This document shows positions 1 through 64,000 of a DNA stretch of 64,000 nt, one piece after another. Made by a program: the position numbers and the translations under genes. The first letter of the stretch is position 1. The number at the start of each line of letters is the position of its first letter. The notes under the pieces were generated by a model. That model was not told where the DNA came from. It worked only from the letters and a program-made list of their open reading frames with translations, and did not search any database. The DNA lies in the IMG/VR virus record IMGVR_UViG_3300042511_000879, positions 1 through 64,000 of that record; one strand, written 5' to 3'.

Positions 1-1027
1 TTGCTTTTAGAATTCCACCAGGTATCGTATTAAAGTGAAGTAACATTAAGTCTAGATTTTGATTGAATCGCAAACGGATTTCATCAATTGTAGATTTACC
101 AACAACATCATGAATCATATTAACTATAGTTTTAACCTGTTCCTCAGAGAAAAAATGGTCGATGTGGAAGTTACCTTCAATTTCACGATATTTTTCTAGG
201 ATTTGAATTGCCTGTTTTTCAGTTATTGAATAGTTTCGGATAGAACCAGTACTAGTTCTTTTAGTCCATGAAACGACTGATTGAATGTTATCGCTTTTAT
301 CACCTTGTAAGATTTTAGAGAAGATAAAATCATCGCAATTAATCTCTTCTATTTCTACGCCGTTTTTAGCAATCCAACTGATAAAATCACCTTTAAGTTG
401 GTTATTTAGCACATCAGCAGAACCCATGTTAAATAATAAGTCATCATTTGAAATTTCTACCTCATTAGGTTTGTTAATAAGGTTTTCGAAACCTTCGAAT
501 GCTAACAATCTACGCTTAGAATTATAGTACCATAAGGTATATGCATCTGTTGCTTCATTATAATTAACTAATTGAATAAGGTCACGGTCACCTGTCCAAA
601 CAATACAATTTTTACCTTCATTGTTTAACTGTGTCGACCAACCGAATAGAATATCATCTGCTTCTGCACCGGGAACTTTATGAATGATTACACCCTGCTT
701 TGCAAGAATATCTTGGAACTCTGTATAAACATTAAATACATTTTCCCAGTTAACTGAACTATCGGCAACTCTGGTACCTTTATATTCTGCGGTTGGGAAT
801 AGGTCTTTACGCCATGATTTTGAATCGACTGCAACTACGATTTGGTCGACAAAGGGTGTCATCTTTCTGACCTCTGACGCAAAGTCAATACACAATTTTC
901 GCATAAATTGTTCTTGGCCATCTCTGTCTCCTAATAATTGTTCTTTTTTAGGACGTGGAAGTACAAAAAGTCTGCTATGTACGAAATAGTTTCCATCGAT
1001 AATAAGTGTATGTTTTCCTAGTTTCAT
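1..1027 (-). CDS. rnh: RNase H / 5'-3' exonuclease (T4 rnh, FEN-like), runs off the window edge
   Basis: Not in the ORF track; translated by hand from ATG at 1027: MKLGKHTLIIDGNYF...VAVDSKSWRKDLFPTAEYKGTR...GAEADDIL...WTGDRDLIQL, the canonical PIN/FEN acidic motifs. Confidence 0.9.
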   Translation of the reverse strand, partial: MKLGKHTLIIDGNYFVHSRLFVLPRPKKEQLLGDRDGQEQFMRKLCIDFASEVRKMTPFVDQIVVAVDSKSWRKDLFPTAEYKGTRVADSSVNWENVFNVYTEFQDILAKQGVIIHKVPGAEADDILFGWSTQLNNEGKNCIVWTGDRDLIQLVNYNEATDAYTLWYYNSKRRLLAFEGFENLINKPNEVEISNDDLLFNMGSADVLNNQLKGDFISWIAKNGVEIEEINCDDFIFSKILQGDKSDNIQSVVSWTKRTSTGSIRNYSITEKQAIQILEKYREIEGNFHIDHFFSEEQVKTIVNMIHDVVGKSTIDEIRLRFNQNLDLMLLHFNTIPGGILKA

Positions 1028-1095
1028 AGTTCTATAATTTATTTGTAAATATAATCAAAAGTTTTGACACGGGAAAACTTTTATCAATTTATTTT

Positions 1096-2046
1096 TTAAT
1101 TTTTTACAATTTCTTGTATTTTGTACGTGCATGAAAGTAACGTAATAACCGGGTCTATTACCAGGGTTCTTTGAGCCTGGTGTTCTGCAACACAGATTGC
1201 AATTTGTGGAATGTGTCGAGCGTTTTGTGGCTTTTCTGTCTGTATGTATTCGATAAATTCTTGGCCAAGTGTTTGGAGCACATCATCAACTCTATTTGAA
1301 TATTCTCCTACAATATACTTATAATTAGTTACAGGGTCCATTTGATTAAAAATCAGGTCAAACATATCCTTGTAGACTGAGTTAAATTTCTTAACATCAT
1401 CGAGTGTAATATTCTGCGTACCTTGAGTTTTATAACCTTGTAACTTATTAAGAGTTGTTCGAAGGTCTGGAAAGTTTCTTTTAACAAATTCTACCAGGGC
1501 TGGTTTTTCAATTGCCATTCCTTCTTTTCCACAAATATCATAAACCCTTCTAATATATTTCTTAGTCAATTCATTCTCTTCAGATTTATCGAAGTCAAAA
1601 TTGATAACTTCAAACCGTGAAAGAATTGGATCTGGAATTTTATTAACATAATTACAAGTTGCAATAAAACGGGAGTTACTTGCAAACTGCTCCATGGTTG
1701 CACGAAGTGCTTTAAAGAATTGGTCAGATACACCATCAACCTCATCTAATATAACAACCTTAAATTTTCCTTGGTCATCTAGGATTGACATCGTTGAACA
1801 GAAATCAGTGATCCGGGTTCTAATCACGTCGACTGAAGTATCGGTAGATGCATTAATATAAAGGTATGGTAATCCAAATTGATTAACAATAGCCTTTGCA
1901 GTTGAAGTTTTACCAGTACCTGGGCTACCTGCCAATAACATATTCTGTGTTAATCCATTTTCAAATTTCGACATTACACGTTCTGGAAGGATTAAATCTT
2001 CTAGATTTTTAGGACGATATTTTTCTGTAAAAAGTGCTTGAATCAT
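1096..2046 (-). CDS. Clamp loader large subunit (T4 gp44 / RFC-like AAA+)
   Basis: EKYRP N-terminus, Walker A GSPGTGKT, Walker B ILDEVD, sensor ATCNY, ILSRF. Confidence 0.93.
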   Translation of the reverse strand: MIQALFTEKYRPKNLEDLILPERVMSKFENGLTQNMLLAGSPGTGKTSTAKAIVNQFGLPYLYINASTDTSVDVIRTRITDFCSTMSILDDQGKFKVVILDEVDGVSDQFFKALRATMEQFASNSRFIATCNYVNKIPDPILSRFEVINFDFDKSEENELTKKYIRRVYDICGKEGMAIEKPALVEFVKRNFPDLRTTLNKLQGYKTQGTQNITLDDVKKFNSVYKDMFDLIFNQMDPVTNYKYIVGEYSNRVDDVLQTLGQEFIEYIQTEKPQNARHIPQIAICVAEHQAQRTLVIDPVITLLSCTYKIQEIVKN

Positions 2047-2110
2047 TTTTTAGGTTTAAGTTTATAGGTATTATATAAGAAGGTCTCTATAAGTTTCAGA
2101 TAAATATTGT

Positions 2111-2611
2111 ATGGCTTTTAATAACAAATACCCAAAGATTCGTCGTACTGGAGGACCCTATCCAAGGAATAGGTATGGTGTATGTTATGAAGGACTCTCG
2201 CGACAACAGCGTCGATTACTATTAGAGAATCCATTAATGAAAGAAAGGGCTCAATCTGACCAGTTTCTACATATTATCTTTGAGATGTGTAAATATAAAA
2301 ATGATTCGAAGAGGGACAAATATTATTATGATTGGTCTACTGGGGAGCTTATGAAAAGTGAAGAGCTTTCGGATAGTTACGATACAATTGATTGGACTTG
2401 CGCTCTATCTGGAGAACCTATCAGGTCTAATATAAATAACTTTAATGCGGAGAACTTTGTTCATCCTGATTATCACGATACTCTTGGCGGTAAAATGGTG
2501 GATGGTAGAATCCTAAAATCTTCTGTTGCCTTCCAACAGCACGTAAAAAAACTCCTATTGAATCAACAAAAGGAGTTTTTAAATATTGCTAGAAAAAATT
2601 CGAAATTATAG
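2111..2611 (+). CDS. Hypothetical protein (the only convincing plus-strand gene)
   Basis: 166-aa ORF filling the gap between two minus-strand genes, preceded by GATAAATA. Confidence 0.7.
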   Translation: MAFNNKYPKIRRTGGPYPRNRYGVCYEGLSRQQRRLLLENPLMKERAQSDQFLHIIFEMCKYKNDSKRDKYYYDWSTGELMKSEELSDSYDTIDWTCALSGEPIRSNINNFNAENFVHPDYHDTLGGKMVDGRILKSSVAFQQHVKKLLLNQQKEFLNIARKNSKL

Positions 2612-3715
2612 TAATCTAGAGAATCTATCTTTAACACTTAGATTTTGGTATTTAGATTCATTTAAGGTATTTGAATATTCAGCCTTTTTAATTATTGCAT
2701 CATATTTTTGATACAGTATAGTTCCTTCATCTAATTGCCAATCAAACTTAGAACCAATTTCAGATGCTAATTCATTTAAACCAACTGAGTTTGCTCTATT
2801 AACTAAAGATTCTGAGGATTTTTGTTTTAATGTTTCTAATCTTTTCTTTTTACCTGCAATTGCACCTTTTAATAAATCAATGGCTTTAGTATCTTTTGCT
2901 TCTACTGCATCTGCTAAATTCTTTTCATCACCTGTAATTTCATCTTCTAATGCTTTTACCTTTGGATCTTTTTCAGTTTCTTCTGGAGTTTCAGTTTCTT
3001 CTGGAGTTTCAGTATTGTCTTTTTTAGCAGCTTTAGAAGCAGCTGCATCATCATCTAATTTTTTTTGTGCTGCTTTAGCATCATCAGATTTCTTTTGCTC
3101 TTCTTTCTTTTTTTCAATTTCAGCCTTTTTATCATCTTCCGAAGGTTCAAGTTCTTTAATTGCAGCCTGATCTTCTTTGTATTTATTTTGAAGTTCAGTC
3201 ATTTTTTCTTTATAAGATGCTACCTTTTCCGGGTCATCTTCTAATCCTGAAGCTCTTTTAATTGATGCGATTTGACCAGCTATTTTTGCATTATGAAGTG
3301 CCTTTGCAACTAGTTCACCTTTTGCATTAAATTTATCATCAACCATCTTTTGAAGTTCTCCTGCCTGATCTCTTGCAATTTTTGCTTTTGCATTAATTTT
3401 TGCCTTTTGTTCTGCGTCTGGAGCATCTTCGGCCGCTGATTCCATATCAGTGACATTCAATTTTATTTTATTGACTTTTGACTGTGCTTTTATTGCCTTT
3501 GGCATCCACCAAATCCATTGCCAAACTTTGCTTGGACCTTCAGCATCAGCTTCGTTTAATTCATTAAATTCCGGAGAATCAAGTTCTTCAGTTAATTCTT
3601 TAACAAGACTACCTAAAGAATCTATAATTGTATCGACATCTCTAGATAATGATTTAATAGGAGCTGTTGCAACCTCTTCAAGTATACTTGTATACCAATT
3701 TTCAAATGTTTCCAT
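2606..3715 (-). CDS. Hypothetical coiled-coil, Lys/Glu-rich protein, probable head/internal protein
   Basis: Directly downstream of gp23 with its own late-type promoter; TETPEE repeat; LNE motifs. Confidence 0.7.
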   Translation of the reverse strand: METFENWYTSILEEVATAPIKSLSRDVDTIIDSLGSLVKELTEELDSPEFNELNEADAEGPSKVWQWIWWMPKAIKAQSKVNKIKLNVTDMESAAEDAPDAEQKAKINAKAKIARDQAGELQKMVDDKFNAKGELVAKALHNAKIAGQIASIKRASGLEDDPEKVASYKEKMTELQNKYKEDQAAIKELEPSEDDKKAEIEKKKEEQKKSDDAKAAQKKLDDDAAASKAAKKDNTETPEETETPEETEKDPKVKALEDEITGDEKNLADAVEAKDTKAIDLLKGAIAGKKKRLETLKQKSSESLVNRANSVGLNELASEIGSKFDWQLDEGTILYQKYDAIIKKAEYSNTLNESKYQNLSVKDRFSRLL

Positions 3716-3752
3716 ATTTTAATTTATTTTGTTATGATAGATTATATATCAC

Positions 3753-3783
3753 AAAAAAGGGAACTGATTTCTCAGTTCCCTTT
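3753..3783 (-). terminator. Intrinsic terminator after the major capsid gene
   Basis: GGGAACTGA/TCAGTTCCC stem flanked by A/T tracts. Confidence 0.8.
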
Positions 3784-3818
3784 AAGTATAATTAGAATGT
3801 TAGTTCTAATTTAAAATA

Positions 3819-5351
3819 TTAAGCTAATGTTAACAAGTTACCAGTAGCAGTTCCATTAACAGTTACATTGAACTCAACGTATTGAGTTTCAGGGTGGAAT
3901 CCTGCATCAACTAGAGCGAATCTAGATTTAACAGCTACTTTAGGAGCCATAGTTCCTTCAGCAATTGCTTGAACTGATTCAGCCATTAAGTAAGGCATGA
4001 ATACGATACCAGGTCCGTTTCCGTCTCCTTTTCTACCAACTGCGATTGAATAATCGTACCAGTCCATTGTAGGGTCAGTATAAATGTTAATTCCAGCAAC
4101 AGATCCTAATGGGTAGATAGCTCCAGCAGCTTGTGCGAAAGTATTTGCCATTGGGTTTGCAACGAAACCAGCGATTGATTGTAAAACTGTAGCAGTTTGT
4201 GGTCCACATACTGCGAAGTTACCAGCACCTCTTCTACCTCTGTTAGCGATCAAGTTAGCAGAAGCTAAGATTTGAGAAAGGATTCTTCTGTGAACAGAAG
4301 GTAAAGTTTCTCCACCAGCTAATGCAGATGCAAGAGGTAAGTTTAAGTCAAATGCATTAGCACTGAATGCTCTAGTAACGTTAAGAGCACCTAATGTTCT
4401 GATTCTTCCTAAGATGTATTGGTTAATACCTTGAGTTAATTCATTAGTTAAAACAGCTTCAACTTGAGCAACAGCATCAACTCCGAATTGTTTTAAATCT
4501 TGAACTTGTTCTCTTGTAACGGCAGCAGCAACTTGGAAAGTTTCAGCTGTAACGCTTTTAGAGAATAAAGATAATCCCATGATTTTATCTGGAGTTTGTT
4601 CTCCAGCTTCTCTTGAGAATGGAGTACCAGATGCATTAGAAGCAGCGAATCCTTTAACGTGATCCTCTAAAGCTTTAACTAATTCTACATCAGTCGCAGT
4701 ACATGCATGTGTTAAACCAACAAATGCTAATTTAATATCGTCATTAACGTTAGCGTTAGCAGCGTCAATAGAATTTACTTTAAAAATCATTTTACCATCA
4801 ATTCTAGAAGTTCCTATTAAAGTATAAGAACCATAAGTTCCACCAACAGCTACAATAGTATCATCAGCAAGTGCTTGAATTTCAGCTAATGCAGTTGCAA
4901 ACGTACCAGTTGCAAGACCTACTTTAACATAAGTTGGAGCAGTAGTAGCAGTTACACCATTAAGACCGATTTTACCACCTTCGTAAACAAAGTCTAAGTA
5001 AGACAATAATCCCATTGGACCAGCCATAGGAACTACTGGTACTAAGTCAAGACCGATAGTTTGAGCAGCAACTTGCATTGCTAAAGGAAGTAAAGAAGGA
5101 GCTTTATCACCAGAACCTTTAGTAGTAGACATACCACCTGAGAAAGTATTACCTGGTAAAGTTGTAGCACCCATACCAAAGATGTTACCAGCAGTACCTA
5201 AAGTCATTTGAGAAGCATCTTCGTATAATTTGTGGTTGTGACAGTATTCTGACATCCAAGCTAATTTGCTTGAATCGTTGATACCTGTCGCAGATTCGAT
5301 AATCGGAGCCCACGTTGCTCTGATTTCTGCTTCATTAATTAAATTTGCCAT
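3819..5351 (-). CDS. Major capsid protein (T4 gp23 family)
   Basis: W.PIIE N-terminus, DLVPVVPMAGPMG, RGRRGAGNFAVC, PGIVFMPY, PKVAVKSRFAL; follows the portal and protease genes. Confidence 0.93.
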   Translation of the reverse strand: MANLINEAEIRATWAPIIESATGINDSSKLAWMSEYCHNHKLYEDASQMTLGTAGNIFGMGATTLPGNTFSGGMSTTKGSGDKAPSLLPLAMQVAAQTIGLDLVPVVPMAGPMGLLSYLDFVYEGGKIGLNGVTATTAPTYVKVGLATGTFATALAEIQALADDTIVAVGGTYGSYTLIGTSRIDGKMIFKVNSIDAANANVNDDIKLAFVGLTHACTATDVELVKALEDHVKGFAASNASGTPFSREAGEQTPDKIMGLSLFSKSVTAETFQVAAAVTREQVQDLKQFGVDAVAQVEAVLTNELTQGINQYILGRIRTLGALNVTRAFSANAFDLNLPLASALAGGETLPSVHRRILSQILASANLIANRGRRGAGNFAVCGPQTATVLQSIAGFVANPMANTFAQAAGAIYPLGSVAGINIYTDPTMDWYDYSIAVGRKGDGNGPGIVFMPYLMAESVQAIAEGTMAPKVAVKSRFALVDAGFHPETQYVEFNVTVNGTATGNLLTLA

Positions 5352-5461
5352 TTGTAAATTTATTTTTTTTTAATGGTTTTATATTTTCGTATATTACGAG
5401 TTTTCGATATAATTTCAGTTTTTTGCTTCTTAACTGAGCATCGAATATGTTTTAATAGTAT

Positions 5462-5469
5462 TATATATC
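5462..5469 (-). promoter_or_regulatory. Late-type promoter GATATATA (representative copy, upstream of gp23)
   Basis: Same motif at 3743, 7458, 11872, 16068, 25228, 42886, 50554, 54964; AATATATA variants at 9488, 35975, 61847, 63942. Confidence 0.7.
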
Positions 5470-5509
5470 CTTGTTTTTTTGGTTTTTTTAAAAAAACCCA
5501 AAAATAATG

Positions 5510-7432
5510 TTATCTGTTAAATCTTTTTGCAATTTCAGCACCTAATTCAGTAGCGTCATAACCTAGCGTTTGAGTTGTTTCAACCACTGATTCATTTACC
5601 ATAGCGATTTTTTCCATTACTGGAGCAACCTCTCTAAGGTCTCTAGTTTGCCAGAAGTTTGCAACTTGGTAAGCTGTTTCTAATTTATGATATTTAGATT
5701 GTGCTACTATTTGGTTTTTCTTACCTTCAGAACATTTAGCCCAAGTATCATGGTATTCAGTTGGCATTAATTTGATAACATTAGGTGTGTTGTTAGTTTC
5801 TACAACTCCTGATAATGAAGTGTTCCATAGAGCTAAAATTTGTCCTTCAGTAAGGTAACCTCTTCCTTCAACTGCGCTTACAACTTTAGATTTTTCTTCA
5901 ATAGTTAATGTATTAAATTCATTTACTTTCTCTTCAGAGATAAATTTAAAGAATGTTGGATTTTCTGATTTTTTAGAATTTACCTTTTCAACAATTGCTT
6001 CTAATTTAGAAGTAATTGAATTTTTGTAAGCTTCCATTTGGTCAACTTGTTTACCAGCAGCTTCTCCTTCACCTTCAAGGTCTAAGTCTTTTTCTACGTC
6101 TTCTGGTTTTCCAGTGATTACATTACCATCAGCATCAACTACATCAACAGTAACATCTTTAGTAGCAGTTTTAATGTCTTCGGCAGGAATTCCTGCTTCA
6201 GTTCCATCATTTGCTTCTGTAATTTCTTTACCAGCAGCATTTCCTTTACCAGCAAGTTTTATGTCTTTTGCAACATCTTCTGGTTTTCCAGTGATTACAT
6301 TACCATCAGCATCAACTACATCTGGAGAAACATCTTCAGTTTCATCTTTAAGAGCTTCAGCTGGAATTCCTGCTTCGTCTTCTAATAATAGGTTAGTATT
6401 AACTGTTTCTGCAACGTATTCTGCGTATTCAGTTACTTTCTCTAAGTTCTCTCTTAAATATTCAGTATATTTAATTAAGTTGTCATAAGAAGTAGAACCT
6501 TCATTGTAAGATTCAGCTAAATAGTTAGTGTAATTTTTGATAGCATCAACGCTTTCAGCGATATGCTCAGAATATTGAATACCTTGATCAACTTTTTCTG
6601 CAAGTGTTTCTGCATATTGAATACCTTGGTCTGCTTTTTCAGCAACGTGTTCTGAATATGCGATTGATTCTTCTAATTTCTTAGCTAAATAATCGGTATA
6701 TTCTTTTAATGATTGTACTTGAGAACTAGTAGACTCTGCTTCTGTTAAAGAATTCATACTTTCTTTAATAGATTTGATTTCTTCAGAAAGATATTTAGAG
6801 TATTTATTAAAATCCTCAGTCGTAATAAATTTAGACTCTGCCATTTTTGTTTCGTTTATATTTTCGATTGATTGTTTTTTGTTTTCTTTATTTATCTCGT
6901 AAATAAATAGGTCGTTTCCTTCATTAACAAAACCATAAGCTTCATTAACTCTTTTCAATTCAGCGTTTTCAAACCCAGGGTCTGCAACTAAATCGTAAGT
7001 AAACAATTGTTTGATTTTTACAGTTCCATTAGATTCAACTGCACCAGCTGCTCTACTTGAAATTTGTAATGGAACTCCAGCATCTACAAGAGCTTTTGCC
7101 TGTCTTCCTGCATCAGTATCTAATAGTCTGATACGTCCTTTAACTTGTTTTGTCTCTGTATCATAAGTAAGTTCTTCAATAATATGTGATACATTTTTTA
7201 AAGAAACATCAAATGTTTGTGGGTGGTCTAATTCACCTAATAGCTTAGATGATTTAATTTTGGCCTGTAGAGCTTCAATTTGCGGTAAGTATTCAGATTC
7301 AGTATAGATTCGGTTATTACGATTTTTCTTATCGATTTCTCCAAAGATACCCTCTAGAACATAAGTCCCACCTTCTTGTTTAAACTCTAATTCCGTTGAC
7401 GATCTTTCTAAGATCAGTAAGTTATTAGTCAT
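5510..7432 (-). CDS. Prohead protease (gp21) fused to a scaffold/core-like domain (gp22-like)
   Basis: N-terminal LEGIF..NRNNRIY, GELDHP, ISSRAAG, TYDLVADPG; long acidic helical repeat C-terminal region. Confidence 0.88.
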   Translation of the reverse strand: MTNNLLILERSSTELEFKQEGGTYVLEGIFGEIDKKNRNNRIYTESEYLPQIEALQAKIKSSKLLGELDHPQTFDVSLKNVSHIIEELTYDTETKQVKGRIRLLDTDAGRQAKALVDAGVPLQISSRAAGAVESNGTVKIKQLFTYDLVADPGFENAELKRVNEAYGFVNEGNDLFIYEINKENKKQSIENINETKMAESKFITTEDFNKYSKYLSEEIKSIKESMNSLTEAESTSSQVQSLKEYTDYLAKKLEESIAYSEHVAEKADQGIQYAETLAEKVDQGIQYSEHIAESVDAIKNYTNYLAESYNEGSTSYDNLIKYTEYLRENLEKVTEYAEYVAETVNTNLLLEDEAGIPAEALKDETEDVSPDVVDADGNVITGKPEDVAKDIKLAGKGNAAGKEITEANDGTEAGIPAEDIKTATKDVTVDVVDADGNVITGKPEDVEKDLDLEGEGEAAGKQVDQMEAYKNSITSKLEAIVEKVNSKKSENPTFFKFISEEKVNEFNTLTIEEKSKVVSAVEGRGYLTEGQILALWNTSLSGVVETNNTPNVIKLMPTEYHDTWAKCSEGKKNQIVAQSKYHKLETAYQVANFWQTRDLREVAPVMEKIAMVNESVVETTQTLGYDATELGAEIAKRFNR

Positions 7433-7502
7433 AATTATTATTTTATTATATTTCTATTATATATCCAGTTAATTTTTGAAGATTTTTAAAAATTTTAAAT
7501 TT

Positions 7503-7853
7503 TTATAGACCGGCTAACGGATCCTCTTCTTCTCCACCTGCATCGCCTTCTGAATCTTTTTCAGCGTCCTTTTCTTTTTGAGCCACTTCTTCTTGATAAT
7601 CGTTAAAAAATTTAACTAGAGTAAACATATCCTCTTCGGTAAACGCTGTATTTCCGTATTCTTTATAGAAATATTCTTTAAATTCTTTTTCACTTTTTGA
7701 GGACAATATAGTCCCTAAAATTTCAGTAGATTTAATTTCTTTTCCTGAGTCAAGAGTTACATCATCAACTACTACTTTTGAATCTTCTCCTGCATCAATT
7801 GCATCTTCTTGAAGAGAGCTAGTAAATTCTTCAAATGTTTTAATTATTTTCAT
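7503..7853 (-). CDS. Small acidic prohead/internal protein with CTS-like leader
   Basis: MKIIKTFEEF leader; lies between portal and protease, the T4 gp67/68 position. Confidence 0.65.
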   Translation of the reverse strand: MKIIKTFEEFTSSLQEDAIDAGEDSKVVVDDVTLDSGKEIKSTEILGTILSSKSEKEFKEYFYKEYGNTAFTEEDMFTLVKFFNDYQEEVAQKEKDAEKDSEGDAGGEEEDPLAGL

Positions 7854-7874
7854 TTTATTTATATTTTTATTTAA

Positions 7875-9464
7875 TTACATTCCCATCATTGGATTTTCCT
7901 CTTCTGGTTCGGCAGCTTTCTTTGCAGCAGTTCTGGCTTTATATGCATCATTAGCTGCTTTATCATCTGGAGAGAGTTTAAGGTATCTATCAACTAAGAA
8001 GTCCATATCAAAATATGGAGTTTCTTCCATTGTCATTGGATCTGTTTTAACCAGTGAATCTTTCATCGTACTAATAAAATCAAGTCGCTTTTGCATGATT
8101 TCCATTGTCTTTAATTCAGAGAACATATTATCCTCATTAAATCTTAGTGCAATTTGAGTTCTAAATCCTGCATCCTCTTTAAATTCTGGAAATTTAAGAC
8201 ACATTTGAATCCAAAGGGGTTTAATCAATATCTCTTGGAATGAACTACGTAAACGATTAATAAATTTACTGAATTTAATCTCATCTCTAATCATACCATC
8301 AGCAGCTAGATTGAAATCTCCACCTCCATCTTCATACATGAATCTATTGTAAGGAATTTTTGAAACTGCTTTAAGTTTATCTGAGAAGTATTTTAATGAT
8401 TCAGTGTCGCTTAATTCTGGACCTTCTCCACCCAAGGTTTCAATCTCAGGTTGTTCTCCATCCTTGCTAGGTAACCAATATTCTTTGTTAAATTGTAACA
8501 TTGGTTTACCGTTAGTTGTAAGAGATGCACTATCCCAATCAAAATCTACAACTTCTTTATAGTTATTCATTAACTGAGCAAGGGATTGCTTTGCTCTTGT
8601 TTTAGATTTACCACCAACTGGTATAATAAATTTCATTCTATAAGATGAATTTGTAACAGCCCAAATAACTCTGGTATGCTCCATAATTCTCATTAAGTTG
8701 AATGCTCTTACAAGTCGCTCAAGGTAAGAAACCCTTGATGCTGTAGTAATCGAAGAGTATGATATGTACACAATCTGTGAATCATACAATTTTCTCTGTT
8801 TAACTGGATCGTCTTTAAACTGAATCCAAACTTTTTTACCATCTTCATGGTTATATCCTGGAACCAATGTGATTGGATCAATTTCTTTAAATCCAATAAC
8901 ATCTGACATTTCAGGATTATAAATAATCTCAAATGATAGATAACCATCAATTAACCATTTTCTAAAAAAATACCATGCTGATTGGTCTAGATTGAATCCA
9001 AAATATTGATAGAGGTCTCTATATGCTTTATTAAGATATTTCTGCACATCTTCAGAAACTTCCATACCGATAATCTCTGGATTGGCCATGAAGTTTTTGC
9101 TATCATACACAATTGACTCATCGCAAAGTATATCTAAGATGTCTTCAATTTCATCATGTTGTGCAAATGCTCTAAGTTCATCTCTTTTACCACGGTATGC
9201 TTGGTCAAAAAATGGAATATTTTTACGCATTGTAGTATCAGCCATCGAAAGGGCTGCAAATGCGCCATACATGTCATCACTATCAAGACCTGTTGGGTTC
9301 ATTTGGCCATAACCAATTGCATCTTCTACCGGTCCGATTGCTTGAGATTGTCTAAGCACCAAATCGTCATAGTACATACCAAAAGAAGATAACTTCTTAA
9401 GAGTACTACTTAGGTTAAAAGGTCGCTTAGTCAATGGACCATTTCTTTGTACAAATCCTGCCAT
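7875..9464 (-). CDS. Portal protein (T4 gp20)
   Basis: FRKWLIDG, SYLERL, MEHTRVIWAV, EYWLP..DG..PEIETLGG, RDEIKFSKFINRLR. Confidence 0.93.
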   Translation of the reverse strand: MAGFVQRNGPLTKRPFNLSSTLKKLSSFGMYYDDLVLRQSQAIGPVEDAIGYGQMNPTGLDSDDMYGAFAALSMADTTMRKNIPFFDQAYRGKRDELRAFAQHDEIEDILDILCDESIVYDSKNFMANPEIIGMEVSEDVQKYLNKAYRDLYQYFGFNLDQSAWYFFRKWLIDGYLSFEIIYNPEMSDVIGFKEIDPITLVPGYNHEDGKKVWIQFKDDPVKQRKLYDSQIVYISYSSITTASRVSYLERLVRAFNLMRIMEHTRVIWAVTNSSYRMKFIIPVGGKSKTRAKQSLAQLMNNYKEVVDFDWDSASLTTNGKPMLQFNKEYWLPSKDGEQPEIETLGGEGPELSDTESLKYFSDKLKAVSKIPYNRFMYEDGGGDFNLAADGMIRDEIKFSKFINRLRSSFQEILIKPLWIQMCLKFPEFKEDAGFRTQIALRFNEDNMFSELKTMEIMQKRLDFISTMKDSLVKTDPMTMEETPYFDMDFLVDRYLKLSPDDKAANDAYKARTAAKKAAEPEEENPMMGM

Positions 9465-9486
9465 TATATTATTATATTAATTTAAG

Positions 9487-10122
9487 TTATATATTCTTTT
9501 TTAAATAGTCATTAAACATTAATCTGACCTTCATTACATTTGTTTTGTTAAAGTCCATAAAATCACATAGTGCTATTTCTGGCCATTTTGAATAACTAAC
9601 AACTGCTTGGTCCCTCTTTCTTGAAGGTATATATTGCCTTAAGGCAAACTCATATCCATCCTTTTTAAGGTATGCTTTGATTCCTTCATAAGTTATCCGG
9701 AGAGGTTTTTCTTTAAGTGCATTATTCTTACTAGGAGTTTCAATTCCTAAAATTTCTGAAATTATGTCTGTTTCTTGTTTATCTACCTTAATATTCATAC
9801 GGGTAAATAATTCATCTAGCAATTTTTCTTTGTAAAGAACCGGCAGTAGGTTTAAATTAATTCCTAAGTCATTATTATTAACTTGTTCAATTGCCAATAC
9901 TACTGGATTTGCATCAAACCATGGAAGTTCTTTCTTGTATTTTGGATCGTATTTAAAAACATAAATCTTTCCAGGTTGAAAACGTGTCCGGGTTATTTTA
10001 GCCTCATTTTGGGTTTTAGATTTAATTCCAGCTTCATACCAATCCATGCATGCCATAGAAGCCTTTACTTTACCTCCAAATTCCTTGCTTAATTCATCTA
10101 TTCTTTGTTTAATGTAACCCAT
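9487..10122 (-). CDS. DNA end protector protein (T4 gp2-like)
   Basis: PGKIYVFKYDPKYKKELPWFDANP..LGINLNLLP motif; adjacent to gp4. Confidence 0.75.
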   Translation of the reverse strand: MGYIKQRIDELSKEFGGKVKASMACMDWYEAGIKSKTQNEAKITRTRFQPGKIYVFKYDPKYKKELPWFDANPVVLAIEQVNNNDLGINLNLLPVLYKEKLLDELFTRMNIKVDKQETDIISEILGIETPSKNNALKEKPLRITYEGIKAYLKKDGYEFALRQYIPSRKRDQAVVSYSKWPEIALCDFMDFNKTNVMKVRLMFNDYLKKNI

Positions 10123-10597
10123 TTTTAATAGTATCTTCAGTTAGGACAATAAATCGCCAATAACGACTAGCCGCATATTCTTTAGCAGCATTATATTTAT
10201 CCATATTTTTTATATATTGTTCCGTAAGAAATTTATAGGATGCAAGACTTTTTTTAGTTGGATTTGCCGGAGGTTTTGGCTTTTGTATTTGATTTTTTGG
10301 TTTGATTTCAGCAAGAAACTCTTCGCTGGAGCCATCTTGCTTTAGTATTTTAAAGTAAAAGTCTGGGTGATATGTTCTTTGTTTGTTTCCCTGACGCGAC
10401 CAATATTTAATCTCAACAGGTTCGCTTGACCAGCAAAGGACTTTGTCATTAATATCACACCAAATCATAAACTTATATTCCCAAGAGCTTCTGTAAATAA
10501 TAGGCAATGGACCTACATATTTTTCAGGGTTCTTGGGATTAAAATATCCTTGGTTAAATCCGGACTTTTTAGTTGGTTTTAAATTCTTAATTGACAT
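10109..10597 (-). CDS. Head completion nuclease (T4 gp4, TnsA-like)
   Basis: QGYFNPKNPEKY, YRSSWE, WSSE, YHPDF, EIKP, F.VLTE. Confidence 0.88.
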   Translation of the reverse strand: MSIKNLKPTKKSGFNQGYFNPKNPEKYVGPLPIIYRSSWEYKFMIWCDINDKVLCWSSEPVEIKYWSRQGNKQRTYHPDFYFKILKQDGSSEEFLAEIKPKNQIQKPKPPANPTKKSLASYKFLTEQYIKNMDKYNAAKEYAASRYWRFIVLTEDTIKNGLH

Positions 10598-10968
10598 TAA
10601 ATAGAATAAATTCCGCCACTATCATCATCGCCCGATGTTCTACTCATAGAAATAGTACCTTTGTATTTTTGTGGGTGAATTTTATTCCAACCTTTGGCAT
10701 ATCCTCTTTTAGCAATTTCTGTAAAGTATGCAAAGGCATTTGGATAGACTGGGTTAAATCCTCTCCAGTATTTTAAGAGGTCTAACATTGCAAACTGAAG
10801 ACAGTCATCTCTATCATCTTTATTAACGTACGACATTCTATTGATTGCACGTTCTGCTAATAGAATTAACATTTTTTCTGCAGTTGGAGTTAATTTATCC
10901 AAATTCTTAGATTCACTCATTGCATCGTGCAAGTCCTTATTATTTAGATAGTTTTTAGTTTTAGCCAT
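10597..10968 (-). CDS. Late-transcription sigma factor (T4 gp55-like)
   Basis: NYLNNKDL N-terminus and FNP..NAFAYFTEIA motif. Confidence 0.82.
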   Translation of the reverse strand: MAKTKNYLNNKDLHDAMSESKNLDKLTPTAEKMLILLAERAINRMSYVNKDDRDDCLQFAMLDLLKYWRGFNPVYPNAFAYFTEIAKRGYAKGWNKIHPQKYKGTISMSRTSGDDDSGGIYSI

Positions 10969-11035
10969 TTTAATTTATTTAGTTTAACTTTATATAACAA
11001 AATGTTGGTACTGTTTCAATTCCAGTCTAGACACC

Positions 11036-11060
11036 AAAGGGGCTGCTTGGCAACCCCTTT
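11036..11060 (-). terminator. Probable intrinsic terminator
   Basis: AAAGGGG..TGC/GCA..CCCCTTT hairpin after the 253-aa gene. Confidence 0.55.
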
Positions 11061-11085
11061 AATATTAATTTAAAAACTATATAGA

Positions 11086-11847
11086 TTATGCATTTAGGGC
11101 AGTAATCTTGTCTTCCCATGAACGGATTTCTCCATTGATTAAAGACTCAGCCTCTTTAATAGCTTCATCATTTCTATCAGCGTTTGATAGTATTCCTTTT
11201 TGGTCTTTTAAGAAAGAAATCATAGCTTCGTATGTTGCTAGTTTTTCCTCTTTAATTGCTAAGTCAGCAGATTCTCCTTCAACCATTTCTTTTAAGAATA
11301 AAAGAGCAGATTCTCCAGTTTCTTTAGTAACATATTCAGCAGCTTCATTAGCACTGTTTGCTTTAAAGAATTTAGTAATTTTATTTGAATGGTTATTACG
11401 TGCAATGTAAATATCTTCGTTTAGTACAAAAAGATTTACAGTTGTGTTATTTCCTTCAAATGTTGCAGCAAAATCAAGAGTTACAAAATTTTCTAAAAGT
11501 GTAGGAAGTGATTCAAATAATTCAGCAATCGGTTTTTCAGCGTATCTGATATGTCCGGCTGCCATAATATGGTTTGAAAATGTGCTTCCAATAATTTCTG
11601 AATTGTTATGTTGAAAAATACCTTCAGCTAAATTGTAAATAAATTTGCTTGGTCCATGGAACCATCTAACAGAATCTTCAGTAAATTGAAAAGATTCAAA
11701 TGCATTAATTGCATTAATTAAGGTTGAATTTTGGGTTCCTTCAACTTCTTTAATTTCAGTGTCATTCATTTCGAAAAGTCTTCCACTTACATAAAATTGG
11801 AAAGATTCGTCTAATTTAACAAATGGTGCAAGAATATTAGTTGTCAT
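11086..11847 (-). CDS. Hypothetical protein (late promoter, probable virion protein)
   Basis: 253-aa ORF with GATATATA upstream. Confidence 0.7.
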   Translation of the reverse strand: MTTNILAPFVKLDESFQFYVSGRLFEMNDTEIKEVEGTQNSTLINAINAFESFQFTEDSVRWFHGPSKFIYNLAEGIFQHNNSEIIGSTFSNHIMAAGHIRYAEKPIAELFESLPTLLENFVTLDFAATFEGNNTTVNLFVLNEDIYIARNNHSNKITKFFKANSANEAAEYVTKETGESALLFLKEMVEGESADLAIKEEKLATYEAMISFLKDQKGILSNADRNDEAIKEAESLINGEIRSWEDKITALNA

Positions 11848-11882
11848 ATTGTTTTATTATTTTATTTTATTTATATATCTCT

Positions 11883-12062
11883 TTAAATAGGAGCTTCTTC
11901 TATTACATAAGGTTGTTCATCATACCAAGTCCATCCATCTACTGGATATGTATATGTGTCTTTTAATTCTTTCTCTAATGTATAATCCGGCGCACTCACA
12001 AAGTTGGGTGCGTACTGCCAATTATCATCTTCTAATTTGTAAAATCCTGCTGTTGTTTCCAT
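11883..12062 (-). CDS. Small fibre-associated hypothetical protein (59 aa)
   Basis: Hand translation METTAGFYKLEDDNWQYAPNFVSAPDYTLEKELKDTYTYPVDGWTWYDEQPYVIEEAPI; fills the gap after the LRR gene and is below the ORF-track cutoff. Confidence 0.7.
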   Translation of the reverse strand: METTAGFYKLEDDNWQYAPNFVSAPDYTLEKELKDTYTYPVDGWTWYDEQPYVIEEAPI

Positions 12063-12066
12063 GTTA

Positions 12067-14241
12067 TTATCCTGTTACGGTCCATCCTTTAGCAGTTGCT
12101 ATAGACCTTGTGCAACCTGCTGCTCCAGTGCAACCTGTTATATTTATTGTTTTTGATGTTACTGTAGTTAAATCTGTAAATAATTGGTCTAATGCTGCTA
12201 TTCCTAAATCACAGTAAGATACGTTTATTTGCGGAGAACTTCCTACCCATTGTCCTATTGATGTATTTAATAATCTTAGACTATTAAGCTTATTAAAACG
12301 TGAATTAAATGAGCCATTTACAGCTAATTGAGAGAATGGACAATTAAAACTTAGTGATGTTAGTGCATATGTTTGGGATGTAAAAAATGATCCATTAACT
12401 AAAGGAGTAGCTACTAAACTTCCTATTTTGTCTAAATTATTTACTGTTGTTAATACTCCGCATTGAGTTAACATGTTTGAAATAGTATTTATTGCAATCA
12501 TTTGCGTTGTTGGAAGTGTTATAGTTTTTAAATTAGTACATCCAAGAAATGTTTGTTGAAAACTGGAAATTGCTCCTGCTGTTGTAGGTAGCGTGATTGT
12601 TTCTATCTTAATGCAGTTGGTAAATGCTAAGGCTGCACTAGTAAGAGATGTTGTGCTTATAGGTAATGTAAGAGATGTTAAATTGAAACAGTTTAGAAAC
12701 GTATTTGCCATTGTAGTTAAAGAAGGCATTGATGCTGGAAACACTACAGAGGATATTCTTATGCAGTTAGAAAATGTATTTTGCAGTGTATTGACTGAAG
12801 TTAAGCTTGTAGGTAGTGTAATAGATTCTAATTTATAACAGTTGTTAAATGTACCTAACATTGTAGTTATACTATCCTGGGTGTTATTTGGTAAAACAAC
12901 TGTTTTTAAACTAATACAGTTGTTGAAAGCGTTATTTAATGCGCCTAGTGTCCATGCAGATGGAATTGTTATAGATTTTAATGCATAACAACTATTAAAC
13001 GTAGATTGCATGCTAACAGATGCTCCAACAGTAACTGGTAATGTTACTGACGTTAACAAATAACAAGTTTGGAAAGTCTGATCCATCATTGTTAGATTAG
13101 GCATTGGTGATTGAAATATAACGCTTATTAAACTATTACAATTACTAAAAGTATTAACTAGCGTATTGGCGTTGAAGTTTATAGGAAATACTATATTTTT
13201 TAAATTGAAACAACTATTAAAAGCAGAGCTTATATTATAAAAAGCCGTGCTCGAACATTCTGAAGGAAAGTACACATGTTGAAGAGATGAGCACTGAGAA
13301 AACATGCTTGCCGCATTAACAGCAGTCAACCCGGATGAAAACACAGGAAAAGATGTAAATCTAACCCATTGTAATGATTGACATAGTTGAAAAATAGAAC
13401 CTAGATCTATGCATATATTAATACTTGGTAAAGTTACATTTTTTAAAGAAATACAATTCGAAAACGCTGCTTGGAGGGCAGTAACACTATTTAATGTTGT
13501 AGGAAAAGATACAGTTCTTAAAGACCTACAACTAGAAAATGTAGTCTGTAAACTAGCTATTGATGTAGCATTTAATGGTAATGTTATATCTAATAAATTT
13601 ACACATCCATTAAATGTACTTACTAATGTGACTAGAGAACTAGCGGATGTAGGCATAACAACTTTATGCAAATTTACACAGTTTTGAAACATATATTGCA
13701 TTTGAGTAGTCCAAGTAACAACTGCAGGTAATTTTACATATTCTAACTCTGTAAAACTTGCAAAGGAATTAATACCTCCAATAGATGAAAATAAAGATTG
13801 AGATATTTCTTCCATTGTACCATCTCCAAAATAAGCTTCTAATACACCTACACTATAGGATGGATTTCCTCCTGTAACAGAGAAATTAGGAACATGTTTT
13901 ACATTTGTAATTACGCACGTTGCATCTCCATATATTCTAATTTTAAATGTATTATATCCACGCGAGCAAGGAGTACCTCCTGTACTATAAACATGGTTTG
14001 TTGTTTGTACTGTAGGTATAGTTATAGTGTCTATTACACCATCACCCCAATCTATATAGATATTAGCTCCACTATTTTGTGTGAATGTAGTTTCAATAGC
14101 AAATGCTTTTAATCCCGTATCGGCAACTAAAAATTGAACTTCATTTGCTACATCTGTAATTGTTATCCAATCTACAGGTCTTACCCAATCTGCAGGAGTT
14201 GGGTGAGGTGCTATTGAATTTATTGGTATATTAAATGCCAT
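12067..14241 (-). CDS. BspA/TpLRR-type leucine-rich-repeat protein with N-terminal IDWGDG (PKD-like) module, putative adhesin
   Basis: About 15 repeats of F..C..L..(V/I).(L/F)P at ~24-aa spacing; IDWGDG; C-terminal IATAKGWTV. Confidence 0.8.
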   Translation of the reverse strand: MAFNIPINSIAPHPTPADWVRPVDWITITDVANEVQFLVADTGLKAFAIETTFTQNSGANIYIDWGDGVIDTITIPTVQTTNHVYSTGGTPCSRGYNTFKIRIYGDATCVITNVKHVPNFSVTGGNPSYSVGVLEAYFGDGTMEEISQSLFSSIGGINSFASFTELEYVKLPAVVTWTTQMQYMFQNCVNLHKVVMPTSASSLVTLVSTFNGCVNLLDITLPLNATSIASLQTTFSSCRSLRTVSFPTTLNSVTALQAAFSNCISLKNVTLPSINICIDLGSIFQLCQSLQWVRFTSFPVFSSGLTAVNAASMFSQCSSLQHVYFPSECSSTAFYNISSAFNSCFNLKNIVFPINFNANTLVNTFSNCNSLISVIFQSPMPNLTMMDQTFQTCYLLTSVTLPVTVGASVSMQSTFNSCYALKSITIPSAWTLGALNNAFNNCISLKTVVLPNNTQDSITTMLGTFNNCYKLESITLPTSLTSVNTLQNTFSNCIRISSVVFPASMPSLTTMANTFLNCFNLTSLTLPISTTSLTSAALAFTNCIKIETITLPTTAGAISSFQQTFLGCTNLKTITLPTTQMIAINTISNMLTQCGVLTTVNNLDKIGSLVATPLVNGSFFTSQTYALTSLSFNCPFSQLAVNGSFNSRFNKLNSLRLLNTSIGQWVGSSPQINVSYCDLGIAALDQLFTDLTTVTSKTINITGCTGAAGCTRSIATAKGWTVTG

Positions 14242-14245
14242 TGAT

Positions 14246-16063
14246 TTATGTGGTTTGTGTTATTATTATATCTACTACAATATCTGCTTCCGGAGGAAAT
14301 TGAGAGAAAAATATTGCTACAGTATATCCGGTTGATATGTATGGAAGTATTTGTGCGTTATATGCCGTTTGATAACTTTCATTTTGTGGTGTTATTGATA
14401 AATCAGTATTAGGAGTTATATTTGTATTAGAAAATGTATAAGTATAATATAGGCCATTTAATGTCCAAGAGGCAGCATTTAATGTTTGTGAATATAATTT
14501 TATAAATGCAGATGCACCTTGGAAACCTTGAGCACCTTGAGCACCTTGGAAACCTTGAGCACCTTGAAAACCTTGAGCACCTTGAAAACCTTGGACACCT
14601 TGTGCACCTTGGAATCCTTGAAAACCTTGTGCACCTTGGAATCCTTGAAAACCTTGGAAACCTTGAGCACCTTGGAATCCTTGAACTCCTTGCGCACCTT
14701 GGAATCCTTGAGGTCCAAGATCACCAATATCTCCTGTTCTTTGAAACGTAATGTAGACTAATTGGTCAGGTGGCGCACTTCCAGCAACAGGGCTAGAAAG
14801 AAATGCAACTGGTACATCATAATGGTCATTATGTTCTGTATGATTACCAGTAATGCTAAAAAACGCGTAAAGAAGTGGATCGGCCTGTGATGTTATTTTA
14901 AACGTACCTTTGATCTGAGAAGATGAATCATCAATTGTTTGTAAAAATGATTGAATGTTTTCAGAGTTAGAATCTGAATATGAAATGTACATCATTGTAC
15001 CAAATTCATTAATCCTTACATGTCCTGCAGTCAAATTTGTAGGATCAACTGTAATATCATCATAATAGAACTCAAATGTTGCACCACCAAAAGTTCCTGG
15101 TTCACCTTTTTCTCCTTGAGCACCTTGGTATCCTTGAAGTCCTTGGTAACCTTGAGTTCCTTGGTAACCTTGGTAACCTTGGTAACCCTGAGCTCCTTGG
15201 TAACCCTGAGCTCCAAATAAAGAAATTCCAGGAGGTTGGGTTGGCGTAGGTACCTGTATAATATCTCCAATAAATTTTCCAGAGATTTGATTAACATCTT
15301 CGGCGTTTACTATATTATTAATCGTAAACATTCTGTTTCCAGCAAATTGTTCAGTAGAAAGCTTGTTGGAGCCAAACCCTTGTTCATTACCTAAATAGAA
15401 AGAAGGTATGAATGAATTGACTTCAATTGGAAATGTTATTTTAAATTGATCTTTGTCTTCGTATGTAAATCCAACTGGTCTATCTAAAGTATAATCGTCC
15501 GGGAGTGCATAATACGATGCAATTCGATAATTACCCTCTTCTAAATGTCCAACTTCAACATTAAAATAGTTGGATTTGTACATTCTTTTAATTATTGATT
15601 CTGTTATTTTAAACGAATCAAGAGTTGAAGATACTAGGATTTCGACATCAAATCCAATAGTGATTGGAATCATGTCAAATTCAGCAACATAGGATTCTAT
15701 GATACCTTCAGAATTCATTTTGGTATAATTACCCATGATTCTTTTGTTAACTAGTTTTCCAGAATCAATAGAAAGTCCTGTAAAGTTTACAATTCCTCTA
15801 GGTACAACATCGTAATTACCATCGGCGCTTGCTTTATCCGGAGTACAATTCGGTCCAGAAGGTGTTGAGAATAGAAAATTGTCTCTTAAGAACTGGTCAT
15901 CCCCTGTTATTGAGTAGTAAAATGGAACATCCACTACTACTCTTTCTTCGTTAGTTATTTGTCGATGAAAATACAATTTAGTATTCAAATCGGCTAAAAA
16001 TCCTATAATAATGTGTCTAACTACACTATCATCTGAATTAAATTTTTGATTGTAACTTGCCAT
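14246..16063 (-). CDS. Tail terminator/sheath stabilizer (gp15-like) fused to collagen-like fibre domains
   Basis: N-terminal VDVPFYY..VPRG...PITIGFDVEI resembles gp15; two G-X-Q collagen tracts follow. Confidence 0.62.
   Translation of the reverse strand: MASYNQKFNSDDSVVRHIIIGFLADLNTKLYFHRQITNEERVVVDVPFYYSITGDDQFLRDNFLFSTPSGPNCTPDKASADGNYDVVPRGIVNFTGLSIDSGKLVNKRIMGNYTKMNSEGIIESYVAEFDMIPITIGFDVEILVSSTLDSFKITESIIKRMYKSNYFNVEVGHLEEGNYRIASYYALPDDYTLDRPVGFTYEDKDQFKITFPIEVNSFIPSFYLGNEQGFGSNKLSTEQFAGNRMFTINNIVNAEDVNQISGKFIGDIIQVPTPTQPPGISLFGAQGYQGAQGYQGYQGYQGTQGYQGLQGYQGAQGEKGEPGTFGGATFEFYYDDITVDPTNLTAGHVRINEFGTMMYISYSDSNSENIQSFLQTIDDSSSQIKGTFKITSQADPLLYAFFSITGNHTEHNDHYDVPVAFLSSPVAGSAPPDQLVYITFQRTGDIGDLGPQGFQGAQGVQGFQGAQGFQGFQGFQGAQGFQGFQGAQGVQGFQGAQGFQGAQGFQGAQGAQGFQGASAFIKLYSQTLNAASWTLNGLYYTYTFSNTNITPNTDLSITPQNESYQTAYNAQILPYISTGYTVAIFFSQFPPEADIVVDIIITQTT
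14515..14715 (-). repeat. 9-bp-period tandem repeat encoding the collagen-like (GFQ/GAQ/GVQ)n tract
   Basis: ccttgagca/ccttggaaa/ccttgaaaa units. Confidence 0.9.
15095..15213 (-). repeat. Second collagen-like tandem repeat (GYQ/GAQ/GTQ)n
   Basis: ccttggtaa units. Confidence 0.85.
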
Positions 16064-16075
16064 GGATTATATATC

Positions 16076-17749
16076 CTATTCTATTAGCTCAATATTAAAT
16101 TTGGAGAATCCATTTTCTCTATAGATTTGAATTTTTTTATCAAAGATTTCATGAGGTAATGGTGTGTGATTAATCACAAAACAATTTATTTTGCTCTCCT
16201 TAATTACTCCACTTAATATTTTTAAAATATTGTGAATTCCATCTTGATCGACAGAACTTAACAACTCATCTAAGAATAACAAGTTTAGTTGTGGGAATCT
16301 TAATTTTAAGATTTTAATAATTGCAATAATAATTATAAAATCTGCCTTCTTTCGCTCTCCTGTTGAAAGGGTCATTGGATTTATTTCTTCTCCTAAGTGA
16401 TTGATAATACAATTGAATTTCTCATCAAACCTGAGGTGGAAGTGAAGGTGCATTGTCTGGGTCATAGCTGCAATATTTGCATTTAGTCCGGGCAATATAG
16501 TCTTGATTGCAAGATTTTTAACTCCATCCTCTCCAAGAACCTCTTCAACCATTTCTAAGAAATTGAAGTCGATAGTTTTAGTATCTTTAAGATTTCCTTT
16601 CTCCAACTCTTGTGTTTCAAAGTCAGAGATAATTTGTTCCATGTGAGAAAAATCAGTTGTACCTTTAATTGAGGCGGCAATTGCTAAGAGTTCAGTTTTA
16701 AAATTTGCAATGTTAATATTTAAGGAAGATACTTTGTCTCGAACAACACTATCTTTATCTCTAAGTCCACTGATTAGGGTTTTAATGTTTGACACTTCTT
16801 GTGTAACTTCTTGAAGTTGATTTGGAATATCTTTTAGTTCGGATTCAAGTTCATCTTTTCTAGAGTTATGGAATTCTCCGGTAAGTTCATGCTCACAAGT
16901 TGGACATGCATTATTTTCATACAATTCCAATTTCTTTTTAAGCTCTGCTATTTTAAACTTTAATTCAGTTTCAGTCGACTGGTTTGATTGTAGGTCCAAA
17001 TTTAAACCTTTAATACTTGCACTAATTTTACCTTGAGCCTCTTCGAGTTTCTTTTTATTCTCATCGTATTTAACAAGAGAATCTTTAAGATGCTGAATTT
17101 TCTTTTTGTCCTTTTCTTGACTTTCAACCATTAACTGGTCCAGTTTAGTCCTAACTGATTGTATATTCTCATTTATTTGGCCTAACTCTCTACCAAATGC
17201 ATCAATATCACTTTTAAGGTTTCTTCTCTCTTCTTTAAGTGCATTTTGCATTTCATTTAAGATAGAGAACCCAAACATTTTATCAATAATTTGTCTTTTG
17301 TCGCTATTACTCATTGTTAAAAAAGACTTAAAGTCATTAACGGAAAGAATAATGATATTTTTAAATACGTGGAATGGAATCCCATAGATTTCCTCTTCAA
17401 GATATTCTTGTACTGAACGTTTACCTGCCTTGTCGAATTCTATTCCATTAAGGAGAACTTTGAATATTCCAGGAGCCAAACCACGCTCAATAACAACCTC
17501 AATACTTTTACATTGTAAGGTTATTCTGACCCAAAGTTCTTTATTAATTCTATTTGGAAGGTCAGATAATTTAACTCCTTCGATTTTGCCGTAAAGCGCA
17601 AAAACTATCGCGTTAGCAATAGTTGTCTTGCCTTCACCATTTTTACCCAGTGTTAAAAATAGTTCAGATTTATCATCTTCAAATCTTATAGTTTGAACTT
17701 GATTACCGTAAGATGCAAAGTTTTTTAGTTCAATACTTTGTATTTTCAT
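16076..17749 (-). CDS. Recombination endonuclease ATPase subunit (gp46, SbcC/Rad50)
   Basis: GKNGEGKTT, CPTC zinc hook, LSTGE signature, LFLDE. Confidence 0.93.
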   Translation of the reverse strand: MKIQSIELKNFASYGNQVQTIRFEDDKSELFLTLGKNGEGKTTIANAIVFALYGKIEGVKLSDLPNRINKELWVRITLQCKSIEVVIERGLAPGIFKVLLNGIEFDKAGKRSVQEYLEEEIYGIPFHVFKNIIILSVNDFKSFLTMSNSDKRQIIDKMFGFSILNEMQNALKEERRNLKSDIDAFGRELGQINENIQSVRTKLDQLMVESQEKDKKKIQHLKDSLVKYDENKKKLEEAQGKISASIKGLNLDLQSNQSTETELKFKIAELKKKLELYENNACPTCEHELTGEFHNSRKDELESELKDIPNQLQEVTQEVSNIKTLISGLRDKDSVVRDKVSSLNINIANFKTELLAIAASIKGTTDFSHMEQIISDFETQELEKGNLKDTKTIDFNFLEMVEEVLGEDGVKNLAIKTILPGLNANIAAMTQTMHLHFHLRFDEKFNCIINHLGEEINPMTLSTGERKKADFIIIIAIIKILKLRFPQLNLLFLDELLSSVDQDGIHNILKILSGVIKESKINCFVINHTPLPHEIFDKKIQIYRENGFSKFNIELIE

Positions 17750-17751
17750 AT

Positions 17752-18864
17752 TTAATCCATTTGATTATTATATGCGTAAAAATCGTGAAGTTTCTTTAAA
17801 CGATCTTTGATTTGTGTTTTAACATCTTCAGCATGTATAGTATTATCAACATAGATATTACAAAGATGCAGAATATTATAGTTCTTGTACAGGTCTTCGA
17901 TCTGGTCCATATCGTATGAATCCTCGTCTAGGAATGTGTCCTGTTCGTAGATATTGGGGTCAATTTTTCTACTTATTGTTTGTACTTTATTTATAAGTCT
18001 TGAAAGAGCAGAGGTCGTTGCAATATTTGATGGGACATAAAGGTCTACAAAATTGTTTCTAATGGCATCTTTAAATTCTCCAAGAGGTGTATTATAAAGA
18101 TTGGTTAGATTAAATTTAACAAACTTTGGTGATATTGTATTCTCAAAGAAAGTTTCTTGCATATCTTCTAAATTAACCAAGTCAAATCCTTTAGTGTTAT
18201 CCATATCAGATCGTGTCAATTCATAAGGTGTACCAACCATTCTCAGTTGGCCTCTTCGCTGTCTATAATGAATATGTCCTGAATAAACTGCGGTAAATCG
18301 GTCATAAGTTGTTGAATCAGTTCCATGGTGATTATCAACCTTCTTATTTAATTTAATACCTCGCACTTCTGAATGGCAAAATACAATTTCAGAGTTTGGA
18401 AACAAATCTAAAGTTTCTACTTCATGTTCAACATCTCTTCTCCATGGCATTAATAAGACTTCTCTTCCACCCCAATTAAAAGTTTGAGGTTCTTTGTAGA
18501 TGCTTACATTTGGAATCCATTTAAGAGCATCAATAGAACTTACATCATTACTTTTCTTTGCCCAAATATCATGGTTTCCACAAATTATATGGGTTGGTAG
18601 AATATTTCCAAGTCTTTCAAATAGATCAATAGCATAATGAAGTACTCTAATGTTTACACTTTGTCTATTATCGAATGCATCTCCAACTTGAACCAATATA
18701 TCTCCATCTTCGTAGTTTTCTAGTAAGGTCGGGATGAATTGATTATCATAAAAATCTTTTTGCATTTCTAACCATTCCAAAGAACTCGAACGGACTCCTA
18801 GATGCATATCACCTAGAATCCAAATTCTTTTTACCGGTTTGTTTAAATTTGCTTGTTGAATCAT
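17752..18864 (-). CDS. Recombination endonuclease nuclease subunit (gp47, SbcD/Mre11)
   Basis: GDMHLG, GDAFD, GNHD, SGHIH metallophosphoesterase motifs. Confidence 0.93.
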   Translation of the reverse strand: MIQQANLNKPVKRIWILGDMHLGVRSSSLEWLEMQKDFYDNQFIPTLLENYEDGDILVQVGDAFDNRQSVNIRVLHYAIDLFERLGNILPTHIICGNHDIWAKKSNDVSSIDALKWIPNVSIYKEPQTFNWGGREVLLMPWRRDVEHEVETLDLFPNSEIVFCHSEVRGIKLNKKVDNHHGTDSTTYDRFTAVYSGHIHYRQRRGQLRMVGTPYELTRSDMDNTKGFDLVNLEDMQETFFENTISPKFVKFNLTNLYNTPLGEFKDAIRNNFVDLYVPSNIATTSALSRLINKVQTISRKIDPNIYEQDTFLDEDSYDMDQIEDLYKNYNILHLCNIYVDNTIHAEDVKTQIKDRLKKLHDFYAYNNQMD

Positions 18865-18867
18865 AAG

Positions 18868-19311
18868 TTAGAATAATCTATTTATATGCTTTTTCTTGAG
18901 TACGTTTGTCTTCTTGTCTAATACCTCGATTAGCTCCTCTTTAAATTTATTTCCTAATGACTGGTAGAATTTGGTTGGATTAACATTAAAGTAATCACAT
19001 AATTCTGAAAATACTTCAATGATTGAATGATTTGGTCGGAGCTCATCTGAAATAAATTCATAGATTTCGTTAATTTCATTCTTTTTTAATTTAACAGTTT
19101 CGTTAAACTCATTAATATTATTGAAGTGTTTGAATCTTGAGGATTCAATTAGCTCATGAATCTTTGTGATTATTATTTGCGTTTCAATTTTGTCCTCTTC
19201 ATCTCGATTGTCTAGATAGCTTGGTGCAATTTCAAAAGAAAATGAAGTGTTTAATTCAAATTCACTCTCTGCAAATGTATTGTCGAATATTTTATCTCTT
19301 TGTGTTCTCAT
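18868..19311 (-). CDS. Hypothetical protein, possibly gp33-like late co-activator
   Basis: C-terminal SIIEVFSELCDYFNVNPTKFYQSLGNKFKEEL loosely resembles the gp33 helical pattern. Confidence 0.4.
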   Translation of the reverse strand: MRTQRDKIFDNTFAESEFELNTSFSFEIAPSYLDNRDEEDKIETQIIITKIHELIESSRFKHFNNINEFNETVKLKKNEINEIYEFISDELRPNHSIIEVFSELCDYFNVNPTKFYQSLGNKFKEELIEVLDKKTNVLKKKHINRLF

Positions 19312-19313
19312 TT

Positions 19314-20627
19314 TTATAAGTTGTGTATGTTTGAATTTGTAACATCGTCAGTTTCAGTAAGTCTCATATATTGATAATTAATATCTAGGCGGCATTTAAC
19401 GCCCTTACCTTCACCATCTCTAATTTTTAGTACTTTAAGCCAGTATTCAAATGATGCTCGCATAATATCATCTTGAATAATTCCAAGCATTAAATCTGCG
19501 GTATGTGAAAGTCCTGCAGATTCTGCAACATCTCCCATTCCAATATCACTTGAATTATAATTGTTTCGATTAATCTGCGTTGCAGTAACTATCAACCAAC
19601 CATTTCTTACTCCCATTGCACGTAAATCTTCAGCGATCTGCTTGATTTTAAGGTACATATTTTCAGAGTTTGGATTTCTATAATTTGCTAAGATATTTAT
19701 GTAGTCAATAACAATAGCTCCTAGCTTTATTTTACGTTCTTCTTCGATTTGTTTTAAATAGGCTTCAATATCTGGTACGGTAGCTTGAGATGTCGGAAAT
19801 TGTTTTACAAAAAGATTTCCAGGTGGTGTTAAACCATCACCTACATTTTCAAGCTTTCTTTTAATTAAATCTTTATTTTGGGCTTTTGCATCATATTCAT
19901 TCATTGGAATTGTAAGTAGGTTTGCTCCAATTCTTTTAAGAACTTTATGAGCTGCCATCTCTGCTGAAACAAATGCAGTGTTAACTCCCATTTTAACAAA
20001 ATTTGCAGCGTCATTTGCTAAGAAAATAGACTTACCAATATTTTGTTCTCCAACATAAACTATTAATGAACCATCTTTGTCATAACCTCCAGAAAGTAAT
20101 CTGTCTAAAAAGTTATATCCAGTTGAAAATTTAGCTCGACCTTCTTGGTAGTGGTCTCCTGCATTAAAGAAATCTAATCCAATATCTGAGTTAAATACAA
20201 TTGAATTTCGGTCATTGATTAAACTTTTAACTTTTGAGATAATAGAATCTGCATTCTCTGGAGTAACTTCAGTAGTCTTAATATATTCAATAGTGTCTAT
20301 TAGGGTAGTATCGAACGTTCTCCATTTAATCCAAGCCTCAGCCGTAGAAACTAGCCATTCCTCATCATATTGAGTAAGGTCAGTTTTATAAACCAATTCA
20401 ATAATTCCTTCATCTACTTTTCCTTTAAATTTAGGACTTTGAGAAAGGATTTTCATCTGATCTGCCTTTGGCGATTCATGGAATTTCTCATAGAACTTCG
20501 TTGCTAAAAAGTGCATCGTATCTATTTCGTCTGAAGTATAAAAGCCTTTATGTATTTTTTCTAAGTACTTTGGTTTTGCCAAAGATAACTTAAAGAATAT
20601 TTTTTCAAAATCTTGTCCGAATTTCAT
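19314..20627 (-). CDS. Replicative DNA helicase (gp41, DnaB-like)
   Basis: GEQNIGKS, SAEM, VIDYINI, TATQINR, AESAGL. Confidence 0.92.
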   Translation of the reverse strand: MKFGQDFEKIFFKLSLAKPKYLEKIHKGFYTSDEIDTMHFLATKFYEKFHESPKADQMKILSQSPKFKGKVDEGIIELVYKTDLTQYDEEWLVSTAEAWIKWRTFDTTLIDTIEYIKTTEVTPENADSIISKVKSLINDRNSIVFNSDIGLDFFNAGDHYQEGRAKFSTGYNFLDRLLSGGYDKDGSLIVYVGEQNIGKSIFLANDAANFVKMGVNTAFVSAEMAAHKVLKRIGANLLTIPMNEYDAKAQNKDLIKRKLENVGDGLTPPGNLFVKQFPTSQATVPDIEAYLKQIEEERKIKLGAIVIDYINILANYRNPNSENMYLKIKQIAEDLRAMGVRNGWLIVTATQINRNNYNSSDIGMGDVAESAGLSHTADLMLGIIQDDIMRASFEYWLKVLKIRDGEGKGVKCRLDINYQYMRLTETDDVTNSNIHNL

Positions 20628-20667
20628 ATATTTTTTTAGATTATAAGCGTATTTAAAAGAAAGTTTC

Positions 20668-20979
20668 TTATTGGAACGGGTTAATTAGTATCTTATAAGC
20701 CTCTTTTCCCTCTTCAAAATTGGTTTGTTCAATTAAACCAAGTCCAATTGCTTGTTGTAAACCTTTCTCCGCATTTTCAATATTACCACATGCATGATAT
20801 GTCATCAATGAGTGTTTTGTAAAATTGTTTCGAGGACGGTCTGGTTTTTTCATAGTTTCGACAACATAAACATGTATAATATCAAAGGCATCCGGAAAAC
20901 TTTCTAGTTGTTCATGGATGCCTAAAATATATTTAATGGGTAGTTTGTCTTCATCTAGTCGATTAAGATTCACTTCCAT
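20668..20979 (-). CDS. Hypothetical protein
   Basis: 103-aa ORF tightly packed in the operon. Confidence 0.65.
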   Translation of the reverse strand: MEVNLNRLDEDKLPIKYILGIHEQLESFPDAFDIIHVYVVETMKKPDRPRNNFTKHSLMTYHACGNIENAEKGLQQAIGLGLIEQTNFEEGKEAYKILINPFQ

Positions 20980-20980
20980 A

Positions 20981-22099
20981 TTATTCAGTATCTAAGTCCT
21001 CGTTTAATAAGTCTCCAATTTCATTATTAAGAGTTTCTGCCGAAGTATTGTAATTAAAAATTGGCTTAAGGTGTGTGTTAATTTGCTCAAGTACCTCTCT
21101 TGTAAATACCTTTTCAGTAAAGAATTCTGCATTAGAAACAGTCTCGTCAAGATGTTTACAAATCCATCCTCTTGCAGTTGCTTTAGGAGTTTTAACACCT
21201 TTCTCGATAGAACCTCTTGTGATTCCACAAATATCCCATGTCGCATATTGTTCTAATCCAACATAAGGATTCATACCTTTGGTAAAATCAAGGTGGAATT
21301 TAATTGGGTGAGGTTTAGCAAAACGATTCTTGTCAGGCTTAGCGGTTACAACGATACCAACTTTTTTATCACCATCTTTCAATTGTGCCTTATTTAACAT
21401 AAGAACTATTGAAGCGGCATACTCTGGTCCTGTACCACCTCCGGCAACTTGTCGTGAGATAAAATCTTGGGTTTGGTATGTGTGATTTGTAAATAAGAAT
21501 GGAATCTTTAAGTCAGCCAATGGAGTCATAATAATTCTAAAGATTGACTTTAACATTTTAGAACGTGTCATATCTGCCTTTTCGCTTCCAGTCGCAGCAT
21601 CATCGATTTCTTTTTGTGTTGCAAGGTTACCGGCACTATCTAATATAATCATTATCTTTTGAATCTCTCCGCCTTTTCTTTTAACCTCTTGCATTCTTTG
21701 AGTAATTGAAGTTACTGAAGTTCTAAATGCTTGTACAGTATTTACAGGCTGGTAGTTTACTTTAGTTACATCAATACCAAATTTTACCATCTGGTCTTTG
21801 TCAACTGCAGCTTCTGAATCATAATAGATTACATAGTAACCCATATTAATTGCTTCTCGAACTGAATTAAGTGTCAAGAAAGTTTTACCTGTTCCTGATG
21901 GTCCAGCAATCGAGCAAGACCTATTGTTAGGCCATCCTCCAAATAAATCTCCAGATAGGCATGCGTTTAAATGATAGTTTCCAGTATGAATCCATTCAGT
22001 AACTTCGGAGAAGTCTGATTTATCCATAACAGATCCTAGTGGGTTTAAACTTGCAAGTTCTGCGTTTAAATCGTCAAATGTAAATCTATTTTTTGCCAT
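20981..22099 (-). CDS. uvsX: RecA-like recombinase UvsX
   Basis: GPSGTGKT, YYDSE, ILDSAGNL, ADMTR, NHTY, GGGTG; start moved to MAKNRF at 22099. Confidence 0.92.
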   Translation of the reverse strand: MAKNRFTFDDLNAELASLNPLGSVMDKSDFSEVTEWIHTGNYHLNACLSGDLFGGWPNNRSCSIAGPSGTGKTFLTLNSVREAINMGYYVIYYDSEAAVDKDQMVKFGIDVTKVNYQPVNTVQAFRTSVTSITQRMQEVKRKGGEIQKIMIILDSAGNLATQKEIDDAATGSEKADMTRSKMLKSIFRIIMTPLADLKIPFLFTNHTYQTQDFISRQVAGGGTGPEYAASIVLMLNKAQLKDGDKKVGIVVTAKPDKNRFAKPHPIKFHLDFTKGMNPYVGLEQYATWDICGITRGSIEKGVKTPKATARGWICKHLDETVSNAEFFTEKVFTREVLEQINTHLKPIFNYNTSAETLNNEIGDLLNEDLDTE

Positions 22100-22277
22100 T
22101 TTTGTATTGTTTTGTTTCTTTTTTTCTAAGGTCTTCAAGCTCTTCTATTAGAACTTTAGTCTCATTTTGTATTATTGACATTTGAGTCATAAGAGATTCA
22201 AGACGTGTGTTGATTCTCTTGTAATGATTGACATAGTCTTTTTGGTCTGCTGTTAGGTCATCGATGTTTATATCCAT
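22086..22277 (-). CDS. Small coiled-coil hypothetical protein
   Basis: 63-aa ORF between polymerase fragment B and uvsX. Confidence 0.6.
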   Translation of the reverse strand: MDINIDDLTADQKDYVNHYKRINTRLESLMTQMSIIQNETKVLIEELEDLRKKETKQYKNGKK

Positions 22278-22280
22278 ATT

Positions 22281-23477
22281 TTAAAATAATGATGTTGAAT
22301 AAATTAAGTTTCTATTTAGTGTATGTAAACCAACTGCGGTTAGAACCCGGTTCAATGGATCTATAACACTCTTTTCGAATTGTGTTTCATAGTCAACGGT
22401 TGGCGCAATTTCATAAGGATGAGCTCCAGGTTGGTATGCAAATATTTCGCAAGTTCCATGTTTACAGTGGTATAGTTTTAACTTTTCACCATTACCAATC
22501 ATCTTGTATTTGTTCTTATACTTTGGATTTTGATTCATTAGGAAATTATAAAATCCTGCAGCTTTAACGTTTGGTGGACATTTTAAACCATATTGAAATT
22601 CTACCGTATCGTCTATGATATATTTTTCAATATTATTAGTTCTTTTATTAAAACATATCTCATCAACACTTGCTAATTGAAATTCTTTTTTACATTGTTT
22701 CAAATAATCTACAAGTCTTTTTAATAAGGACGCTGTAGGTTTTTCTGAAAGAATCAGTTTAAGAATCTCAGTCAACTGCTTTCTTGCAAGAGCTGGAGTT
22801 GAACTTTGAATTGTATCAAATCCGATGGTTTTAACTTTCTTAAGCGAAGGGTAACGTTCTTCGATTCCAATTTTATCTTCCCAAGCAATATTTTGCAAGT
22901 ATTTTTTCTTAGCTAACCAAATTCCAGAGTATGCAATCGTTTCTAATTCAAACTGAAGGAAGTTTTCTGTATTAGTTGCTTCCGCATATTTCTCCATACA
23001 CTTAAAGATATATTCTTTAAGTCTGAAGTTATACAATTTCATAATAAATTGGTCAATCGATACCTTGTCTCCGAGCCATTCAATAGATTCATACATCTCT
23101 TCAAATTGTACGTAACAAGAATCGGTATCAATATAAACAACAGAAGGTCTCACCAACTTGTTTTTAACTTGAATATTAAAAAACTCATGAACTACTTTAT
23201 CTTTAGTCCAAAACTCTTGAAAATACTTATTTAGTATCTTCTCAGAATATAGAATCGCAGACTGTCCCTGTAAGGTAATAGATTCTGCGATGTCTATATT
23301 AAAAAAGTGAAACCATTTGTTACCGAAGGCGCCATAGATCGAGTTAAGCATTACTTTTACTGCTTGTTCATAGGCTCCAAACTTTGCTGACAACATAGAA
23401 TAATGCTCAACCAATGTTTTAATTTCATCTTGTGATAAATCACTTTCTGGTTTTAGTATTAATTCTTCGATTGTCAT
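22281..23477 (-). CDS. Family B DNA polymerase, C-terminal subunit (split gp43, part B)
   Basis: Motif B KVMLNSIYG, ITLQGQ, motif C YIDTDS, KKKY, thumb region; lacks exonuclease domain and motif A. Confidence 0.9.
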   Translation of the reverse strand: MTIEELILKPESDLSQDEIKTLVEHYSMLSAKFGAYEQAVKVMLNSIYGAFGNKWFHFFNIDIAESITLQGQSAILYSEKILNKYFQEFWTKDKVVHEFFNIQVKNKLVRPSVVYIDTDSCYVQFEEMYESIEWLGDKVSIDQFIMKLYNFRLKEYIFKCMEKYAEATNTENFLQFELETIAYSGIWLAKKKYLQNIAWEDKIGIEERYPSLKKVKTIGFDTIQSSTPALARKQLTEILKLILSEKPTASLLKRLVDYLKQCKKEFQLASVDEICFNKRTNNIEKYIIDDTVEFQYGLKCPPNVKAAGFYNFLMNQNPKYKNKYKMIGNGEKLKLYHCKHGTCEIFAYQPGAHPYEIAPTVDYETQFEKSVIDPLNRVLTAVGLHTLNRNLIYSTSLF

Positions 23478-23480
23478 AAA

Positions 23481-24236
23481 TTATTCAGCTGTTTGGCAAG
23501 TAGCGATAGTTAGTAATGTTTCTGAATCTTTTGAGCGTAATACTACCCTGTTATCCATAACATTTGCTGAATAATCTTCTTTGTCTAAAAGGTTTAAATA
23601 TTTTTTGAAAAGAGTTACATTGCCAGGATTATTTCCTTGGAATGAATCAGTTACAAGGTAGTTGTAAGTTTTACCTTTCATTCTAACACCTTCTGCATTA
23701 GTTGAGATAGTGAAAGTCTCTTCTTTGTCCAATCCGAAAAGAGAACGAACTTTTGAAGTTGCAGTATAATCCATGTCAAATACATAGTTTGCTGCGTCAA
23801 TATTAAAGATTCCTGCAATTTGAGCATCTGTAAGGTCTTTATAACCTAATGAAGGCTCAGAACATGCAAGTTTAATTTCCAATTCATTGTTGAAAATACG
23901 GAATTCAGTTGCTACGAAATCCTCGTCATTTTCTACGAATTCAATTTCAGCTTGGATGTTTCCAAATTCAAATTGTTTAAATGCGTCAGTTAAACGACCA
24001 GCATCAAAGAAAGCAATTTTTAATTCTTTTGATGTGTTAATAGCACCGTCTTCCAATTGGAATACTTGCGACACTGGAATTCTGTGATGTTTTACAGCAT
24101 CTCTTTGTGGAAGATAGGCGGATGCCTGTACCACTTCATCCTTGATTTTAAAGTAGATAAAGGTATCGATAACCTTAAGTCTATTCACAAAACCGATGAA
24201 ATTGTTTTGGTCTACTTTGTCAATTTTAATTTTCAT
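23481..24236 (-). CDS. Probable sliding clamp (gp45-like)
   Basis: ~250 aa, two-domain alpha/beta pattern, adjacent to the polymerase gene; LLDKEDYSANV resembles the gp45 C-terminus. Confidence 0.55.
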   Translation of the reverse strand: MKIKIDKVDQNNFIGFVNRLKVIDTFIYFKIKDEVVQASAYLPQRDAVKHHRIPVSQVFQLEDGAINTSKELKIAFFDAGRLTDAFKQFEFGNIQAEIEFVENDEDFVATEFRIFNNELEIKLACSEPSLGYKDLTDAQIAGIFNIDAANYVFDMDYTATSKVRSLFGLDKEETFTISTNAEGVRMKGKTYNYLVTDSFQGNNPGNVTLFKKYLNLLDKEDYSANVMDNRVVLRSKDSETLLTIATCQTAE

Positions 24237-24292
24237 ATTTAGTGTTTAAATTATTTTAATATTATAGACAAAAATTGGGTTTTGTTTCACAT

Positions 24293-24319
24293 AAAAAAAC
24301 CTGTCATTACTGACAGGTT
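24293..24319 (-). terminator. Intrinsic terminator
   Basis: AACCTGTCA/TGACAGGTT stem with T-tract on the minus strand. Confidence 0.75.
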
Positions 24320-24477
24320 AAACTCGTTTGAGTCGGTCCTCTGATTCTATCCTGAGGAGGGGTTCTTATTTAGATTTTCTTAATTCGTCAAAGACAACAA
24401 TTAAAAAAAATAGACCAATTATACCAATAAAGAAAGGTAAGCAATTCGGATCAGAGTTCACTTCATGAAATGATATT

Positions 24478-24870
24478 TTATAATGTTTTTACTAGACGAA
24501 CTGAATAGGCTTGCCCTGCTCCAGTAAAGTATTCTTGTTTTCCTGTACCAAAGTTTTGAACCCAAACTGCATTTTTACCAAATGTTTCAGAAGACATGTA
24601 AAACGCGTTCATTCTAAGGTTAGGTAGTAGGGTAACATTTTGGTACATTGTTTCCAATTCATCTTTAGTCGGTACTCTCCAACCTTTGCCCATTTTTTTG
24701 GCTAAACGATTTGCATTAACCAATTTAAGGTCTGCGCCATTAAGTTCAGTTAAGTCGCGTTCTGCAACTTCTATATTACCAATCGTAACAGGATTTCCTA
24801 TTACGTCTGATGCTGTATATAATCCAGCGATTTCATTAACGAAATCTTCAAATAATTTAATGTGTTTCAT
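24478..24870 (-). CDS. CTS-leader protein with DUF1566/Lcl-like C-type-lectin-fold domain
   Basis: MKHIKLFEDFVNE leader; GWRVPTKDEL..YMSS..VWVQNF..G..SVRLVK. Confidence 0.7.
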   Translation of the reverse strand: MKHIKLFEDFVNEIAGLYTASDVIGNPVTIGNIEVAERDLTELNGADLKLVNANRLAKKMGKGWRVPTKDELETMYQNVTLLPNLRMNAFYMSSETFGKNAVWVQNFGTGKQEYFTGAGQAYSVRLVKTL

Positions 24871-24871
24871 A

Positions 24872-25204
24872 TTATTTGTACTCATTTTCATATTTAGACT
24901 TTAACTCTTCCCATGCAGCTTTATACTTTGCTGGAATTTTATCAGGTCCATAAACTCTAGAATTAGATTTTTTAGATGAACCTACTTTATAGTTTTCACC
25001 TGTGTAGTATTCCATAAATTCATCTCCAACCTTTCTAGAACCATCGTCTTTAACGTAGATACCATAAGTAATATAAGTATCTGAATCTAAATGTCCTTCT
25101 AAAATATCACAAGATGGATTGTGATTTTTATGTGAGTTAAATTGATAATCAAGAAATTTTACGGCTTCGTTGATAAATTGTTCAAATAATTTAATGTGTT
25201 TCAT
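24872..25204 (-). CDS. CTS-leader hypothetical protein
   Basis: MKHIKLFEQFINE leader; late promoter upstream. Confidence 0.75.
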   Translation of the reverse strand: MKHIKLFEQFINEAVKFLDYQFNSHKNHNPSCDILEGHLDSDTYITYGIYVKDDGSRKVGDEFMEYYTGENYKVGSSKKSNSRVYGPDKIPAKYKAAWEELKSKYENEYK

Positions 25205-25248
25205 TATCGTTTTTTATTTTTATTAATTATATATCTGATTTTGATATA

Positions 25249-25285
25249 CAAATATAAACATTAATTTTTAAACCGGAAAACTTTT
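25249..25285 (-). promoter_or_regulatory. Bacteroidota-type (TAnnTTTG) early promoter (representative copy)
   Basis: TATATTTG at 25249-25256; TATATTTA variants at 1046, 35206 and 47371 with similar upstream T-rich/TGTC elements. Confidence 0.55.
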
Positions 25286-25303
25286 TATGTTAAATTTTAA
25301 AAT

Positions 25304-25334
25304 AAAAAAGCAGGGAGTAGCGAATTCCCTGCTT
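25304..25334 (-). terminator. Intrinsic terminator after nrdA
   Basis: AAGCAGGGA/TCCCTGCTT stem plus T-tract. Confidence 0.78.
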
Positions 25335-25394
25335 AACACCTCCGTGAACTAGTCCCGGTCCTAAAATGCAATCATGTTTCAGATTGCCGGTTCA

Positions 25395-27020
25395 TTATGC
25401 CGAACAGCTATCGCATTCAAGAATATCTCTTGCAAATGATTGCGCTGAACTTTGGCTAAATTGGTAGTATAATGTTTTAACCCCTTCCTCGTGAGCATAA
25501 AGATACAATGTATTAATATCTTTAGCGGGTACTGAAGGATGAATCATCAAATTTAGTGACTGTGATTGGTCAATAAAATGTTGTCTTTGAGCCGCTTGCA
25601 GTACAATTTCTTTTGGACTGATTTCAACGAAAGATTTAAAAACTTCTTTGGTTGGAAAGTCTAAATGTTGTACACTTCCGTCTCTCTTTAAGATTCCTTC
25701 CCAAACTTCTGGTGTATTTAAACCATATTTGTCCAGCTCTTGAATTAAGAAAGGATTTTTGTAAATTGTTTTTGACTTGGCCAAATCTTTAATAAAATAA
25801 TTAGATTTGATTGGTTCAATTCCCATACTTACTTGTCCTAAAATAAATGAACTACTTTTGGTTGGAGCAATCGCAACTAGAGTAGTGTTAGCGTATCCTG
25901 GTCGGATTGATTTGTAACCTTTCTCATCATGCAATAATCTAGAAGCCGCTTCACTCTTTTCTTTTAGTGTTGAAAAGATTTCATGATTCAATTGTTTTGC
26001 TTGAAGTGAATCAAAACTGATTAATTTAGATTGAAACAATGAATGATAACCAAGGACTCCAAGTCCTAAGGCTCTGTGGTCATTTGCAAATCTCCATGCT
26101 CTTTTCATTCCAGGCATATTATAAGATTTATTTATGAACTCATTCATAACTGCGTTTAAGAACATTGTATAAACTTCGATAGCATCAGTTTCTTTAATTT
26201 CGTCCCAGTGTAATAGGTTAATAGAACCTAAACAACAAACAAATGAATTGAATGAATCTGTTGGTAATTGAATTTCACTACAAAGGTTACTTGCAGTAAT
26301 ATCAAGTCCTAATTCTTTGTATGGCGAATTATTGTTTGAGTTATCTTTAAACATAATATATGGAAAACCAAACTCATTACGTCTTTGAATTACCTTAGCC
26401 CAAATTTTACGTTTTTCAGCATCTCCTGATTTCATATCAGCGATCCAAGCATCAGTAACAGTAACTCCATATTGTAGGTTTTGAATTGGATTCCCTTCAG
26501 TTCCAATATCTAAGAATTCTAAAATGTCATTATGTTCAACTGGTAACCAAACCGCGCATGCTCCTCTTCGGGCTTCTGATTGTTTACAAACATCAACTGT
26601 TGTATCATATAATCTGGCATAGTGTACTGGACCATCGGCAGTTCCTCCTGTCGAAATCTTAGTACCTCTTGCCCGGATGTTTCCTAAAAATGCAGAAGTT
26701 CCTCCTCCGTATTTTGACATCATTCCAACTTCTCTACTTCCATTTAAGATACTATCTAAAGTATCATCTACATTACTTCCATAACAACTAACCGGAAGTC
26801 CTTTGTCTTTTCCATAATTAATCCAAACTGGAGTTGATAAACTATAGAATCCTCTAGTCATATAGTCCTCAAACTTTTTTGCAAATCCTTCAATTTTTAA
26901 GTCTTTTTCTGCGGTATTTGCTACATCTTTAATTCGCTGCTCTGGAGATTCAGTAATATAACCTCTAGATAAAAATGTTCTACTGTCTTCGTTAAGCCAG
27001 TAATTCTTCTCGTAATCCAT
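25395..27020 (-). CDS. nrdA: Ribonucleotide reductase class Ia alpha subunit (short, no ATP cone)
   Basis: PVSC, GGGTS, SNLCSEI, LGLGVLG, IAPTKSSS, DQSQSLN, KTLYY, C-terminal CDSC. Confidence 0.93.
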   Translation of the reverse strand: MDYEKNYWLNEDSRTFLSRGYITESPEQRIKDVANTAEKDLKIEGFAKKFEDYMTRGFYSLSTPVWINYGKDKGLPVSCYGSNVDDTLDSILNGSREVGMMSKYGGGTSAFLGNIRARGTKISTGGTADGPVHYARLYDTTVDVCKQSEARRGACAVWLPVEHNDILEFLDIGTEGNPIQNLQYGVTVTDAWIADMKSGDAEKRKIWAKVIQRRNEFGFPYIMFKDNSNNNSPYKELGLDITASNLCSEIQLPTDSFNSFVCCLGSINLLHWDEIKETDAIEVYTMFLNAVMNEFINKSYNMPGMKRAWRFANDHRALGLGVLGYHSLFQSKLISFDSLQAKQLNHEIFSTLKEKSEAASRLLHDEKGYKSIRPGYANTTLVAIAPTKSSSFILGQVSMGIEPIKSNYFIKDLAKSKTIYKNPFLIQELDKYGLNTPEVWEGILKRDGSVQHLDFPTKEVFKSFVEISPKEIVLQAAQRQHFIDQSQSLNLMIHPSVPAKDINTLYLYAHEEGVKTLYYQFSQSSAQSFARDILECDSCSA

Positions 27021-27042
27021 TTAGTTTAATTTGTTTTTAATT

Positions 27043-28020
27043 TTAAAATAAGTCGTCTTCGGTAATTGCCTTAGACTTTTTGTTGTAGTCAATTGATTTT
27101 TTGTAGAAGAAATCACCTTCTTTTGTTGAAAGAATCTCAACATCAAACCATAGAGATTTTTCAATTTCTGTAAAATCAACTTCAAATACTGGTTTCATTC
27201 CAATTCGTTGTAGGGAATTATTAAAACGATTTTGAATAAATTGTTTGATAGTTTCTTTTGGTAAGAAATCAAGTTCACCATTTTCAAAGATCCAATCAAG
27301 AATTTTAACCTCTGCTAGGTATGCTTTCTTACATGCAGAATCTATAAGTTGTTCAAATTCCTCATCAAACCATTCTGGATTTTCTCTTCTAATAATGTTA
27401 ATTAATTCAGATCCGAAGTTTCCGTGGATTTCCTCCTCTTTACTTGTCGCTTCAACTACATTTGAAATACCTTTAAATAGATTTTTTTCTTTGTTAAAGG
27501 ACATCATAATAAAGAATTGGCTAAATAGACTAACATGTTCTATAAACAATGAAAATAGCAATACGGATTTCGTATACATTTTATTGTCCTTACTTCTTGT
27601 ACCATCCAAATACTTTGTCAAGTATGCAATTCTATCTTTAATTGCTGGAATCTCTACTACATGTTGGAATTCATCTTCTAATCCTAGGATTCTTAATAAT
27701 TGTGCGTAAGCATCTTTGTGTCGCACTTCACTTTCGGCAAATGTCATACCAACATCTCCAATTTCAGTGATTGGCATTCTTTTGTAAAGATCTGCCCAAA
27801 AAGTTTTAACATTAACTTCAATTTGTGCAATTGCTAGCATCGATCTTTTAATTACTTCACGCTCTGGATCAGTGACTTTAGTCATAAAATCATCGATATC
27901 TGTTGTAAAATTAAATTCGGTGTGAATCCAATATGAGTGACGGATTGCGTCTTTGTATGCTAATAGTGAAGGGTATTCGTAAGGTAAAATATTTACGCGT
28001 TTTTGAAAGATATTGCTCAT
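27043..28020 (-). CDS. nrdB: Ribonucleotide reductase class Ia beta subunit
   Basis: W..TE, ESEVRH..AY, IEHVSLFSQF, EEEIH, DFF. Confidence 0.93.
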   Translation of the reverse strand: MSNIFQKRVNILPYEYPSLLAYKDAIRHSYWIHTEFNFTTDIDDFMTKVTDPEREVIKRSMLAIAQIEVNVKTFWADLYKRMPITEIGDVGMTFAESEVRHKDAYAQLLRILGLEDEFQHVVEIPAIKDRIAYLTKYLDGTRSKDNKMYTKSVLLFSLFIEHVSLFSQFFIMMSFNKEKNLFKGISNVVEATSKEEEIHGNFGSELINIIRRENPEWFDEEFEQLIDSACKKAYLAEVKILDWIFENGELDFLPKETIKQFIQNRFNNSLQRIGMKPVFEVDFTEIEKSLWFDVEILSTKEGDFFYKKSIDYNKKSKAITEDDLF

Positions 28021-28056
28021 TGGTGATAATTTATTTTAGAAGTTTATATATAAGTT

Positions 28057-29454
28057 TTATTGGAGCAGTTTTTTCAACCGGTCAGCTTTTGTGTAATATT
28101 CATAAGAAGTTTTTTTATAATCTTTACGTTGTGCATATAGGTCACTTAATATCTTTCTGAGAATAGAATCTTCGGTCTTATAAACTACGCCATTATCACA
28201 AACGATAACCTCTTTATTTTTTCTGCGCTCTTCAATTTCACTTTTATAAATCTTTTCAATATATGCATCGGGAGATATATTAAATTGTCTCATTATCGAA
28301 GGATATAGTGAAGCAAAATCGAATGCACTTACACCTTCATAGAATCCTAAGATTGGTTCTTTTACAAATGCTCCAGCATATTGGCCATCTTTTTGGCTAT
28401 CAGATTTCTCTTCACTTCCAATTCGCATTCCTTGCTCAGCAAGTTTTCTTGCCATAATTGCTTCAGTAACTGCCACTGGAGAACTTGCTTTGTATAACGG
28501 CATATTTGTAATATTTGCCAGTGTTAGTAGTACCTCCATCGACTTCAACTTCTGGTCAATGTAATATACAAGCACTGAATCGACAACATTGTAATATATG
28601 TACTTGACAAAGTTATCCCGGTATAAGTCCTGTAGTGATCCAGTGAACTTGATTTTGTTAACGTTCAAGACTTGACTTGAAACATAATCTAATGAATTGG
28701 ATTCTTTAACTTTTACAGTTCGGTCATATTTGTCATACAATTGCATATAGTCAAGAATTCCGATATGAAGAGGACGACCATCTGTATGATCGATTGAATG
28801 GGTCATACCAACTTCTTTAATATCGATTTGAAGTCTTTTACATCGATTAACGATATACTGCCAGTCATAGTTGATAAAATTCCACCCAGTCATCATAGGA
28901 AACTTTGGTAAGAATTTCATTAAGAATGTGTAAACCATATCGTACTCAGACTTGAACTTATGGTACTTAAATTCCCAGTCCTGGTCAAAATCTTTGAAGT
29001 ACTCATTAGTATCGTCTTGAATCTTTTGGATTTTATCTGAAGCCATATCTTCCAGTCCAAGCACGATTGCTTTACGGTCTGGAGTAATTATTGAGAATGA
29101 AAGAATTCTACTTTTGGCCTCTTCGGCTTTTGGAAAGCCATCAACAATTTCAGTTTCAATATCGACAAAATAAGTCTTTGGCATATTATATGCTGTTAGG
29201 TCTTTTTTGTCCTTCTCTGAAAGATTATCTAAAAAATAAAGAATTGAAAACTTATTAAATTGTTTTCCATATCCTAATTTAACAGGACGGCCATCCCAGT
29301 TTTTATAGTCTGGACTGGCCGCTCTGTCTTTTTCATCACAAACATACCAATTTTGGAATTTATCCACTGGGTATTGTTTAAATGCTACTTCTCCCTTGTC
29401 ATTATAGTATGAAATGATAACATCTTTTTCACGCTGCTCGATGTCAAGTATCAT
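28057..29454 (-). CDS. Family B DNA polymerase, N-terminal subunit (3'-5' exonuclease + motif A; split gp43, part A)
   Basis: VDIETE, GWNFINYD, YNVVD, YAGAFV, motif A FDFASLYPSI; ends within the fingers at QRKDYKK. Confidence 0.9.
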   Translation of the reverse strand: MILDIEQREKDVIISYYNDKGEVAFKQYPVDKFQNWYVCDEKDRAASPDYKNWDGRPVKLGYGKQFNKFSILYFLDNLSEKDKKDLTAYNMPKTYFVDIETEIVDGFPKAEEAKSRILSFSIITPDRKAIVLGLEDMASDKIQKIQDDTNEYFKDFDQDWEFKYHKFKSEYDMVYTFLMKFLPKFPMMTGWNFINYDWQYIVNRCKRLQIDIKEVGMTHSIDHTDGRPLHIGILDYMQLYDKYDRTVKVKESNSLDYVSSQVLNVNKIKFTGSLQDLYRDNFVKYIYYNVVDSVLVYYIDQKLKSMEVLLTLANITNMPLYKASSPVAVTEAIMARKLAEQGMRIGSEEKSDSQKDGQYAGAFVKEPILGFYEGVSAFDFASLYPSIMRQFNISPDAYIEKIYKSEIEERRKNKEVIVCDNGVVYKTEDSILRKILSDLYAQRKDYKKTSYEYYTKADRLKKLLQ

Positions 29455-29921
29455 TAATAGTTATTTTTCTGACGTTGAACGTTTGCTTCTGCTTTTGCGA
29501 AGTAGTAATTATAGGCTGTTTTGGCATCCAATCCAATCGATGCTGCATAGTTAAATACAAAGTGGATTATGTCGACCCATTCCATATACAATTCTTTTTT
29601 ATCATCTTCCGATAGGTCACTGATTTTCAGGGTTTCATACTTTGAAAAGTCTTTTTTCCAGTATTTCCAAACTGCATTTCCACTACCATCTTTAATACCA
29701 CCAAGAGCATCGGTCATTTCATGAATTTCATCAATAACAGCGTGTGTGTTAACATGCCAAAAGTTCATAATCTCTCTAAGTGTCATATCTTCGAAATTAA
29801 AACCATAGGTTTGCTCTTGCATTTTCTTTTGATTTTCCATGATGTCAGCTAAATGTGTAGTTGATTCATTGTAGAAGTCATTAACTTCCAGGTCTTTACA
29901 TTGATTGTCTATATTTGCCAT
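29454..29921 (-). CDS. Dimeric all-alpha dCTPase/dUTPase (T4 gp56-like)
   Basis: DEIHEM..ALGG, WKYWKK, EWVDIIHF, NVQRQKNNY. Confidence 0.8.
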   Translation of the reverse strand: MANIDNQCKDLEVNDFYNESTTHLADIMENQKKMQEQTYGFNFEDMTLREIMNFWHVNTHAVIDEIHEMTDALGGIKDGSGNAVWKYWKKDFSKYETLKISDLSEDDKKELYMEWVDIIHFVFNYAASIGLDAKTAYNYYFAKAEANVQRQKNNY

Positions 29922-29963
29922 AAGTTTTTTATATAATAGTTTTATAGGTAATTTTGAACTTGT

Positions 29964-31154
29964 TTAAAATAAACATGAACTTTTAAATGATGGAGCTTCA
30001 ATCTCACAAGATTCACCAATTTGTTCTTTTGAAATTGGAGCATTTGCACGGTTTAAGGCCATCTTTTTACTATCTCTCAATCGTAAAAATACACCAAACT
30101 GACAACAACTAATTTCAGTACCAAATGTAGTAAACCTTCCAGTCTCTGTGATTGTTTGTAAGTAGTCAAAATTCTCTCCTGTAAAATCAAAGAATTCATG
30201 TTGAGTGTCCCGGATTTGTCTGATGACTTTAGCTCCAACGTCAGATGAAATTGAAAAACCTAAGTCTTCATAGAACCAGTTGATTGTAATCATCGCACCA
30301 ACTCCGGGTGCAACAAAATCATCATCTTCGTTAAGATTTCCAGATAAACTATTTGGTCGCAATAGATCAGGAGTACCGATTTCAGGCATTCTGGCAAGGT
30401 TGGTACTAAAATGGTAACCATAATAGTTTCCAATTCCTCGATGAGAAGTTAAAAATTCAAAAGACTCTTCCATCGTCGGTTTCTTAGCATAGAATTCTGC
30501 AAAACGTGGACCTAGTAGAGTAAACCAAAAAAACATATCGCTTGTTCGACTCTGTCTGATTGGATCTGGTTCGGCATTTATTAATACATCATAAGGAGTT
30601 TTAAGTACTCGGGCATAGTTTCTTGATTCAGTCTGAAGACTTGTTCGTAATTCAGTAGTGCCATAAATCTTTTCTCCACGTCTTTTTGCATTTTCCATGT
30701 TAACCATACACTGTAGAACATACTTCTCATCATTAACTAATCGGTCATATTTGACAAATGGAAATCCAGTGTCGTGCGTTAATAGACTAATTGTATTTGA
30801 CGGTCCATAGAATTTTACAATCGCTGCATTAATAAGACGGTCTTCAAATGTACAGTCTGGATTGTAGAACACATTTTCATTTAACCAAATAATCTCATCG
30901 TGAAAAGAACGATTTGGATGGAAGTATGGAACTGAACGTCCATCTACTATAAATCCATGTCCAAACGTGTTTTCTTTTCCAGTTCCTTCACGGTGCCGAA
31001 AGGTATCAAAAGTACATGTTTTTGCAAAACGAACCTCATATTCTCTTCGATTCATTTCATGAACAAAATCTCGAATAAGTTGTCTTTTTTCTACAGGAAT
31101 TAAATCCAATAGGGCTTGAGAATCCATCTCAAGCAGTTTTTTGTTTGAAGTCAT
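29964..31154 (-). CDS. Putative amino acid:DNA transferase / aGPT-pyrophosphorylase-like DNA hypermodification enzyme
   Basis: HhH-like LTSHRGIGNYYGYH, FVAPGVGA and TEISCCQF match the aGPT-Pplase pattern (GIG.F..Y, FVV.GPGA, EH.LCEF). Confidence 0.65.
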   Translation of the reverse strand: MTSNKKLLEMDSQALLDLIPVEKRQLIRDFVHEMNRREYEVRFAKTCTFDTFRHREGTGKENTFGHGFIVDGRSVPYFHPNRSFHDEIIWLNENVFYNPDCTFEDRLINAAIVKFYGPSNTISLLTHDTGFPFVKYDRLVNDEKYVLQCMVNMENAKRRGEKIYGTTELRTSLQTESRNYARVLKTPYDVLINAEPDPIRQSRTSDMFFWFTLLGPRFAEFYAKKPTMEESFEFLTSHRGIGNYYGYHFSTNLARMPEIGTPDLLRPNSLSGNLNEDDDFVAPGVGAMITINWFYEDLGFSISSDVGAKVIRQIRDTQHEFFDFTGENFDYLQTITETGRFTTFGTEISCCQFGVFLRLRDSKKMALNRANAPISKEQIGESCEIEAPSFKSSCLF

Positions 31155-31161
31155 TTTAAGT

Positions 31162-31863
31162 TTATTTTTTAAAGAAGCAATCGTGCGCTATTAAATTATC
31201 GGTAAATATAATCAATGGAACTATTCTAGAATGTGAATAAATTGACTGTAGCCTTTCCATTACTTGGTACATTTCAGCTCTGTGTTTTCCAGCGTGTAAT
31301 TCAATAAATAAATATTTAGGTTGATAATCTATTAAGGTATCGATTAGCGTATATTCAGCAGATTCAATATCCATTTTAATTATATCCGGATTGTATTTCT
31401 TTAGTAATTTTTTTAGATGGATATTTTCAACTGAATCATATTCATTAAACTTTACCTTGTTCTCAATTGAAGTTGAGCAATGCGCATTTTGACTTGACGA
31501 TTTGAATATCTTTAGTGTTTTATCAGGAAGTCCAGAAACTGCAGCATATATTAAATCCACATAATCATCATTTTTAAATGTTGATTGTAATTTTTCAAAG
31601 TTTCGGGCATCACATTCTACAGTACAAACTTTGCTTGCTCCGGAATCTATTGCAATTTGAGTAAAAGCACCAATATTGGCTCCAAGGTCTAAACAAACTG
31701 TTCCATTATAATCAATTTCAGGAACTAAGTAATTAGAAATGCTTTCACCAATCATAGTATCGTCAACACCTTCTGATGCACCTAGTATTTTAACATACTT
31801 CTTTTTAAGTCGAGTCCTTTCTAATTTTGAAATTGGAAACTCTGGAAGTTTAACCCTACTCAT
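31162..31863 (-). CDS. FkbM-family SAM-dependent methyltransferase
   Basis: CLDLGANIGAF, VECD..N, IKMDIESAE, IELH. Confidence 0.85.
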   Translation of the reverse strand: MSRVKLPEFPISKLERTRLKKKYVKILGASEGVDDTMIGESISNYLVPEIDYNGTVCLDLGANIGAFTQIAIDSGASKVCTVECDARNFEKLQSTFKNDDYVDLIYAAVSGLPDKTLKIFKSSSQNAHCSTSIENKVKFNEYDSVENIHLKKLLKKYNPDIIKMDIESAEYTLIDTLIDYQPKYLFIELHAGKHRAEMYQVMERLQSIYSHSRIVPLIIFTDNLIAHDCFFKK

Positions 31864-31864
31864 C

Positions 31865-32263
31865 TTATTTTTGTACTAATTTTGATACAATATTAACCAA
31901 TTCTACATCAGGACAATTTTCCTGAAGGATTTGATATTGTATTGGGTCATCTTCAAAAAAACGTGAAACAATAACACCTTCACCCTTTAAACGGTTAATA
32001 GTATGGGCTTTGTGATGCCCAGAATGTCTTCTTGCCGCAACTGTATGATTTCCACGTTCCTCTAGAGTCATTGGATTAAAATACACTTTGCATTTAATTC
32101 CTCTCTCTTTAAGGATTGCGAGAACCTCGTCCTGTTCATCGACACATCTTCCGGTAATAACAAAATCTGTGGTTGCTCTTGGAGTTATTCCAATTGAGAT
32201 TACTCCATCAAAATCGTATCCGTAGATATCGACTGATTTTTTAGTTTTAAATATATTTAACAT
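31865..32263 (-). CDS. Capless HAD-family phosphatase
   Basis: Motif I YDFDGV, motif II ITGR, motif III K (HHK), motif IV FEDD. Confidence 0.8.
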   Translation of the reverse strand: MLNIFKTKKSVDIYGYDFDGVISIGITPRATTDFVITGRCVDEQDEVLAILKERGIKCKVYFNPMTLEERGNHTVAARRHSGHHKAHTINRLKGEGVIVSRFFEDDPIQYQILQENCPDVELVNIVSKLVQK

Positions 32264-32278
32264 GCTAAAAGTTTTGAT

Positions 32279-32308
32279 AAAAAAAGGGAGAGTTATTCTC
32301 TCCCTTTT
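32279..32308 (-). terminator. Intrinsic terminator after ino1
   Basis: AAAAGGGAGAG/CTCTCCCTTTT stem. Confidence 0.72.
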
Positions 32309-32323
32309 GGATTAATTGGATTG

Positions 32324-33514
32324 TTAGTTTTTTGTTTTAGCAACTAACTGGTTTCTTGTAGAATCTGTTAGGCGTCTTGCAGCCAATTCAGTACACTCAT
32401 AAACAGCGTCAGAGAACATCATCTGGTCTGGTGGAGTTTTTTGTGTAAACGCTGAAGGACCTCTTAAGGCTCCTACAACTCCTAATTCTCTTGCAACTCT
32501 TAAGTAACGAACTGCGTCGATTACAACTCCTGCAGAGTTTGGAGAGTCTTGTACACTTAATTGAGCATCAAAAAGAACTGGTGCTCCACCGAATCCTGTA
32601 AGTTCTAAACGGAAGTTAGCAACTTTATTATCACCATAGAATGCGATATATTCAGAAGGACCTGCATGTAAGAATGAATCTTCAGTTGAGATTCCTCTAA
32701 TTTCGTTTTGAGCACGAATAACGTTTTCTTTAGAAATCTTTTTAGATGCTAGACGAGATTTGTCTTCCATGTTTAAGAAATCTGTGTTACCTCCAACGTT
32801 TCTTTGGATGTGCGCTTTTACATGATGTCCTCTTTCAAAGGCAAGTTCTTGTAACATTTGAGAAAGAATACTTGCTCCAAATTGAGAACGCATATCATCT
32901 CCGATAATTGGAATACCTGCATCGATAAATCTTTGCTCCCAAGCTGGGTCAGATGCGATAAAAACTGGAATACAGTTTACTAAAGAGATTCCTGTTTCAA
33001 GACAAATTTCAGCCCAGAATTCAGTTGTTTTTTGTGAACCTACTGGTAAGTAGTTAATAAGTACTTCAACACCGTGGTCTTTTAATTTAGCAATAATTGA
33101 ATCTTTCCACTCACGTGATTTTTTTGGAGTCCAATCAGTACGGTTCATGTCTGTAGAATTTCTTAGTTTTTCGTCAACTAAGAAACGATTTTGCTCTGGA
33201 TAGTTGTCCATAAGAGCTGCGTAACCATCAATAACAGGTGATTCATAAACTGGTGCTGTAGAAGTAATAACATCAACGATGTCATACGCACAGTTTGGTC
33301 TTTGTTTAAGGGCATATCCTAATGTTTGATTAACTTTACGTTCATCAATTTCAAAGGCACATTCAAATTCAATATTTTCTGCCTTGTAACCTCCAATATC
33401 GGACTTCATCATTCCGGTAATATCATTTGGATTTTCTGTGTAATATTGTACACCTTCAACTAATGATTTAGCGCAATTTCCGGCTCCAATAATTCCTACT
33501 TTAATTTTCTTCAT
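32324..33514 (-). CDS. ino1: myo-inositol-1(3)-phosphate synthase
   Basis: GIIGAGNCAKSLVEG, NYLPVGS, NCIPVFIAS, GDDMRSQ, NVGGNTDFLNM, SKKISK, GPSEYI, DSPNSAG. Confidence 0.92.
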   Translation of the reverse strand: MKKIKVGIIGAGNCAKSLVEGVQYYTENPNDITGMMKSDIGGYKAENIEFECAFEIDERKVNQTLGYALKQRPNCAYDIVDVITSTAPVYESPVIDGYAALMDNYPEQNRFLVDEKLRNSTDMNRTDWTPKKSREWKDSIIAKLKDHGVEVLINYLPVGSQKTTEFWAEICLETGISLVNCIPVFIASDPAWEQRFIDAGIPIIGDDMRSQFGASILSQMLQELAFERGHHVKAHIQRNVGGNTDFLNMEDKSRLASKKISKENVIRAQNEIRGISTEDSFLHAGPSEYIAFYGDNKVANFRLELTGFGGAPVLFDAQLSVQDSPNSAGVVIDAVRYLRVARELGVVGALRGPSAFTQKTPPDQMMFSDAVYECTELAARRLTDSTRNQLVAKTKN

Positions 33515-33540
33515 TGTTCTTAAAATTTAATTTATAATTT

Positions 33541-33568
33541 TTATACTTGTTTTATTTAAAAAGTTTCA
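33541..33568 (-). promoter_or_regulatory. TGAAAC-N17-TATAA promoter (representative copy, upstream of ino1)
   Basis: Identical spacing at 2071, 24262, 37433, 37721, 54921; near matches at 20641 and 10990. Confidence 0.7.
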
Positions 33569-34615
33569 AAAAAGAGTATTGATAGTCTTCTTTAGGACAA
33601 CATTTTTTTCGGACGTCTCGAAATCATATTGGTAAAACTCTCTAGATAGGTGAACAGAACCTGGCTTTTCCATGTAAGTATCGGCAAAATATTGAGGTTC
33701 TGCTGAATACCAGTGAATTGGCCATTCGATTACGTTCATATTATATATAGCCGAGAGTTTGTCAACCTCTTCGTTAAATATCTCCATCAATTGAGTCCGT
33801 TCTCGTTGAGTTCCGATAAATGGAGTATTTTTGTAGTACCCAGTTTTTGGGATTCTACGACCTTCGAATTCGATTGGCAATAATTTTACAATGGTATTCT
33901 TTTGGATTCCTAAAGATTTAAGGTGTTCAAAGTAATTTGTTACTAGACTTTTAACTGCATCAATAGGTTTTTCTTGTCGACATAGGTGATGTCGAACATC
34001 AATGTTTCCAAAGTATGTAATTAGGTGCTCGGTTCCTTCAGGAATATATGAGGCCATTCCTTCTTTCAAGACTCCAAATAGTGTTTTACCATCATTTCGA
34101 CTAATATTTGCACCAGGATGGTACACTGAAACTGAATGAGAATCTCCCAATACAAATGTTTTTGAATCTAATTTTAATTCAATTGTTTGGGTTTCTAAAC
34201 TTCTTTTGGTAAGCTCTGCTGTATTAAGAGATGCCCATAAAGGAGAACATGATTTCATTCGACTTTCGGCAAATTGGCCAACATTTGGCATTTCTCGATT
34301 CAAACAATATATAGTTCCACTAAAATCTAAGAATCTTTTAATTCTCTCTGCTGGTTCATCAGTAGCTCCACCAAATAGATTATAAGAACCTTGGAATTCC
34401 ATTGGAAGCGCTACTAGCCAGATATCATATTGGTGAATATCTTCTGACTTTGTAAGTACTTCAACTTCTAATCCTAGAGACCTCAATTGATTAGCTAATA
34501 AGAAGGCCCATGCACTTTTATGAGAGGCCTTCTTTGAGCTATAAGTTGTTACAACATCATCAATTGCAATCTTCTTTCCCTTTAATGATTCTAAAACTTC
34601 GTAAATATTAACCAT
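33566..34615 (-). CDS. Two-domain protein: beta-glucosyltransferase-like N-terminus plus SGNH-like C-terminus
   Basis: KIAI...LGLEVEVL..DIHQYDIWLV..NLFGG resembles the T4 BGT N-domain; LGDSHS, GNID, SVHLS are SGNH blocks. Confidence 0.5.
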   Translation of the reverse strand: MVNIYEVLESLKGKKIAIDDVVTTYSSKKASHKSAWAFLLANQLRSLGLEVEVLTKSEDIHQYDIWLVALPMEFQGSYNLFGGATDEPAERIKRFLDFSGTIYCLNREMPNVGQFAESRMKSCSPLWASLNTAELTKRSLETQTIELKLDSKTFVLGDSHSVSVYHPGANISRNDGKTLFGVLKEGMASYIPEGTEHLITYFGNIDVRHHLCRQEKPIDAVKSLVTNYFEHLKSLGIQKNTIVKLLPIEFEGRRIPKTGYYKNTPFIGTQRERTQLMEIFNEEVDKLSAIYNMNVIEWPIHWYSAEPQYFADTYMEKPGSVHLSREFYQYDFETSEKNVVLKKTINTLF

Positions 34616-34901
34616 TGAAAGCGTCATCTATATCGTTTCTATTTTCTTCAATGTAATTGTCTAATCCTTGGATATATGCAACTGCATCTAATAAATTATC
34701 ACGCTTGTGATTGTATGATTCTCTCGAGAATTTAAGTGCAACTAGCGCTTTAAACATGTGTTCACCAGTAACTTCAAGTCCGGTCATACCTTTAAAAATC
34801 ATTGCAGCTCGATCCATACCTTCTGAGAAAGGACCATAATTTCTGTCTGCTTCTTCTGAGCGGTTGTTTACAATTCCGCTTGCTTCATCTAAAATATTCA
34901 T
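34608..34901 (-). CDS. DUF6378-like small helical protein (nucleotide-modification associated)
   Basis: ILDEA..IVN.R...YG..., LVALKFSRE..HKRDNLLDAVAY. Confidence 0.7.
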   Translation of the reverse strand: MNILDEASGIVNNRSEEADRNYGPFSEGMDRAAMIFKGMTGLEVTGEHMFKALVALKFSRESYNHKRDNLLDAVAYIQGLDNYIEENRNDIDDAFNG

Positions 34902-34955
34902 AAATTGTGTTTAGTTATTATATGTTATATATTGGTTTTGTTTTTTATGCACTTA

Positions 34956-35180
34956 TTAACGACCAGTTTCCATTTCAAACTGACGTTTTTCATGGTCATG
35001 CTCACTATAAACATTACAGTTTAAGTAAGCTCCATATTTTGAATAATCTCCAATATATGAAGTCGATGTGCGAACTTCTGATGGGTTAATATTAAAACAA
35101 AAATCATACTCTTCTTGGGTCAAGTATGTTTGGTTATTCATAATTTGATTGTAACGTTCTTGCGTTGAAATTGAAGTCAT
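34956..35180 (-). CDS. Small hypothetical early protein
   Basis: Likely start MTSIST at 35180, just downstream of an early-type promoter. Confidence 0.55.
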   Translation of the reverse strand: MTSISTQERYNQIMNNQTYLTQEEYDFCFNINPSEVRTSTSYIGDYSKYGAYLNCNVYSEHDHEKRQFEMETGR

Positions 35181-35230
35181 AATATGTTTGTTTAAATTAG
35201 ATATGTAAATATAATACAAAAAATCGACAT

Positions 35231-35276
35231 AAAAAAATCCTGACTAAAAAAGTTATTAACAATTTTGTCAGGATTA
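35231..35276 (-). terminator. Probable terminator closing the non-coding RNA region
   Basis: AATCCTGAC/GTCAGGATT stem with T-tract on the minus strand. Confidence 0.55.
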
Positions 35277-35286
35277 AATTATTACG

Positions 35287-35582
35287 GGATCGTTTTTCGT
35301 GATTTTCTTCCCGGCGGAATAACCCATTTTATAGTCTTCGGCATTTACTTTCGCGAGCGTCTACTAAACTTCGACCCATCCTACCGGTTACCTATTGGGG
35401 TGGTGTGACTTGCGATCCATTTTTTATCCTGGTTAAACTTCCATTTGCCTGTTATACTTGATACTATCTCTGTAATACATCTGGCTATCATAGCTGTGTT
35501 TGTACTTTTTGCTGTACCGATCCACCTGGTTCCAATGTTTGCGTAGTTTATAATTGCTTGTATCGTTTGCTGTAAGGAACCA
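35287..35582 (-). ncRNA. Two candidate structured ncRNAs (35527-35582 and 35287-35523), Y-RNA-like candidates
   Basis: GC-richer ORF-free region; each unit is a terminal 6-7 bp stem + 1 nt + TACAGCAAA; lies downstream of the Ro60/TROVE-like gene. Confidence 0.5.
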
Positions 35583-35589
35583 ATTATTT

Positions 35590-35955
35590 TTATTTAATTA
35601 TTACGAATAAACCTCCTCTAGATGACGCAGATTCAGTGTTACCATTAGCTAAAGTAACTTTAGATAGTACTTCACCACCTAATTCTTTAGCAACTTCTTC
35701 TGCTACTGAATTTACTTCAAAGAAAACAACACTACCTCCATTATCTGCTAGTATGTTATATCCATCGCCTTCTACTACATTTGGCTTTTTAATCATTTTA
35801 TTGATAGGACCATTTACTGATTTACTATCAATGTTAATAATGTAAGTACCACTGCGACTTTTATAAGCTTTTGGACTTTGAGCATTTTCTATAGGCTCAT
35901 ATACATTATGGTCCGATTCATTTACAAAATCTTCGAATAGTTTAATGTGTTTCAT
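35590..35955 (-). CDS. CTS-leader hypothetical protein
   Basis: MKHIKLFEDFVNE leader. Confidence 0.75.
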   Translation of the reverse strand: MKHIKLFEDFVNESDHNVYEPIENAQSPKAYKSRSGTYIINIDSKSVNGPINKMIKKPNVVEGDGYNILADNGGSVVFFEVNSVAEEVAKELGGEVLSKVTLANGNTESASSRGGLFVIIK

Positions 35956-35983
35956 CTTTGAGATATATTTCTTTTATATATTC

Positions 35984-37408
35984 TTATACAATTGGAGCGT
36001 ATCTCTCACTCAAAATTGTTTTATCCATTATTTGTTGTGGAGATTCGATATCTCCACCAAGTAAACTTGTCATAATTGCTGGAGAGAATCCAGAAACTAA
36101 TGCAGTTCCTTTAGCATCAAATGCAACTGGTACTCCTCCGTTTCGGGATTGAATATTCCAGTAAACAATTTGAGGTACCCTGTAACCTGCATCGGCATAA
36201 AGGGTTTCAATCATCTTCTGAGCAGTTGGATTCCAGTGGCTTTCTCTACCGTAACCTTTTCCTGTTGCCGAATTAAATTCCATATCCGATAGGATTAAGA
36301 TTTTGTTTGGCATTTTGTCTTGAGACAATTTGTGCTTAGTGGCCTGATCTAGGATCAGTTTGAATGTAGCCTCAAGATCTGTTGACATTCCCCAATCAGA
36401 GTCTGACATCTGTGTGTAGCGATCATTCAGTGAGCCACTTAATACTTGTAACTGTGGTTTACTTGAGAATGTGATAAATGCATCTTTGAAAAGACCTTCA
36501 TTTCTTTCAGAAATATAAAGACCTAAAGAGATTGCAACATTCATACAAGTTACAGTTTTACTTCCACCAGCTGGAGTTGACATAGAACCTGAAACATCTA
36601 CTACTGGTAAAATCATATCGTTTGCACCTTCCAAATAGTTTGGTAAGGCTTTCCATTGTTCGTTTGCTACGGTTGCATTTCCACGTTCTAATGATGTAAT
36701 AACGTCATAAGGATAAACTGCACCTGCATTAATTTTAGCCTCACCTTTTACAAGAGAAGCAATGTACGCTGAATAACTTTCGTATGCATTTTTACCAAAG
36801 GCTTTTTGGTATCTAGCCGAAGCAACTGAAGGTAATTTACCAAAATCAATAGAATTCCAGTCTTTAGCACACATTTTAGTTTCAACTACATTAGTTAAAC
36901 CTACAAGAGATTTTCTGTATTGTTTTGGGGACATTCCAGTAAATTTACGTAACTTTTCAGCTATTGGACCTTTACGTGGCATCCATTTAGCACATAAACC
37001 GTTTTCGTTGATTAATGCATCAGAGATTAGGGTGAATGCATCTTTTTCAAGATATGTTCCTGATAGGGCTAATAAGTCATCCCAACGACCATACTCTGAG
37101 ATTAAGTGTAAGTTTGGTTTAAGTACTAAGTCGTGGTTTTCTGCTAAATAAACTAAAATGTCCTTGAAAACTTGACGTTCTCCAGCTCCACCTCGAACAT
37201 CTCTGGCCCAGAAAAGTAGTTTCATAGCACGCTTCGGATCTTCATTAAATGCTTTAGAGAAAGTTGCAATCAAACGTTGCTTGTCTTGTCCTCTCATAGC
37301 TCCAATGTTAAAGAAAAGGTCAACGCAAGCATTCAATGAACTCGAGTTTGTCGCCATTCCATTTTCAGTTACTATATCTTCTTGTCTTAATGCGTCTAAG
37401 AATTCCAT
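35984..37408 (-). CDS. Ro60/TROVE-like protein with C-terminal vWA domain (DUF2828 family)
   Basis: TENG, RDVRGGAGER, YGRWDDL, AKWMPR, MIDAS VVDVSGSM, ILSDMEFN, IVYWN, VSGFS. Confidence 0.85.
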   Translation of the reverse strand: MEFLDALRQEDIVTENGMATNSSSLNACVDLFFNIGAMRGQDKQRLIATFSKAFNEDPKRAMKLLFWARDVRGGAGERQVFKDILVYLAENHDLVLKPNLHLISEYGRWDDLLALSGTYLEKDAFTLISDALINENGLCAKWMPRKGPIAEKLRKFTGMSPKQYRKSLVGLTNVVETKMCAKDWNSIDFGKLPSVASARYQKAFGKNAYESYSAYIASLVKGEAKINAGAVYPYDVITSLERGNATVANEQWKALPNYLEGANDMILPVVDVSGSMSTPAGGSKTVTCMNVAISLGLYISERNEGLFKDAFITFSSKPQLQVLSGSLNDRYTQMSDSDWGMSTDLEATFKLILDQATKHKLSQDKMPNKILILSDMEFNSATGKGYGRESHWNPTAQKMIETLYADAGYRVPQIVYWNIQSRNGGVPVAFDAKGTALVSGFSPAIMTSLLGGDIESPQQIMDKTILSERYAPIV

Positions 37409-37419
37409 TTTGTTTATTT

Positions 37420-37695
37420 TTAAGTTCTTAATTTATACTTAGGATTTTTAATTTGTTTCAAAATAATTTGTTTTTTTAAAATTATTCTTAGCCAATAGAG
37501 ATTTACAATCCATTCTAGCTCCTCTGTTTGAATATTGTCTTCGAGAGCAGTAATCATTATGAATGTGTCGATCATCTGTTTGGCTGATTCTAGTTGCCTC
37601 AGAGTATCACATGATTCGATAGTCACATTTATCTTTTCAGTGGCCAGTTCTGACCATCTAACATAATTGTCTGGTTTAAAAAAATATTGCATCAT
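37420..37695 (-). CDS. Hypothetical protein
   Basis: 91-aa ORF downstream of a TGAAAC-N17-TATAA promoter. Confidence 0.55.
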   Translation of the reverse strand: MMQYFFKPDNYVRWSELATEKINVTIESCDTLRQLESAKQMIDTFIMITALEDNIQTEELEWIVNLYWLRIILKKQIILKQIKNPKYKLRT

Positions 37696-37704
37696 TGTTA
37701 AATT

Positions 37705-37735
37705 AAAAAAACCTCAGTAGTTATACTGAGGTTTT
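37705..37735 (-). terminator. Intrinsic terminator ending the internal-protein block
   Basis: AAAACCTCAGTA/TACTGAGGTTTT stem. Confidence 0.75.
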
Positions 37736-37761
37736 AAATATTGTTTCAATTTTATTATTTG

Positions 37762-38538
37762 TTACTTTAAATAACCATAATCATCTAATTTTCCATTATG
37801 ACGAAGTTCTTGGTATCTACTACCTAAATCAAAAAGAGTACCAAAATGATTTCCATTTTTATCAAAGAAATAAATGGTATCTCCATCTTCTTTATATTCG
37901 TATCTTTCTTTCATATTTCGCAAAAGATCAGTTTTTAAACCAACTAAAATTTTACTTTTAGAATTACTATAATCTACGATTTTTTGCACAGATTCATTAA
38001 TAAATTGTTCAAAGGATTTAAACTTCTTTAAGAACTCTTTACGTCTCTTTTTTTCCTCTTCCTCATCCTCTTTGTCATCTTTCCCAAAATTTGGAATGTC
38101 TCCAGAACCGACTTCAGTTTGTGAAGGTAGAGCAGTTGCTCCCATTCCTCCAATACTTTCAGGAGAAACCATCTCATCTAATTCATGATAACCGTCGTTT
38201 GCCTGTTTAATATAATTATAAGACTGTGAAATATGGTCTTGCAACCATCCTGGTAAGTCCTTTTCTTCTCTTCCAATTTTCTGAAGTAATTCACCAACTG
38301 CTTTTGAAATTGCATTAAGTTGACTCATTGCCATTCCAACTTCATGGTCTTCAGCTTCTTTAACATATTCAGGAAGTCCTTCGTGTTTTGTACTTGCAAA
38401 ATCTTTCAATTGTTGAAGTGTCATAGAATCTGCAAGGTCTTTAACCTCTTGGCTTGCATCTTTAGGGTCCATATCTCCTTTTTTAAGAGCGTATGCCATT
38501 CCCATTAATTGTTGTTGTGCTTTACTCGTACTTGGCAT
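37762..38538 (-). CDS. Multi-module protein with DUF3008-like N-terminus and an internal CTS-like motif
   Basis: MPSTSKAQQQLMGMA...LKDFASTKHEGLP; internal KSFEQFINES. Confidence 0.65.
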   Translation of the reverse strand: MPSTSKAQQQLMGMAYALKKGDMDPKDASQEVKDLADSMTLQQLKDFASTKHEGLPEYVKEAEDHEVGMAMSQLNAISKAVGELLQKIGREEKDLPGWLQDHISQSYNYIKQANDGYHELDEMVSPESIGGMGATALPSQTEVGSGDIPNFGKDDKEDEEEEKKRRKEFLKKFKSFEQFINESVQKIVDYSNSKSKILVGLKTDLLRNMKERYEYKEDGDTIYFFDKNGNHFGTLFDLGSRYQELRHNGKLDDYGYLK

Positions 38539-38539
38539 A

Positions 38540-39076
38540 TTACTTTTGGTCTATTTGTATGATTTCAGAACCTCTGATTTCAACGTTATTTTCTCCAATT
38601 TCGGCATCATATCCACCGTAAATGTCTTCTCCACCTGCAATTGCAGTATTTAACATACCTCCTAATTTGTTCTTAAATTTAGAACCATCAACATCATCCA
38701 TAAAACCAATATTAATTACAAAGTCTCCGGGAATTCTAATATGTAAAGGAGCACCATCTCTATTCAATCTATTAATAGTATCTGGTTCCCATGAAAGATT
38801 TAGTCCTTTGACGTGTACATATACAACTTGGTCCATATCTTTTACAACCTTTTTAATTTCATCTAGGATGATTTTTTCGGCAGTTTTGGTAAAATCCCAC
38901 CATGCACCATTAACCTCTTCTAAAGTATCTGCTGCATCTCCTTCAAAAGTGGCAGTTTCAATTTCTTTTTTAAAAGCCTGCATAACTTTACCAATAATAC
39001 CTTTAGAGGTATAAGGTCCAGTCATTCTGTATGCTTTTTCATTTAAGAAATCTTCAAATAATTTTATGTGTTTCAT
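38540..39076 (-). CDS. CTS-leader hypothetical protein
   Basis: MKHIKLFEDFLNE. Confidence 0.75.
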   Translation of the reverse strand: MKHIKLFEDFLNEKAYRMTGPYTSKGIIGKVMQAFKKEIETATFEGDAADTLEEVNGAWWDFTKTAEKIILDEIKKVVKDMDQVVYVHVKGLNLSWEPDTINRLNRDGAPLHIRIPGDFVINIGFMDDVDGSKFKNKLGGMLNTAIAGGEDIYGGYDAEIGENNVEIRGSEIIQIDQK

Positions 39077-39522
39077 TATTTTATAGGATTTTTATTCATT
39101 GCAGCGTCTTGGTTTTTCTCTTGCCAATTGTAAGATACTTTGTCTTCAGTAATAGGTCCACCTTTTGCCCATGTGTAACATGTTCGAGCTGAATGGCATT
39201 TAAAATGATGCATCCAACAGTATCCTAATTTACCATCGTCGTCACTAATCTCGCCAGGCATACAGTCTAACATTCTTGGTGATATGTCGAAAGCAACACA
39301 ATTTCCACATGTTGATTTTTTAGCAGCTTCAACACTAGTATTCCAATGATCAGCTATATGCTCCCAAAAACCTGCAGGTTCATCAACATTAAGAGGTCCA
39401 TATTCAATAAAGTCTGCTTTAATTGCGCGGTCTCTATTATTAGTGTTAACCTTTAAGTCCTTTGTCGGTACAGGGCAACTAGTTGCTTCTTTAAATTCTT
39501 CGAAAAGTTTTATAGTTTTCAT
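39076..39522 (-). CDS. CTS-leader Cys-rich protein, HiPIP-like metal-binding motif
   Basis: MKTIKLFEEFKE; CGNC..F...GYC..H.FKC...TC..W. Confidence 0.65.
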   Translation of the reverse strand: MKTIKLFEEFKEATSCPVPTKDLKVNTNNRDRAIKADFIEYGPLNVDEPAGFWEHIADHWNTSVEAAKKSTCGNCVAFDISPRMLDCMPGEISDDDGKLGYCWMHHFKCHSARTCYTWAKGGPITEDKVSYNWQEKNQDAAMNKNPIK

Positions 39523-39523
39523 A

Positions 39524-40117
39524 TTATTTTACCTTAGGGTATTTAGTCTTAATTTCTTTATAGAATTTCTTGTAATTAGTAGCATTCATGTGGTCTTCAG
39601 CTGCTCTAAGCAAATCATCTAAAGAAGTCCATTGAACATCCGCTAATTGATCTTGTGTTGTTGAAACTTGAGCCATACGATCTAAAATTCCAAAAATAAT
39701 ATCATCTGTTAATTTTGTTTCGGTACTTGGTTTTTCTTTACCTGCTGCTCTTTTAAGTGTCCACCAATCAACTTTCTTTGGAATTTGATATGATACAATT
39801 CCTCTTTGTTGGTCATTGGGACTAGTTTCTCCAGGTTTACCAATATTACTTTTAATATTATCCAGGTCTAAGTTATCATCAAATCCTTTTAATGCCTTTT
39901 GAATATCTTTAGTTGAATCTATATCTGCCATATCTGGTTCACTCCTAAGAAACATTCTATCAGTTGAACTCATATTAAAATAAATTCCTTTAACAGGTGA
40001 AATAGCTTTGATAAATTGTTTTTGATACTCATCAGAATCTAGACCATTGTTATATCCTGGAAAGGTTTGCATCCTAGCTTCACCTACAAATTGTTCAAAT
40101 AATTTGATATGTTTCAT
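39524..40117 (-). CDS. CTS-leader hypothetical protein
   Basis: MKHIKLFEQFVGE. Confidence 0.75.
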   Translation of the reverse strand: MKHIKLFEQFVGEARMQTFPGYNNGLDSDEYQKQFIKAISPVKGIYFNMSSTDRMFLRSEPDMADIDSTKDIQKALKGFDDNLDLDNIKSNIGKPGETSPNDQQRGIVSYQIPKKVDWWTLKRAAGKEKPSTETKLTDDIIFGILDRMAQVSTTQDQLADVQWTSLDDLLRAAEDHMNATNYKKFYKEIKTKYPKVK

Positions 40118-40118
40118 C

Positions 40119-42860
40119 TTACCAAGCGTAATTTTTAGCGTCTACTTTCTTAACGTAGTCAACGATTGTTTTAGAACTTTCTTTCATTCTACCTTCATAG
40201 AATTTTCCGCTATAACCAGATGCAGCCTCTTTTTCAATATCTACAGCGTATGCAACATATCTGTTATATTCATCTAGGATGTTTTTCATTAAGTTAGAAG
40301 CATCGCTCATTTTGATTTCTCTACCTCTAGGGTCTAGTCCAATAATAAGTTCTCCATATTTTCCTTTTTCAGCTTTAGTTAGGGCATCTTTGATTTGTGT
40401 AGCAAGAGTATCAATAGCTCCTAATACAATTGAATCCATCGGCATTTCTGAAGCTTTTTGGGCTAATATTTGGTTATAACGGGCTTTGTTTTCTGCTTTA
40501 AAGTCTTTATCACTTTTAAAAGCAGTAGCTCCACGTTTATCATCGGCTCTTTTTGATACTAATGACGTTGTAGAATATCTTGCTTTAAGGACATCTAAGT
40601 CAATAACATAAACAGTATCGGCTAATTCAGCTACTTTAGTAAGTGAAGTGATTCCAGAACCATCGTATCTTTTACTGTCTCTTTTGTCAAATCCTGCTGC
40701 ATCTTCTCTAGAACTTGCTTTTGATATAGTTTCAGTTTTTGAGTATCTATTATATCCGGTAGAGTACCATTCATTTTGTCCATTAGTCATTGCTAATAGG
40801 GTGTTTGATTGGATAATTCCATTATTGTATCTACTTGGAATTCTACCAGCTTCAATATATGGATTCTCTTTTTGGTTAGTTACTATATAGAAGTAAATTG
40901 CGTTAGCTCTTTTTTCTTTACGAGCAGTTTGAGGGTCCATTTCAATAATGTCATAATCTTCGATTTGGTCAATTGCCAATTTTGAGAAGTTATAGAATGC
41001 TCCTGCAAGGTCTTTAGTACCTGCACTTCCTACAGAGAAAAGGTTAGATAATTTAGCACTTTTAAATGCCTCGTTTAATGTACCTTCATTTAATTTGTTT
41101 TCAACAAATTCTGCGAAAGATTCGTAAATAAATTTTGTTTTCATATCGTTGTTATTTTTGTTTTCGTCTAAGTCAATAACCCAAGCATATTCAACGTACT
41201 TGATAGCGTCTTCAGGATTTACATCCCATTTAAGTGCCGCATCTAATACGATTTTTCTTGTAATTTTGCTATTTGGGTATTTTGCAATTTCTTTTTCAAA
41301 TCCTCCAGGAACCCAAATCTTAGGTGCCTTAGTAGTAGCTTCAAATATTTGCTTTAATCTTCCTTTTAATAGTTTTTTAACCTCTATTGACATATTGGTT
41401 TTATTATTATCGAATTCTTTAGAATTTCCTAATTCTTCTCTATTAAAAGCATTTAATTTATCATCAAAATACTCATCAGCATCAAGGTCTTCTATATTAT
41501 CGTCAACATCTAACCATTCATCATCTACAAATTGTTTAGCTAATTTTTTATAGTTTAATCCTTCATTCATAGTAGCTTCAGAAACCATAACATTTTTAAG
41601 GATTCTTGAACCTGTTTTTGATAGGGTAATTCCATCTTCAGATACATTAAAACACTGAGCGTTTCTTCTCAACCATCTTTTAGAATCTGTAGTCATTTCT
41701 TTAAGAATATTATTAAAATCTTCTTGAGAAAGTTTACCATCTTTAATAGCTTCTAGCATTTTGTTACGAACTTTAGCAGCTTTACCTACAGTAACTGCAG
41801 GATTTTTATCAGTATAATGCCTTTTGATTGTGATGTTTCTTTCATTAACTACTGATTCTTTAATAGCATTTTTAACATCGCCTAATGTAGATATTTCCAT
41901 GTTGGTTGCAACTGTTAAAAAATCAAATGCATCTTCATATTCTCCACGATCCCAGAGTTTGTCAAATTCTTCAATATCATCTTCATCACCGATTAGAGCA
42001 TATCCTGGATCAATTCCAATTTCTTTATTAATAAAGTCGATAGTTTTTTTAATGTCAGATTTTTTAAATCCAGTTTCATTAACTACTGATTCATTTAAAC
42101 CAAACTCTCTGATATCGTTTTGTCCATTGTCAAATGATTTTTGAATAGCCGCTAATGCTTCTTTTCTATCGCTTGCAGATTCAAACCCAATTTCGTCATC
42201 GCTAAATGCTTTTGAATATTTTTTCCATGAGTCTTTTGATAAATCAGCAACTTTTCTTAAGTTGATTACTGTAGATTCTATACGGTATTTTGAAGCAGTT
42301 CCGGATGGGTAATTGTTAGTTGATAAACCTAAAACTAAATTAGCCTCATCTAAAGAAGATTCTTTAATAATTTTATCATCTTTATGGAAAATGTATTCCA
42401 TTTTCTTACCAGTTTTCTTAAATTCACCGCTATAAGAAACTTCTCCATCTTTATTTTTAAAAACTTTATCAACTACAAATTCTCCATCAGATGAAGCGTA
42501 AGGAATTACAATACTTCCTTTTTTAACAGTAGCTTCATTTGTAACTGATTCTGATAATTTATTAAGATTTTTAACAATAGTATCTACTGAATCATTCCAT
42601 TTACCATAAACAGGACTTCCAGGTACGGCATTGTTTACAACATCACCATTTGCATGTATAGTATAAGAACCTCCATCGAACTCTTCTCCATTACAATCGA
42701 TGTCGAATGAATCCTCTTCTAATGTTCTAGTGTTAACGGTGCATTTGCTACCATCTGCCTTTGAAAGGGCTTTAGCATAAAGTTCTGCAACTTTTTTAGT
42801 TTTTTCTACAGATAACCCCATCGGTTTAGAGCTTTCGTTTAAGAATTGATCAAAATTCAT
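40119..42860 (-). CDS. Modular internal-head polyprotein (913 aa)
   Basis: MNFDQFLNE leader; repeated ESVTNE/ESVVNE linkers; late promoter. Confidence 0.65.
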   Translation of the reverse strand: MNFDQFLNESSKPMGLSVEKTKKVAELYAKALSKADGSKCTVNTRTLEEDSFDIDCNGEEFDGGSYTIHANGDVVNNAVPGSPVYGKWNDSVDTIVKNLNKLSESVTNEATVKKGSIVIPYASSDGEFVVDKVFKNKDGEVSYSGEFKKTGKKMEYIFHKDDKIIKESSLDEANLVLGLSTNNYPSGTASKYRIESTVINLRKVADLSKDSWKKYSKAFSDDEIGFESASDRKEALAAIQKSFDNGQNDIREFGLNESVVNETGFKKSDIKKTIDFINKEIGIDPGYALIGDEDDIEEFDKLWDRGEYEDAFDFLTVATNMEISTLGDVKNAIKESVVNERNITIKRHYTDKNPAVTVGKAAKVRNKMLEAIKDGKLSQEDFNNILKEMTTDSKRWLRRNAQCFNVSEDGITLSKTGSRILKNVMVSEATMNEGLNYKKLAKQFVDDEWLDVDDNIEDLDADEYFDDKLNAFNREELGNSKEFDNNKTNMSIEVKKLLKGRLKQIFEATTKAPKIWVPGGFEKEIAKYPNSKITRKIVLDAALKWDVNPEDAIKYVEYAWVIDLDENKNNNDMKTKFIYESFAEFVENKLNEGTLNEAFKSAKLSNLFSVGSAGTKDLAGAFYNFSKLAIDQIEDYDIIEMDPQTARKEKRANAIYFYIVTNQKENPYIEAGRIPSRYNNGIIQSNTLLAMTNGQNEWYSTGYNRYSKTETISKASSREDAAGFDKRDSKRYDGSGITSLTKVAELADTVYVIDLDVLKARYSTTSLVSKRADDKRGATAFKSDKDFKAENKARYNQILAQKASEMPMDSIVLGAIDTLATQIKDALTKAEKGKYGELIIGLDPRGREIKMSDASNLMKNILDEYNRYVAYAVDIEKEAASGYSGKFYEGRMKESSKTIVDYVKKVDAKNYAW

Positions 42861-42884
42861 ATGATTTTTATATTTATTTATGTT

Positions 42885-44756
42885 TTATATATCTTTGTTA
42901 ATAAATTGTTCGAATGTCATGATTTCATTAGTAACTGATTCTGTAACAACTCCCATTGCATCTTCAATTTTAGATTTAAGTTCATTATACATCGAATGAA
43001 CTGCCTTTGGTGTTAGATTGTTAAATTGTTTTTCATTACCATCTAATAGAGCATTTCTAACTGCAGTAGCCGAAATATCATCGTCAGTTCTTGGAATTTC
43101 AAAAAGTCCAAAATCAGCTCTACAATTTAATTGGTCTCTATAAGAATCATTATTAACTTGATAACCATAGCTTGTCATTCTATCACTTCCCGTTCCCCAA
43201 AGTACTGGCTCATATTTAGGTCTCATTTCATTAAACATGATATCGATACCTCCAGTTGGAACTACAAATATTTCTTTTAAGAATGGATATTGTTTTTTAA
43301 CATGATTGAACATATCGATTTGGGTCTTTTCATCGTATGGTCTGCTAAATTCATCACCTTTCTTTTTGGTTTTTGATTTAACTAGGAATACAACTACTGG
43401 AAATCCATTCTCTTTATGTATAGTTTCTAAAACTTTTGCATGGCCTAATGTAAACGGCTGGAATCTTCCAACAAACATATTTACTGGTTGTTTTCCTTGT
43501 TCAACATGAGTAAGTTTAAGTGCCTCGTTTAAATTAACTGAAGATTTGATTTTATCACGCAACATAAAATTTTGGTAGTCATAGATTGCATTTTCATCAG
43601 TGTTTTCAACAAATATTTTATCGTTGATTTTTTCAATAATTTCGTTTAAACGTTCCATAGTATCTTGGTCTATTAAATCTGAAGTTTTAGTTCTTTTCTT
43701 TCTAAAAGAACCTAAAATCATTTTAAAAAGTTCTGCTAGAATATCGTTAGAAACATATTTTAAGGTTTTTTCATCGGTAATATACTTTGAGTTTAATTTA
43801 AAAGATTCTGCTGATGAAAATTCAGCGCTTTCAAAATTAACTCCAATATATTTTGAAGAGTTCTTGTCAACATATTCATTAAATATAATTGACATTATTT
43901 CAAGATATCGATAATCTGCTCGGTCATCTTCAAGCTGTACTTCATCGATCTTAAATTGAGTTATAAATTCTAAAAAGTCGGTGACTGCAATTTGATACAT
44001 GTGACTTGAAGAGTTATCAATTGGATTTTTTCTTGTAAAATCTTCTAATTTAAAAGATTTTATAGATTTTTCATCGATAAAATTAACAACCAATCCATCG
44101 AATTCCTCATCAATATCAGAATTTAGGGCAGTTTCAAAAGCACTAGGATTAAAAAGTTTAACTATTTTACTGGTAAAACTTAATTTGTCCTTTGTTTCTG
44201 GTAAATAGTCGAATGATTCACTAAATTCTCTATCACTCATTCCAAGCAATTCTAGTAACTCATCTCTTTGTAATTGAGATAAATAGCCATCAAATAATAT
44301 GCTTGGCTGTTGAACATCAAGAATTTTTGCCCATTTATTTAAGATTACCGGGTCATTAATAGTTTTCTTAACTTTATTACCTTCTCCAAGTTGTTGGATA
44401 TGCGTTAAGATTAAATTATTTTTTGGAGTTTTTATGTATTTAATTTTAGATACATTAACTTCTGGTAGGTATTCAAAACCAAATCTCCAATCAATTGGCA
44501 TTTGATTTTTAGTAGCACTTGGTAAACTTTGCATGTAGTTGATTGCAATCTCATATAGAGATATAATTGTTCTATCAACTAAATTTAGTTTGTCTGAATT
44601 TGAAGATTTAAAATATTCAAATCCATCAAGATTTCTTTTAACAAGAAATGTAGGCGCAGAAACTTTCTCAGTTACTAACACCCTATTTTTTAACATCTCA
44701 ATAAAGGTTTCTCTATTGGTTTCGTTAAAATACTCTCTTAATTTTTGTAATGCCAT
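42885..44756 (-). CDS. Cytidyltransferase-like (HIGH nucleotidyltransferase) protein with degenerate ligase-like N-terminal domain
   Basis: FVGRFQPFTLGH, GSDR, ISATAVR; N-terminal VTEKVSA...FDGLVV. Confidence 0.75.
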   Translation of the reverse strand: MALQKLREYFNETNRETFIEMLKNRVLVTEKVSAPTFLVKRNLDGFEYFKSSNSDKLNLVDRTIISLYEIAINYMQSLPSATKNQMPIDWRFGFEYLPEVNVSKIKYIKTPKNNLILTHIQQLGEGNKVKKTINDPVILNKWAKILDVQQPSILFDGYLSQLQRDELLELLGMSDREFSESFDYLPETKDKLSFTSKIVKLFNPSAFETALNSDIDEEFDGLVVNFIDEKSIKSFKLEDFTRKNPIDNSSSHMYQIAVTDFLEFITQFKIDEVQLEDDRADYRYLEIMSIIFNEYVDKNSSKYIGVNFESAEFSSAESFKLNSKYITDEKTLKYVSNDILAELFKMILGSFRKKRTKTSDLIDQDTMERLNEIIEKINDKIFVENTDENAIYDYQNFMLRDKIKSSVNLNEALKLTHVEQGKQPVNMFVGRFQPFTLGHAKVLETIHKENGFPVVVFLVKSKTKKKGDEFSRPYDEKTQIDMFNHVKKQYPFLKEIFVVPTGGIDIMFNEMRPKYEPVLWGTGSDRMTSYGYQVNNDSYRDQLNCRADFGLFEIPRTDDDISATAVRNALLDGNEKQFNNLTPKAVHSMYNELKSKIEDAMGVVTESVTNEIMTFEQFINKDI

Positions 44757-44777
44757 CTCTTTGTTTTTATTAATTAA

Positions 44778-45245
44778 TTATGATGAACTTTTTGATACTT
44801 CAAATACTCTTCGTTGTTCGTCTAAATAAACTTTAGTATCTACCCAAATAGAACCTAACTTTGTTTCTTTCTTAGGGTCAGTTATATCAGTAAATGTCAA
44901 TAGGGTTACATTAACCTCTTCTCCTCTTTTAGACTGTAGTGCTAATTGATAATCATTCAACCAATACTGTGAATTGTGAATTCTGTATTTTGGAGTATCG
45001 ATGATATTTCCATGTGGTTTTACTTCAAAATATTGATAGTGAACAAACATAGTTTCTCCTTCAAAATCCCAAATCCATTCCATTGCCGTATCTGTTGTTT
45101 TTGCAGTAAGTGGCATTAATTTCTTAAAGAATGTTTCGTCTAATGAATTAGATTTCTTTAATACTTCAGGTTTAAAGTTATTAATTGTTGATTCATATAG
45201 TTGTCTAGTTTCAACAAATTTTTCGAATAGTTTTACGTGTTTCAT
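44778..45245 (-). CDS. CTS-leader hypothetical protein
   Basis: MKHVKLFEKFVE at 45245. Confidence 0.7.
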   Translation of the reverse strand: MKHVKLFEKFVETRQLYESTINNFKPEVLKKSNSLDETFFKKLMPLTAKTTDTAMEWIWDFEGETMFVHYQYFEVKPHGNIIDTPKYRIHNSQYWLNDYQLALQSKRGEEVNVTLLTFTDITDPKKETKLGSIWVDTKVYLDEQRRVFEVSKSSS

Positions 45246-45246
45246 T

Positions 45247-46536
45247 TTATCTTCCATATTTTATAATTCCCATCAACTGATTAATCGCAGCGAATGTTCC
45301 TGTTAATTTGTACATGTGTCCTTTGTATGAAAATACAATACCTTCAGTCGGTATAATAGATTGGATTCCTCCAATTCTTTCAAGTCTATCAAGTTCTTTT
45401 GCAACTTTCTCGATTTGAGTAAGGTCTCCATTTAGTTTAATTTTATCGGCTTCAGTTCTGATTTCATTATGTAGCCTTTGCATTTCTTTTTCAGGAGAAG
45501 CAGCAACAAAGTTACTTGCATTCTTTAAGATAACACTTCCAAGTTCTAAGAAAAGGTCTTCAAATGGTCTAATGTTTTCTTTGAATTTTACTTTAAAGTC
45601 TTCTTTGTCAAATTTCTTAACAGCATCTGATTGTTGTTTTGTTAATTCTTTGTCTAAAGAGCGCATGTTTAATGTTTTCTTATCATCATATGCCCATCTA
45701 AGTAATAATCCTTCTTTAATATTTTGTGGATATTCTCCGAATAAATTTTCAATTTGCTCTCTCCACCACATTTCATGGTATCTTGCAACTGCATCAGCAT
45801 CTGTTAATTTATAACGATTTTTAAGAGCATCAAGTTTTCCTAGGAATTTAGACTGATTCTCTTCAAAATTCATATCTTTTTGTAGTTTAATAACCTGCGG
45901 AGGGATTATTGTAAATGTTTTTCCAATATCAGCGTTTAGGGATTTAAGTACTCCAGTAACACTTTTTGCCGCACTATTGTCATCTCCAACTATATTTCCT
46001 GCACCATCAGTTTTCTTGATACCATGGAATTGAATTACATCAACATCGTAGTGAATTACATTAGGATTTGCAGAATATATCAACTCCATGTTCATGAAGT
46101 TTAGGCCATTCTGGAACACTTCCTCTTGTGTTTTTGCCGGCAACTTTATAAGCAGGGTTGCTAAATCAGCGGCTGCAAATTGGAAAGTATCTTGTACTAA
46201 TTTGCTAGCATGTCCCTCAAATTTATTTTGGAAATCCTTAAGGCTCATAGGATTTTGCAACTCAGTTTTATTTCTGGCAAATTTAACTTCACCATTTTGA
46301 ATAGTTGCAAATACGTTTTGACCGTCTGTTTTTTCAGTAGGTTCCTCTTCAAAGTTCAATTCACCTTGAAGTCCACCAATAATCATATTCTTGAAGTCTC
46401 CGAATGTTAGGTCATTATTATCGAATGGATGGGACATGTGTCCAGCAGCTCCACCTTCTAATAGTAACTGTTCATTCAATTTAACTTCATACTTTTCAGT
46501 TATGAATCGATTAAAATTAAGGATTCTTGTTTTCAT
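45247..46536 (-). CDS. Polynucleotide-ligase-fold nucleotidyltransferase (DUF6267-like)
   Basis: EGGAAGHMSHPFD, motif I TEKTDG, motif IV PTEGIVF, YKLTG.F..INQ. Confidence 0.65.
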   Translation of the reverse strand: MKTRILNFNRFITEKYEVKLNEQLLLEGGAAGHMSHPFDNNDLTFGDFKNMIIGGLQGELNFEEEPTEKTDGQNVFATIQNGEVKFARNKTELQNPMSLKDFQNKFEGHASKLVQDTFQFAAADLATLLIKLPAKTQEEVFQNGLNFMNMELIYSANPNVIHYDVDVIQFHGIKKTDGAGNIVGDDNSAAKSVTGVLKSLNADIGKTFTIIPPQVIKLQKDMNFEENQSKFLGKLDALKNRYKLTDADAVARYHEMWWREQIENLFGEYPQNIKEGLLLRWAYDDKKTLNMRSLDKELTKQQSDAVKKFDKEDFKVKFKENIRPFEDLFLELGSVILKNASNFVAASPEKEMQRLHNEIRTEADKIKLNGDLTQIEKVAKELDRLERIGGIQSIIPTEGIVFSYKGHMYKLTGTFAAINQLMGIIKYGR

Positions 46537-46543
46537 ATTTTAA

Positions 46544-47092
46544 TTACTTTGCAACTCTGTTGCTTTTAATGTTTTCCATTGCGATATCATCAATCAATCT
46601 TGTAAAAGAACTTAGGGTTGCAGCGGTATAAAATCCATCTTCACCAGGACCTGCATTGTTTGCTCCTACTTTATAAGCTTGAATGTGTCCAGCAAGTTCT
46701 AATGCTGCATCTCCCCATCCGGTGTCATTTCCTCCATTAGATTTAGCACGTTTAATTGCATCATTAGTAAGTGCTACTAAATCGTTTGCACCTCTAAATG
46801 CTTCGGGTTTTTTACTACTTTTCTTACCAGAAACGTTATTGTGTTCAATATCATCAAGGCCCATATTATTAACCAGTTCTTGGAATAATGATGGTGTTTG
46901 TGGACCATACCATTTGTCTGCCTTTGGGTCAATAGTACTATCAATATATTTTCCAAGGTCTGTTAGGTAATCAAGTACATTTTGACCATTACCGCCACGT
47001 GCAAATATTTTTTTAGAGGCGTCTTTTACGTATTTTACGTAGTCATTTTTTCCTTCGTTAATAAATTGTTCGAATAATTGTATGTGTTTCAT
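46544..47092 (-). CDS. CTS-leader hypothetical protein
   Basis: MKHIQLFEQFINE. Confidence 0.75.
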   Translation of the reverse strand: MKHIQLFEQFINEGKNDYVKYVKDASKKIFARGGNGQNVLDYLTDLGKYIDSTIDPKADKWYGPQTPSLFQELVNNMGLDDIEHNNVSGKKSSKKPEAFRGANDLVALTNDAIKRAKSNGGNDTGWGDAALELAGHIQAYKVGANNAGPGEDGFYTAATLSSFTRLIDDIAMENIKSNRVAK

Positions 47093-47093
47093 A

Positions 47094-47366
47094 TTATAAA
47101 TTGCTTAGTTTATTGTTTAAATCAAGTATTGCAGAATTAATTTTTATTTTCTGATTATCAAGTTCAAGAAGTGACATTTTAAGAGTTGCTATTTGCGCTT
47201 GAATTGCAGATTTTGGGTCATCTACCTTTTGATTCAAATCATTTACTTTATTTCTAAGTTCTTTTCTTTTTAGGAATATGTCGTGTGATTTAGCCGACAA
47301 ATCAGATCTTGCATCTGTATAGTCAGATTCATTTAAGAACTCTTCAAATAAGTTAATGTGTTTCAT
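47094..47366 (-). CDS. CTS-leader coiled-coil protein
   Basis: MKHINLFEEFLNE at 47366. Confidence 0.72.
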   Translation of the reverse strand: MKHINLFEEFLNESDYTDARSDLSAKSHDIFLKRKELRNKVNDLNQKVDDPKSAIQAQIATLKMSLLELDNQKIKINSAILDLNNKLSNL

Positions 47367-47430
47367 AGTGTAAATATAATAAAAATACCTGACATGGTAA
47401 AACATCAGGTATTATTTATTTGAATTATTT

Positions 47431-50400
47431 TTAAGATTCTTGAGCTATCATTGCATCGATAACATCAGATGAAATCCATCCTTTTGCTTTAACAAATTCT
47501 TTTGCAAGTTTTAAAACTTTCTTTTCTCCAGCAGATGTTACCTCATTTTCTTTACCGTTTTCATTATTATCATTCCAATCTTCAACGCAACCTTCTACTT
47601 CTTGCTGTAGTTGAAAATTACCTGGATTTTTACTTTTTGTAGAATCTTCATGATAATCTTCCCAGTAGTTTGCATCAAATGCTTCAGTAACAACTGATTC
47701 TCCAAGAGAACTTGTTAGCATTCCAACCGCAGCTCCATAATCTCCATCACATTTTTTAAGAATTCCATCAACTACTTCTCCAGCTTTAGCTTCATCAAAG
47801 TCTTCTCCGAATGCTTTTTTCAAAACAGCCATCGCATATTCTTTAAATTCGTCATCAGATTTAACTTCAGCTTCATTAACCGTAGATTCAAATACTAACG
47901 TAACATCCTTAACGTTAAGAGTTTTAACTAAATCTCCTAATTTATCATATAAATCATTTAATTCATCTTCAGTGTGGTGTTTATATCCTTTCTTTAAGTT
48001 TATATTTGCACTACCAAATTTAGCCATATAATCATCTTTTCCTTCAGTAACTACTGATTCTTTAGCAGATCCAGCGGCTTTAGCTCTTTTTAATTGGGCT
48101 TTTTTGATTCTGTCCGTTTCTTCTCTATGGTCTCTTAATTTCTTTAATTTCTTTAATTGCTCAGCTTTACGAGTTGCTTCAGCACTTGGACCAGAACGTT
48201 GATAACCACTTTCAGTTACTGTAGATTCAGCAACATTGTTTTCCCACCATGTTTTAAGTTCATTAAAATCAGATTTACCCATGTTAGAAATCATGTATTC
48301 GATAATATCATTGTCGTAATCTTCAGCCTCATCTCTGTAACCTCCTGGAGTATCGATATAATCTTTACCCATGATTCTTTTGATTCTTTGTTCTGGCATA
48401 CCATCGATTTCCTCACAGAATTCTTCAAAGTCTTTAGTTGATTTGAATTTTTCAGCTTCATTAACTACTGATTCATTTGCGTAAGCTCCTAATTCGCTGA
48501 ATTTAACTTTTTTACCTGCTTTTTCTTCATCATTTTCATCAGAATGCGCTAATAAACCTGCATCAAATAATCTTTTAAGAACTTCTCCTTTAACCAGACT
48601 ATAGTCGATAGCATTACTTGAATTTTCCCAAGTATCACCTACATATTCTGGATCGATCCAACCATAACCTGATTTAATATCTTTAATTAAGGTCTGTACA
48701 TCTTTGTCAAATTGCTTAGTACCTTCATTAACTACTGACTCGATCAATTCCATATTATATGCATTTGAAATGTCAGTTTTAATTTCTCCAGTTTCTTTTG
48801 AATGCAACTTCATAGTTTTACCATCAGGATTTAATTTAATGAATGTAACTTCACCGTAGTCTGATGTGTATTTGTGGTTTGGCTTTAAGTCTTTTGCTTT
48901 ACCTTCGTAAACAGTTCCAGCAACCTCATCATAATTGTTAAATTTCTTAGCAGATTTTTTAACAGTGTTTAATTGTTTAATGATAGAATCAATTACTCCA
49001 GGGTCAATATCATTTCCAGCATTTGCACTATTAAATAAGTTGGTTAAATTTTTAGATGCTAAGTATAATTCGTTACCAATAACATCTTTTGGTAATCGGT
49101 TGAATGCTTCAGAAACGGTAGATTCATTACATAATGAATAAAGTTCTTGCGCAATCTTTTTTGCTTTTGAACCAGAATGTCCGTAAGTTTCTACAGTATC
49201 TAATGCATCTTCCATCGACATACCATGTAGTTCTTCCATATCACCATCTCTTTCATCTAAAAGATCGTCTAGTATATTTGAAGCCTCATCAGCCTCTTTT
49301 GATTCAGAAACTACCAATTCTAGGTCTTTATCTTTATCAGCAATTGTTGCATCAAGTTCAGCTTCTAGGGCTTTCTTTTGAGCAGTCATTTCTTTTAATT
49401 TTCCAAGTAATGATTCTTTAGCAGAACCTTCAGCAACTTTCCAATTTTGTGCGGTAGCTTGCATTGAAGTTGTTAACTTAGACCAGTCATATTGAATTTT
49501 AGCAATTGAACGAGCTTCATCAATAGATTCTACTGATTCATTTTTCTTTTGAGATGCTTTTAAATCTTCAAGTTCTTTTTTCAATTTAGGGTCTAATTGT
49601 CTTTCAATTCCCCAGTTAAAACTTGCATTTATTAACATATTCAATGGTAAGTTTTCATTTTTCTTACCGAATACGGATGTTTTAATCCAGTTTAAATAAT
49701 GTTCAGCTAAATCTTTTGATAATTTAATACCTTCTGCTCTTGAAGAATCTCCATCAACAATAGATTGAAGTATCTTTTTAGCCATTCCGTGTGAACCTTC
49801 ATTAACTACAGATTCTTGTATAAAACTAATATCTTTAAGATATAATTCATAGTCAGAACCATCTTGTGTATATCCAGTAAAAGAATCTCCTTTGTCATCT
49901 TTTAATTCTTTAGGGTCAACTGAATACCAGTCATTTCCAACAAAAACTTCTACAGGTTTTCCACTAGTTTGAGTATATAAGTCATGTGCAGTTTTACCTG
50001 TGAATTTGGTTCTTTTAGCCTCTTCGACTTTGTAAGTTTCACCATCAACTTCGAATTCATCTTCGTCATCTTCTTTTGCTTTTTTAACAGCAGCTCCGAA
50101 CGCATTACCTTCGTTTTTTTCGCTTTCGCTAAGACCAGTGTCTTTCTTAATGGTTACTTTATATTTTTTACCATTAAATTCAAACTCAGATTTTCCATCT
50201 TGTTTAGCTTTACTGGCTGCAAAAATAAATGCATTTCCCTCTTCTAGTTTTTTAGGTTCTCCTAATTTATTAAGCTCATCTTCAATATCTTCTGCCTCAT
50301 CTTCTGAAACTGTTCCAAACATTTTGTTAATTAGGGCTTGTTTTTTCTCTTCATCTAACTCAGATAGAGAAGTTAAACCCATTTCATCAAGGATTGCTCC

Positions 50401-50520
50401 AATTTTACCAACAGTTTCCTGTCTTTTTGCATTGTTTGTTTCTCTTAGTTTCATTGTATTTTCCTGATTCTTAACTTCAGTAAAACTCTTAAATGAAGAG
50501 ATTTTGTTAACTTGTGCCAT
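47431..50520 (-). CDS. Modular internal-head polyprotein (1029 aa)
   Basis: KISSFKSFTE leader; about 9 ES[V/T]V[N/T/S]E linkers separating 60-100-aa modules; late promoter. Confidence 0.65.
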   Translation of the reverse strand: MAQVNKISSFKSFTEVKNQENTMKLRETNNAKRQETVGKIGAILDEMGLTSLSELDEEKKQALINKMFGTVSEDEAEDIEDELNKLGEPKKLEEGNAFIFAASKAKQDGKSEFEFNGKKYKVTIKKDTGLSESEKNEGNAFGAAVKKAKEDDEDEFEVDGETYKVEEAKRTKFTGKTAHDLYTQTSGKPVEVFVGNDWYSVDPKELKDDKGDSFTGYTQDGSDYELYLKDISFIQESVVNEGSHGMAKKILQSIVDGDSSRAEGIKLSKDLAEHYLNWIKTSVFGKKNENLPLNMLINASFNWGIERQLDPKLKKELEDLKASQKKNESVESIDEARSIAKIQYDWSKLTTSMQATAQNWKVAEGSAKESLLGKLKEMTAQKKALEAELDATIADKDKDLELVVSESKEADEASNILDDLLDERDGDMEELHGMSMEDALDTVETYGHSGSKAKKIAQELYSLCNESTVSEAFNRLPKDVIGNELYLASKNLTNLFNSANAGNDIDPGVIDSIIKQLNTVKKSAKKFNNYDEVAGTVYEGKAKDLKPNHKYTSDYGEVTFIKLNPDGKTMKLHSKETGEIKTDISNAYNMELIESVVNEGTKQFDKDVQTLIKDIKSGYGWIDPEYVGDTWENSSNAIDYSLVKGEVLKRLFDAGLLAHSDENDEEKAGKKVKFSELGAYANESVVNEAEKFKSTKDFEEFCEEIDGMPEQRIKRIMGKDYIDTPGGYRDEAEDYDNDIIEYMISNMGKSDFNELKTWWENNVAESTVTESGYQRSGPSAEATRKAEQLKKLKKLRDHREETDRIKKAQLKRAKAAGSAKESVVTEGKDDYMAKFGSANINLKKGYKHHTEDELNDLYDKLGDLVKTLNVKDVTLVFESTVNEAEVKSDDEFKEYAMAVLKKAFGEDFDEAKAGEVVDGILKKCDGDYGAAVGMLTSSLGESVVTEAFDANYWEDYHEDSTKSKNPGNFQLQQEVEGCVEDWNDNNENGKENEVTSAGEKKVLKLAKEFVKAKGWISSDVIDAMIAQES

Positions 50521-50552
50521 ATTTGATATGTTTTTTTATTACGTTATTATGT

Positions 50553-52061
50553 TTATATATCTCCATCAAAATCCACTTTCTTTACAGTGTATTCAAATTT
50601 CTCTTGTTTATATATAGATTGTCGCACCTTTCCGTGCTTGTATAGATAATTATCCCATTCAACTGTTCTAATATCATCGACGAAATCAACAATTAATACT
50701 TTGTCTTTTGAGTGATGTTGTCGAAGTCCACGTCCAATTGATTGTCTAATAATTACCTCTGATTTGAATGATTCGGTAAAAAATATGTTGTGAATTTTCT
50801 TAATTGAAATACCTGTAGAAAATGTTCCAAAACTTGCAACAATTACAATTTCATCACCAGCCTCCATTTTCTTTTTGTATTCCTCTCTAATTTCTGAAGC
50901 AGTTCCACCATCAACATAAAATACTCGTTTGTTACTCTCTTGTCGCAGCTTTTCATAAAGTCGCTGTCCATGTTCTATTCGATGAAAAAGTACTAATGAG
51001 TTTCTAGGTACTCTTGCAATTACATTTGAAATAAAATTAAGTCTGGCTTCGCTTGTGATTACAAAGTTTTGCTCCAATGAGAACACATCTTTATTTTCAT
51101 ATCGGTTTTGGGCCAATTCCATAAAGGCAGTTCGCTGTTTTGGAGTTGCATAGTTCATTTCAATAACTTTAACTACGCATTGAGCAATATGCCCCTGCTC
51201 TTGTAAGAAACTTGCCTTAACTTCACTAATAACAGGTCCAGTTTGGCTCATTAGGGTTAATTTGTCAAGTGTACCATCTTTAGGTATTGTACCTGAAAGT
51301 CCAAATCTATATTTTGCATTAACACATTTACTCAGGATTTCTTTGATACTGGCTCCTTTTGCTTTGTGAGTTTCATCAACAATAACTGCGTCGAATTCTG
51401 CAAAATAGGCAGCATCTTTTTTAATTAGTGATTGATAGGTCCCAATAATTATATTTTTATTCTTTTTAACCTCTTGTCCTGCAAATATTTGTTGGATTCG
51501 TAGATCAATTCTATTTTTACAATTATATTCATGGAAATCTTCATGGGCTTGGACTACTAATGAAACGTTTGGAACAATGAAAAGAATCTTTTGAGCATGT
51601 CCCTTTTCAAGCATATATGCAACGGTCATGAAGCTAATCAATGTCTTACCTGCTGAAGTTGCAAGTTCTGCTAGACACTTTCTAAATTTTAAAATGTTAT
51701 ATGCAGTTTCTATTTGATAATCACGTGGAGTAAATTGTGAACCTTTAAAGAATTCTAGTGCCCATTCCTCAAACTGTTCTGCATTAATGTTGGAGTCAAT
51801 AAGTCTCTTAATACCCTCGATTTTAAGTTCGTATCGGTATTCTTTACATATTGTCATAACATGACGCCAAAGTCCGGCTGGAATCCATTTATCATCTTTA
51901 ATATATGATACGTATCCATCCCAAACTCCGCGTTTTACTAGAGGGTGAAACCTCCAACTTTCTATTCTTTTGGTCAGAGAGATTCGAATCTGCTCTAACT
52001 CAATTTCGGTAGCTTCATCAATTCTTAAAAATTGATTATCATCCGTTAATGTTAAAATCAA
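50553..52061 (-). CDS. uvsW: SF2 DNA helicase UvsW
   Basis: PRDYQ, ATSAGKT, VDETH, GLSGT, STGISI, QSIGRGLR. Confidence 0.92.
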   Translation of the reverse strand: MILTLTDDNQFLRIDEATEIELEQIRISLTKRIESWRFHPLVKRGVWDGYVSYIKDDKWIPAGLWRHVMTICKEYRYELKIEGIKRLIDSNINAEQFEEWALEFFKGSQFTPRDYQIETAYNILKFRKCLAELATSAGKTLISFMTVAYMLEKGHAQKILFIVPNVSLVVQAHEDFHEYNCKNRIDLRIQQIFAGQEVKKNKNIIIGTYQSLIKKDAAYFAEFDAVIVDETHKAKGASIKEILSKCVNAKYRFGLSGTIPKDGTLDKLTLMSQTGPVISEVKASFLQEQGHIAQCVVKVIEMNYATPKQRTAFMELAQNRYENKDVFSLEQNFVITSEARLNFISNVIARVPRNSLVLFHRIEHGQRLYEKLRQESNKRVFYVDGGTASEIREEYKKKMEAGDEIVIVASFGTFSTGISIKKIHNIFFTESFKSEVIIRQSIGRGLRQHHSKDKVLIVDFVDDIRTVEWDNYLYKHGKVRQSIYKQEKFEYTVKKVDFDGDI

Positions 52062-52077
52062 ATCTCATTTGATATTT

Positions 52078-52506
52078 TTATAAACGACTAATGTCCAACC
52101 TATTTTTGATTGCAAAGCCCATGTTGTCGAGTGTTTTAATTGATCCCTCAAAAAAACCTTTTTGAGTCACTAATAACTCAAGGATGTTTGTATCGTCTGC
52201 GATGTCCGCATCAACGAATTTTTCGCGCATTTTATCGGTGAGCTTATAGTCATAACTATAATACTCAATCCATTTATCTTTATACTTTTTATCTACTACT
52301 GATTTTTGGGTTTTGATTCTATTACCCATGGTTGCTAAGTGCTCAACCAATATTTGTCGATAACTTAAAGTGTACGCGCTTACGTCTTCTAGATTATTAC
52401 CTAACTTAAGTTCCTCAGTTAGACCCTTTATTTTTTGGGTCCAATCTTCTCGCTGTTTAATTAAGTATTCGTCAAGTTGTGTTATCTTGTCTTTGACTTC
52501 TGACAT
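52078..52506 (-). CDS. uvsY: Recombination mediator UvsY-like
   Basis: Helical ~140 aa next to uvsW; FVDAD and IKTLDNMGFAIKN pattern. Confidence 0.65.
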   Translation of the reverse strand: MSEVKDKITQLDEYLIKQREDWTQKIKGLTEELKLGNNLEDVSAYTLSYRQILVEHLATMGNRIKTQKSVVDKKYKDKWIEYYSYDYKLTDKMREKFVDADIADDTNILELLVTQKGFFEGSIKTLDNMGFAIKNRLDISRL

Positions 52507-52518
52507 ATATGATGCTTT

Positions 52519-52737
52519 TTAAAAAAGTGAATTTCCTTTATTGTTTTCCTTAATGAAAACTGAACTTTTTAACCGGGCCTTTAATCTTGGCTTAGTCATT
52601 TTAAATTCTTTTTCAGTGTGTGAATATGCTGATGCGCTAAAATCTAGCATCATCTTAATATTCTTTCTTTTGTTTTTTTCGTTTTCAAAATCTTCGAATT
52701 CTTGGGCAACCATTTCTAAAAAATCTATTTTTATCAT
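52519..52737 (-). CDS. Hypothetical protein
   Basis: 72-aa ORF translationally coupled to the primase gene. Confidence 0.55.
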   Translation of the reverse strand: MIKIDFLEMVAQEFEDFENEKNKRKNIKMMLDFSASAYSHTEKEFKMTKPRLKARLKSSVFIKENNKGNSLF

Positions 52738-53858
52738 AGGTAATATGCATCTAGTCGAGAGTTAGTAAAATACTTTTGAATCTGTGCAAGGCATTTATTT
52801 TTTGTTAGCCAAGACGCGATCACCAAATCGTTTAAATCACCTATTTGTTTAGGATATTTATCTCTTTCATCTTTGTTCAATTTTAGCAAGTACTCTTCCC
52901 ATTCCTGGTCAATTTTAGTATCTTTGAAAAACTTTTCCCATGTAAATATTTGTTTGCCTCTTCTAATCTTTTCCATCATCTTCTTTTTACCAGTAGTATC
53001 ATTATCAAACATATATCTAATTGTAGGTATTTCATCAAATTCTAAGGTTGAACGGCCTGCTGTTGCTAATCCAATCGAATTCTGCATAAACATTGCATCA
53101 ATAGGTCCTTCAAACATCGTAACATCACGTTCAAAGTCAACCATCATTACTCCAAATAAGGTTGAAAGTTTCTTAACACCAATCAATTCTTCATCAGTCA
53201 GCACAATCTCCCGTTGAATCTCTTGATACATCTTCTCAATGTCATAAGTTAAATAACGAGAATTAGAACGCTTGTCGATTGAACGAGTTTGAAATCCGAT
53301 AACTTTATCATTTGGAGCTAAATTGAGAACTGCAATTCTTTTATCTCTAGGCGAATACATAAAACGATGCATTTGAGAAGACAATAATCTGTTTTTAAGA
53401 TAGAAAAATGCAGGGTCTCCTGGTTCTACTTCTTTAAATTTAAACCATTCCATTAACTCTTTTCGAGTTGGAGCCATATCATATGTGAGTTTAAAAACAT
53501 CATGCTCTAGGACTTCAATCTCATTAGTTTCCATCTTATGTTCTTGAATATAATCAATAACTTGAATGGAATCATCAGTACTTTGAAATTTTATATGATG
53601 GTCTTTTAATAATTGGTATGCGTTTGAATGGACACTGCAGTTAAAACAATGGTATTGTAAAGTGTCCCAGTAGAGATTTCCTCTCTTCTTTTTATGGTCA
53701 GTTGTTGAGTCACCACAATAAGGACATGCCATCGTAATTCTACCCGGCATCTCTTTAATCATATGCTTGCTAGGCTCATTGTGGGCTTTTACAATTGCTT
53801 GTTTAACCAAGCTCCTGATTTTTATCTTTAAATCTTCTGTGATTTTTTGACTTTGCAT
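52734..53858 (-). CDS. DNA primase (T4 gp61)
   Basis: CPYCGDS..KKRG..YHCFNC zinc finger, TOPRIM FEGPIDAMF, FDND, DLND. Confidence 0.92.
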   Translation of the reverse strand: MQSQKITEDLKIKIRSLVKQAIVKAHNEPSKHMIKEMPGRITMACPYCGDSTTDHKKKRGNLYWDTLQYHCFNCSVHSNAYQLLKDHHIKFQSTDDSIQVIDYIQEHKMETNEIEVLEHDVFKLTYDMAPTRKELMEWFKFKEVEPGDPAFFYLKNRLLSSQMHRFMYSPRDKRIAVLNLAPNDKVIGFQTRSIDKRSNSRYLTYDIEKMYQEIQREIVLTDEELIGVKKLSTLFGVMMVDFERDVTMFEGPIDAMFMQNSIGLATAGRSTLEFDEIPTIRYMFDNDTTGKKKMMEKIRRGKQIFTWEKFFKDTKIDQEWEEYLLKLNKDERDKYPKQIGDLNDLVIASWLTKNKCLAQIQKYFTNSRLDAYYL

Positions 53859-53870
53859 ACTATTATATAG

Positions 53871-53900
53871 AAAAAAAGGGCTAAGTTTAATTAGCCCTTT
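53871..53900 (-). terminator. Intrinsic terminator after the SSB gene
   Basis: AAAGGGCTAA/TTAGCCCTTT stem. Confidence 0.75.
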
Positions 53901-53921
53901 AGTTTATAAAATAACTTTAGA

Positions 53922-54848
53922 TTAAATATCTAAGTCGTTCAAGAATGAATCTAAGTCATCAGATGAATCTACATTAGTAGAACCTCCTGGAGTTCCTACC
54001 ATTTCCGATGGGAATTCAAAATCAGTAGATTCTGAAGTTGGTTCAGATTTTGCTGGAGCTTTTTTAGCTGCAGGTTTATTAACAACTGAATCTATTGAAC
54101 TTCCTGGATTTAAGTAATTTCTAAGAATAGAATTAACAAAATCAAGAGTTTCTCCGTCCCATGCTTTGTATTCGTAAGGCTCTAAACTTGGAGCTGCTTC
54201 CAATTCTGCTTTAATAGCACCCATTGATTCAGGAGTACGTGTTGCACCTTTACCATCAATTTCAACTGGTGAAGTTTTTGAAGAGAACTTTGATTTATCG
54301 TAGTTGTTAAATTCTCCTTGTCTTGTAATAATCAATTCGAAGTTTTTACCTGCAAATAGGTCAAATACTTGAGTTGGTTCTCCAAATGCTGGTTTTAATT
54401 CCTCATCGATTTTCTCTTTGATTTTGTAACCAAATTTAAAAACCTTGTATTGTCCTTCTAATTCAGGGTTTTGTGGGTCTTTAATGATTTTAATAAGTGC
54501 AAAGTATTGTTCACGTCTTTTAAGTTTATCACTCATTTTACGGTCAACTGCTGAGTCACTTTTACGTAACTTAAAGAATACGTCAGCGATAGGACATGGA
54601 GCTCCAACTGTCGATGGAGAATCTACCATTTTACCGTCACCATTAGCATTTGTTAGCCAATGTACGTATTTTTTCACTAAAGAGTTTCTAGGGTTTGTTG
54701 GGTTTGGAACAAAGCGAATCATTGCTTTATAAGTTCCATCTTTACCATCGTCTGCTGTAGGTTTGTAAAGATCGCTTCCAGATGAAGCTTGAGTTTCGTG
54801 TGTGTCGACGTCATTTACGCCAAGATTAAAAATGTCAAATTCTGCCAT
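53922..54848 (-). CDS. Single-stranded DNA-binding protein (T4 gp32)
   Basis: AMIRFVP, CPI, IIKDP.NPELEG, FKFG.KI, NYDKSKF, acidic tail DDLDSFLNDLDI. Confidence 0.9.
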   Translation of the reverse strand: MAEFDIFNLGVNDVDTHETQASSGSDLYKPTADDGKDGTYKAMIRFVPNPTNPRNSLVKKYVHWLTNANGDGKMVDSPSTVGAPCPIADVFFKLRKSDSAVDRKMSDKLKRREQYFALIKIIKDPQNPELEGQYKVFKFGYKIKEKIDEELKPAFGEPTQVFDLFAGKNFELIITRQGEFNNYDKSKFSSKTSPVEIDGKGATRTPESMGAIKAELEAAPSLEPYEYKAWDGETLDFVNSILRNYLNPGSSIDSVVNKPAAKKAPAKSEPTSESTDFEFPSEMVGTPGGSTNVDSSDDLDSFLNDLDI

Positions 54849-55074
54849 GTCTTTAATTGCTTTAATTTTGTTAAACTTTAATTTAATAAGTCTTAAGGGC
54901 CCTTTAATTACTTATGATATTTATATAGAAACTTTCTTTTTTGTTTCAAGAATCTATATTAATTATATATCTTTTTATTAGGAAACATGTCCCTGAAAGC
55001 ATAAAGTTACCTTCTTAAAATATTTTTTAAGATTCTTGAAACAAAAACTCATACGTTGAATATAACTAAAGTCT

Positions 55075-55731
55075 TTAAGCCTCCGGGTAAAATAAACTCC
55101 GAGCTAAGTGGTTTAAAAAATAGGCATCCACCAAATCATCTAAAGGTTTTGGAACTTTTTTAGTCTCTCCGATGTGGGTTTTACAGTATTTAAGCAGTGA
55201 CGAGGTTTCAAGCACTGAATCGTTTAAAACGTTATCCAGGAATTTAACCCAAAGTTCATCCTTCTTCATGTTACCCTTTCCAGCATGCTTCTTAATGGTT
55301 GAAGGCGCGATGGTCATCATATCTAAGACTTTAAGCCTTGACATTAATTCCATCTTTAAGATTGCAGCTCCAGCCGCCATATCAATAATATTATTAGTTC
55401 CGCTAGAAGAACCATAAGAGGAGCCTTCGAAAGCAATCACAAAAGAGGAATCATCGCCTGCAATTTCAATAATCATATTAATAATGTCATTTGCAGTTTG
55501 AGTGTGTCTCTGGATTTTAATCATTTCGCTTTTCGAATAGGCTTCGTTATTCGTCCAATCCGGCTGATGAGAGATCTGGGTATCTTCAAGTAGATGTAAT
55601 TCCTCTTGGAGTTTTTGTTCTGATTTGGTACCTGTGTTTGGTTTTAAATACCCAATAAAATAGTACTTGTTACCTGAGAAGATACAAATACCTGGAGAAT
55701 TTAAGGAAAAGTCAATCGTTACAAAATTCAT
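55075..55731 (-). CDS. RuvC-like Holliday junction resolvase
   Basis: IDFSLNSPG, FEGSSYG, PSTIKKHAGKGN, DDLVDAY. Confidence 0.8.
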   Translation of the reverse strand: MNFVTIDFSLNSPGICIFSGNKYYFIGYLKPNTGTKSEQKLQEELHLLEDTQISHQPDWTNNEAYSKSEMIKIQRHTQTANDIINMIIEIAGDDSSFVIAFEGSSYGSSSGTNNIIDMAAGAAILKMELMSRLKVLDMMTIAPSTIKKHAGKGNMKKDELWVKFLDNVLNDSVLETSSLLKYCKTHIGETKKVPKPLDDLVDAYFLNHLARSLFYPEA

Positions 55732-55733
55732 AT

Positions 55734-56102
55734 TTAGATTTTACTACCAAGAGAAGAACCAAGAGCGGCTCCTACTAGCCTTGAGGTTAACATGTCATAC
55801 ATAATACCACTTTGGATTCCTAAGATATTAGCAATCGTTTTCCCAATAGTTTTACCAAGTGCAAAACCTGCAAGTCCACCAAAGATACTACCTAAAATAC
55901 CTTCATTAGTAATCTCTTCGTTAAAAGCCTGGATGTTATATGTTCCATCCACGTTTTTATAAGTATTTGAAAATTGCTCTAGGGCAGCATCAACTTTTGC
56001 TTCAAGTTCTTCAGTCCATTCGGTTTGAAGAGACTCATTTAATACTTGAAGTTCAGTCTCTGTTATATTTTGTTCTGCTATGTAATCTAAAAATGTTTTC
56101 AT
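55734..56102 (-). CDS. Hypothetical protein with T4-type CTS and glycine-zipper C-terminus
   Basis: MKTFLDYIAE; ITNE followed by GILGSIFGGLAGFALG...GAALGSSLG. Confidence 0.65.
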   Translation of the reverse strand: MKTFLDYIAEQNITETELQVLNESLQTEWTEELEAKVDAALEQFSNTYKNVDGTYNIQAFNEEITNEGILGSIFGGLAGFALGKTIGKTIANILGIQSGIMYDMLTSRLVGAALGSSLGSKI

Positions 56103-56103
56103 G

Positions 56104-56658
56104 TTAGTTATCTATTTCTAATATTATATTGAATTTGTTATAGTAAAAATTAAGGTCAAATGTTGTAAATTCCGCGATGTTCGAACTCATATTTAACTCC
56201 AAATCTGAAATTGAATTAAGTATTGGTTTTTCAAAAACAGCGCTCATTAAGTGAATTCCTTCCGCATCCATTATTTGAAGTTTAATATCATTAATAAAAG
56301 GCTCTTTAACTGTCTTTGAATAATAATATAGTAAAGTATCTTGCATAATCCAATAATTTATATAACCATCTAGGAGCTGCATCGTTACTTTAAACTGTCT
56401 ATCGATAGTATTTTGTATTGGAATTGAACCTCTGTGATATGTTACAGTACCATCATTTGGTGAAACTTCAACAGGGTCAAAACTAATTCCTGGAAGCCCA
56501 ACGCCTTGGATCGAATAGTTTATAAAATCTATAGGTTCTGTAACTAAATTACCTGGCATTCTATTCAAATACTTTCGATACTTGTCAGCTACCTCTTTAG
56601 GAATAAAAGTCCTAGGAAACTTAAAATTGAATAAATTATTTCTGCTATTTAATATCAT
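56104..56658 (-). CDS. Tail-tube-fold protein (gp3/gp19/gp54-like)
   Basis: QGVGLPGISF, F.VTM....INYW, FTTFDLNFYY pattern. Confidence 0.5.
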   Translation of the reverse strand: MILNSRNNLFNFKFPRTFIPKEVADKYRKYLNRMPGNLVTEPIDFINYSIQGVGLPGISFDPVEVSPNDGTVTYHRGSIPIQNTIDRQFKVTMQLLDGYINYWIMQDTLLYYYSKTVKEPFINDIKLQIMDAEGIHLMSAVFEKPILNSISDLELNMSSNIAEFTTFDLNFYYNKFNIILEIDN

Positions 56659-58730
56659 TATATGATGTTTACATTTCCGTAGTACAACAGTGATTCAGTA
56701 CTTCCGTTTTTTATGTTAATATAAAATTTGTCTGCATTCTGATTTGTATCACTTTGGTCAAATCTAACCGCTACGCTTTTTGGTACTTTAAAGAAAACTT
56801 CTCCAACTCCTAAGTCGACTCCTGGAAAACTAGGATCGTGAGATATTTGTTGTTCAATAGTTCCACTTTTAATAATAAGTATCAAATCTTCCGCATTAAC
56901 TAGACTTATACTTTTCATCGAATCTCCATCAGGTTGAGCAATTTTAAATTTAACATAATTATCAGAAACTTTTGAAAGATTAATAATTCCATCCCCTTCT
57001 TTTTTATAATCCATCGATGTTGTATCATTTACTGCTGCTCCATCGACTGTTACTGAAGTACTTCCTGCCATAATTCTATAAGTATCTAAGGCTACAGGAA
57101 CATATTTAGTTTCTCCAACACTAGGTCTGATAGAATTTACAAATTGATTAAGTTCTCTATTAGTACTTGTATTTGGCAGAGTATTATAAACTACGCTTGG
57201 CGCAAAATTAGAATTAAGAGCCAGTTTCAGTAATTTCTTACCATATTTTTTAGGTTGAGCATATATTAAAGAAGCAGTCTTTACGATTTGAGTATTATCT
57301 GTTTCATTGTAAATTCTTAAATTAACCGATAATAAAAAGTTACTTGATACTGAAGAGTTTAAAATAACCGGGCGAAATACAATGGCTTCATCATAATTTG
57401 AAGTTTGTGTAAACGTATTATTAAAGGTGTTAATATAATTAAGACCTAATTGTTCTGCAACTTGAACCTCATAAAATAAGGTAATGTCATCTCCAGAAGT
57501 TGCGATTCTTCCTGTTATATAATTTTCAAATGCAGGTTGATTTCCATTATAAGTACCATAGATTTTAAAATAATCTCCATCAGTTGCATGTTCAACATGA
57601 ACTGCAATATCAGTGTACTCATCCTCTTGAGCCAGCGTTAATGATTTTCCTTCAGCAACATTAATATAATCATAACCTCCGAGAGTAATTACACTATCGA
57701 TTAATTTAAAATCAAATTCATAATTAGCAGTTGTTGGAATAGAATCAGCCCCAGATACACCAAAGAAAGTATTTTTAAATTTCTCGTTTGGAATATCTAT
57801 AGTTGAAAACATTTCCACTAAAGAAGGAACTTTAATTTCAATATACTTAGAATATGAAGATTCTCCTAATATAAATGGGTTTGGATTTTGAATTTCAAAA
57901 CTTGAAGAGTTTAAATAAACCGTTGAATTAAAATAATTATAGATTCCAGAGTTTCTTTTAATCTTTGTTTGGAATAAGAAACCATCATAACCTCTACCAC
58001 TAAAAGAATATCCTGTTCTTAAATGTAACTTAATTGTATCATAACATACTGCTTCTACATCAATTGTTGGAACTGGCTGTAAACCAGTAGAATCAGTTCC
58101 TAGCCATTCAGTAGAATCTAAATAACTTAAACTATTCTCAAGAAGAGCCATTGTACCTGCAGTATCAGTAGGAACTGCGTAATATCTTCCAGACTGTCCA
58201 GCTCCGGTTCTAATATCATTTCCAGTGTCTGCTAATGGAACTGAAAATAGGGAACTTGCACGGTCTGAAACTTGGATTTCTCCTCCAGTAAATTCGGTAC
58301 TTGCTAAATTAGTATATTCATAAGCATATTTTCCATTAGTTGTCGGTGTATAAATATAAGTAGTTCCAGCTCCTGATAAATAACCATTTCCGCCTGGAAT
58401 ATTAAATCCAGCAGGATTATTAATAGAAACATCGCTCAAGTCAAATTTATAAGTACTTCCATTTTTTAACAATAGCATTCTTGAAGCGAAATTATTAATA
58501 ACTACAAACCCATTAGAAGTTGTAACTACAAACTCTACAACATCTGCTCCTAATTCGTGTATTAAAAATCTTGATGCACTATTATCGGCATCAACTGTGT
58601 TTAAATACTTAATTTGACTTCCATTATTGTCATTTTCGATTTTGACCAAATCAGCGTTTGATTGGTCATGATACATGAATTCTAATAATACGTCGTCGTC
58701 TAATTTAACGAATCTTGATGATTTTGCCAT
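56658..58730 (-). CDS. Hypothetical virion structural protein
   Basis: 690 aa, beta-rich, within the tail gene block. Confidence 0.6.
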   Translation of the reverse strand: MAKSSRFVKLDDDVLLEFMYHDQSNADLVKIENDNNGSQIKYLNTVDADNSASRFLIHELGADVVEFVVTTSNGFVVINNFASRMLLLKNGSTYKFDLSDVSINNPAGFNIPGGNGYLSGAGTTYIYTPTTNGKYAYEYTNLASTEFTGGEIQVSDRASSLFSVPLADTGNDIRTGAGQSGRYYAVPTDTAGTMALLENSLSYLDSTEWLGTDSTGLQPVPTIDVEAVCYDTIKLHLRTGYSFSGRGYDGFLFQTKIKRNSGIYNYFNSTVYLNSSSFEIQNPNPFILGESSYSKYIEIKVPSLVEMFSTIDIPNEKFKNTFFGVSGADSIPTTANYEFDFKLIDSVITLGGYDYINVAEGKSLTLAQEDEYTDIAVHVEHATDGDYFKIYGTYNGNQPAFENYITGRIATSGDDITLFYEVQVAEQLGLNYINTFNNTFTQTSNYDEAIVFRPVILNSSVSSNFLLSVNLRIYNETDNTQIVKTASLIYAQPKKYGKKLLKLALNSNFAPSVVYNTLPNTSTNRELNQFVNSIRPSVGETKYVPVALDTYRIMAGSTSVTVDGAAVNDTTSMDYKKEGDGIINLSKVSDNYVKFKIAQPDGDSMKSISLVNAEDLILIIKSGTIEQQISHDPSFPGVDLGVGEVFFKVPKSVAVRFDQSDTNQNADKFYINIKNGSTESLLYYGNVNII

Positions 58731-58744
58731 TACTCTATAATTTT

Positions 58745-59560
58745 TTAAAACCTAAGCCATTTTGGAGACCATATAAGTCCTACATTTAATGAAGGTCCGA
58801 TACTAACAACTTTATTATTATTTAGGTTAATTCCATAACCAACTCCAACTCCAAGTGACCAACCTGATTTTTTTTCAAGTTTTTGGTTTAATTTGTCGTT
58901 AACTAAATTAATATTTTCAATATTAGTAAATAATACTCCAGGAGAAGGTGATGTAATTTTTAGTTTGTTAACACCTTCTTCGTTTATAATTGCAGCCTTA
59001 AGTTCAATTCCTTGCTCAAAGTTAAATTTATTTGAAAGAACTTTGATATTGTTTGTCTTTTTATTTCTTAAAATGTCAACAGTTCCATTGAACTTCCTCC
59101 AATTATATTTATCCCAATTTTTTTCATCATTAATAGATATTGTCGCAGTTGAATCACTTGTTTGAACAACTAGACTTTGGGCATTAATAATAGAATCTTT
59201 TATTTTAATTTCAGCTCTTAACAATGAATTTACTCCTTTAAGGTCTTTATTAAGACCCAGAGATTTTTGATAATCGCCGATAACTTTTTTATTTTCAGCG
59301 GTTAAGGTATTAATATCAAACTCATACGCCAATTTAATTGCAACTAATTCTCCATTTTTATTTCTTTCGAATTTAATAGTATCTTGAGATGCTTTGAGAT
59401 TGTTATAATTTCTGTTTGAAACCTTTTGCGCAATTTCAGCATCATGTTTGAGCGTTGAATTTCTATCACATTGATGCAATAATAATAAAACAATAATCAC
59501 TAAAACTATGAATTGGATAGTGTTCTTGTTTGTCGGAATGTATTTTTTAAAGTCTATCAT
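58745..59560 (-). CDS. Membrane-anchored coiled-coil protein (spanin-like candidate)
   Basis: N-terminal TM FIVLVIIVLLLLHQC, coiled coil, C-terminal beta-hairpin WSLGVGVGYG...KWLRF. Confidence 0.5.
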   Translation of the reverse strand: MIDFKKYIPTNKNTIQFIVLVIIVLLLLHQCDRNSTLKHDAEIAQKVSNRNYNNLKASQDTIKFERNKNGELVAIKLAYEFDINTLTAENKKVIGDYQKSLGLNKDLKGVNSLLRAEIKIKDSIINAQSLVVQTSDSTATISINDEKNWDKYNWRKFNGTVDILRNKKTNNIKVLSNKFNFEQGIELKAAIINEEGVNKLKITSPSPGVLFTNIENINLVNDKLNQKLEKKSGWSLGVGVGYGINLNNNKVVSIGPSLNVGLIWSPKWLRF

Positions 59561-59584
59561 AATTAATCGTATTTATACTTGGTT

Positions 59585-61828
59585 TTAGTATGGTGCGCAA
59601 TTATTTGTAATTGTGCTTTCTTGATAGATAATAGTGCCTACAAATGTAGTCACTATATATTGATATCCGGTACCAAATTCAGGTTGATTATATTGATCAA
59701 AATAATACCAGTTTATATTTTCCGCAGATTCATATGAGTTACTATTGGGATTAAACCACCAATAATATGCCACAGGACTAGAACTATTTGTATATATTAC
59801 GTATGGGTAACCGCATGCTCCTCCTAAACCAGCTTCCATACCTTTTATATATATTTCCGGTAAAGATTCATACGTTCCAGTATCTGGTATAATTATTGCA
59901 GTACCACTCCACATTATAGTAGTAGATCCTCCACTTGGAAAATTAGTATCACTTAACGTTACTTCAATTGTAGTTGAATCAACTAAAGTTTTACTAATTA
60001 TTTGAATTCTACTCGGTGAGCCAGGTTGAAGAGTTAAGTTATCAACTTGAGTTTGTGTAAAATAATATCCACCATTAGCAGTTATTGTAACTGGAAAGGA
60101 ATATGTCGATCCTTGAATTTGAGATGCTTGTTTAATGGAATCCAATGTTCCATCAGTTCCATCATCTACTGCAGTTGCATACGCAGGGCGGTACTCAGGG
60201 GTCGATAATAAATAAGAATGTTGTACTGTTAAAGGACTAATATATGCTGCCGTATTAATATTTAAAGTTGCGGTTTCTGAAGTGGCAGGATGTGAACTTA
60301 TATTAATAACTATAGAAATTGTAGTTGGATCGCCCGGAGCTACAGTTATACCTCCTTCTAGAATCGTAGCATATGCTGGTAATCCGGTAATACTTTCCGG
60401 AGTAACAACTGCCGACCAATAATATCCAGCCGGAAGAGTAACGGTCGACGTGAATGAATATGAATCACCAACTACATGATCAGTTATTGTATTTAACGGA
60501 TGTGGATTTGGTACAAGATTTTCCATCGCATCATCCAATAAAAATGTTAGTATAATTGGTGGATTTTGGCTTCCACCTCCATCGAACCAATATAAATCAG
60601 TTTTCCCTAAATAAATAATTTGAGGTAGTTGTTTGATTTTAAAAGTTGTTCCAGTACCAGTACCTACATTACCTGAAGATGTATCCACTGTAGAAGTAAT
60701 ATTATAAACTAATGTGGAAACTGAAGTTGCAGTCATATTTATGTTTGAACCTCCGGTGATATGTCTTCTAAAATTTGATGTAATTGCACTACCCTGTCCT
60801 GCTGGATTTTCAGAAAACGGGTTGTCATCTATAATGTAATTAAATTGACCTATCGAAGGAACTTGATGAGTATCAACTCCATTTGTCCATTGTTTCCCAT
60901 GACAAAGATACCATCCTTTGTAGTTTCCTACTCCTTTACCTGCCGATATACGTATCGGACTTGTATCACCTTGTGATGTTATACTTTCAGTATTTATAAA
61001 CTTAGTGTTATCCGCAAATATAGAAGGTAAAATTGAAACTATAGTACCAAAAGGAACGGTTCCTCCAAGTTCTTGTACACTTTTAAATGTAACCCTTCCA
61101 GTATTATCTGCTGAAATGGCAATTTCATTAATATCTGCACCTTGATTTCCAATAATTAAACCATTTATAATTGAAGCAGGAGAATCAAATGTTGTTTTAG
61201 TTTTAAAGAATGTTCCACTTAAATTAATTAATAAACTATCTGGAGATGAAATTGAACTACGAAAACTAGTGCTTGCAGATCTATATGTACTTATTGAATT
61301 CTCAATTTCGAGAAATCCCATTGTCATTTGATCTTTTCCACCGAATTTTTCTAATCTAAAATCATAAGCGTTGCCAGGGATATCCCCATTTAAAAATCTT
61401 AAATTAGAAATAGAATACGGTTGTCTATAGATATTCCATTGATACTGTGTTTTTCCTCCAACTAATTCAGATTTTGTCCCGGATTCCGGATCGCTTTCAA
61501 CATAACCAATACTTACAACTGGAGCGGGATAGGAGTTGTTTCCAGAATGAATAGGTATTAAAGTATCTGCATCAATATTTCCAGGAGCGATCTTTTTCCA
61601 ATAGTTACTAGAAATTGGACTTTGAGGTCCTTGGAATCCAGCATCTCCTATAGGTCCTTGGAATCCCGGCTGCCCAGTAGTACCTTGAGTTCCGGTCTGT
61701 CCAATAGGACCTTGAGGACCTCGAGGTCCTCCTCCATTTGCAACAAGTTGATCAAAATTATAATTGACATTGTCAAGTTTAATATTGTCAGAATCTGAAG
61801 TGTTTATATGTTTAAGACTAATTGGCAT
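59585..61828 (-). CDS. Tail fibre / baseplate fibre protein with short collagen and tail-collar-like domain
   Basis: GPRGPQGPIGQ collagen, VPFGTIV...GWYLCHG, KIKQLPQIIYLG; paralog of 62546-63934. Confidence 0.7.
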   Translation of the reverse strand: MPISLKHINTSDSDNIKLDNVNYNFDQLVANGGGPRGPQGPIGQTGTQGTTGQPGFQGPIGDAGFQGPQSPISSNYWKKIAPGNIDADTLIPIHSGNNSYPAPVVSIGYVESDPESGTKSELVGGKTQYQWNIYRQPYSISNLRFLNGDIPGNAYDFRLEKFGGKDQMTMGFLEIENSISTYRSASTSFRSSISSPDSLLINLSGTFFKTKTTFDSPASIINGLIIGNQGADINEIAISADNTGRVTFKSVQELGGTVPFGTIVSILPSIFADNTKFINTESITSQGDTSPIRISAGKGVGNYKGWYLCHGKQWTNGVDTHQVPSIGQFNYIIDDNPFSENPAGQGSAITSNFRRHITGGSNINMTATSVSTLVYNITSTVDTSSGNVGTGTGTTFKIKQLPQIIYLGKTDLYWFDGGGSQNPPIILTFLLDDAMENLVPNPHPLNTITDHVVGDSYSFTSTVTLPAGYYWSAVVTPESITGLPAYATILEGGITVAPGDPTTISIVINISSHPATSETATLNINTAAYISPLTVQHSYLLSTPEYRPAYATAVDDGTDGTLDSIKQASQIQGSTYSFPVTITANGGYYFTQTQVDNLTLQPGSPSRIQIISKTLVDSTTIEVTLSDTNFPSGGSTTIMWSGTAIIIPDTGTYESLPEIYIKGMEAGLGGACGYPYVIYTNSSSPVAYYWWFNPNSNSYESAENINWYYFDQYNQPEFGTGYQYIVTTFVGTIIYQESTITNNCAPY

Positions 61829-61876
61829 ACCTATCTATATTTAGATTATATATTCTAATTTTTAGAGAGTATACTA

Positions 61877-62527
61877 TTATAGTTTTTGAATAAACAAGGT
61901 AACTATAGATGGTTGAGCATTATTATGTGCTGATCCACCGCCTATCGGTCTTGTAGAAAACTCCTTATTAGGCTTTGAAGTACTTCCGGGCCTATCAGTA
62001 AGTTGAACATTTAAAGCAGCAGGAGGTCCGTCTGTATATAGAGGTGGTACATTACTAGAATGCGAATATATATTTCCAGCCCATCCTCCACCGTCATTAC
62101 CGTGTGTTGGATATTTATGTCCATGCTCCGGCATTTCACCAGTAGTTAAAATATGTGTTTTTTCACCAAAAGTAACTGGTACGCCATTAGCATACATATT
62201 CGGTTGAGCAATACTAGTACCATTATCGTCGGTAGCTGTAGTTCCCCAACCAACAGAAACTCTACCTGTTCGGTTTTTTGTTAAACCATTATATCCGTTA
62301 CAAATCGCCCATCCTAATCTTTCATTAGTTCCTATTCCATTTGCATCGAAGTTATTCGAAATATATGCATCAGTGCAGTCAATTTCTTTTATGTCTCCGG
62401 TTAGCCATTGGCTGTTTGCAAAAGCTAAAATAGCTTCTTCAGCATCTATATGCCTCTCTGCTGTTATATTACTTCCAGGAGCTAGCTTTTCGGAAATAAT
62501 TTGTAATACTTCATTATATGTCGCCAT
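61877..62527 (-). CDS. Tail-collar / short-fibre-like protein
   Basis: GDIKE, GWAICNG.NG, GRVSVG, GEKTHILTTGEMPEHGH, GGSAHNNAQPSIVTLFIQKL. Confidence 0.78.
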   Translation of the reverse strand: MATYNEVLQIISEKLAPGSNITAERHIDAEEAILAFANSQWLTGDIKEIDCTDAYISNNFDANGIGTNERLGWAICNGYNGLTKNRTGRVSVGWGTTATDDNGTSIAQPNMYANGVPVTFGEKTHILTTGEMPEHGHKYPTHGNDGGGWAGNIYSHSSNVPPLYTDGPPAALNVQLTDRPGSTSKPNKEFSTRPIGGGSAHNNAQPSIVTLFIQKL

Positions 62528-62545
62528 AATTTATTTTTATTTTTA

Positions 62546-63934
62546 TTAACCTGCATTATAATCTGATAATGCATAGTCAGTTTGATTATAGTCTGTTGTT
62601 ATAAGTTGTCCTTCGCCTAATTGTGACCAATATAAATTACTTACTCCTAAATAAACAATTTGAGGTAGTTTTTTAATTTTAAATTGTATACCTGAATTAT
62701 TTGATGAGATTTGTGGATCATTTGAATCATTTGAAAGATCAATATCATACAAAGCGCTACTCTCTCCGGATTCATCTGCATCCACAAAAATAAGAGCTCC
62801 TCCAATTAATTGAATTTCATCATTAGTTACACTTTTATATCCTTGACTATTAGGATCCGCAGACTGTGGATTATTAATAATTTGATATGAATATGAATTA
62901 AGATCAGGAACTTGCCATTTGTAAAAATCAGGATTATTAGGATCAGTAATAACACCATCTGTCCACCTTTGTCCATTACAAACATACCAACCTAGATAAT
63001 CTCCAATTCCAGCTCCCATTTTTATTTTTATAGGATTATTTAGATCTGAATTTGTATCGATGATTTGACTATAAACAAATCTAGACGGGTCACTAAATAT
63101 TGAAGGTAATATAGAAATAATAGTACCTATTTTAACACTACCTCCTAATTCTTCTGTCGTTTTAAAAGTTACATTACCAGCACTGTTAATTGCAGTTACT
63201 ATTTTATTTACATCTGCGCCTTGATTCCCAATACGTAATGCTGCATTAAAAGTAACCTGTTTTTCAAAAAAAGTATTTCCTAGAGTTGATCCACCAGATG
63301 TTGAAATATTAAATAAATCAACTGCAGTATTTCCAGTACTTTTAATAATATGAGATTTTGCTTTTAAATTTAACTGTGAATTTTGATTATCAATAAAACC
63401 TAGATATAATTTAGATAATCCATCAGAATTATCCATGGTAATATCAAACGCATTACCAAAAACACCTGAACTTTTAAATCTTAAATTAGAAGCAACATTG
63501 CTACTACGTCTATTAACAACCCATTGATATTTTGGTAAACCATTGGGTTGCTGCTGTGCTTCATATCCAGTATCTTCATCTGTGTAGCCGGCAGCAATAA
63601 CAGAAGCATATAATGGAGCAGGATCGATATTGTCAATAGGATGCTTTGAAAACATAGTTGCCATTACATTTCCACCATCTATTAAATTCTGAGAAACGAC
63701 TACCCAATATGAATCAGAACCTCCTACGTCCGGTCCTTTGGTTCCTTGACTTCCTCTACCACCCTGAACTCCTAATGCTCCTTTAAATCCTTGAGCACCA
63801 TCATTTCCATTTGATCCTATATAACCTTTAGGACCTCCACCATTTGCAATAAGCTGATCAAAATTATAGTTAATTTTGTCCAGCTTAATATTATCAGTAT
63901 CGAGTACTCTTATCTGTTTAAGGTTAATTGTCAT
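62546..63934 (-). CDS. Tail fibre / baseplate fibre protein, paralog of 59585-61828
   Basis: Shared DNIKLD..NYNFDQL.ANGGGP, collagen tract, GWYVCNG, FKIKKLPQIVYLG. Confidence 0.7.
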   Translation of the reverse strand: MTINLKQIRVLDTDNIKLDKINYNFDQLIANGGGPKGYIGSNGNDGAQGFKGALGVQGGRGSQGTKGPDVGGSDSYWVVVSQNLIDGGNVMATMFSKHPIDNIDPAPLYASVIAAGYTDEDTGYEAQQQPNGLPKYQWVVNRRSSNVASNLRFKSSGVFGNAFDITMDNSDGLSKLYLGFIDNQNSQLNLKAKSHIIKSTGNTAVDLFNISTSGGSTLGNTFFEKQVTFNAALRIGNQGADVNKIVTAINSAGNVTFKTTEELGGSVKIGTIISILPSIFSDPSRFVYSQIIDTNSDLNNPIKIKMGAGIGDYLGWYVCNGQRWTDGVITDPNNPDFYKWQVPDLNSYSYQIINNPQSADPNSQGYKSVTNDEIQLIGGALIFVDADESGESSALYDIDLSNDSNDPQISSNNSGIQFKIKKLPQIVYLGVSNLYWSQLGEGQLITTDYNQTDYALSDYNAG

Positions 63935-64000
63935 TTAGATTTATATATTATTTTAATTATAACTAACATTCCAATACGTCTATTATTTGACCAGTTGCCG

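Follow-up and report, generated by a model that had tools for sequence, protein, structure and literature searches.

A putative cargo polyprotein of a jumbo phage, built of small modules joined by protease-site-like linkers

Considering that a single long open reading frame (ORF) in a 64,000-nt stretch of an uncultured phage from lake metagenomes (IMG/VR record IMGVR_UViG_3300042511_000879, positions 1 to 64,000; hereafter the window) carries a short motif recurring between dissimilar segments, we sought to determine whether this ORF could encode a polyprotein that is cut by the phage's own head-maturation protease. The initial annotation had described a 1029-aa product with ES[V/T]V[N/T]E motifs every ~50-130 aa, a duplicated EGNAF unit near its N-terminus and a capsid protein beginning MANLINE, and had proposed that one packaging signal loads a chain of about 10 mini-proteins, released inside the head by the prohead protease, a strategy unusual for a dsDNA phage. 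Translation of the ORF confirmed that what it had described is present. The reading frame is free of internal stops, and strict matches to ES[VT]V[NTS]E start at residues 236, 466, 594, 683, 765, 821, 878 and 941, giving 8 matches against a mean of 0.0013 and a maximum of 1 in 20,000 composition-preserving shuffles. ESIDE is present at residues 331-335. Spacing between motifs was 56-128 aa for six intervals, while the first two blocks were longer (241 and 230 aa) but contained weaker sites, namely YKVEE↓A at 167, ESIDE↓A at 335 and ELVVSE↓S at 406 (the arrow marks the predicted scissile bond), and a further weak site, TVYE↓G at 539, split the third block. The duplicated EGNAF..KAK..EFE..G..YKV unit was also real, with each copy modelled as a helix plus a beta-hairpin.

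To exclude trivial origins of the repeat, we examined its codons, its occurrence and possible translational explanations. The codons of the eight linkers differed at synonymous positions (TCT or TCA, GTA or GTT, ACC or ACA or ACG), as did those of the leaders described below, so the repeat is kept at the protein level and a DNA-level repeat or recombination signal was rejected. The ORF is not an assembly artefact, since the identical protein was called on 5 contigs and four lake-water runs held all sampled words of the gene. Internal translation starts after the linkers were rejected because the following residue is G, A or S and never Met, and no 2A-like ribosome-skipping motif (NPGP) was found in the translation. 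Within the window, the motif was otherwise confined to two neighbouring ORFs of 913 and 623 aa. Coordinates of all features are collected in Table 1.

Table 1. Features of the polyprotein ORF, its neighbours and the head genes within the window.
Coordinates (strand)	Feature	Details
47431..50520 (-)	Polyprotein ORF	1029 aa, 115 kDa, pI 4.8
50020..50520 (-)	Conserved N-terminal head, aa 1-167	Leader-like MAQVNKISSFKSFTE, a long helix and two EGNAF..YKV helix-hairpin units (aa 93-123 and 136-166); most invariant columns of the family lie in aa 1-70
49798..50019 (-)	Module aa 168-241	Beta-rich, pLDDT about 85; ends in linker 1, ESVVNE (49798-49815); optional cassette, found in 31 of 262 relatives
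49108..49797 (-)	Three cassettes, aa 242-335, 336-406 and 407-471	Separated by weaker sites ESIDE↓A (49516-49530) and ELVVSE↓S (49303-49320); end in linker 2, ESTVSE (49108-49125)
48724..49107 (-)	Two cassettes, aa 472-539 and 540-599	Separated by TVYE↓G (48904-48915); end in linker 3, ESVVNE (48724-48741)
48457..48723 (-)	Module aa 600-688	Ends in linker 4, ESVVNE (48457-48474)
48211..48456 (-)	Module aa 689-770	Ends in linker 5, ESTVTE (48211-48228)
48043..48210 (-)	Module aa 771-826	The only basic module (pI 10.2), a single long helix; ends in linker 6, ESVVTE (48043-48060)
47872..48042 (-)	Module aa 827-883	Ends in linker 7, ESTVNE (47872-47889)
47683..47871 (-)	Universal three-helix module aa 884-946	Present in 120 of the 120 first hits; ends in linker 8, ESVVTE (47683-47700)
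47434..47682 (-)	C-terminal module aa 947-1029	pLDDT about 90; always the last module when present
40119..42860 (-)	Second linker-bearing chain	913 aa; starts MNFDQFLNE; linkers ESVTNE (42534-42551), ESVVNE (42075-42092) and ESVVNE (41841-41858); shares modules with proteins that also share modules with the 1029-aa ORF
35590..47405 (-)	Array of genes whose products begin with the leader MKHIKLFExF[ILV]NE or a close variant	35590..35955, 38540..39076, 39076..39522, 39524..40117, 44778..45245, 45247..46536, 46544..47092, 47094..47366; ORF 42885..44756 starts with the looser LREYFNE and ends ESVTNE plus a vestigial leader
5510..7432 (-)	Prohead protease	640 aa; S77 domain (aa about 12-160) aligns to T4 gp21 (PDB 5JBL) with His69 and Ser125 kept; candidate self-cut sites RVNE164↓A and FVNE171↓G (6920-6931); coiled-coil, scaffold-like tail with a duplicated 58-aa module that also occurs in a polyprotein relative (P0150)
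5331..5351 (-)	N-terminal heptapeptide MANLINE of the gp23-like capsid protein (3819..5351)	Followed by AEI; predicted maturation cut
7503..7853 (-)	116-aa protein starting MKIIKTFEEF	Encoded between the portal and protease genes, the position of the T4 prohead-core genes 67 and 68

To test whether the motifs mark the boundaries of exchangeable units, we compared the ORF with its metagenomic homologues. More than 655 word-search hits and 1317 cluster representatives at 50% identity were recovered, 570-1116 aa long and with 0-8 sites each. When the chain was cut at the sites, 88% of module-homologue pairs were covered at 90% or more, compared with 30-42% when the cuts were shifted by 20-30 aa. 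This shifted-cut control replaced a cruder test of BLAST HSP break-points, in which enrichment at sites was only weak (0.22-0.35 against 0.13-0.18 expected at a tolerance of 8 residues) because HSPs run through the conserved linkers. Modules were present or absent as whole units and their order was permuted in relatives, for example in P0020 and P0023 (P numbers denote homologous proteins in our comparison). At least 192 module families occurred among 263 proteins, and a common module had up to 36 different upstream neighbours. A boundary logo from 503 distinct contexts read E at P6, S at P5, V at P4, V or I at P3, N or T at P2, E at P1 and A or G at P1', whatever module lay upstream, although some homologues had junctions with degenerate sites such as ESVVVE↓G. 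These results indicated that the chain behaves as a cassette holder whose ends are fixed and whose middle modules are gained, lost and reordered.

The occurrence of individual modules as stand-alone leader genes had been named beforehand as a test of the polyprotein reading, and such genes were found. P0245, P0259, P0216 and P0236 start with a leader ending ..F[IL]NE or ..YVAE, followed at once by the residues that start module 689-770, P0255 does the same for module 947-1029 after the leader MKHIPTFEQFLNE, and P0244 and P0254 do the same for the module starting at residue 242. Conversely, the window's own 182-aa leader gene (46544..47092) is an internal module of polyproteins in relatives. 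At least 13 other genes in the window carry such leaders, of which the 13-residue form MKHIKLFExF[ILV]NE resembles the T4 capsid targeting sequence (CTS) MKTYQEFIAE, in which targeting depends on residues 4 and 7 and processing on residues 8 and 10 (PMC9026906). The leader here aligns as F..F[ILV]xE, one window gene starts MKTFLDYIAE, and in IMG/VR, ORFs found through MKHIKLFE alone continue with an aromatic residue, then I, V or L, then N, S or T, then E. Internal head proteins of the T4 type have an N-terminal propeptide of 10-20 residues with aromatic targeting residues at CTS positions 4 and 7, and the neighbouring genes clearly fit this. The polyprotein itself has F10 and F13, but Glu follows the second Phe by two residues rather than three (F-x-x-F-x-E rather than F-x-x-F-x-x-E), which leaves its assignment to CTS-bearing proteins undecided. 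At the sequence level the processing position is kept in both elements, with leaders ending [ILV]-N-E and linkers ending V-[NT]-E followed by A, G or S, so that the linker retains the hydrophobic P3, the P1 Glu and the small P1' of the leader and lacks its two aromatic targeting positions.

We next asked whether the phage encodes a protease that could act on these sites. Profile searches matched the Portal_T4 (E=4.6e-70), Gp23 (E=5.5e-41) and Peptidase_S77 (E=1.4e-11) families, the protease scored better with S77 than with S80, and its catalytic His and Ser are kept in the alignment to T4 gp21. The gene order portal, small leader protein, protease, capsid protein follows that of T4 genes 20-67-68-21-22-23. 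The capsid protein starts MANLINE↓AEI, a related 462-kb phage has MIKLINE↓AEI, and T4 gp23 is cut at FLTE↓AEI. The core pattern [VILFT][VILT][NT]E↓[AG] occurred in the window only in the capsid protein (residue 7), the protease (residue 171), leaders, the two chains and one leader-bearing 122-aa protein. We regard this restriction as suggestive rather than significant, because from composition we estimate that only about 1-2 chance hits would be expected in the other proteins. The junction motif also agrees with the Glu-specific rule at P1 of this protease family (PMC5694885).

A further condition set in advance was that linkers falling inside folded domains would count against the proposal. 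In the AlphaFold model, all 8 linkers lay in, or within 2 residues of, coil segments with pLDDT<50 between confidently folded blocks (p about 1.4e-4 for random placement), and the pTM of 0.24 indicated no fixed arrangement between modules. What the modules do could not be inferred from similarity: profile searches against Pfam and PHROGs gave no family at E<=0.01 for the 1029-aa ORF, nor any for most leader genes, Foldseek against the PDB gave nothing below E=0.1 beyond weak small beta-barrel resemblances of the Tudor/SH3/Sm type, and the ESM Atlas returned only unnamed viral clusters. A tblastn search of both chains against GenBank phages found no match and a megablast search of 12 kb found none, so no cultured relative with a virion proteome could be used. 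The one-ORF, many-domains architecture expected of a viral polyprotein is supported by the folded blocks, by their whole-unit presence or absence and by their stand-alone homologues.

These cumulative results supported the interpretation first proposed, and we hold with moderate confidence that the ORF encodes a cargo polyprotein of the prohead core. In this view, the conserved N-terminal region (a leader-like FKSF-TE plus a helical domain) brings the 115-kDa precursor into the assembling scaffold core of a T4-type prohead, and the gp21-family (S77) protease, once activated, cuts after the Glu of each E-S-V-V-[NT]-E↓[AG] linker, and probably also at three or four weaker hydrophobic-x-E↓small sites. 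The eight linker cuts would create new N-termini at G242, A472, G600, A689, S771, G827, A884 and A947. The number of mini-proteins is more likely 9 to 13 than the about 10 first suggested; they would be separately folded, 6-27 kDa in size and in fixed stoichiometry, would stay in the head and would probably be delivered to the host with the DNA, like the T4 internal proteins. The linker then reads as a cut-only version of the leader, and in evolutionary terms the middle modules of the chain are also freely exchanged with stand-alone leader genes. What our analysis demonstrates is the motif and its excess over chance, selection on it at the protein level, the cassette behaviour of the modules, the positional equivalence of linker end and leader end, disordered linkers between folded modules, and a T4-like head module with an apparently intact protease. 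By contrast, cleavage of the linkers, the role of the prohead protease in it, packaging and injection of the products, and the functions of the modules (our guess is host-takeover or anti-defence mini-proteins) are inferred, cleavage from sequence logic only; there are no proteomic or biochemical data, no proteome of this uncultured phage is available, and neither cleavage nor encapsidation is shown by any data. A single packaging signal is plausible but was not tested, given the divergent spacing of the polyprotein's own N-terminus. Also weighing against this view, the gene lies about 40 kb from the head genes, next to the UvsW and gp32 replication genes, no T4-type late promoter precedes it, and most modules are acidic (pI 4.1-5.2), unlike the basic DNA-associated T4 internal proteins.

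Other explanations were considered less likely. The chain might be cleaved in the prohead but act as scaffold or core filler, like T4 gp22, gp67 and gp68, with its fragments expelled or left as inert internal peptides rather than delivered as effectors. Consistent with this unlikely but possible reading, the precursor and most fragments are acidic, like T4 gp67 and the acidic T4 internal peptides, a module of the protease tail recurs in the head region of a polyprotein relative, and the universality of the N-terminal head and module 884-946 suggests a structural role. However, the fragments are folded domains (pLDDT 70-94) of a size large for escape through shell pores, the middle modules are accessory, being present in only 31-148 of 262 relatives and shuffled, which fits arms-race cargo better than a scaffold, the same modules exist as leader-plus-module mini-genes, and a scaffold-like coiled-coil tail is already attached to the protease. 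Nor does the ORF resemble a gp22-type scaffolding core protein, a helical coiled coil degraded to small peptides, in position, since it is not encoded between the protease and capsid protein genes.

It is similarly unlikely that the protein is an uncleaved beads-on-a-string chain in which ESVVNE serves as a flexible spacer or a repeated short binding motif, for example for docking to the shell, portal or scaffold. Disordered linkers would fit an uncleaved tether equally well, and the N4 virion RNA polymerase and some polyvalent proteins are packaged unprocessed (PMC5512222), but a mere spacer would not need an invariant Glu followed by Ala or Gly across about 500 contexts, and would not be interchangeable in position with the end of an N-terminal leader in stand-alone genes; the same hydrophobic-[NT]-E↓AE pattern also sits at the capsid protein's N-terminus, where T4 is known to be cut. 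Cleavage by another protease or at another time, for example by a host or second phage protease in the cytoplasm, before packaging or after injection of the intact chain, appeared less likely still. The location among replication genes and the proposal that polyvalent proteins are processed by their own peptidases (PMC5512222) favour it, whereas no peptidase domain was found in the chain or its neighbours, the sites match the gp21-type rule and the capsid protein's own N-terminus, and the leaders resemble the T4 CTS, which is removed inside the prohead. Least likely, the linkers might be functionless scars of gene fusions, that is, decayed leaders of formerly separate genes. Fusion and fission clearly occur, since the 623-aa ORF ends with ESVTNE plus a vestigial leader, IMTFEQFINKDI, the 258-aa ORF has an internal FKSFEQFINE and the 913-aa ORF has an internal ESFAEFVENKLNE; yet scars would decay, and the linker instead has its own tight consensus, distinct from the leader, kept in hundreds of divergent contexts with synonymous codon turnover.

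We then compared the locus with related systems. The T4 internal proteins (IPI, IPII, IPIII, Alt), which carry the CTS and are processed by the gp21 prohead protease, share with it a short N-terminal leader with two aromatic residues three apart followed by hydrophobic-x-Glu (here in the neighbouring genes, as MKHIKLFExF[ILV]NE and MKTFLDYIAE), a gp21-family protease, gp20-type portal and gp23-type capsid protein in the same gene order, and hypervariable cargo sharing only the leader. In T4, however, each cargo protein has its own leader and is cut once, whereas here up to about 12 cargo modules are strung in one ORF behind one N-terminal element and separated by a cut-only linker, and no module showed sequence homology to a T4 internal protein. 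The head and ejection proteins of the jumbo phages phiKZ, 201phi2-1 and SPN3US, processed by the S80 prohead protease, likewise involve many head-internal proteins, cuts after Glu, several cuts within one precursor and a protease that cuts its own C-terminus (PMC5694885, PMC10052503). There the motif is A/S/G-x-E and the multiple cuts chop long N-terminal propeptides that are discarded, leaving one mature C-terminal product, whereas here P3 is Val, Ile or Leu, the site extends to P6, and every piece is a folded, separately conserved module.

Polyvalent proteins of phages and conjugative elements (Iyer et al. 2017, PMC5512222) are single polypeptides with 2-15 domains, proposed to be packaged and delivered with the DNA, that also show combinatorial domain shuffling. 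They are built from recognisable effector domains (ART, MuF, ParB, nucleases and others), often carry their own peptidase (a zincin-like MPTase) and usually sit by portal, terminase or MuF genes; here no known domain or peptidase was detected, the junctions carry a uniform protease-site-like linker and the context is UvsW/gp32. Polyproteins of eukaryotic viruses (picorna-like RNA viruses and, among dsDNA viruses, the asfarvirus pp220/pp62) similarly yield several mature proteins from one ORF through junction motifs matching the virus's own protease, but encode essential replication or structural proteins in a fixed order, whereas here the middle is an accessory, shuffled cassette set and the protease is inferred to be the capsid-maturation enzyme acting inside the prohead. 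No paper in the library searched contained ESVVNE, KLFEEF, KLFEDF or LFEQFINE, or combined phage polyprotein with prohead protease in this sense. What is new would be a departure from the T4 internal-protein system in which the cargo is inferred to be a cut chain.

If the linkers are cut in the prohead, tailed phages would have a polyprotein strategy for capsid cargo that has not been described. This would explain how jumbo phages can pack dozens of small proteins without each needing its own targeting interaction, and would define a very large, so far unannotated pool of small injected proteins, as none of the more than 1300 clusters at 50% identity has a Pfam or PHROG name, making these prime candidates for new anti-defence functions. 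It would also separate the address part of the T4-type CTS from its cut part in a natural system, which is directly usable for protein-delivery engineering in T4-like capsids. In its broadest form, which we consider about as likely as not, widespread freshwater jumbo phages with T4-like heads may use a "one ticket, many passengers" system, in which a single targeting element loads a shuffled string of up to a dozen unrelated mini-proteins, the maturation protease separates them at a portable six-residue cut-only tag, and modules move freely between polyproteins and stand-alone leader genes, forming a combinatorial injected arsenal of at least 190 module families, probably anti-defence or host-takeover factors.

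Finally, we searched the window for the T4 late promoter TATAAATA. The motif was not enriched (10 observed, 11.4 expected) and was absent upstream of the polyprotein ORF, which says nothing about expression timing, while one copy sits just upstream of the 116-aa gene, at 7856-7863.

To determine whether the proposed chain of small modules is real, we examined the polyprotein ORF on the minus strand and found an uninterrupted 1029-codon frame with eight matches to ES[VT]V[NTS]E, starting at residues 236, 466, 594, 683, 765, 821, 878 and 941. In 20,000 shuffles of the same residues, the mean number of matches was 0.0013 and no shuffle gave more than one. The six codons differed between copies at synonymous positions, indicating that the repeat is maintained at the protein level, and each linker was followed by Gly, Ala or Ser. 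Within the window, the same motif occurred in only two other places, three times in the 913-aa ORF and once near the C-terminus of the 623-aa ORF. The duplicated EGNAF...YKV unit (residues 93-123 and 136-166), the MANLINE start of the capsid protein and the protease domain in the 640-aa ORF were all as claimed in the initial annotation, so that its observation held in each of these points. The identical protein was called on five contigs and several lake-water metagenome runs contained the complete gene, so it is not an assembly artefact.

Coordinates of the ORFs considered in the window
Position	Strand	Length	Product
3819..5351			Gp23-family capsid protein
5510..7432	-	640 aa	Peptidase_S77 protein
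7503..7853		116 aa	leader-bearing protein at the gp67/68 position
7875..9464			Portal_T4
12067..14241	-	724 aa	protein with six BspA-type leucine-rich repeats
14246..16063	-	605 aa	T4 gp15-like tail-sheath-stabiliser N-terminus combined with collagen triple-helix repeats
28057..29454	-	465 aa	match to exonuclease and partial family-B DNA polymerase domains
35984..37408	-	474 aa	DUF2828/DUF7788 protein
37762..38538	-	258 aa	DUF3008 protein with internal leader
40119..42860	-	913 aa	second linker-bearing chain
42885..44756	-	623 aa	ORF ending in a linker and a vestigial leader
45247..46536	-	429 aa	leader-bearing protein with KxDG motif
46544..47092		182 aa	leader gene
47431..50520	-	1029 aa	polyprotein
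55734..56102	-	122 aa	protein starting MKTFLDYIAE
59585..61828 and 62546..63934	-		two large ORFs, probably paralogous fibre or baseplate proteins

The window comes from a jumbo phage. The longest contig carrying this exact protein is 236 kb, and the sources are freshwater lakes. The head module is T4-like, with the portal, 116-aa, protease and capsid genes lying in the order of T4 genes 20-67/68-21-22-23. The protease domain aligned to T4 gp21 (PDB 5JBL, E=5.5e-5), with His69 and Ser125 aligning to the two alanines of the crystallised chain. Comparison with wild-type T4 gp21 showed that the first of these is His85. The second corresponds to the catalytic serine. The nearest capsid proteins in GenBank phages were from an uncultured 462-kb phage (52% identity) and the Lak megaphages (38%). 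The polyprotein gene itself lies about 40 kb from the head genes, directly downstream of a UvsW-type helicase and near gp32, and this synteny is conserved in relatives.

At least 13 other genes in the window encode proteins that begin with MKHIKLFE[EDQ]F[ILV]NE or a close variant, including the 116-aa gene, the 429-aa protein and the 122-aa protein. The T4 capsid targeting sequence (CTS) is MKTYQEFIAE, in which mutagenesis placed targeting at residues 4 and 7 (the two aromatics) and processing at residues 8 and 10 (Ile and Glu) (PMC9026906). In T4, Asp at CTS position 10 blocks processing. The leader found here aligned as aromatic, x, x, aromatic, [ILV], x, E, and leader codons also varied at synonymous sites. 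The MKTFLDYIAE start of the 122-aa protein matched the T4 CTS at 6 of 10 positions with 3 conservative changes, and relatives in locus L003 start MKTFLDYIKE and MKTFDDYINE, making this a second, T4-like flavour of leader in the same genome. We then scanned IMG/VR for the back-translated octapeptide MKHIKLFE alone, which returned at least 120 stretches. In the 134 distinct ORFs found, the positions not constrained by the search continued as aromatic (128/134), I/V/L (89), N/S/T (80) and E (88). The leader is therefore a widespread, selected N-terminal element on otherwise unrelated proteins with a median length of 156 aa.

We next asked whether the linkers mark module boundaries. The family is very large, as a word search gave 655 hits among the 8000 candidates scored, and an exhaustive search gave 1317 representatives of 50%-identity clusters at E<=1e-3. 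Lengths ran from 570 to 1116 aa with 0-8 strict sites, and the first 22 residues were nearly invariant. When the query was cut at the eight strict sites plus four weaker ones (after residues 167, 335, 406 and 539), 88% of module-homologue pairs were covered at 90% or more, whereas only 30-42% were when the cuts were shifted by plus or minus 20-30 residues. Individual modules were present in 31 to 199 of 262 relatives, and their order was permuted in some. Splitting all 263 retrieved proteins gave at least 192 module families, with common ones having up to 36 different upstream neighbours. The N-terminal head (1-167) and the last two modules (884-946 and 947-1029) form a fixed frame, while the middle is variable. 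Across 503 distinct junction contexts, the logo was P6 E, P5 S, P4 V, P3 V/I, P2 N/T, P1 E, P1' A/G, whatever module lay upstream. In divergent relatives, the motif shrank to forms such as ESLNE|G, ESFLNE|A, ELVVSE|A and EAKVNE|A, in which a hydrophobic residue, N/T/S, Glu and then a small residue persisted. Selection on linker codons relative to flanking codons was not analysed. These results indicated that the linkers are cassette boundaries.

The initial annotation had proposed looking for individual modules as stand-alone leader genes in related phages, and this search was positive. The stand-alone proteins P0245, P0259, P0216 and P0236 consist of a leader ending in Glu, followed at once by the residues that open module 689-770 (AEKFKSTKDFEEF...). 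P0255 (98 aa) is a leader plus module 947-1029, P0244 and P0254 are a leader plus module 242-, and P0237 and P0173 have a leader plus an extra short linker before the module. In the opposite direction, the window's own 182-aa leader gene was 35-44% identical to internal modules of five polyprotein relatives. Compared with the leader, the linker keeps P6 Glu, P3 hydrophobic, P2 Asn/Thr and P1 Glu, and replaces the two aromatic residues (P7 and P4) with a variable residue and Val. In T4 terms, it keeps the processing determinants and drops the targeting determinants.

Fusion and fission intermediates were visible in the window. The 623-aa ORF, which has a cytidylyltransferase-like C-terminal domain and an HxGH motif, ends with ESVTNE followed by a vestigial leader (IMTFEQFINKDI) and a stop, 25 bases before the 913-aa ORF, which starts MNFDQFLNE. 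This looks like a recent fission, or a near-fusion, of adjacent leader genes. The 258-aa protein has an N-terminal DUF3008 domain, an acidic/basic low-complexity stretch and then an internal leader, FKSFEQFINE|S, before a C-terminal module, and is a two-part chain joined by a full leader rather than by the short linker.

To examine the link to the protease, we compared the linkers with sites in the head proteins. The capsid protein begins MANLINE|AEI and that of the 462-kb relative begins MIKLINE|AEI, while T4 gp23 reads ...FLTE|AEIGG at its maturation site after Glu65, consistent with the 65-residue propeptide stated in PMC5694885. Two linkers read VVNE|AE and TVNE|AE. Proteases of this family cut after Glu and trim their own C-terminus (PMC5694885), and here RVNE164|A and FVNE171|G follow the protease domain directly; docking of linker peptides in the protease was not modelled. 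The pattern [VILFT][VILT][NT]E|[AG] occurred in the window only in the capsid protein (residue 7), the protease (171), two leaders, the two chains and the leader-bearing 122-aa protein. However, only one or two chance hits would be expected elsewhere, as estimated from composition, so this is supportive rather than decisive. The protease ORF is three times the length of T4 gp21, and its tail (residues 343-470 and 609-616) contains a scaffold-like segment of heptad-like repeats (YTDYLAKKLEESIAYSEHVAEK...), a tandem duplicated 58-aa module (EAGIPAE...DVVDADGNVITGKPEDV) and a linker-like NESVVE near the C-terminus. It appears to be a protease-scaffold fusion with its own internal cut sites. The 58-aa module recurs in the head region of P0150, a polyprotein relative, which hints that polyprotein heads and the scaffold core share parts.

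Considering that linkers falling inside folded domains had been named in advance as evidence against the polyprotein reading, we ran AlphaFold2 with a 66-sequence alignment. The model had a mean pLDDT of 65 and a pTM of 0.24, which means confident blocks without a fixed mutual arrangement. All eight linkers lay in or within two residues of a predicted pLDDT<50 coil segment (p about 1.4e-4 for random placement), and the three weaker sites at 335, 406 and 539 also coincided with low-confidence segments. The predicted products are 6-27 kDa, most of them acidic (pI 4.1-5.2) and one basic (residues 771-826, pI 10.2). Their predicted N-termini are G242, A472, G600, A689, S771, G827, A884 and A947, with A168, A336, S407 and G540 as further candidates at the weaker sites.

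The best-supported reading of these cumulative results is a cargo polyprotein of the prohead core, which would be brought in through its conserved N-terminal region and cut by the S77 protease at the linkers, with the products staying in the head and the chain serving in evolution as a holder for shuffled cassettes. The earlier proposal that the prohead protease releases the modules inside the head is supported. The analysis itself demonstrated the motif and protein-level selection on it, the cassette behaviour of the modules, the positional equivalence of leader end and linker end, the disordered linkers between folded modules and a T4-type head module, whereas cleavage, the identity of the protease, packaging, delivery and module function are inferred from these, without a survey across IMG/VR of whether leader and linker genes co-occur with an S77 protease. 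Some points do not fit neatly, as the polyprotein's own leader has different spacing (F-x-x-F-x-E), the gene is far from the head genes, and the modules are acidic whereas T4 internal proteins are basic. Alternatives considered were that the chain is a cleaved scaffold filler, that it is an uncleaved tether, that it is cut by another protease or at another time, and that the linkers are neutral fusion scars.

The proposed system works like the T4 CTS and internal-protein system, of which several neighbouring genes look like ordinary members, and the new feature is the concatenation of many cargo modules behind one N-terminal element with a cut-only tag. No paper in the literature searched, which lacked most subscription journals so that absence there is not proof of novelty, mentions the motif, the leader or a phage capsid polyprotein of this kind. 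It differs from the multi-cut propeptides of phiKZ/SPN3US, where the pieces are discarded and the motif is A/S/G-x-E (PMC5694885, PMC10052503), and from polyvalent proteins, which have known effector domains, their own peptidase and a portal or MuF context (PMC5512222).

Other ORFs in the window were also noted. The 429-aa leader-bearing protein (MKTRILNFNRFITE) has a KxDG motif (EKTDGQN) typical of ligase or capping nucleotidyl-transferases but gave no Pfam, PHROG or PDB sequence hit. Its homologues are in Microcystis phage Mel-JY01 (35% identity, annotated cytidylyltransferase-like) and in two uncultured phages of 460-480 kb, and it may be an enzyme packaged in the head. The 474-aa DUF2828/DUF7788 protein (PHROG 850, annotated 'RNA-binding protein', E=6e-153) sits without a leader in the middle of the leader-gene array, a position conserved in L003. 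The 465-aa ORF matched only the exonuclease domain and the first third of the family-B DNA polymerase domain, suggesting that the polymerase may be split into two genes or interrupted. The 724-aa and 605-aa proteins are encoded next to each other, and the two putative fibre or baseplate paralogues share a near-identical N-terminus (..LK.I...D(S/T)DNIKLD.(V/I)NYNFDQL(V/I)ANGGGP.G). Outside the window, the ENA metagenome scaffolds L004 and L005 carry tandem arrays of five to eight small genes, each starting with a leader of another flavour (MKNHIPTFENFINE, MKNIPTFESFLNE), and one of them is a stand-alone copy of polyprotein module 689-770, indicating that leader-gene arrays exist outside this phage lineage.
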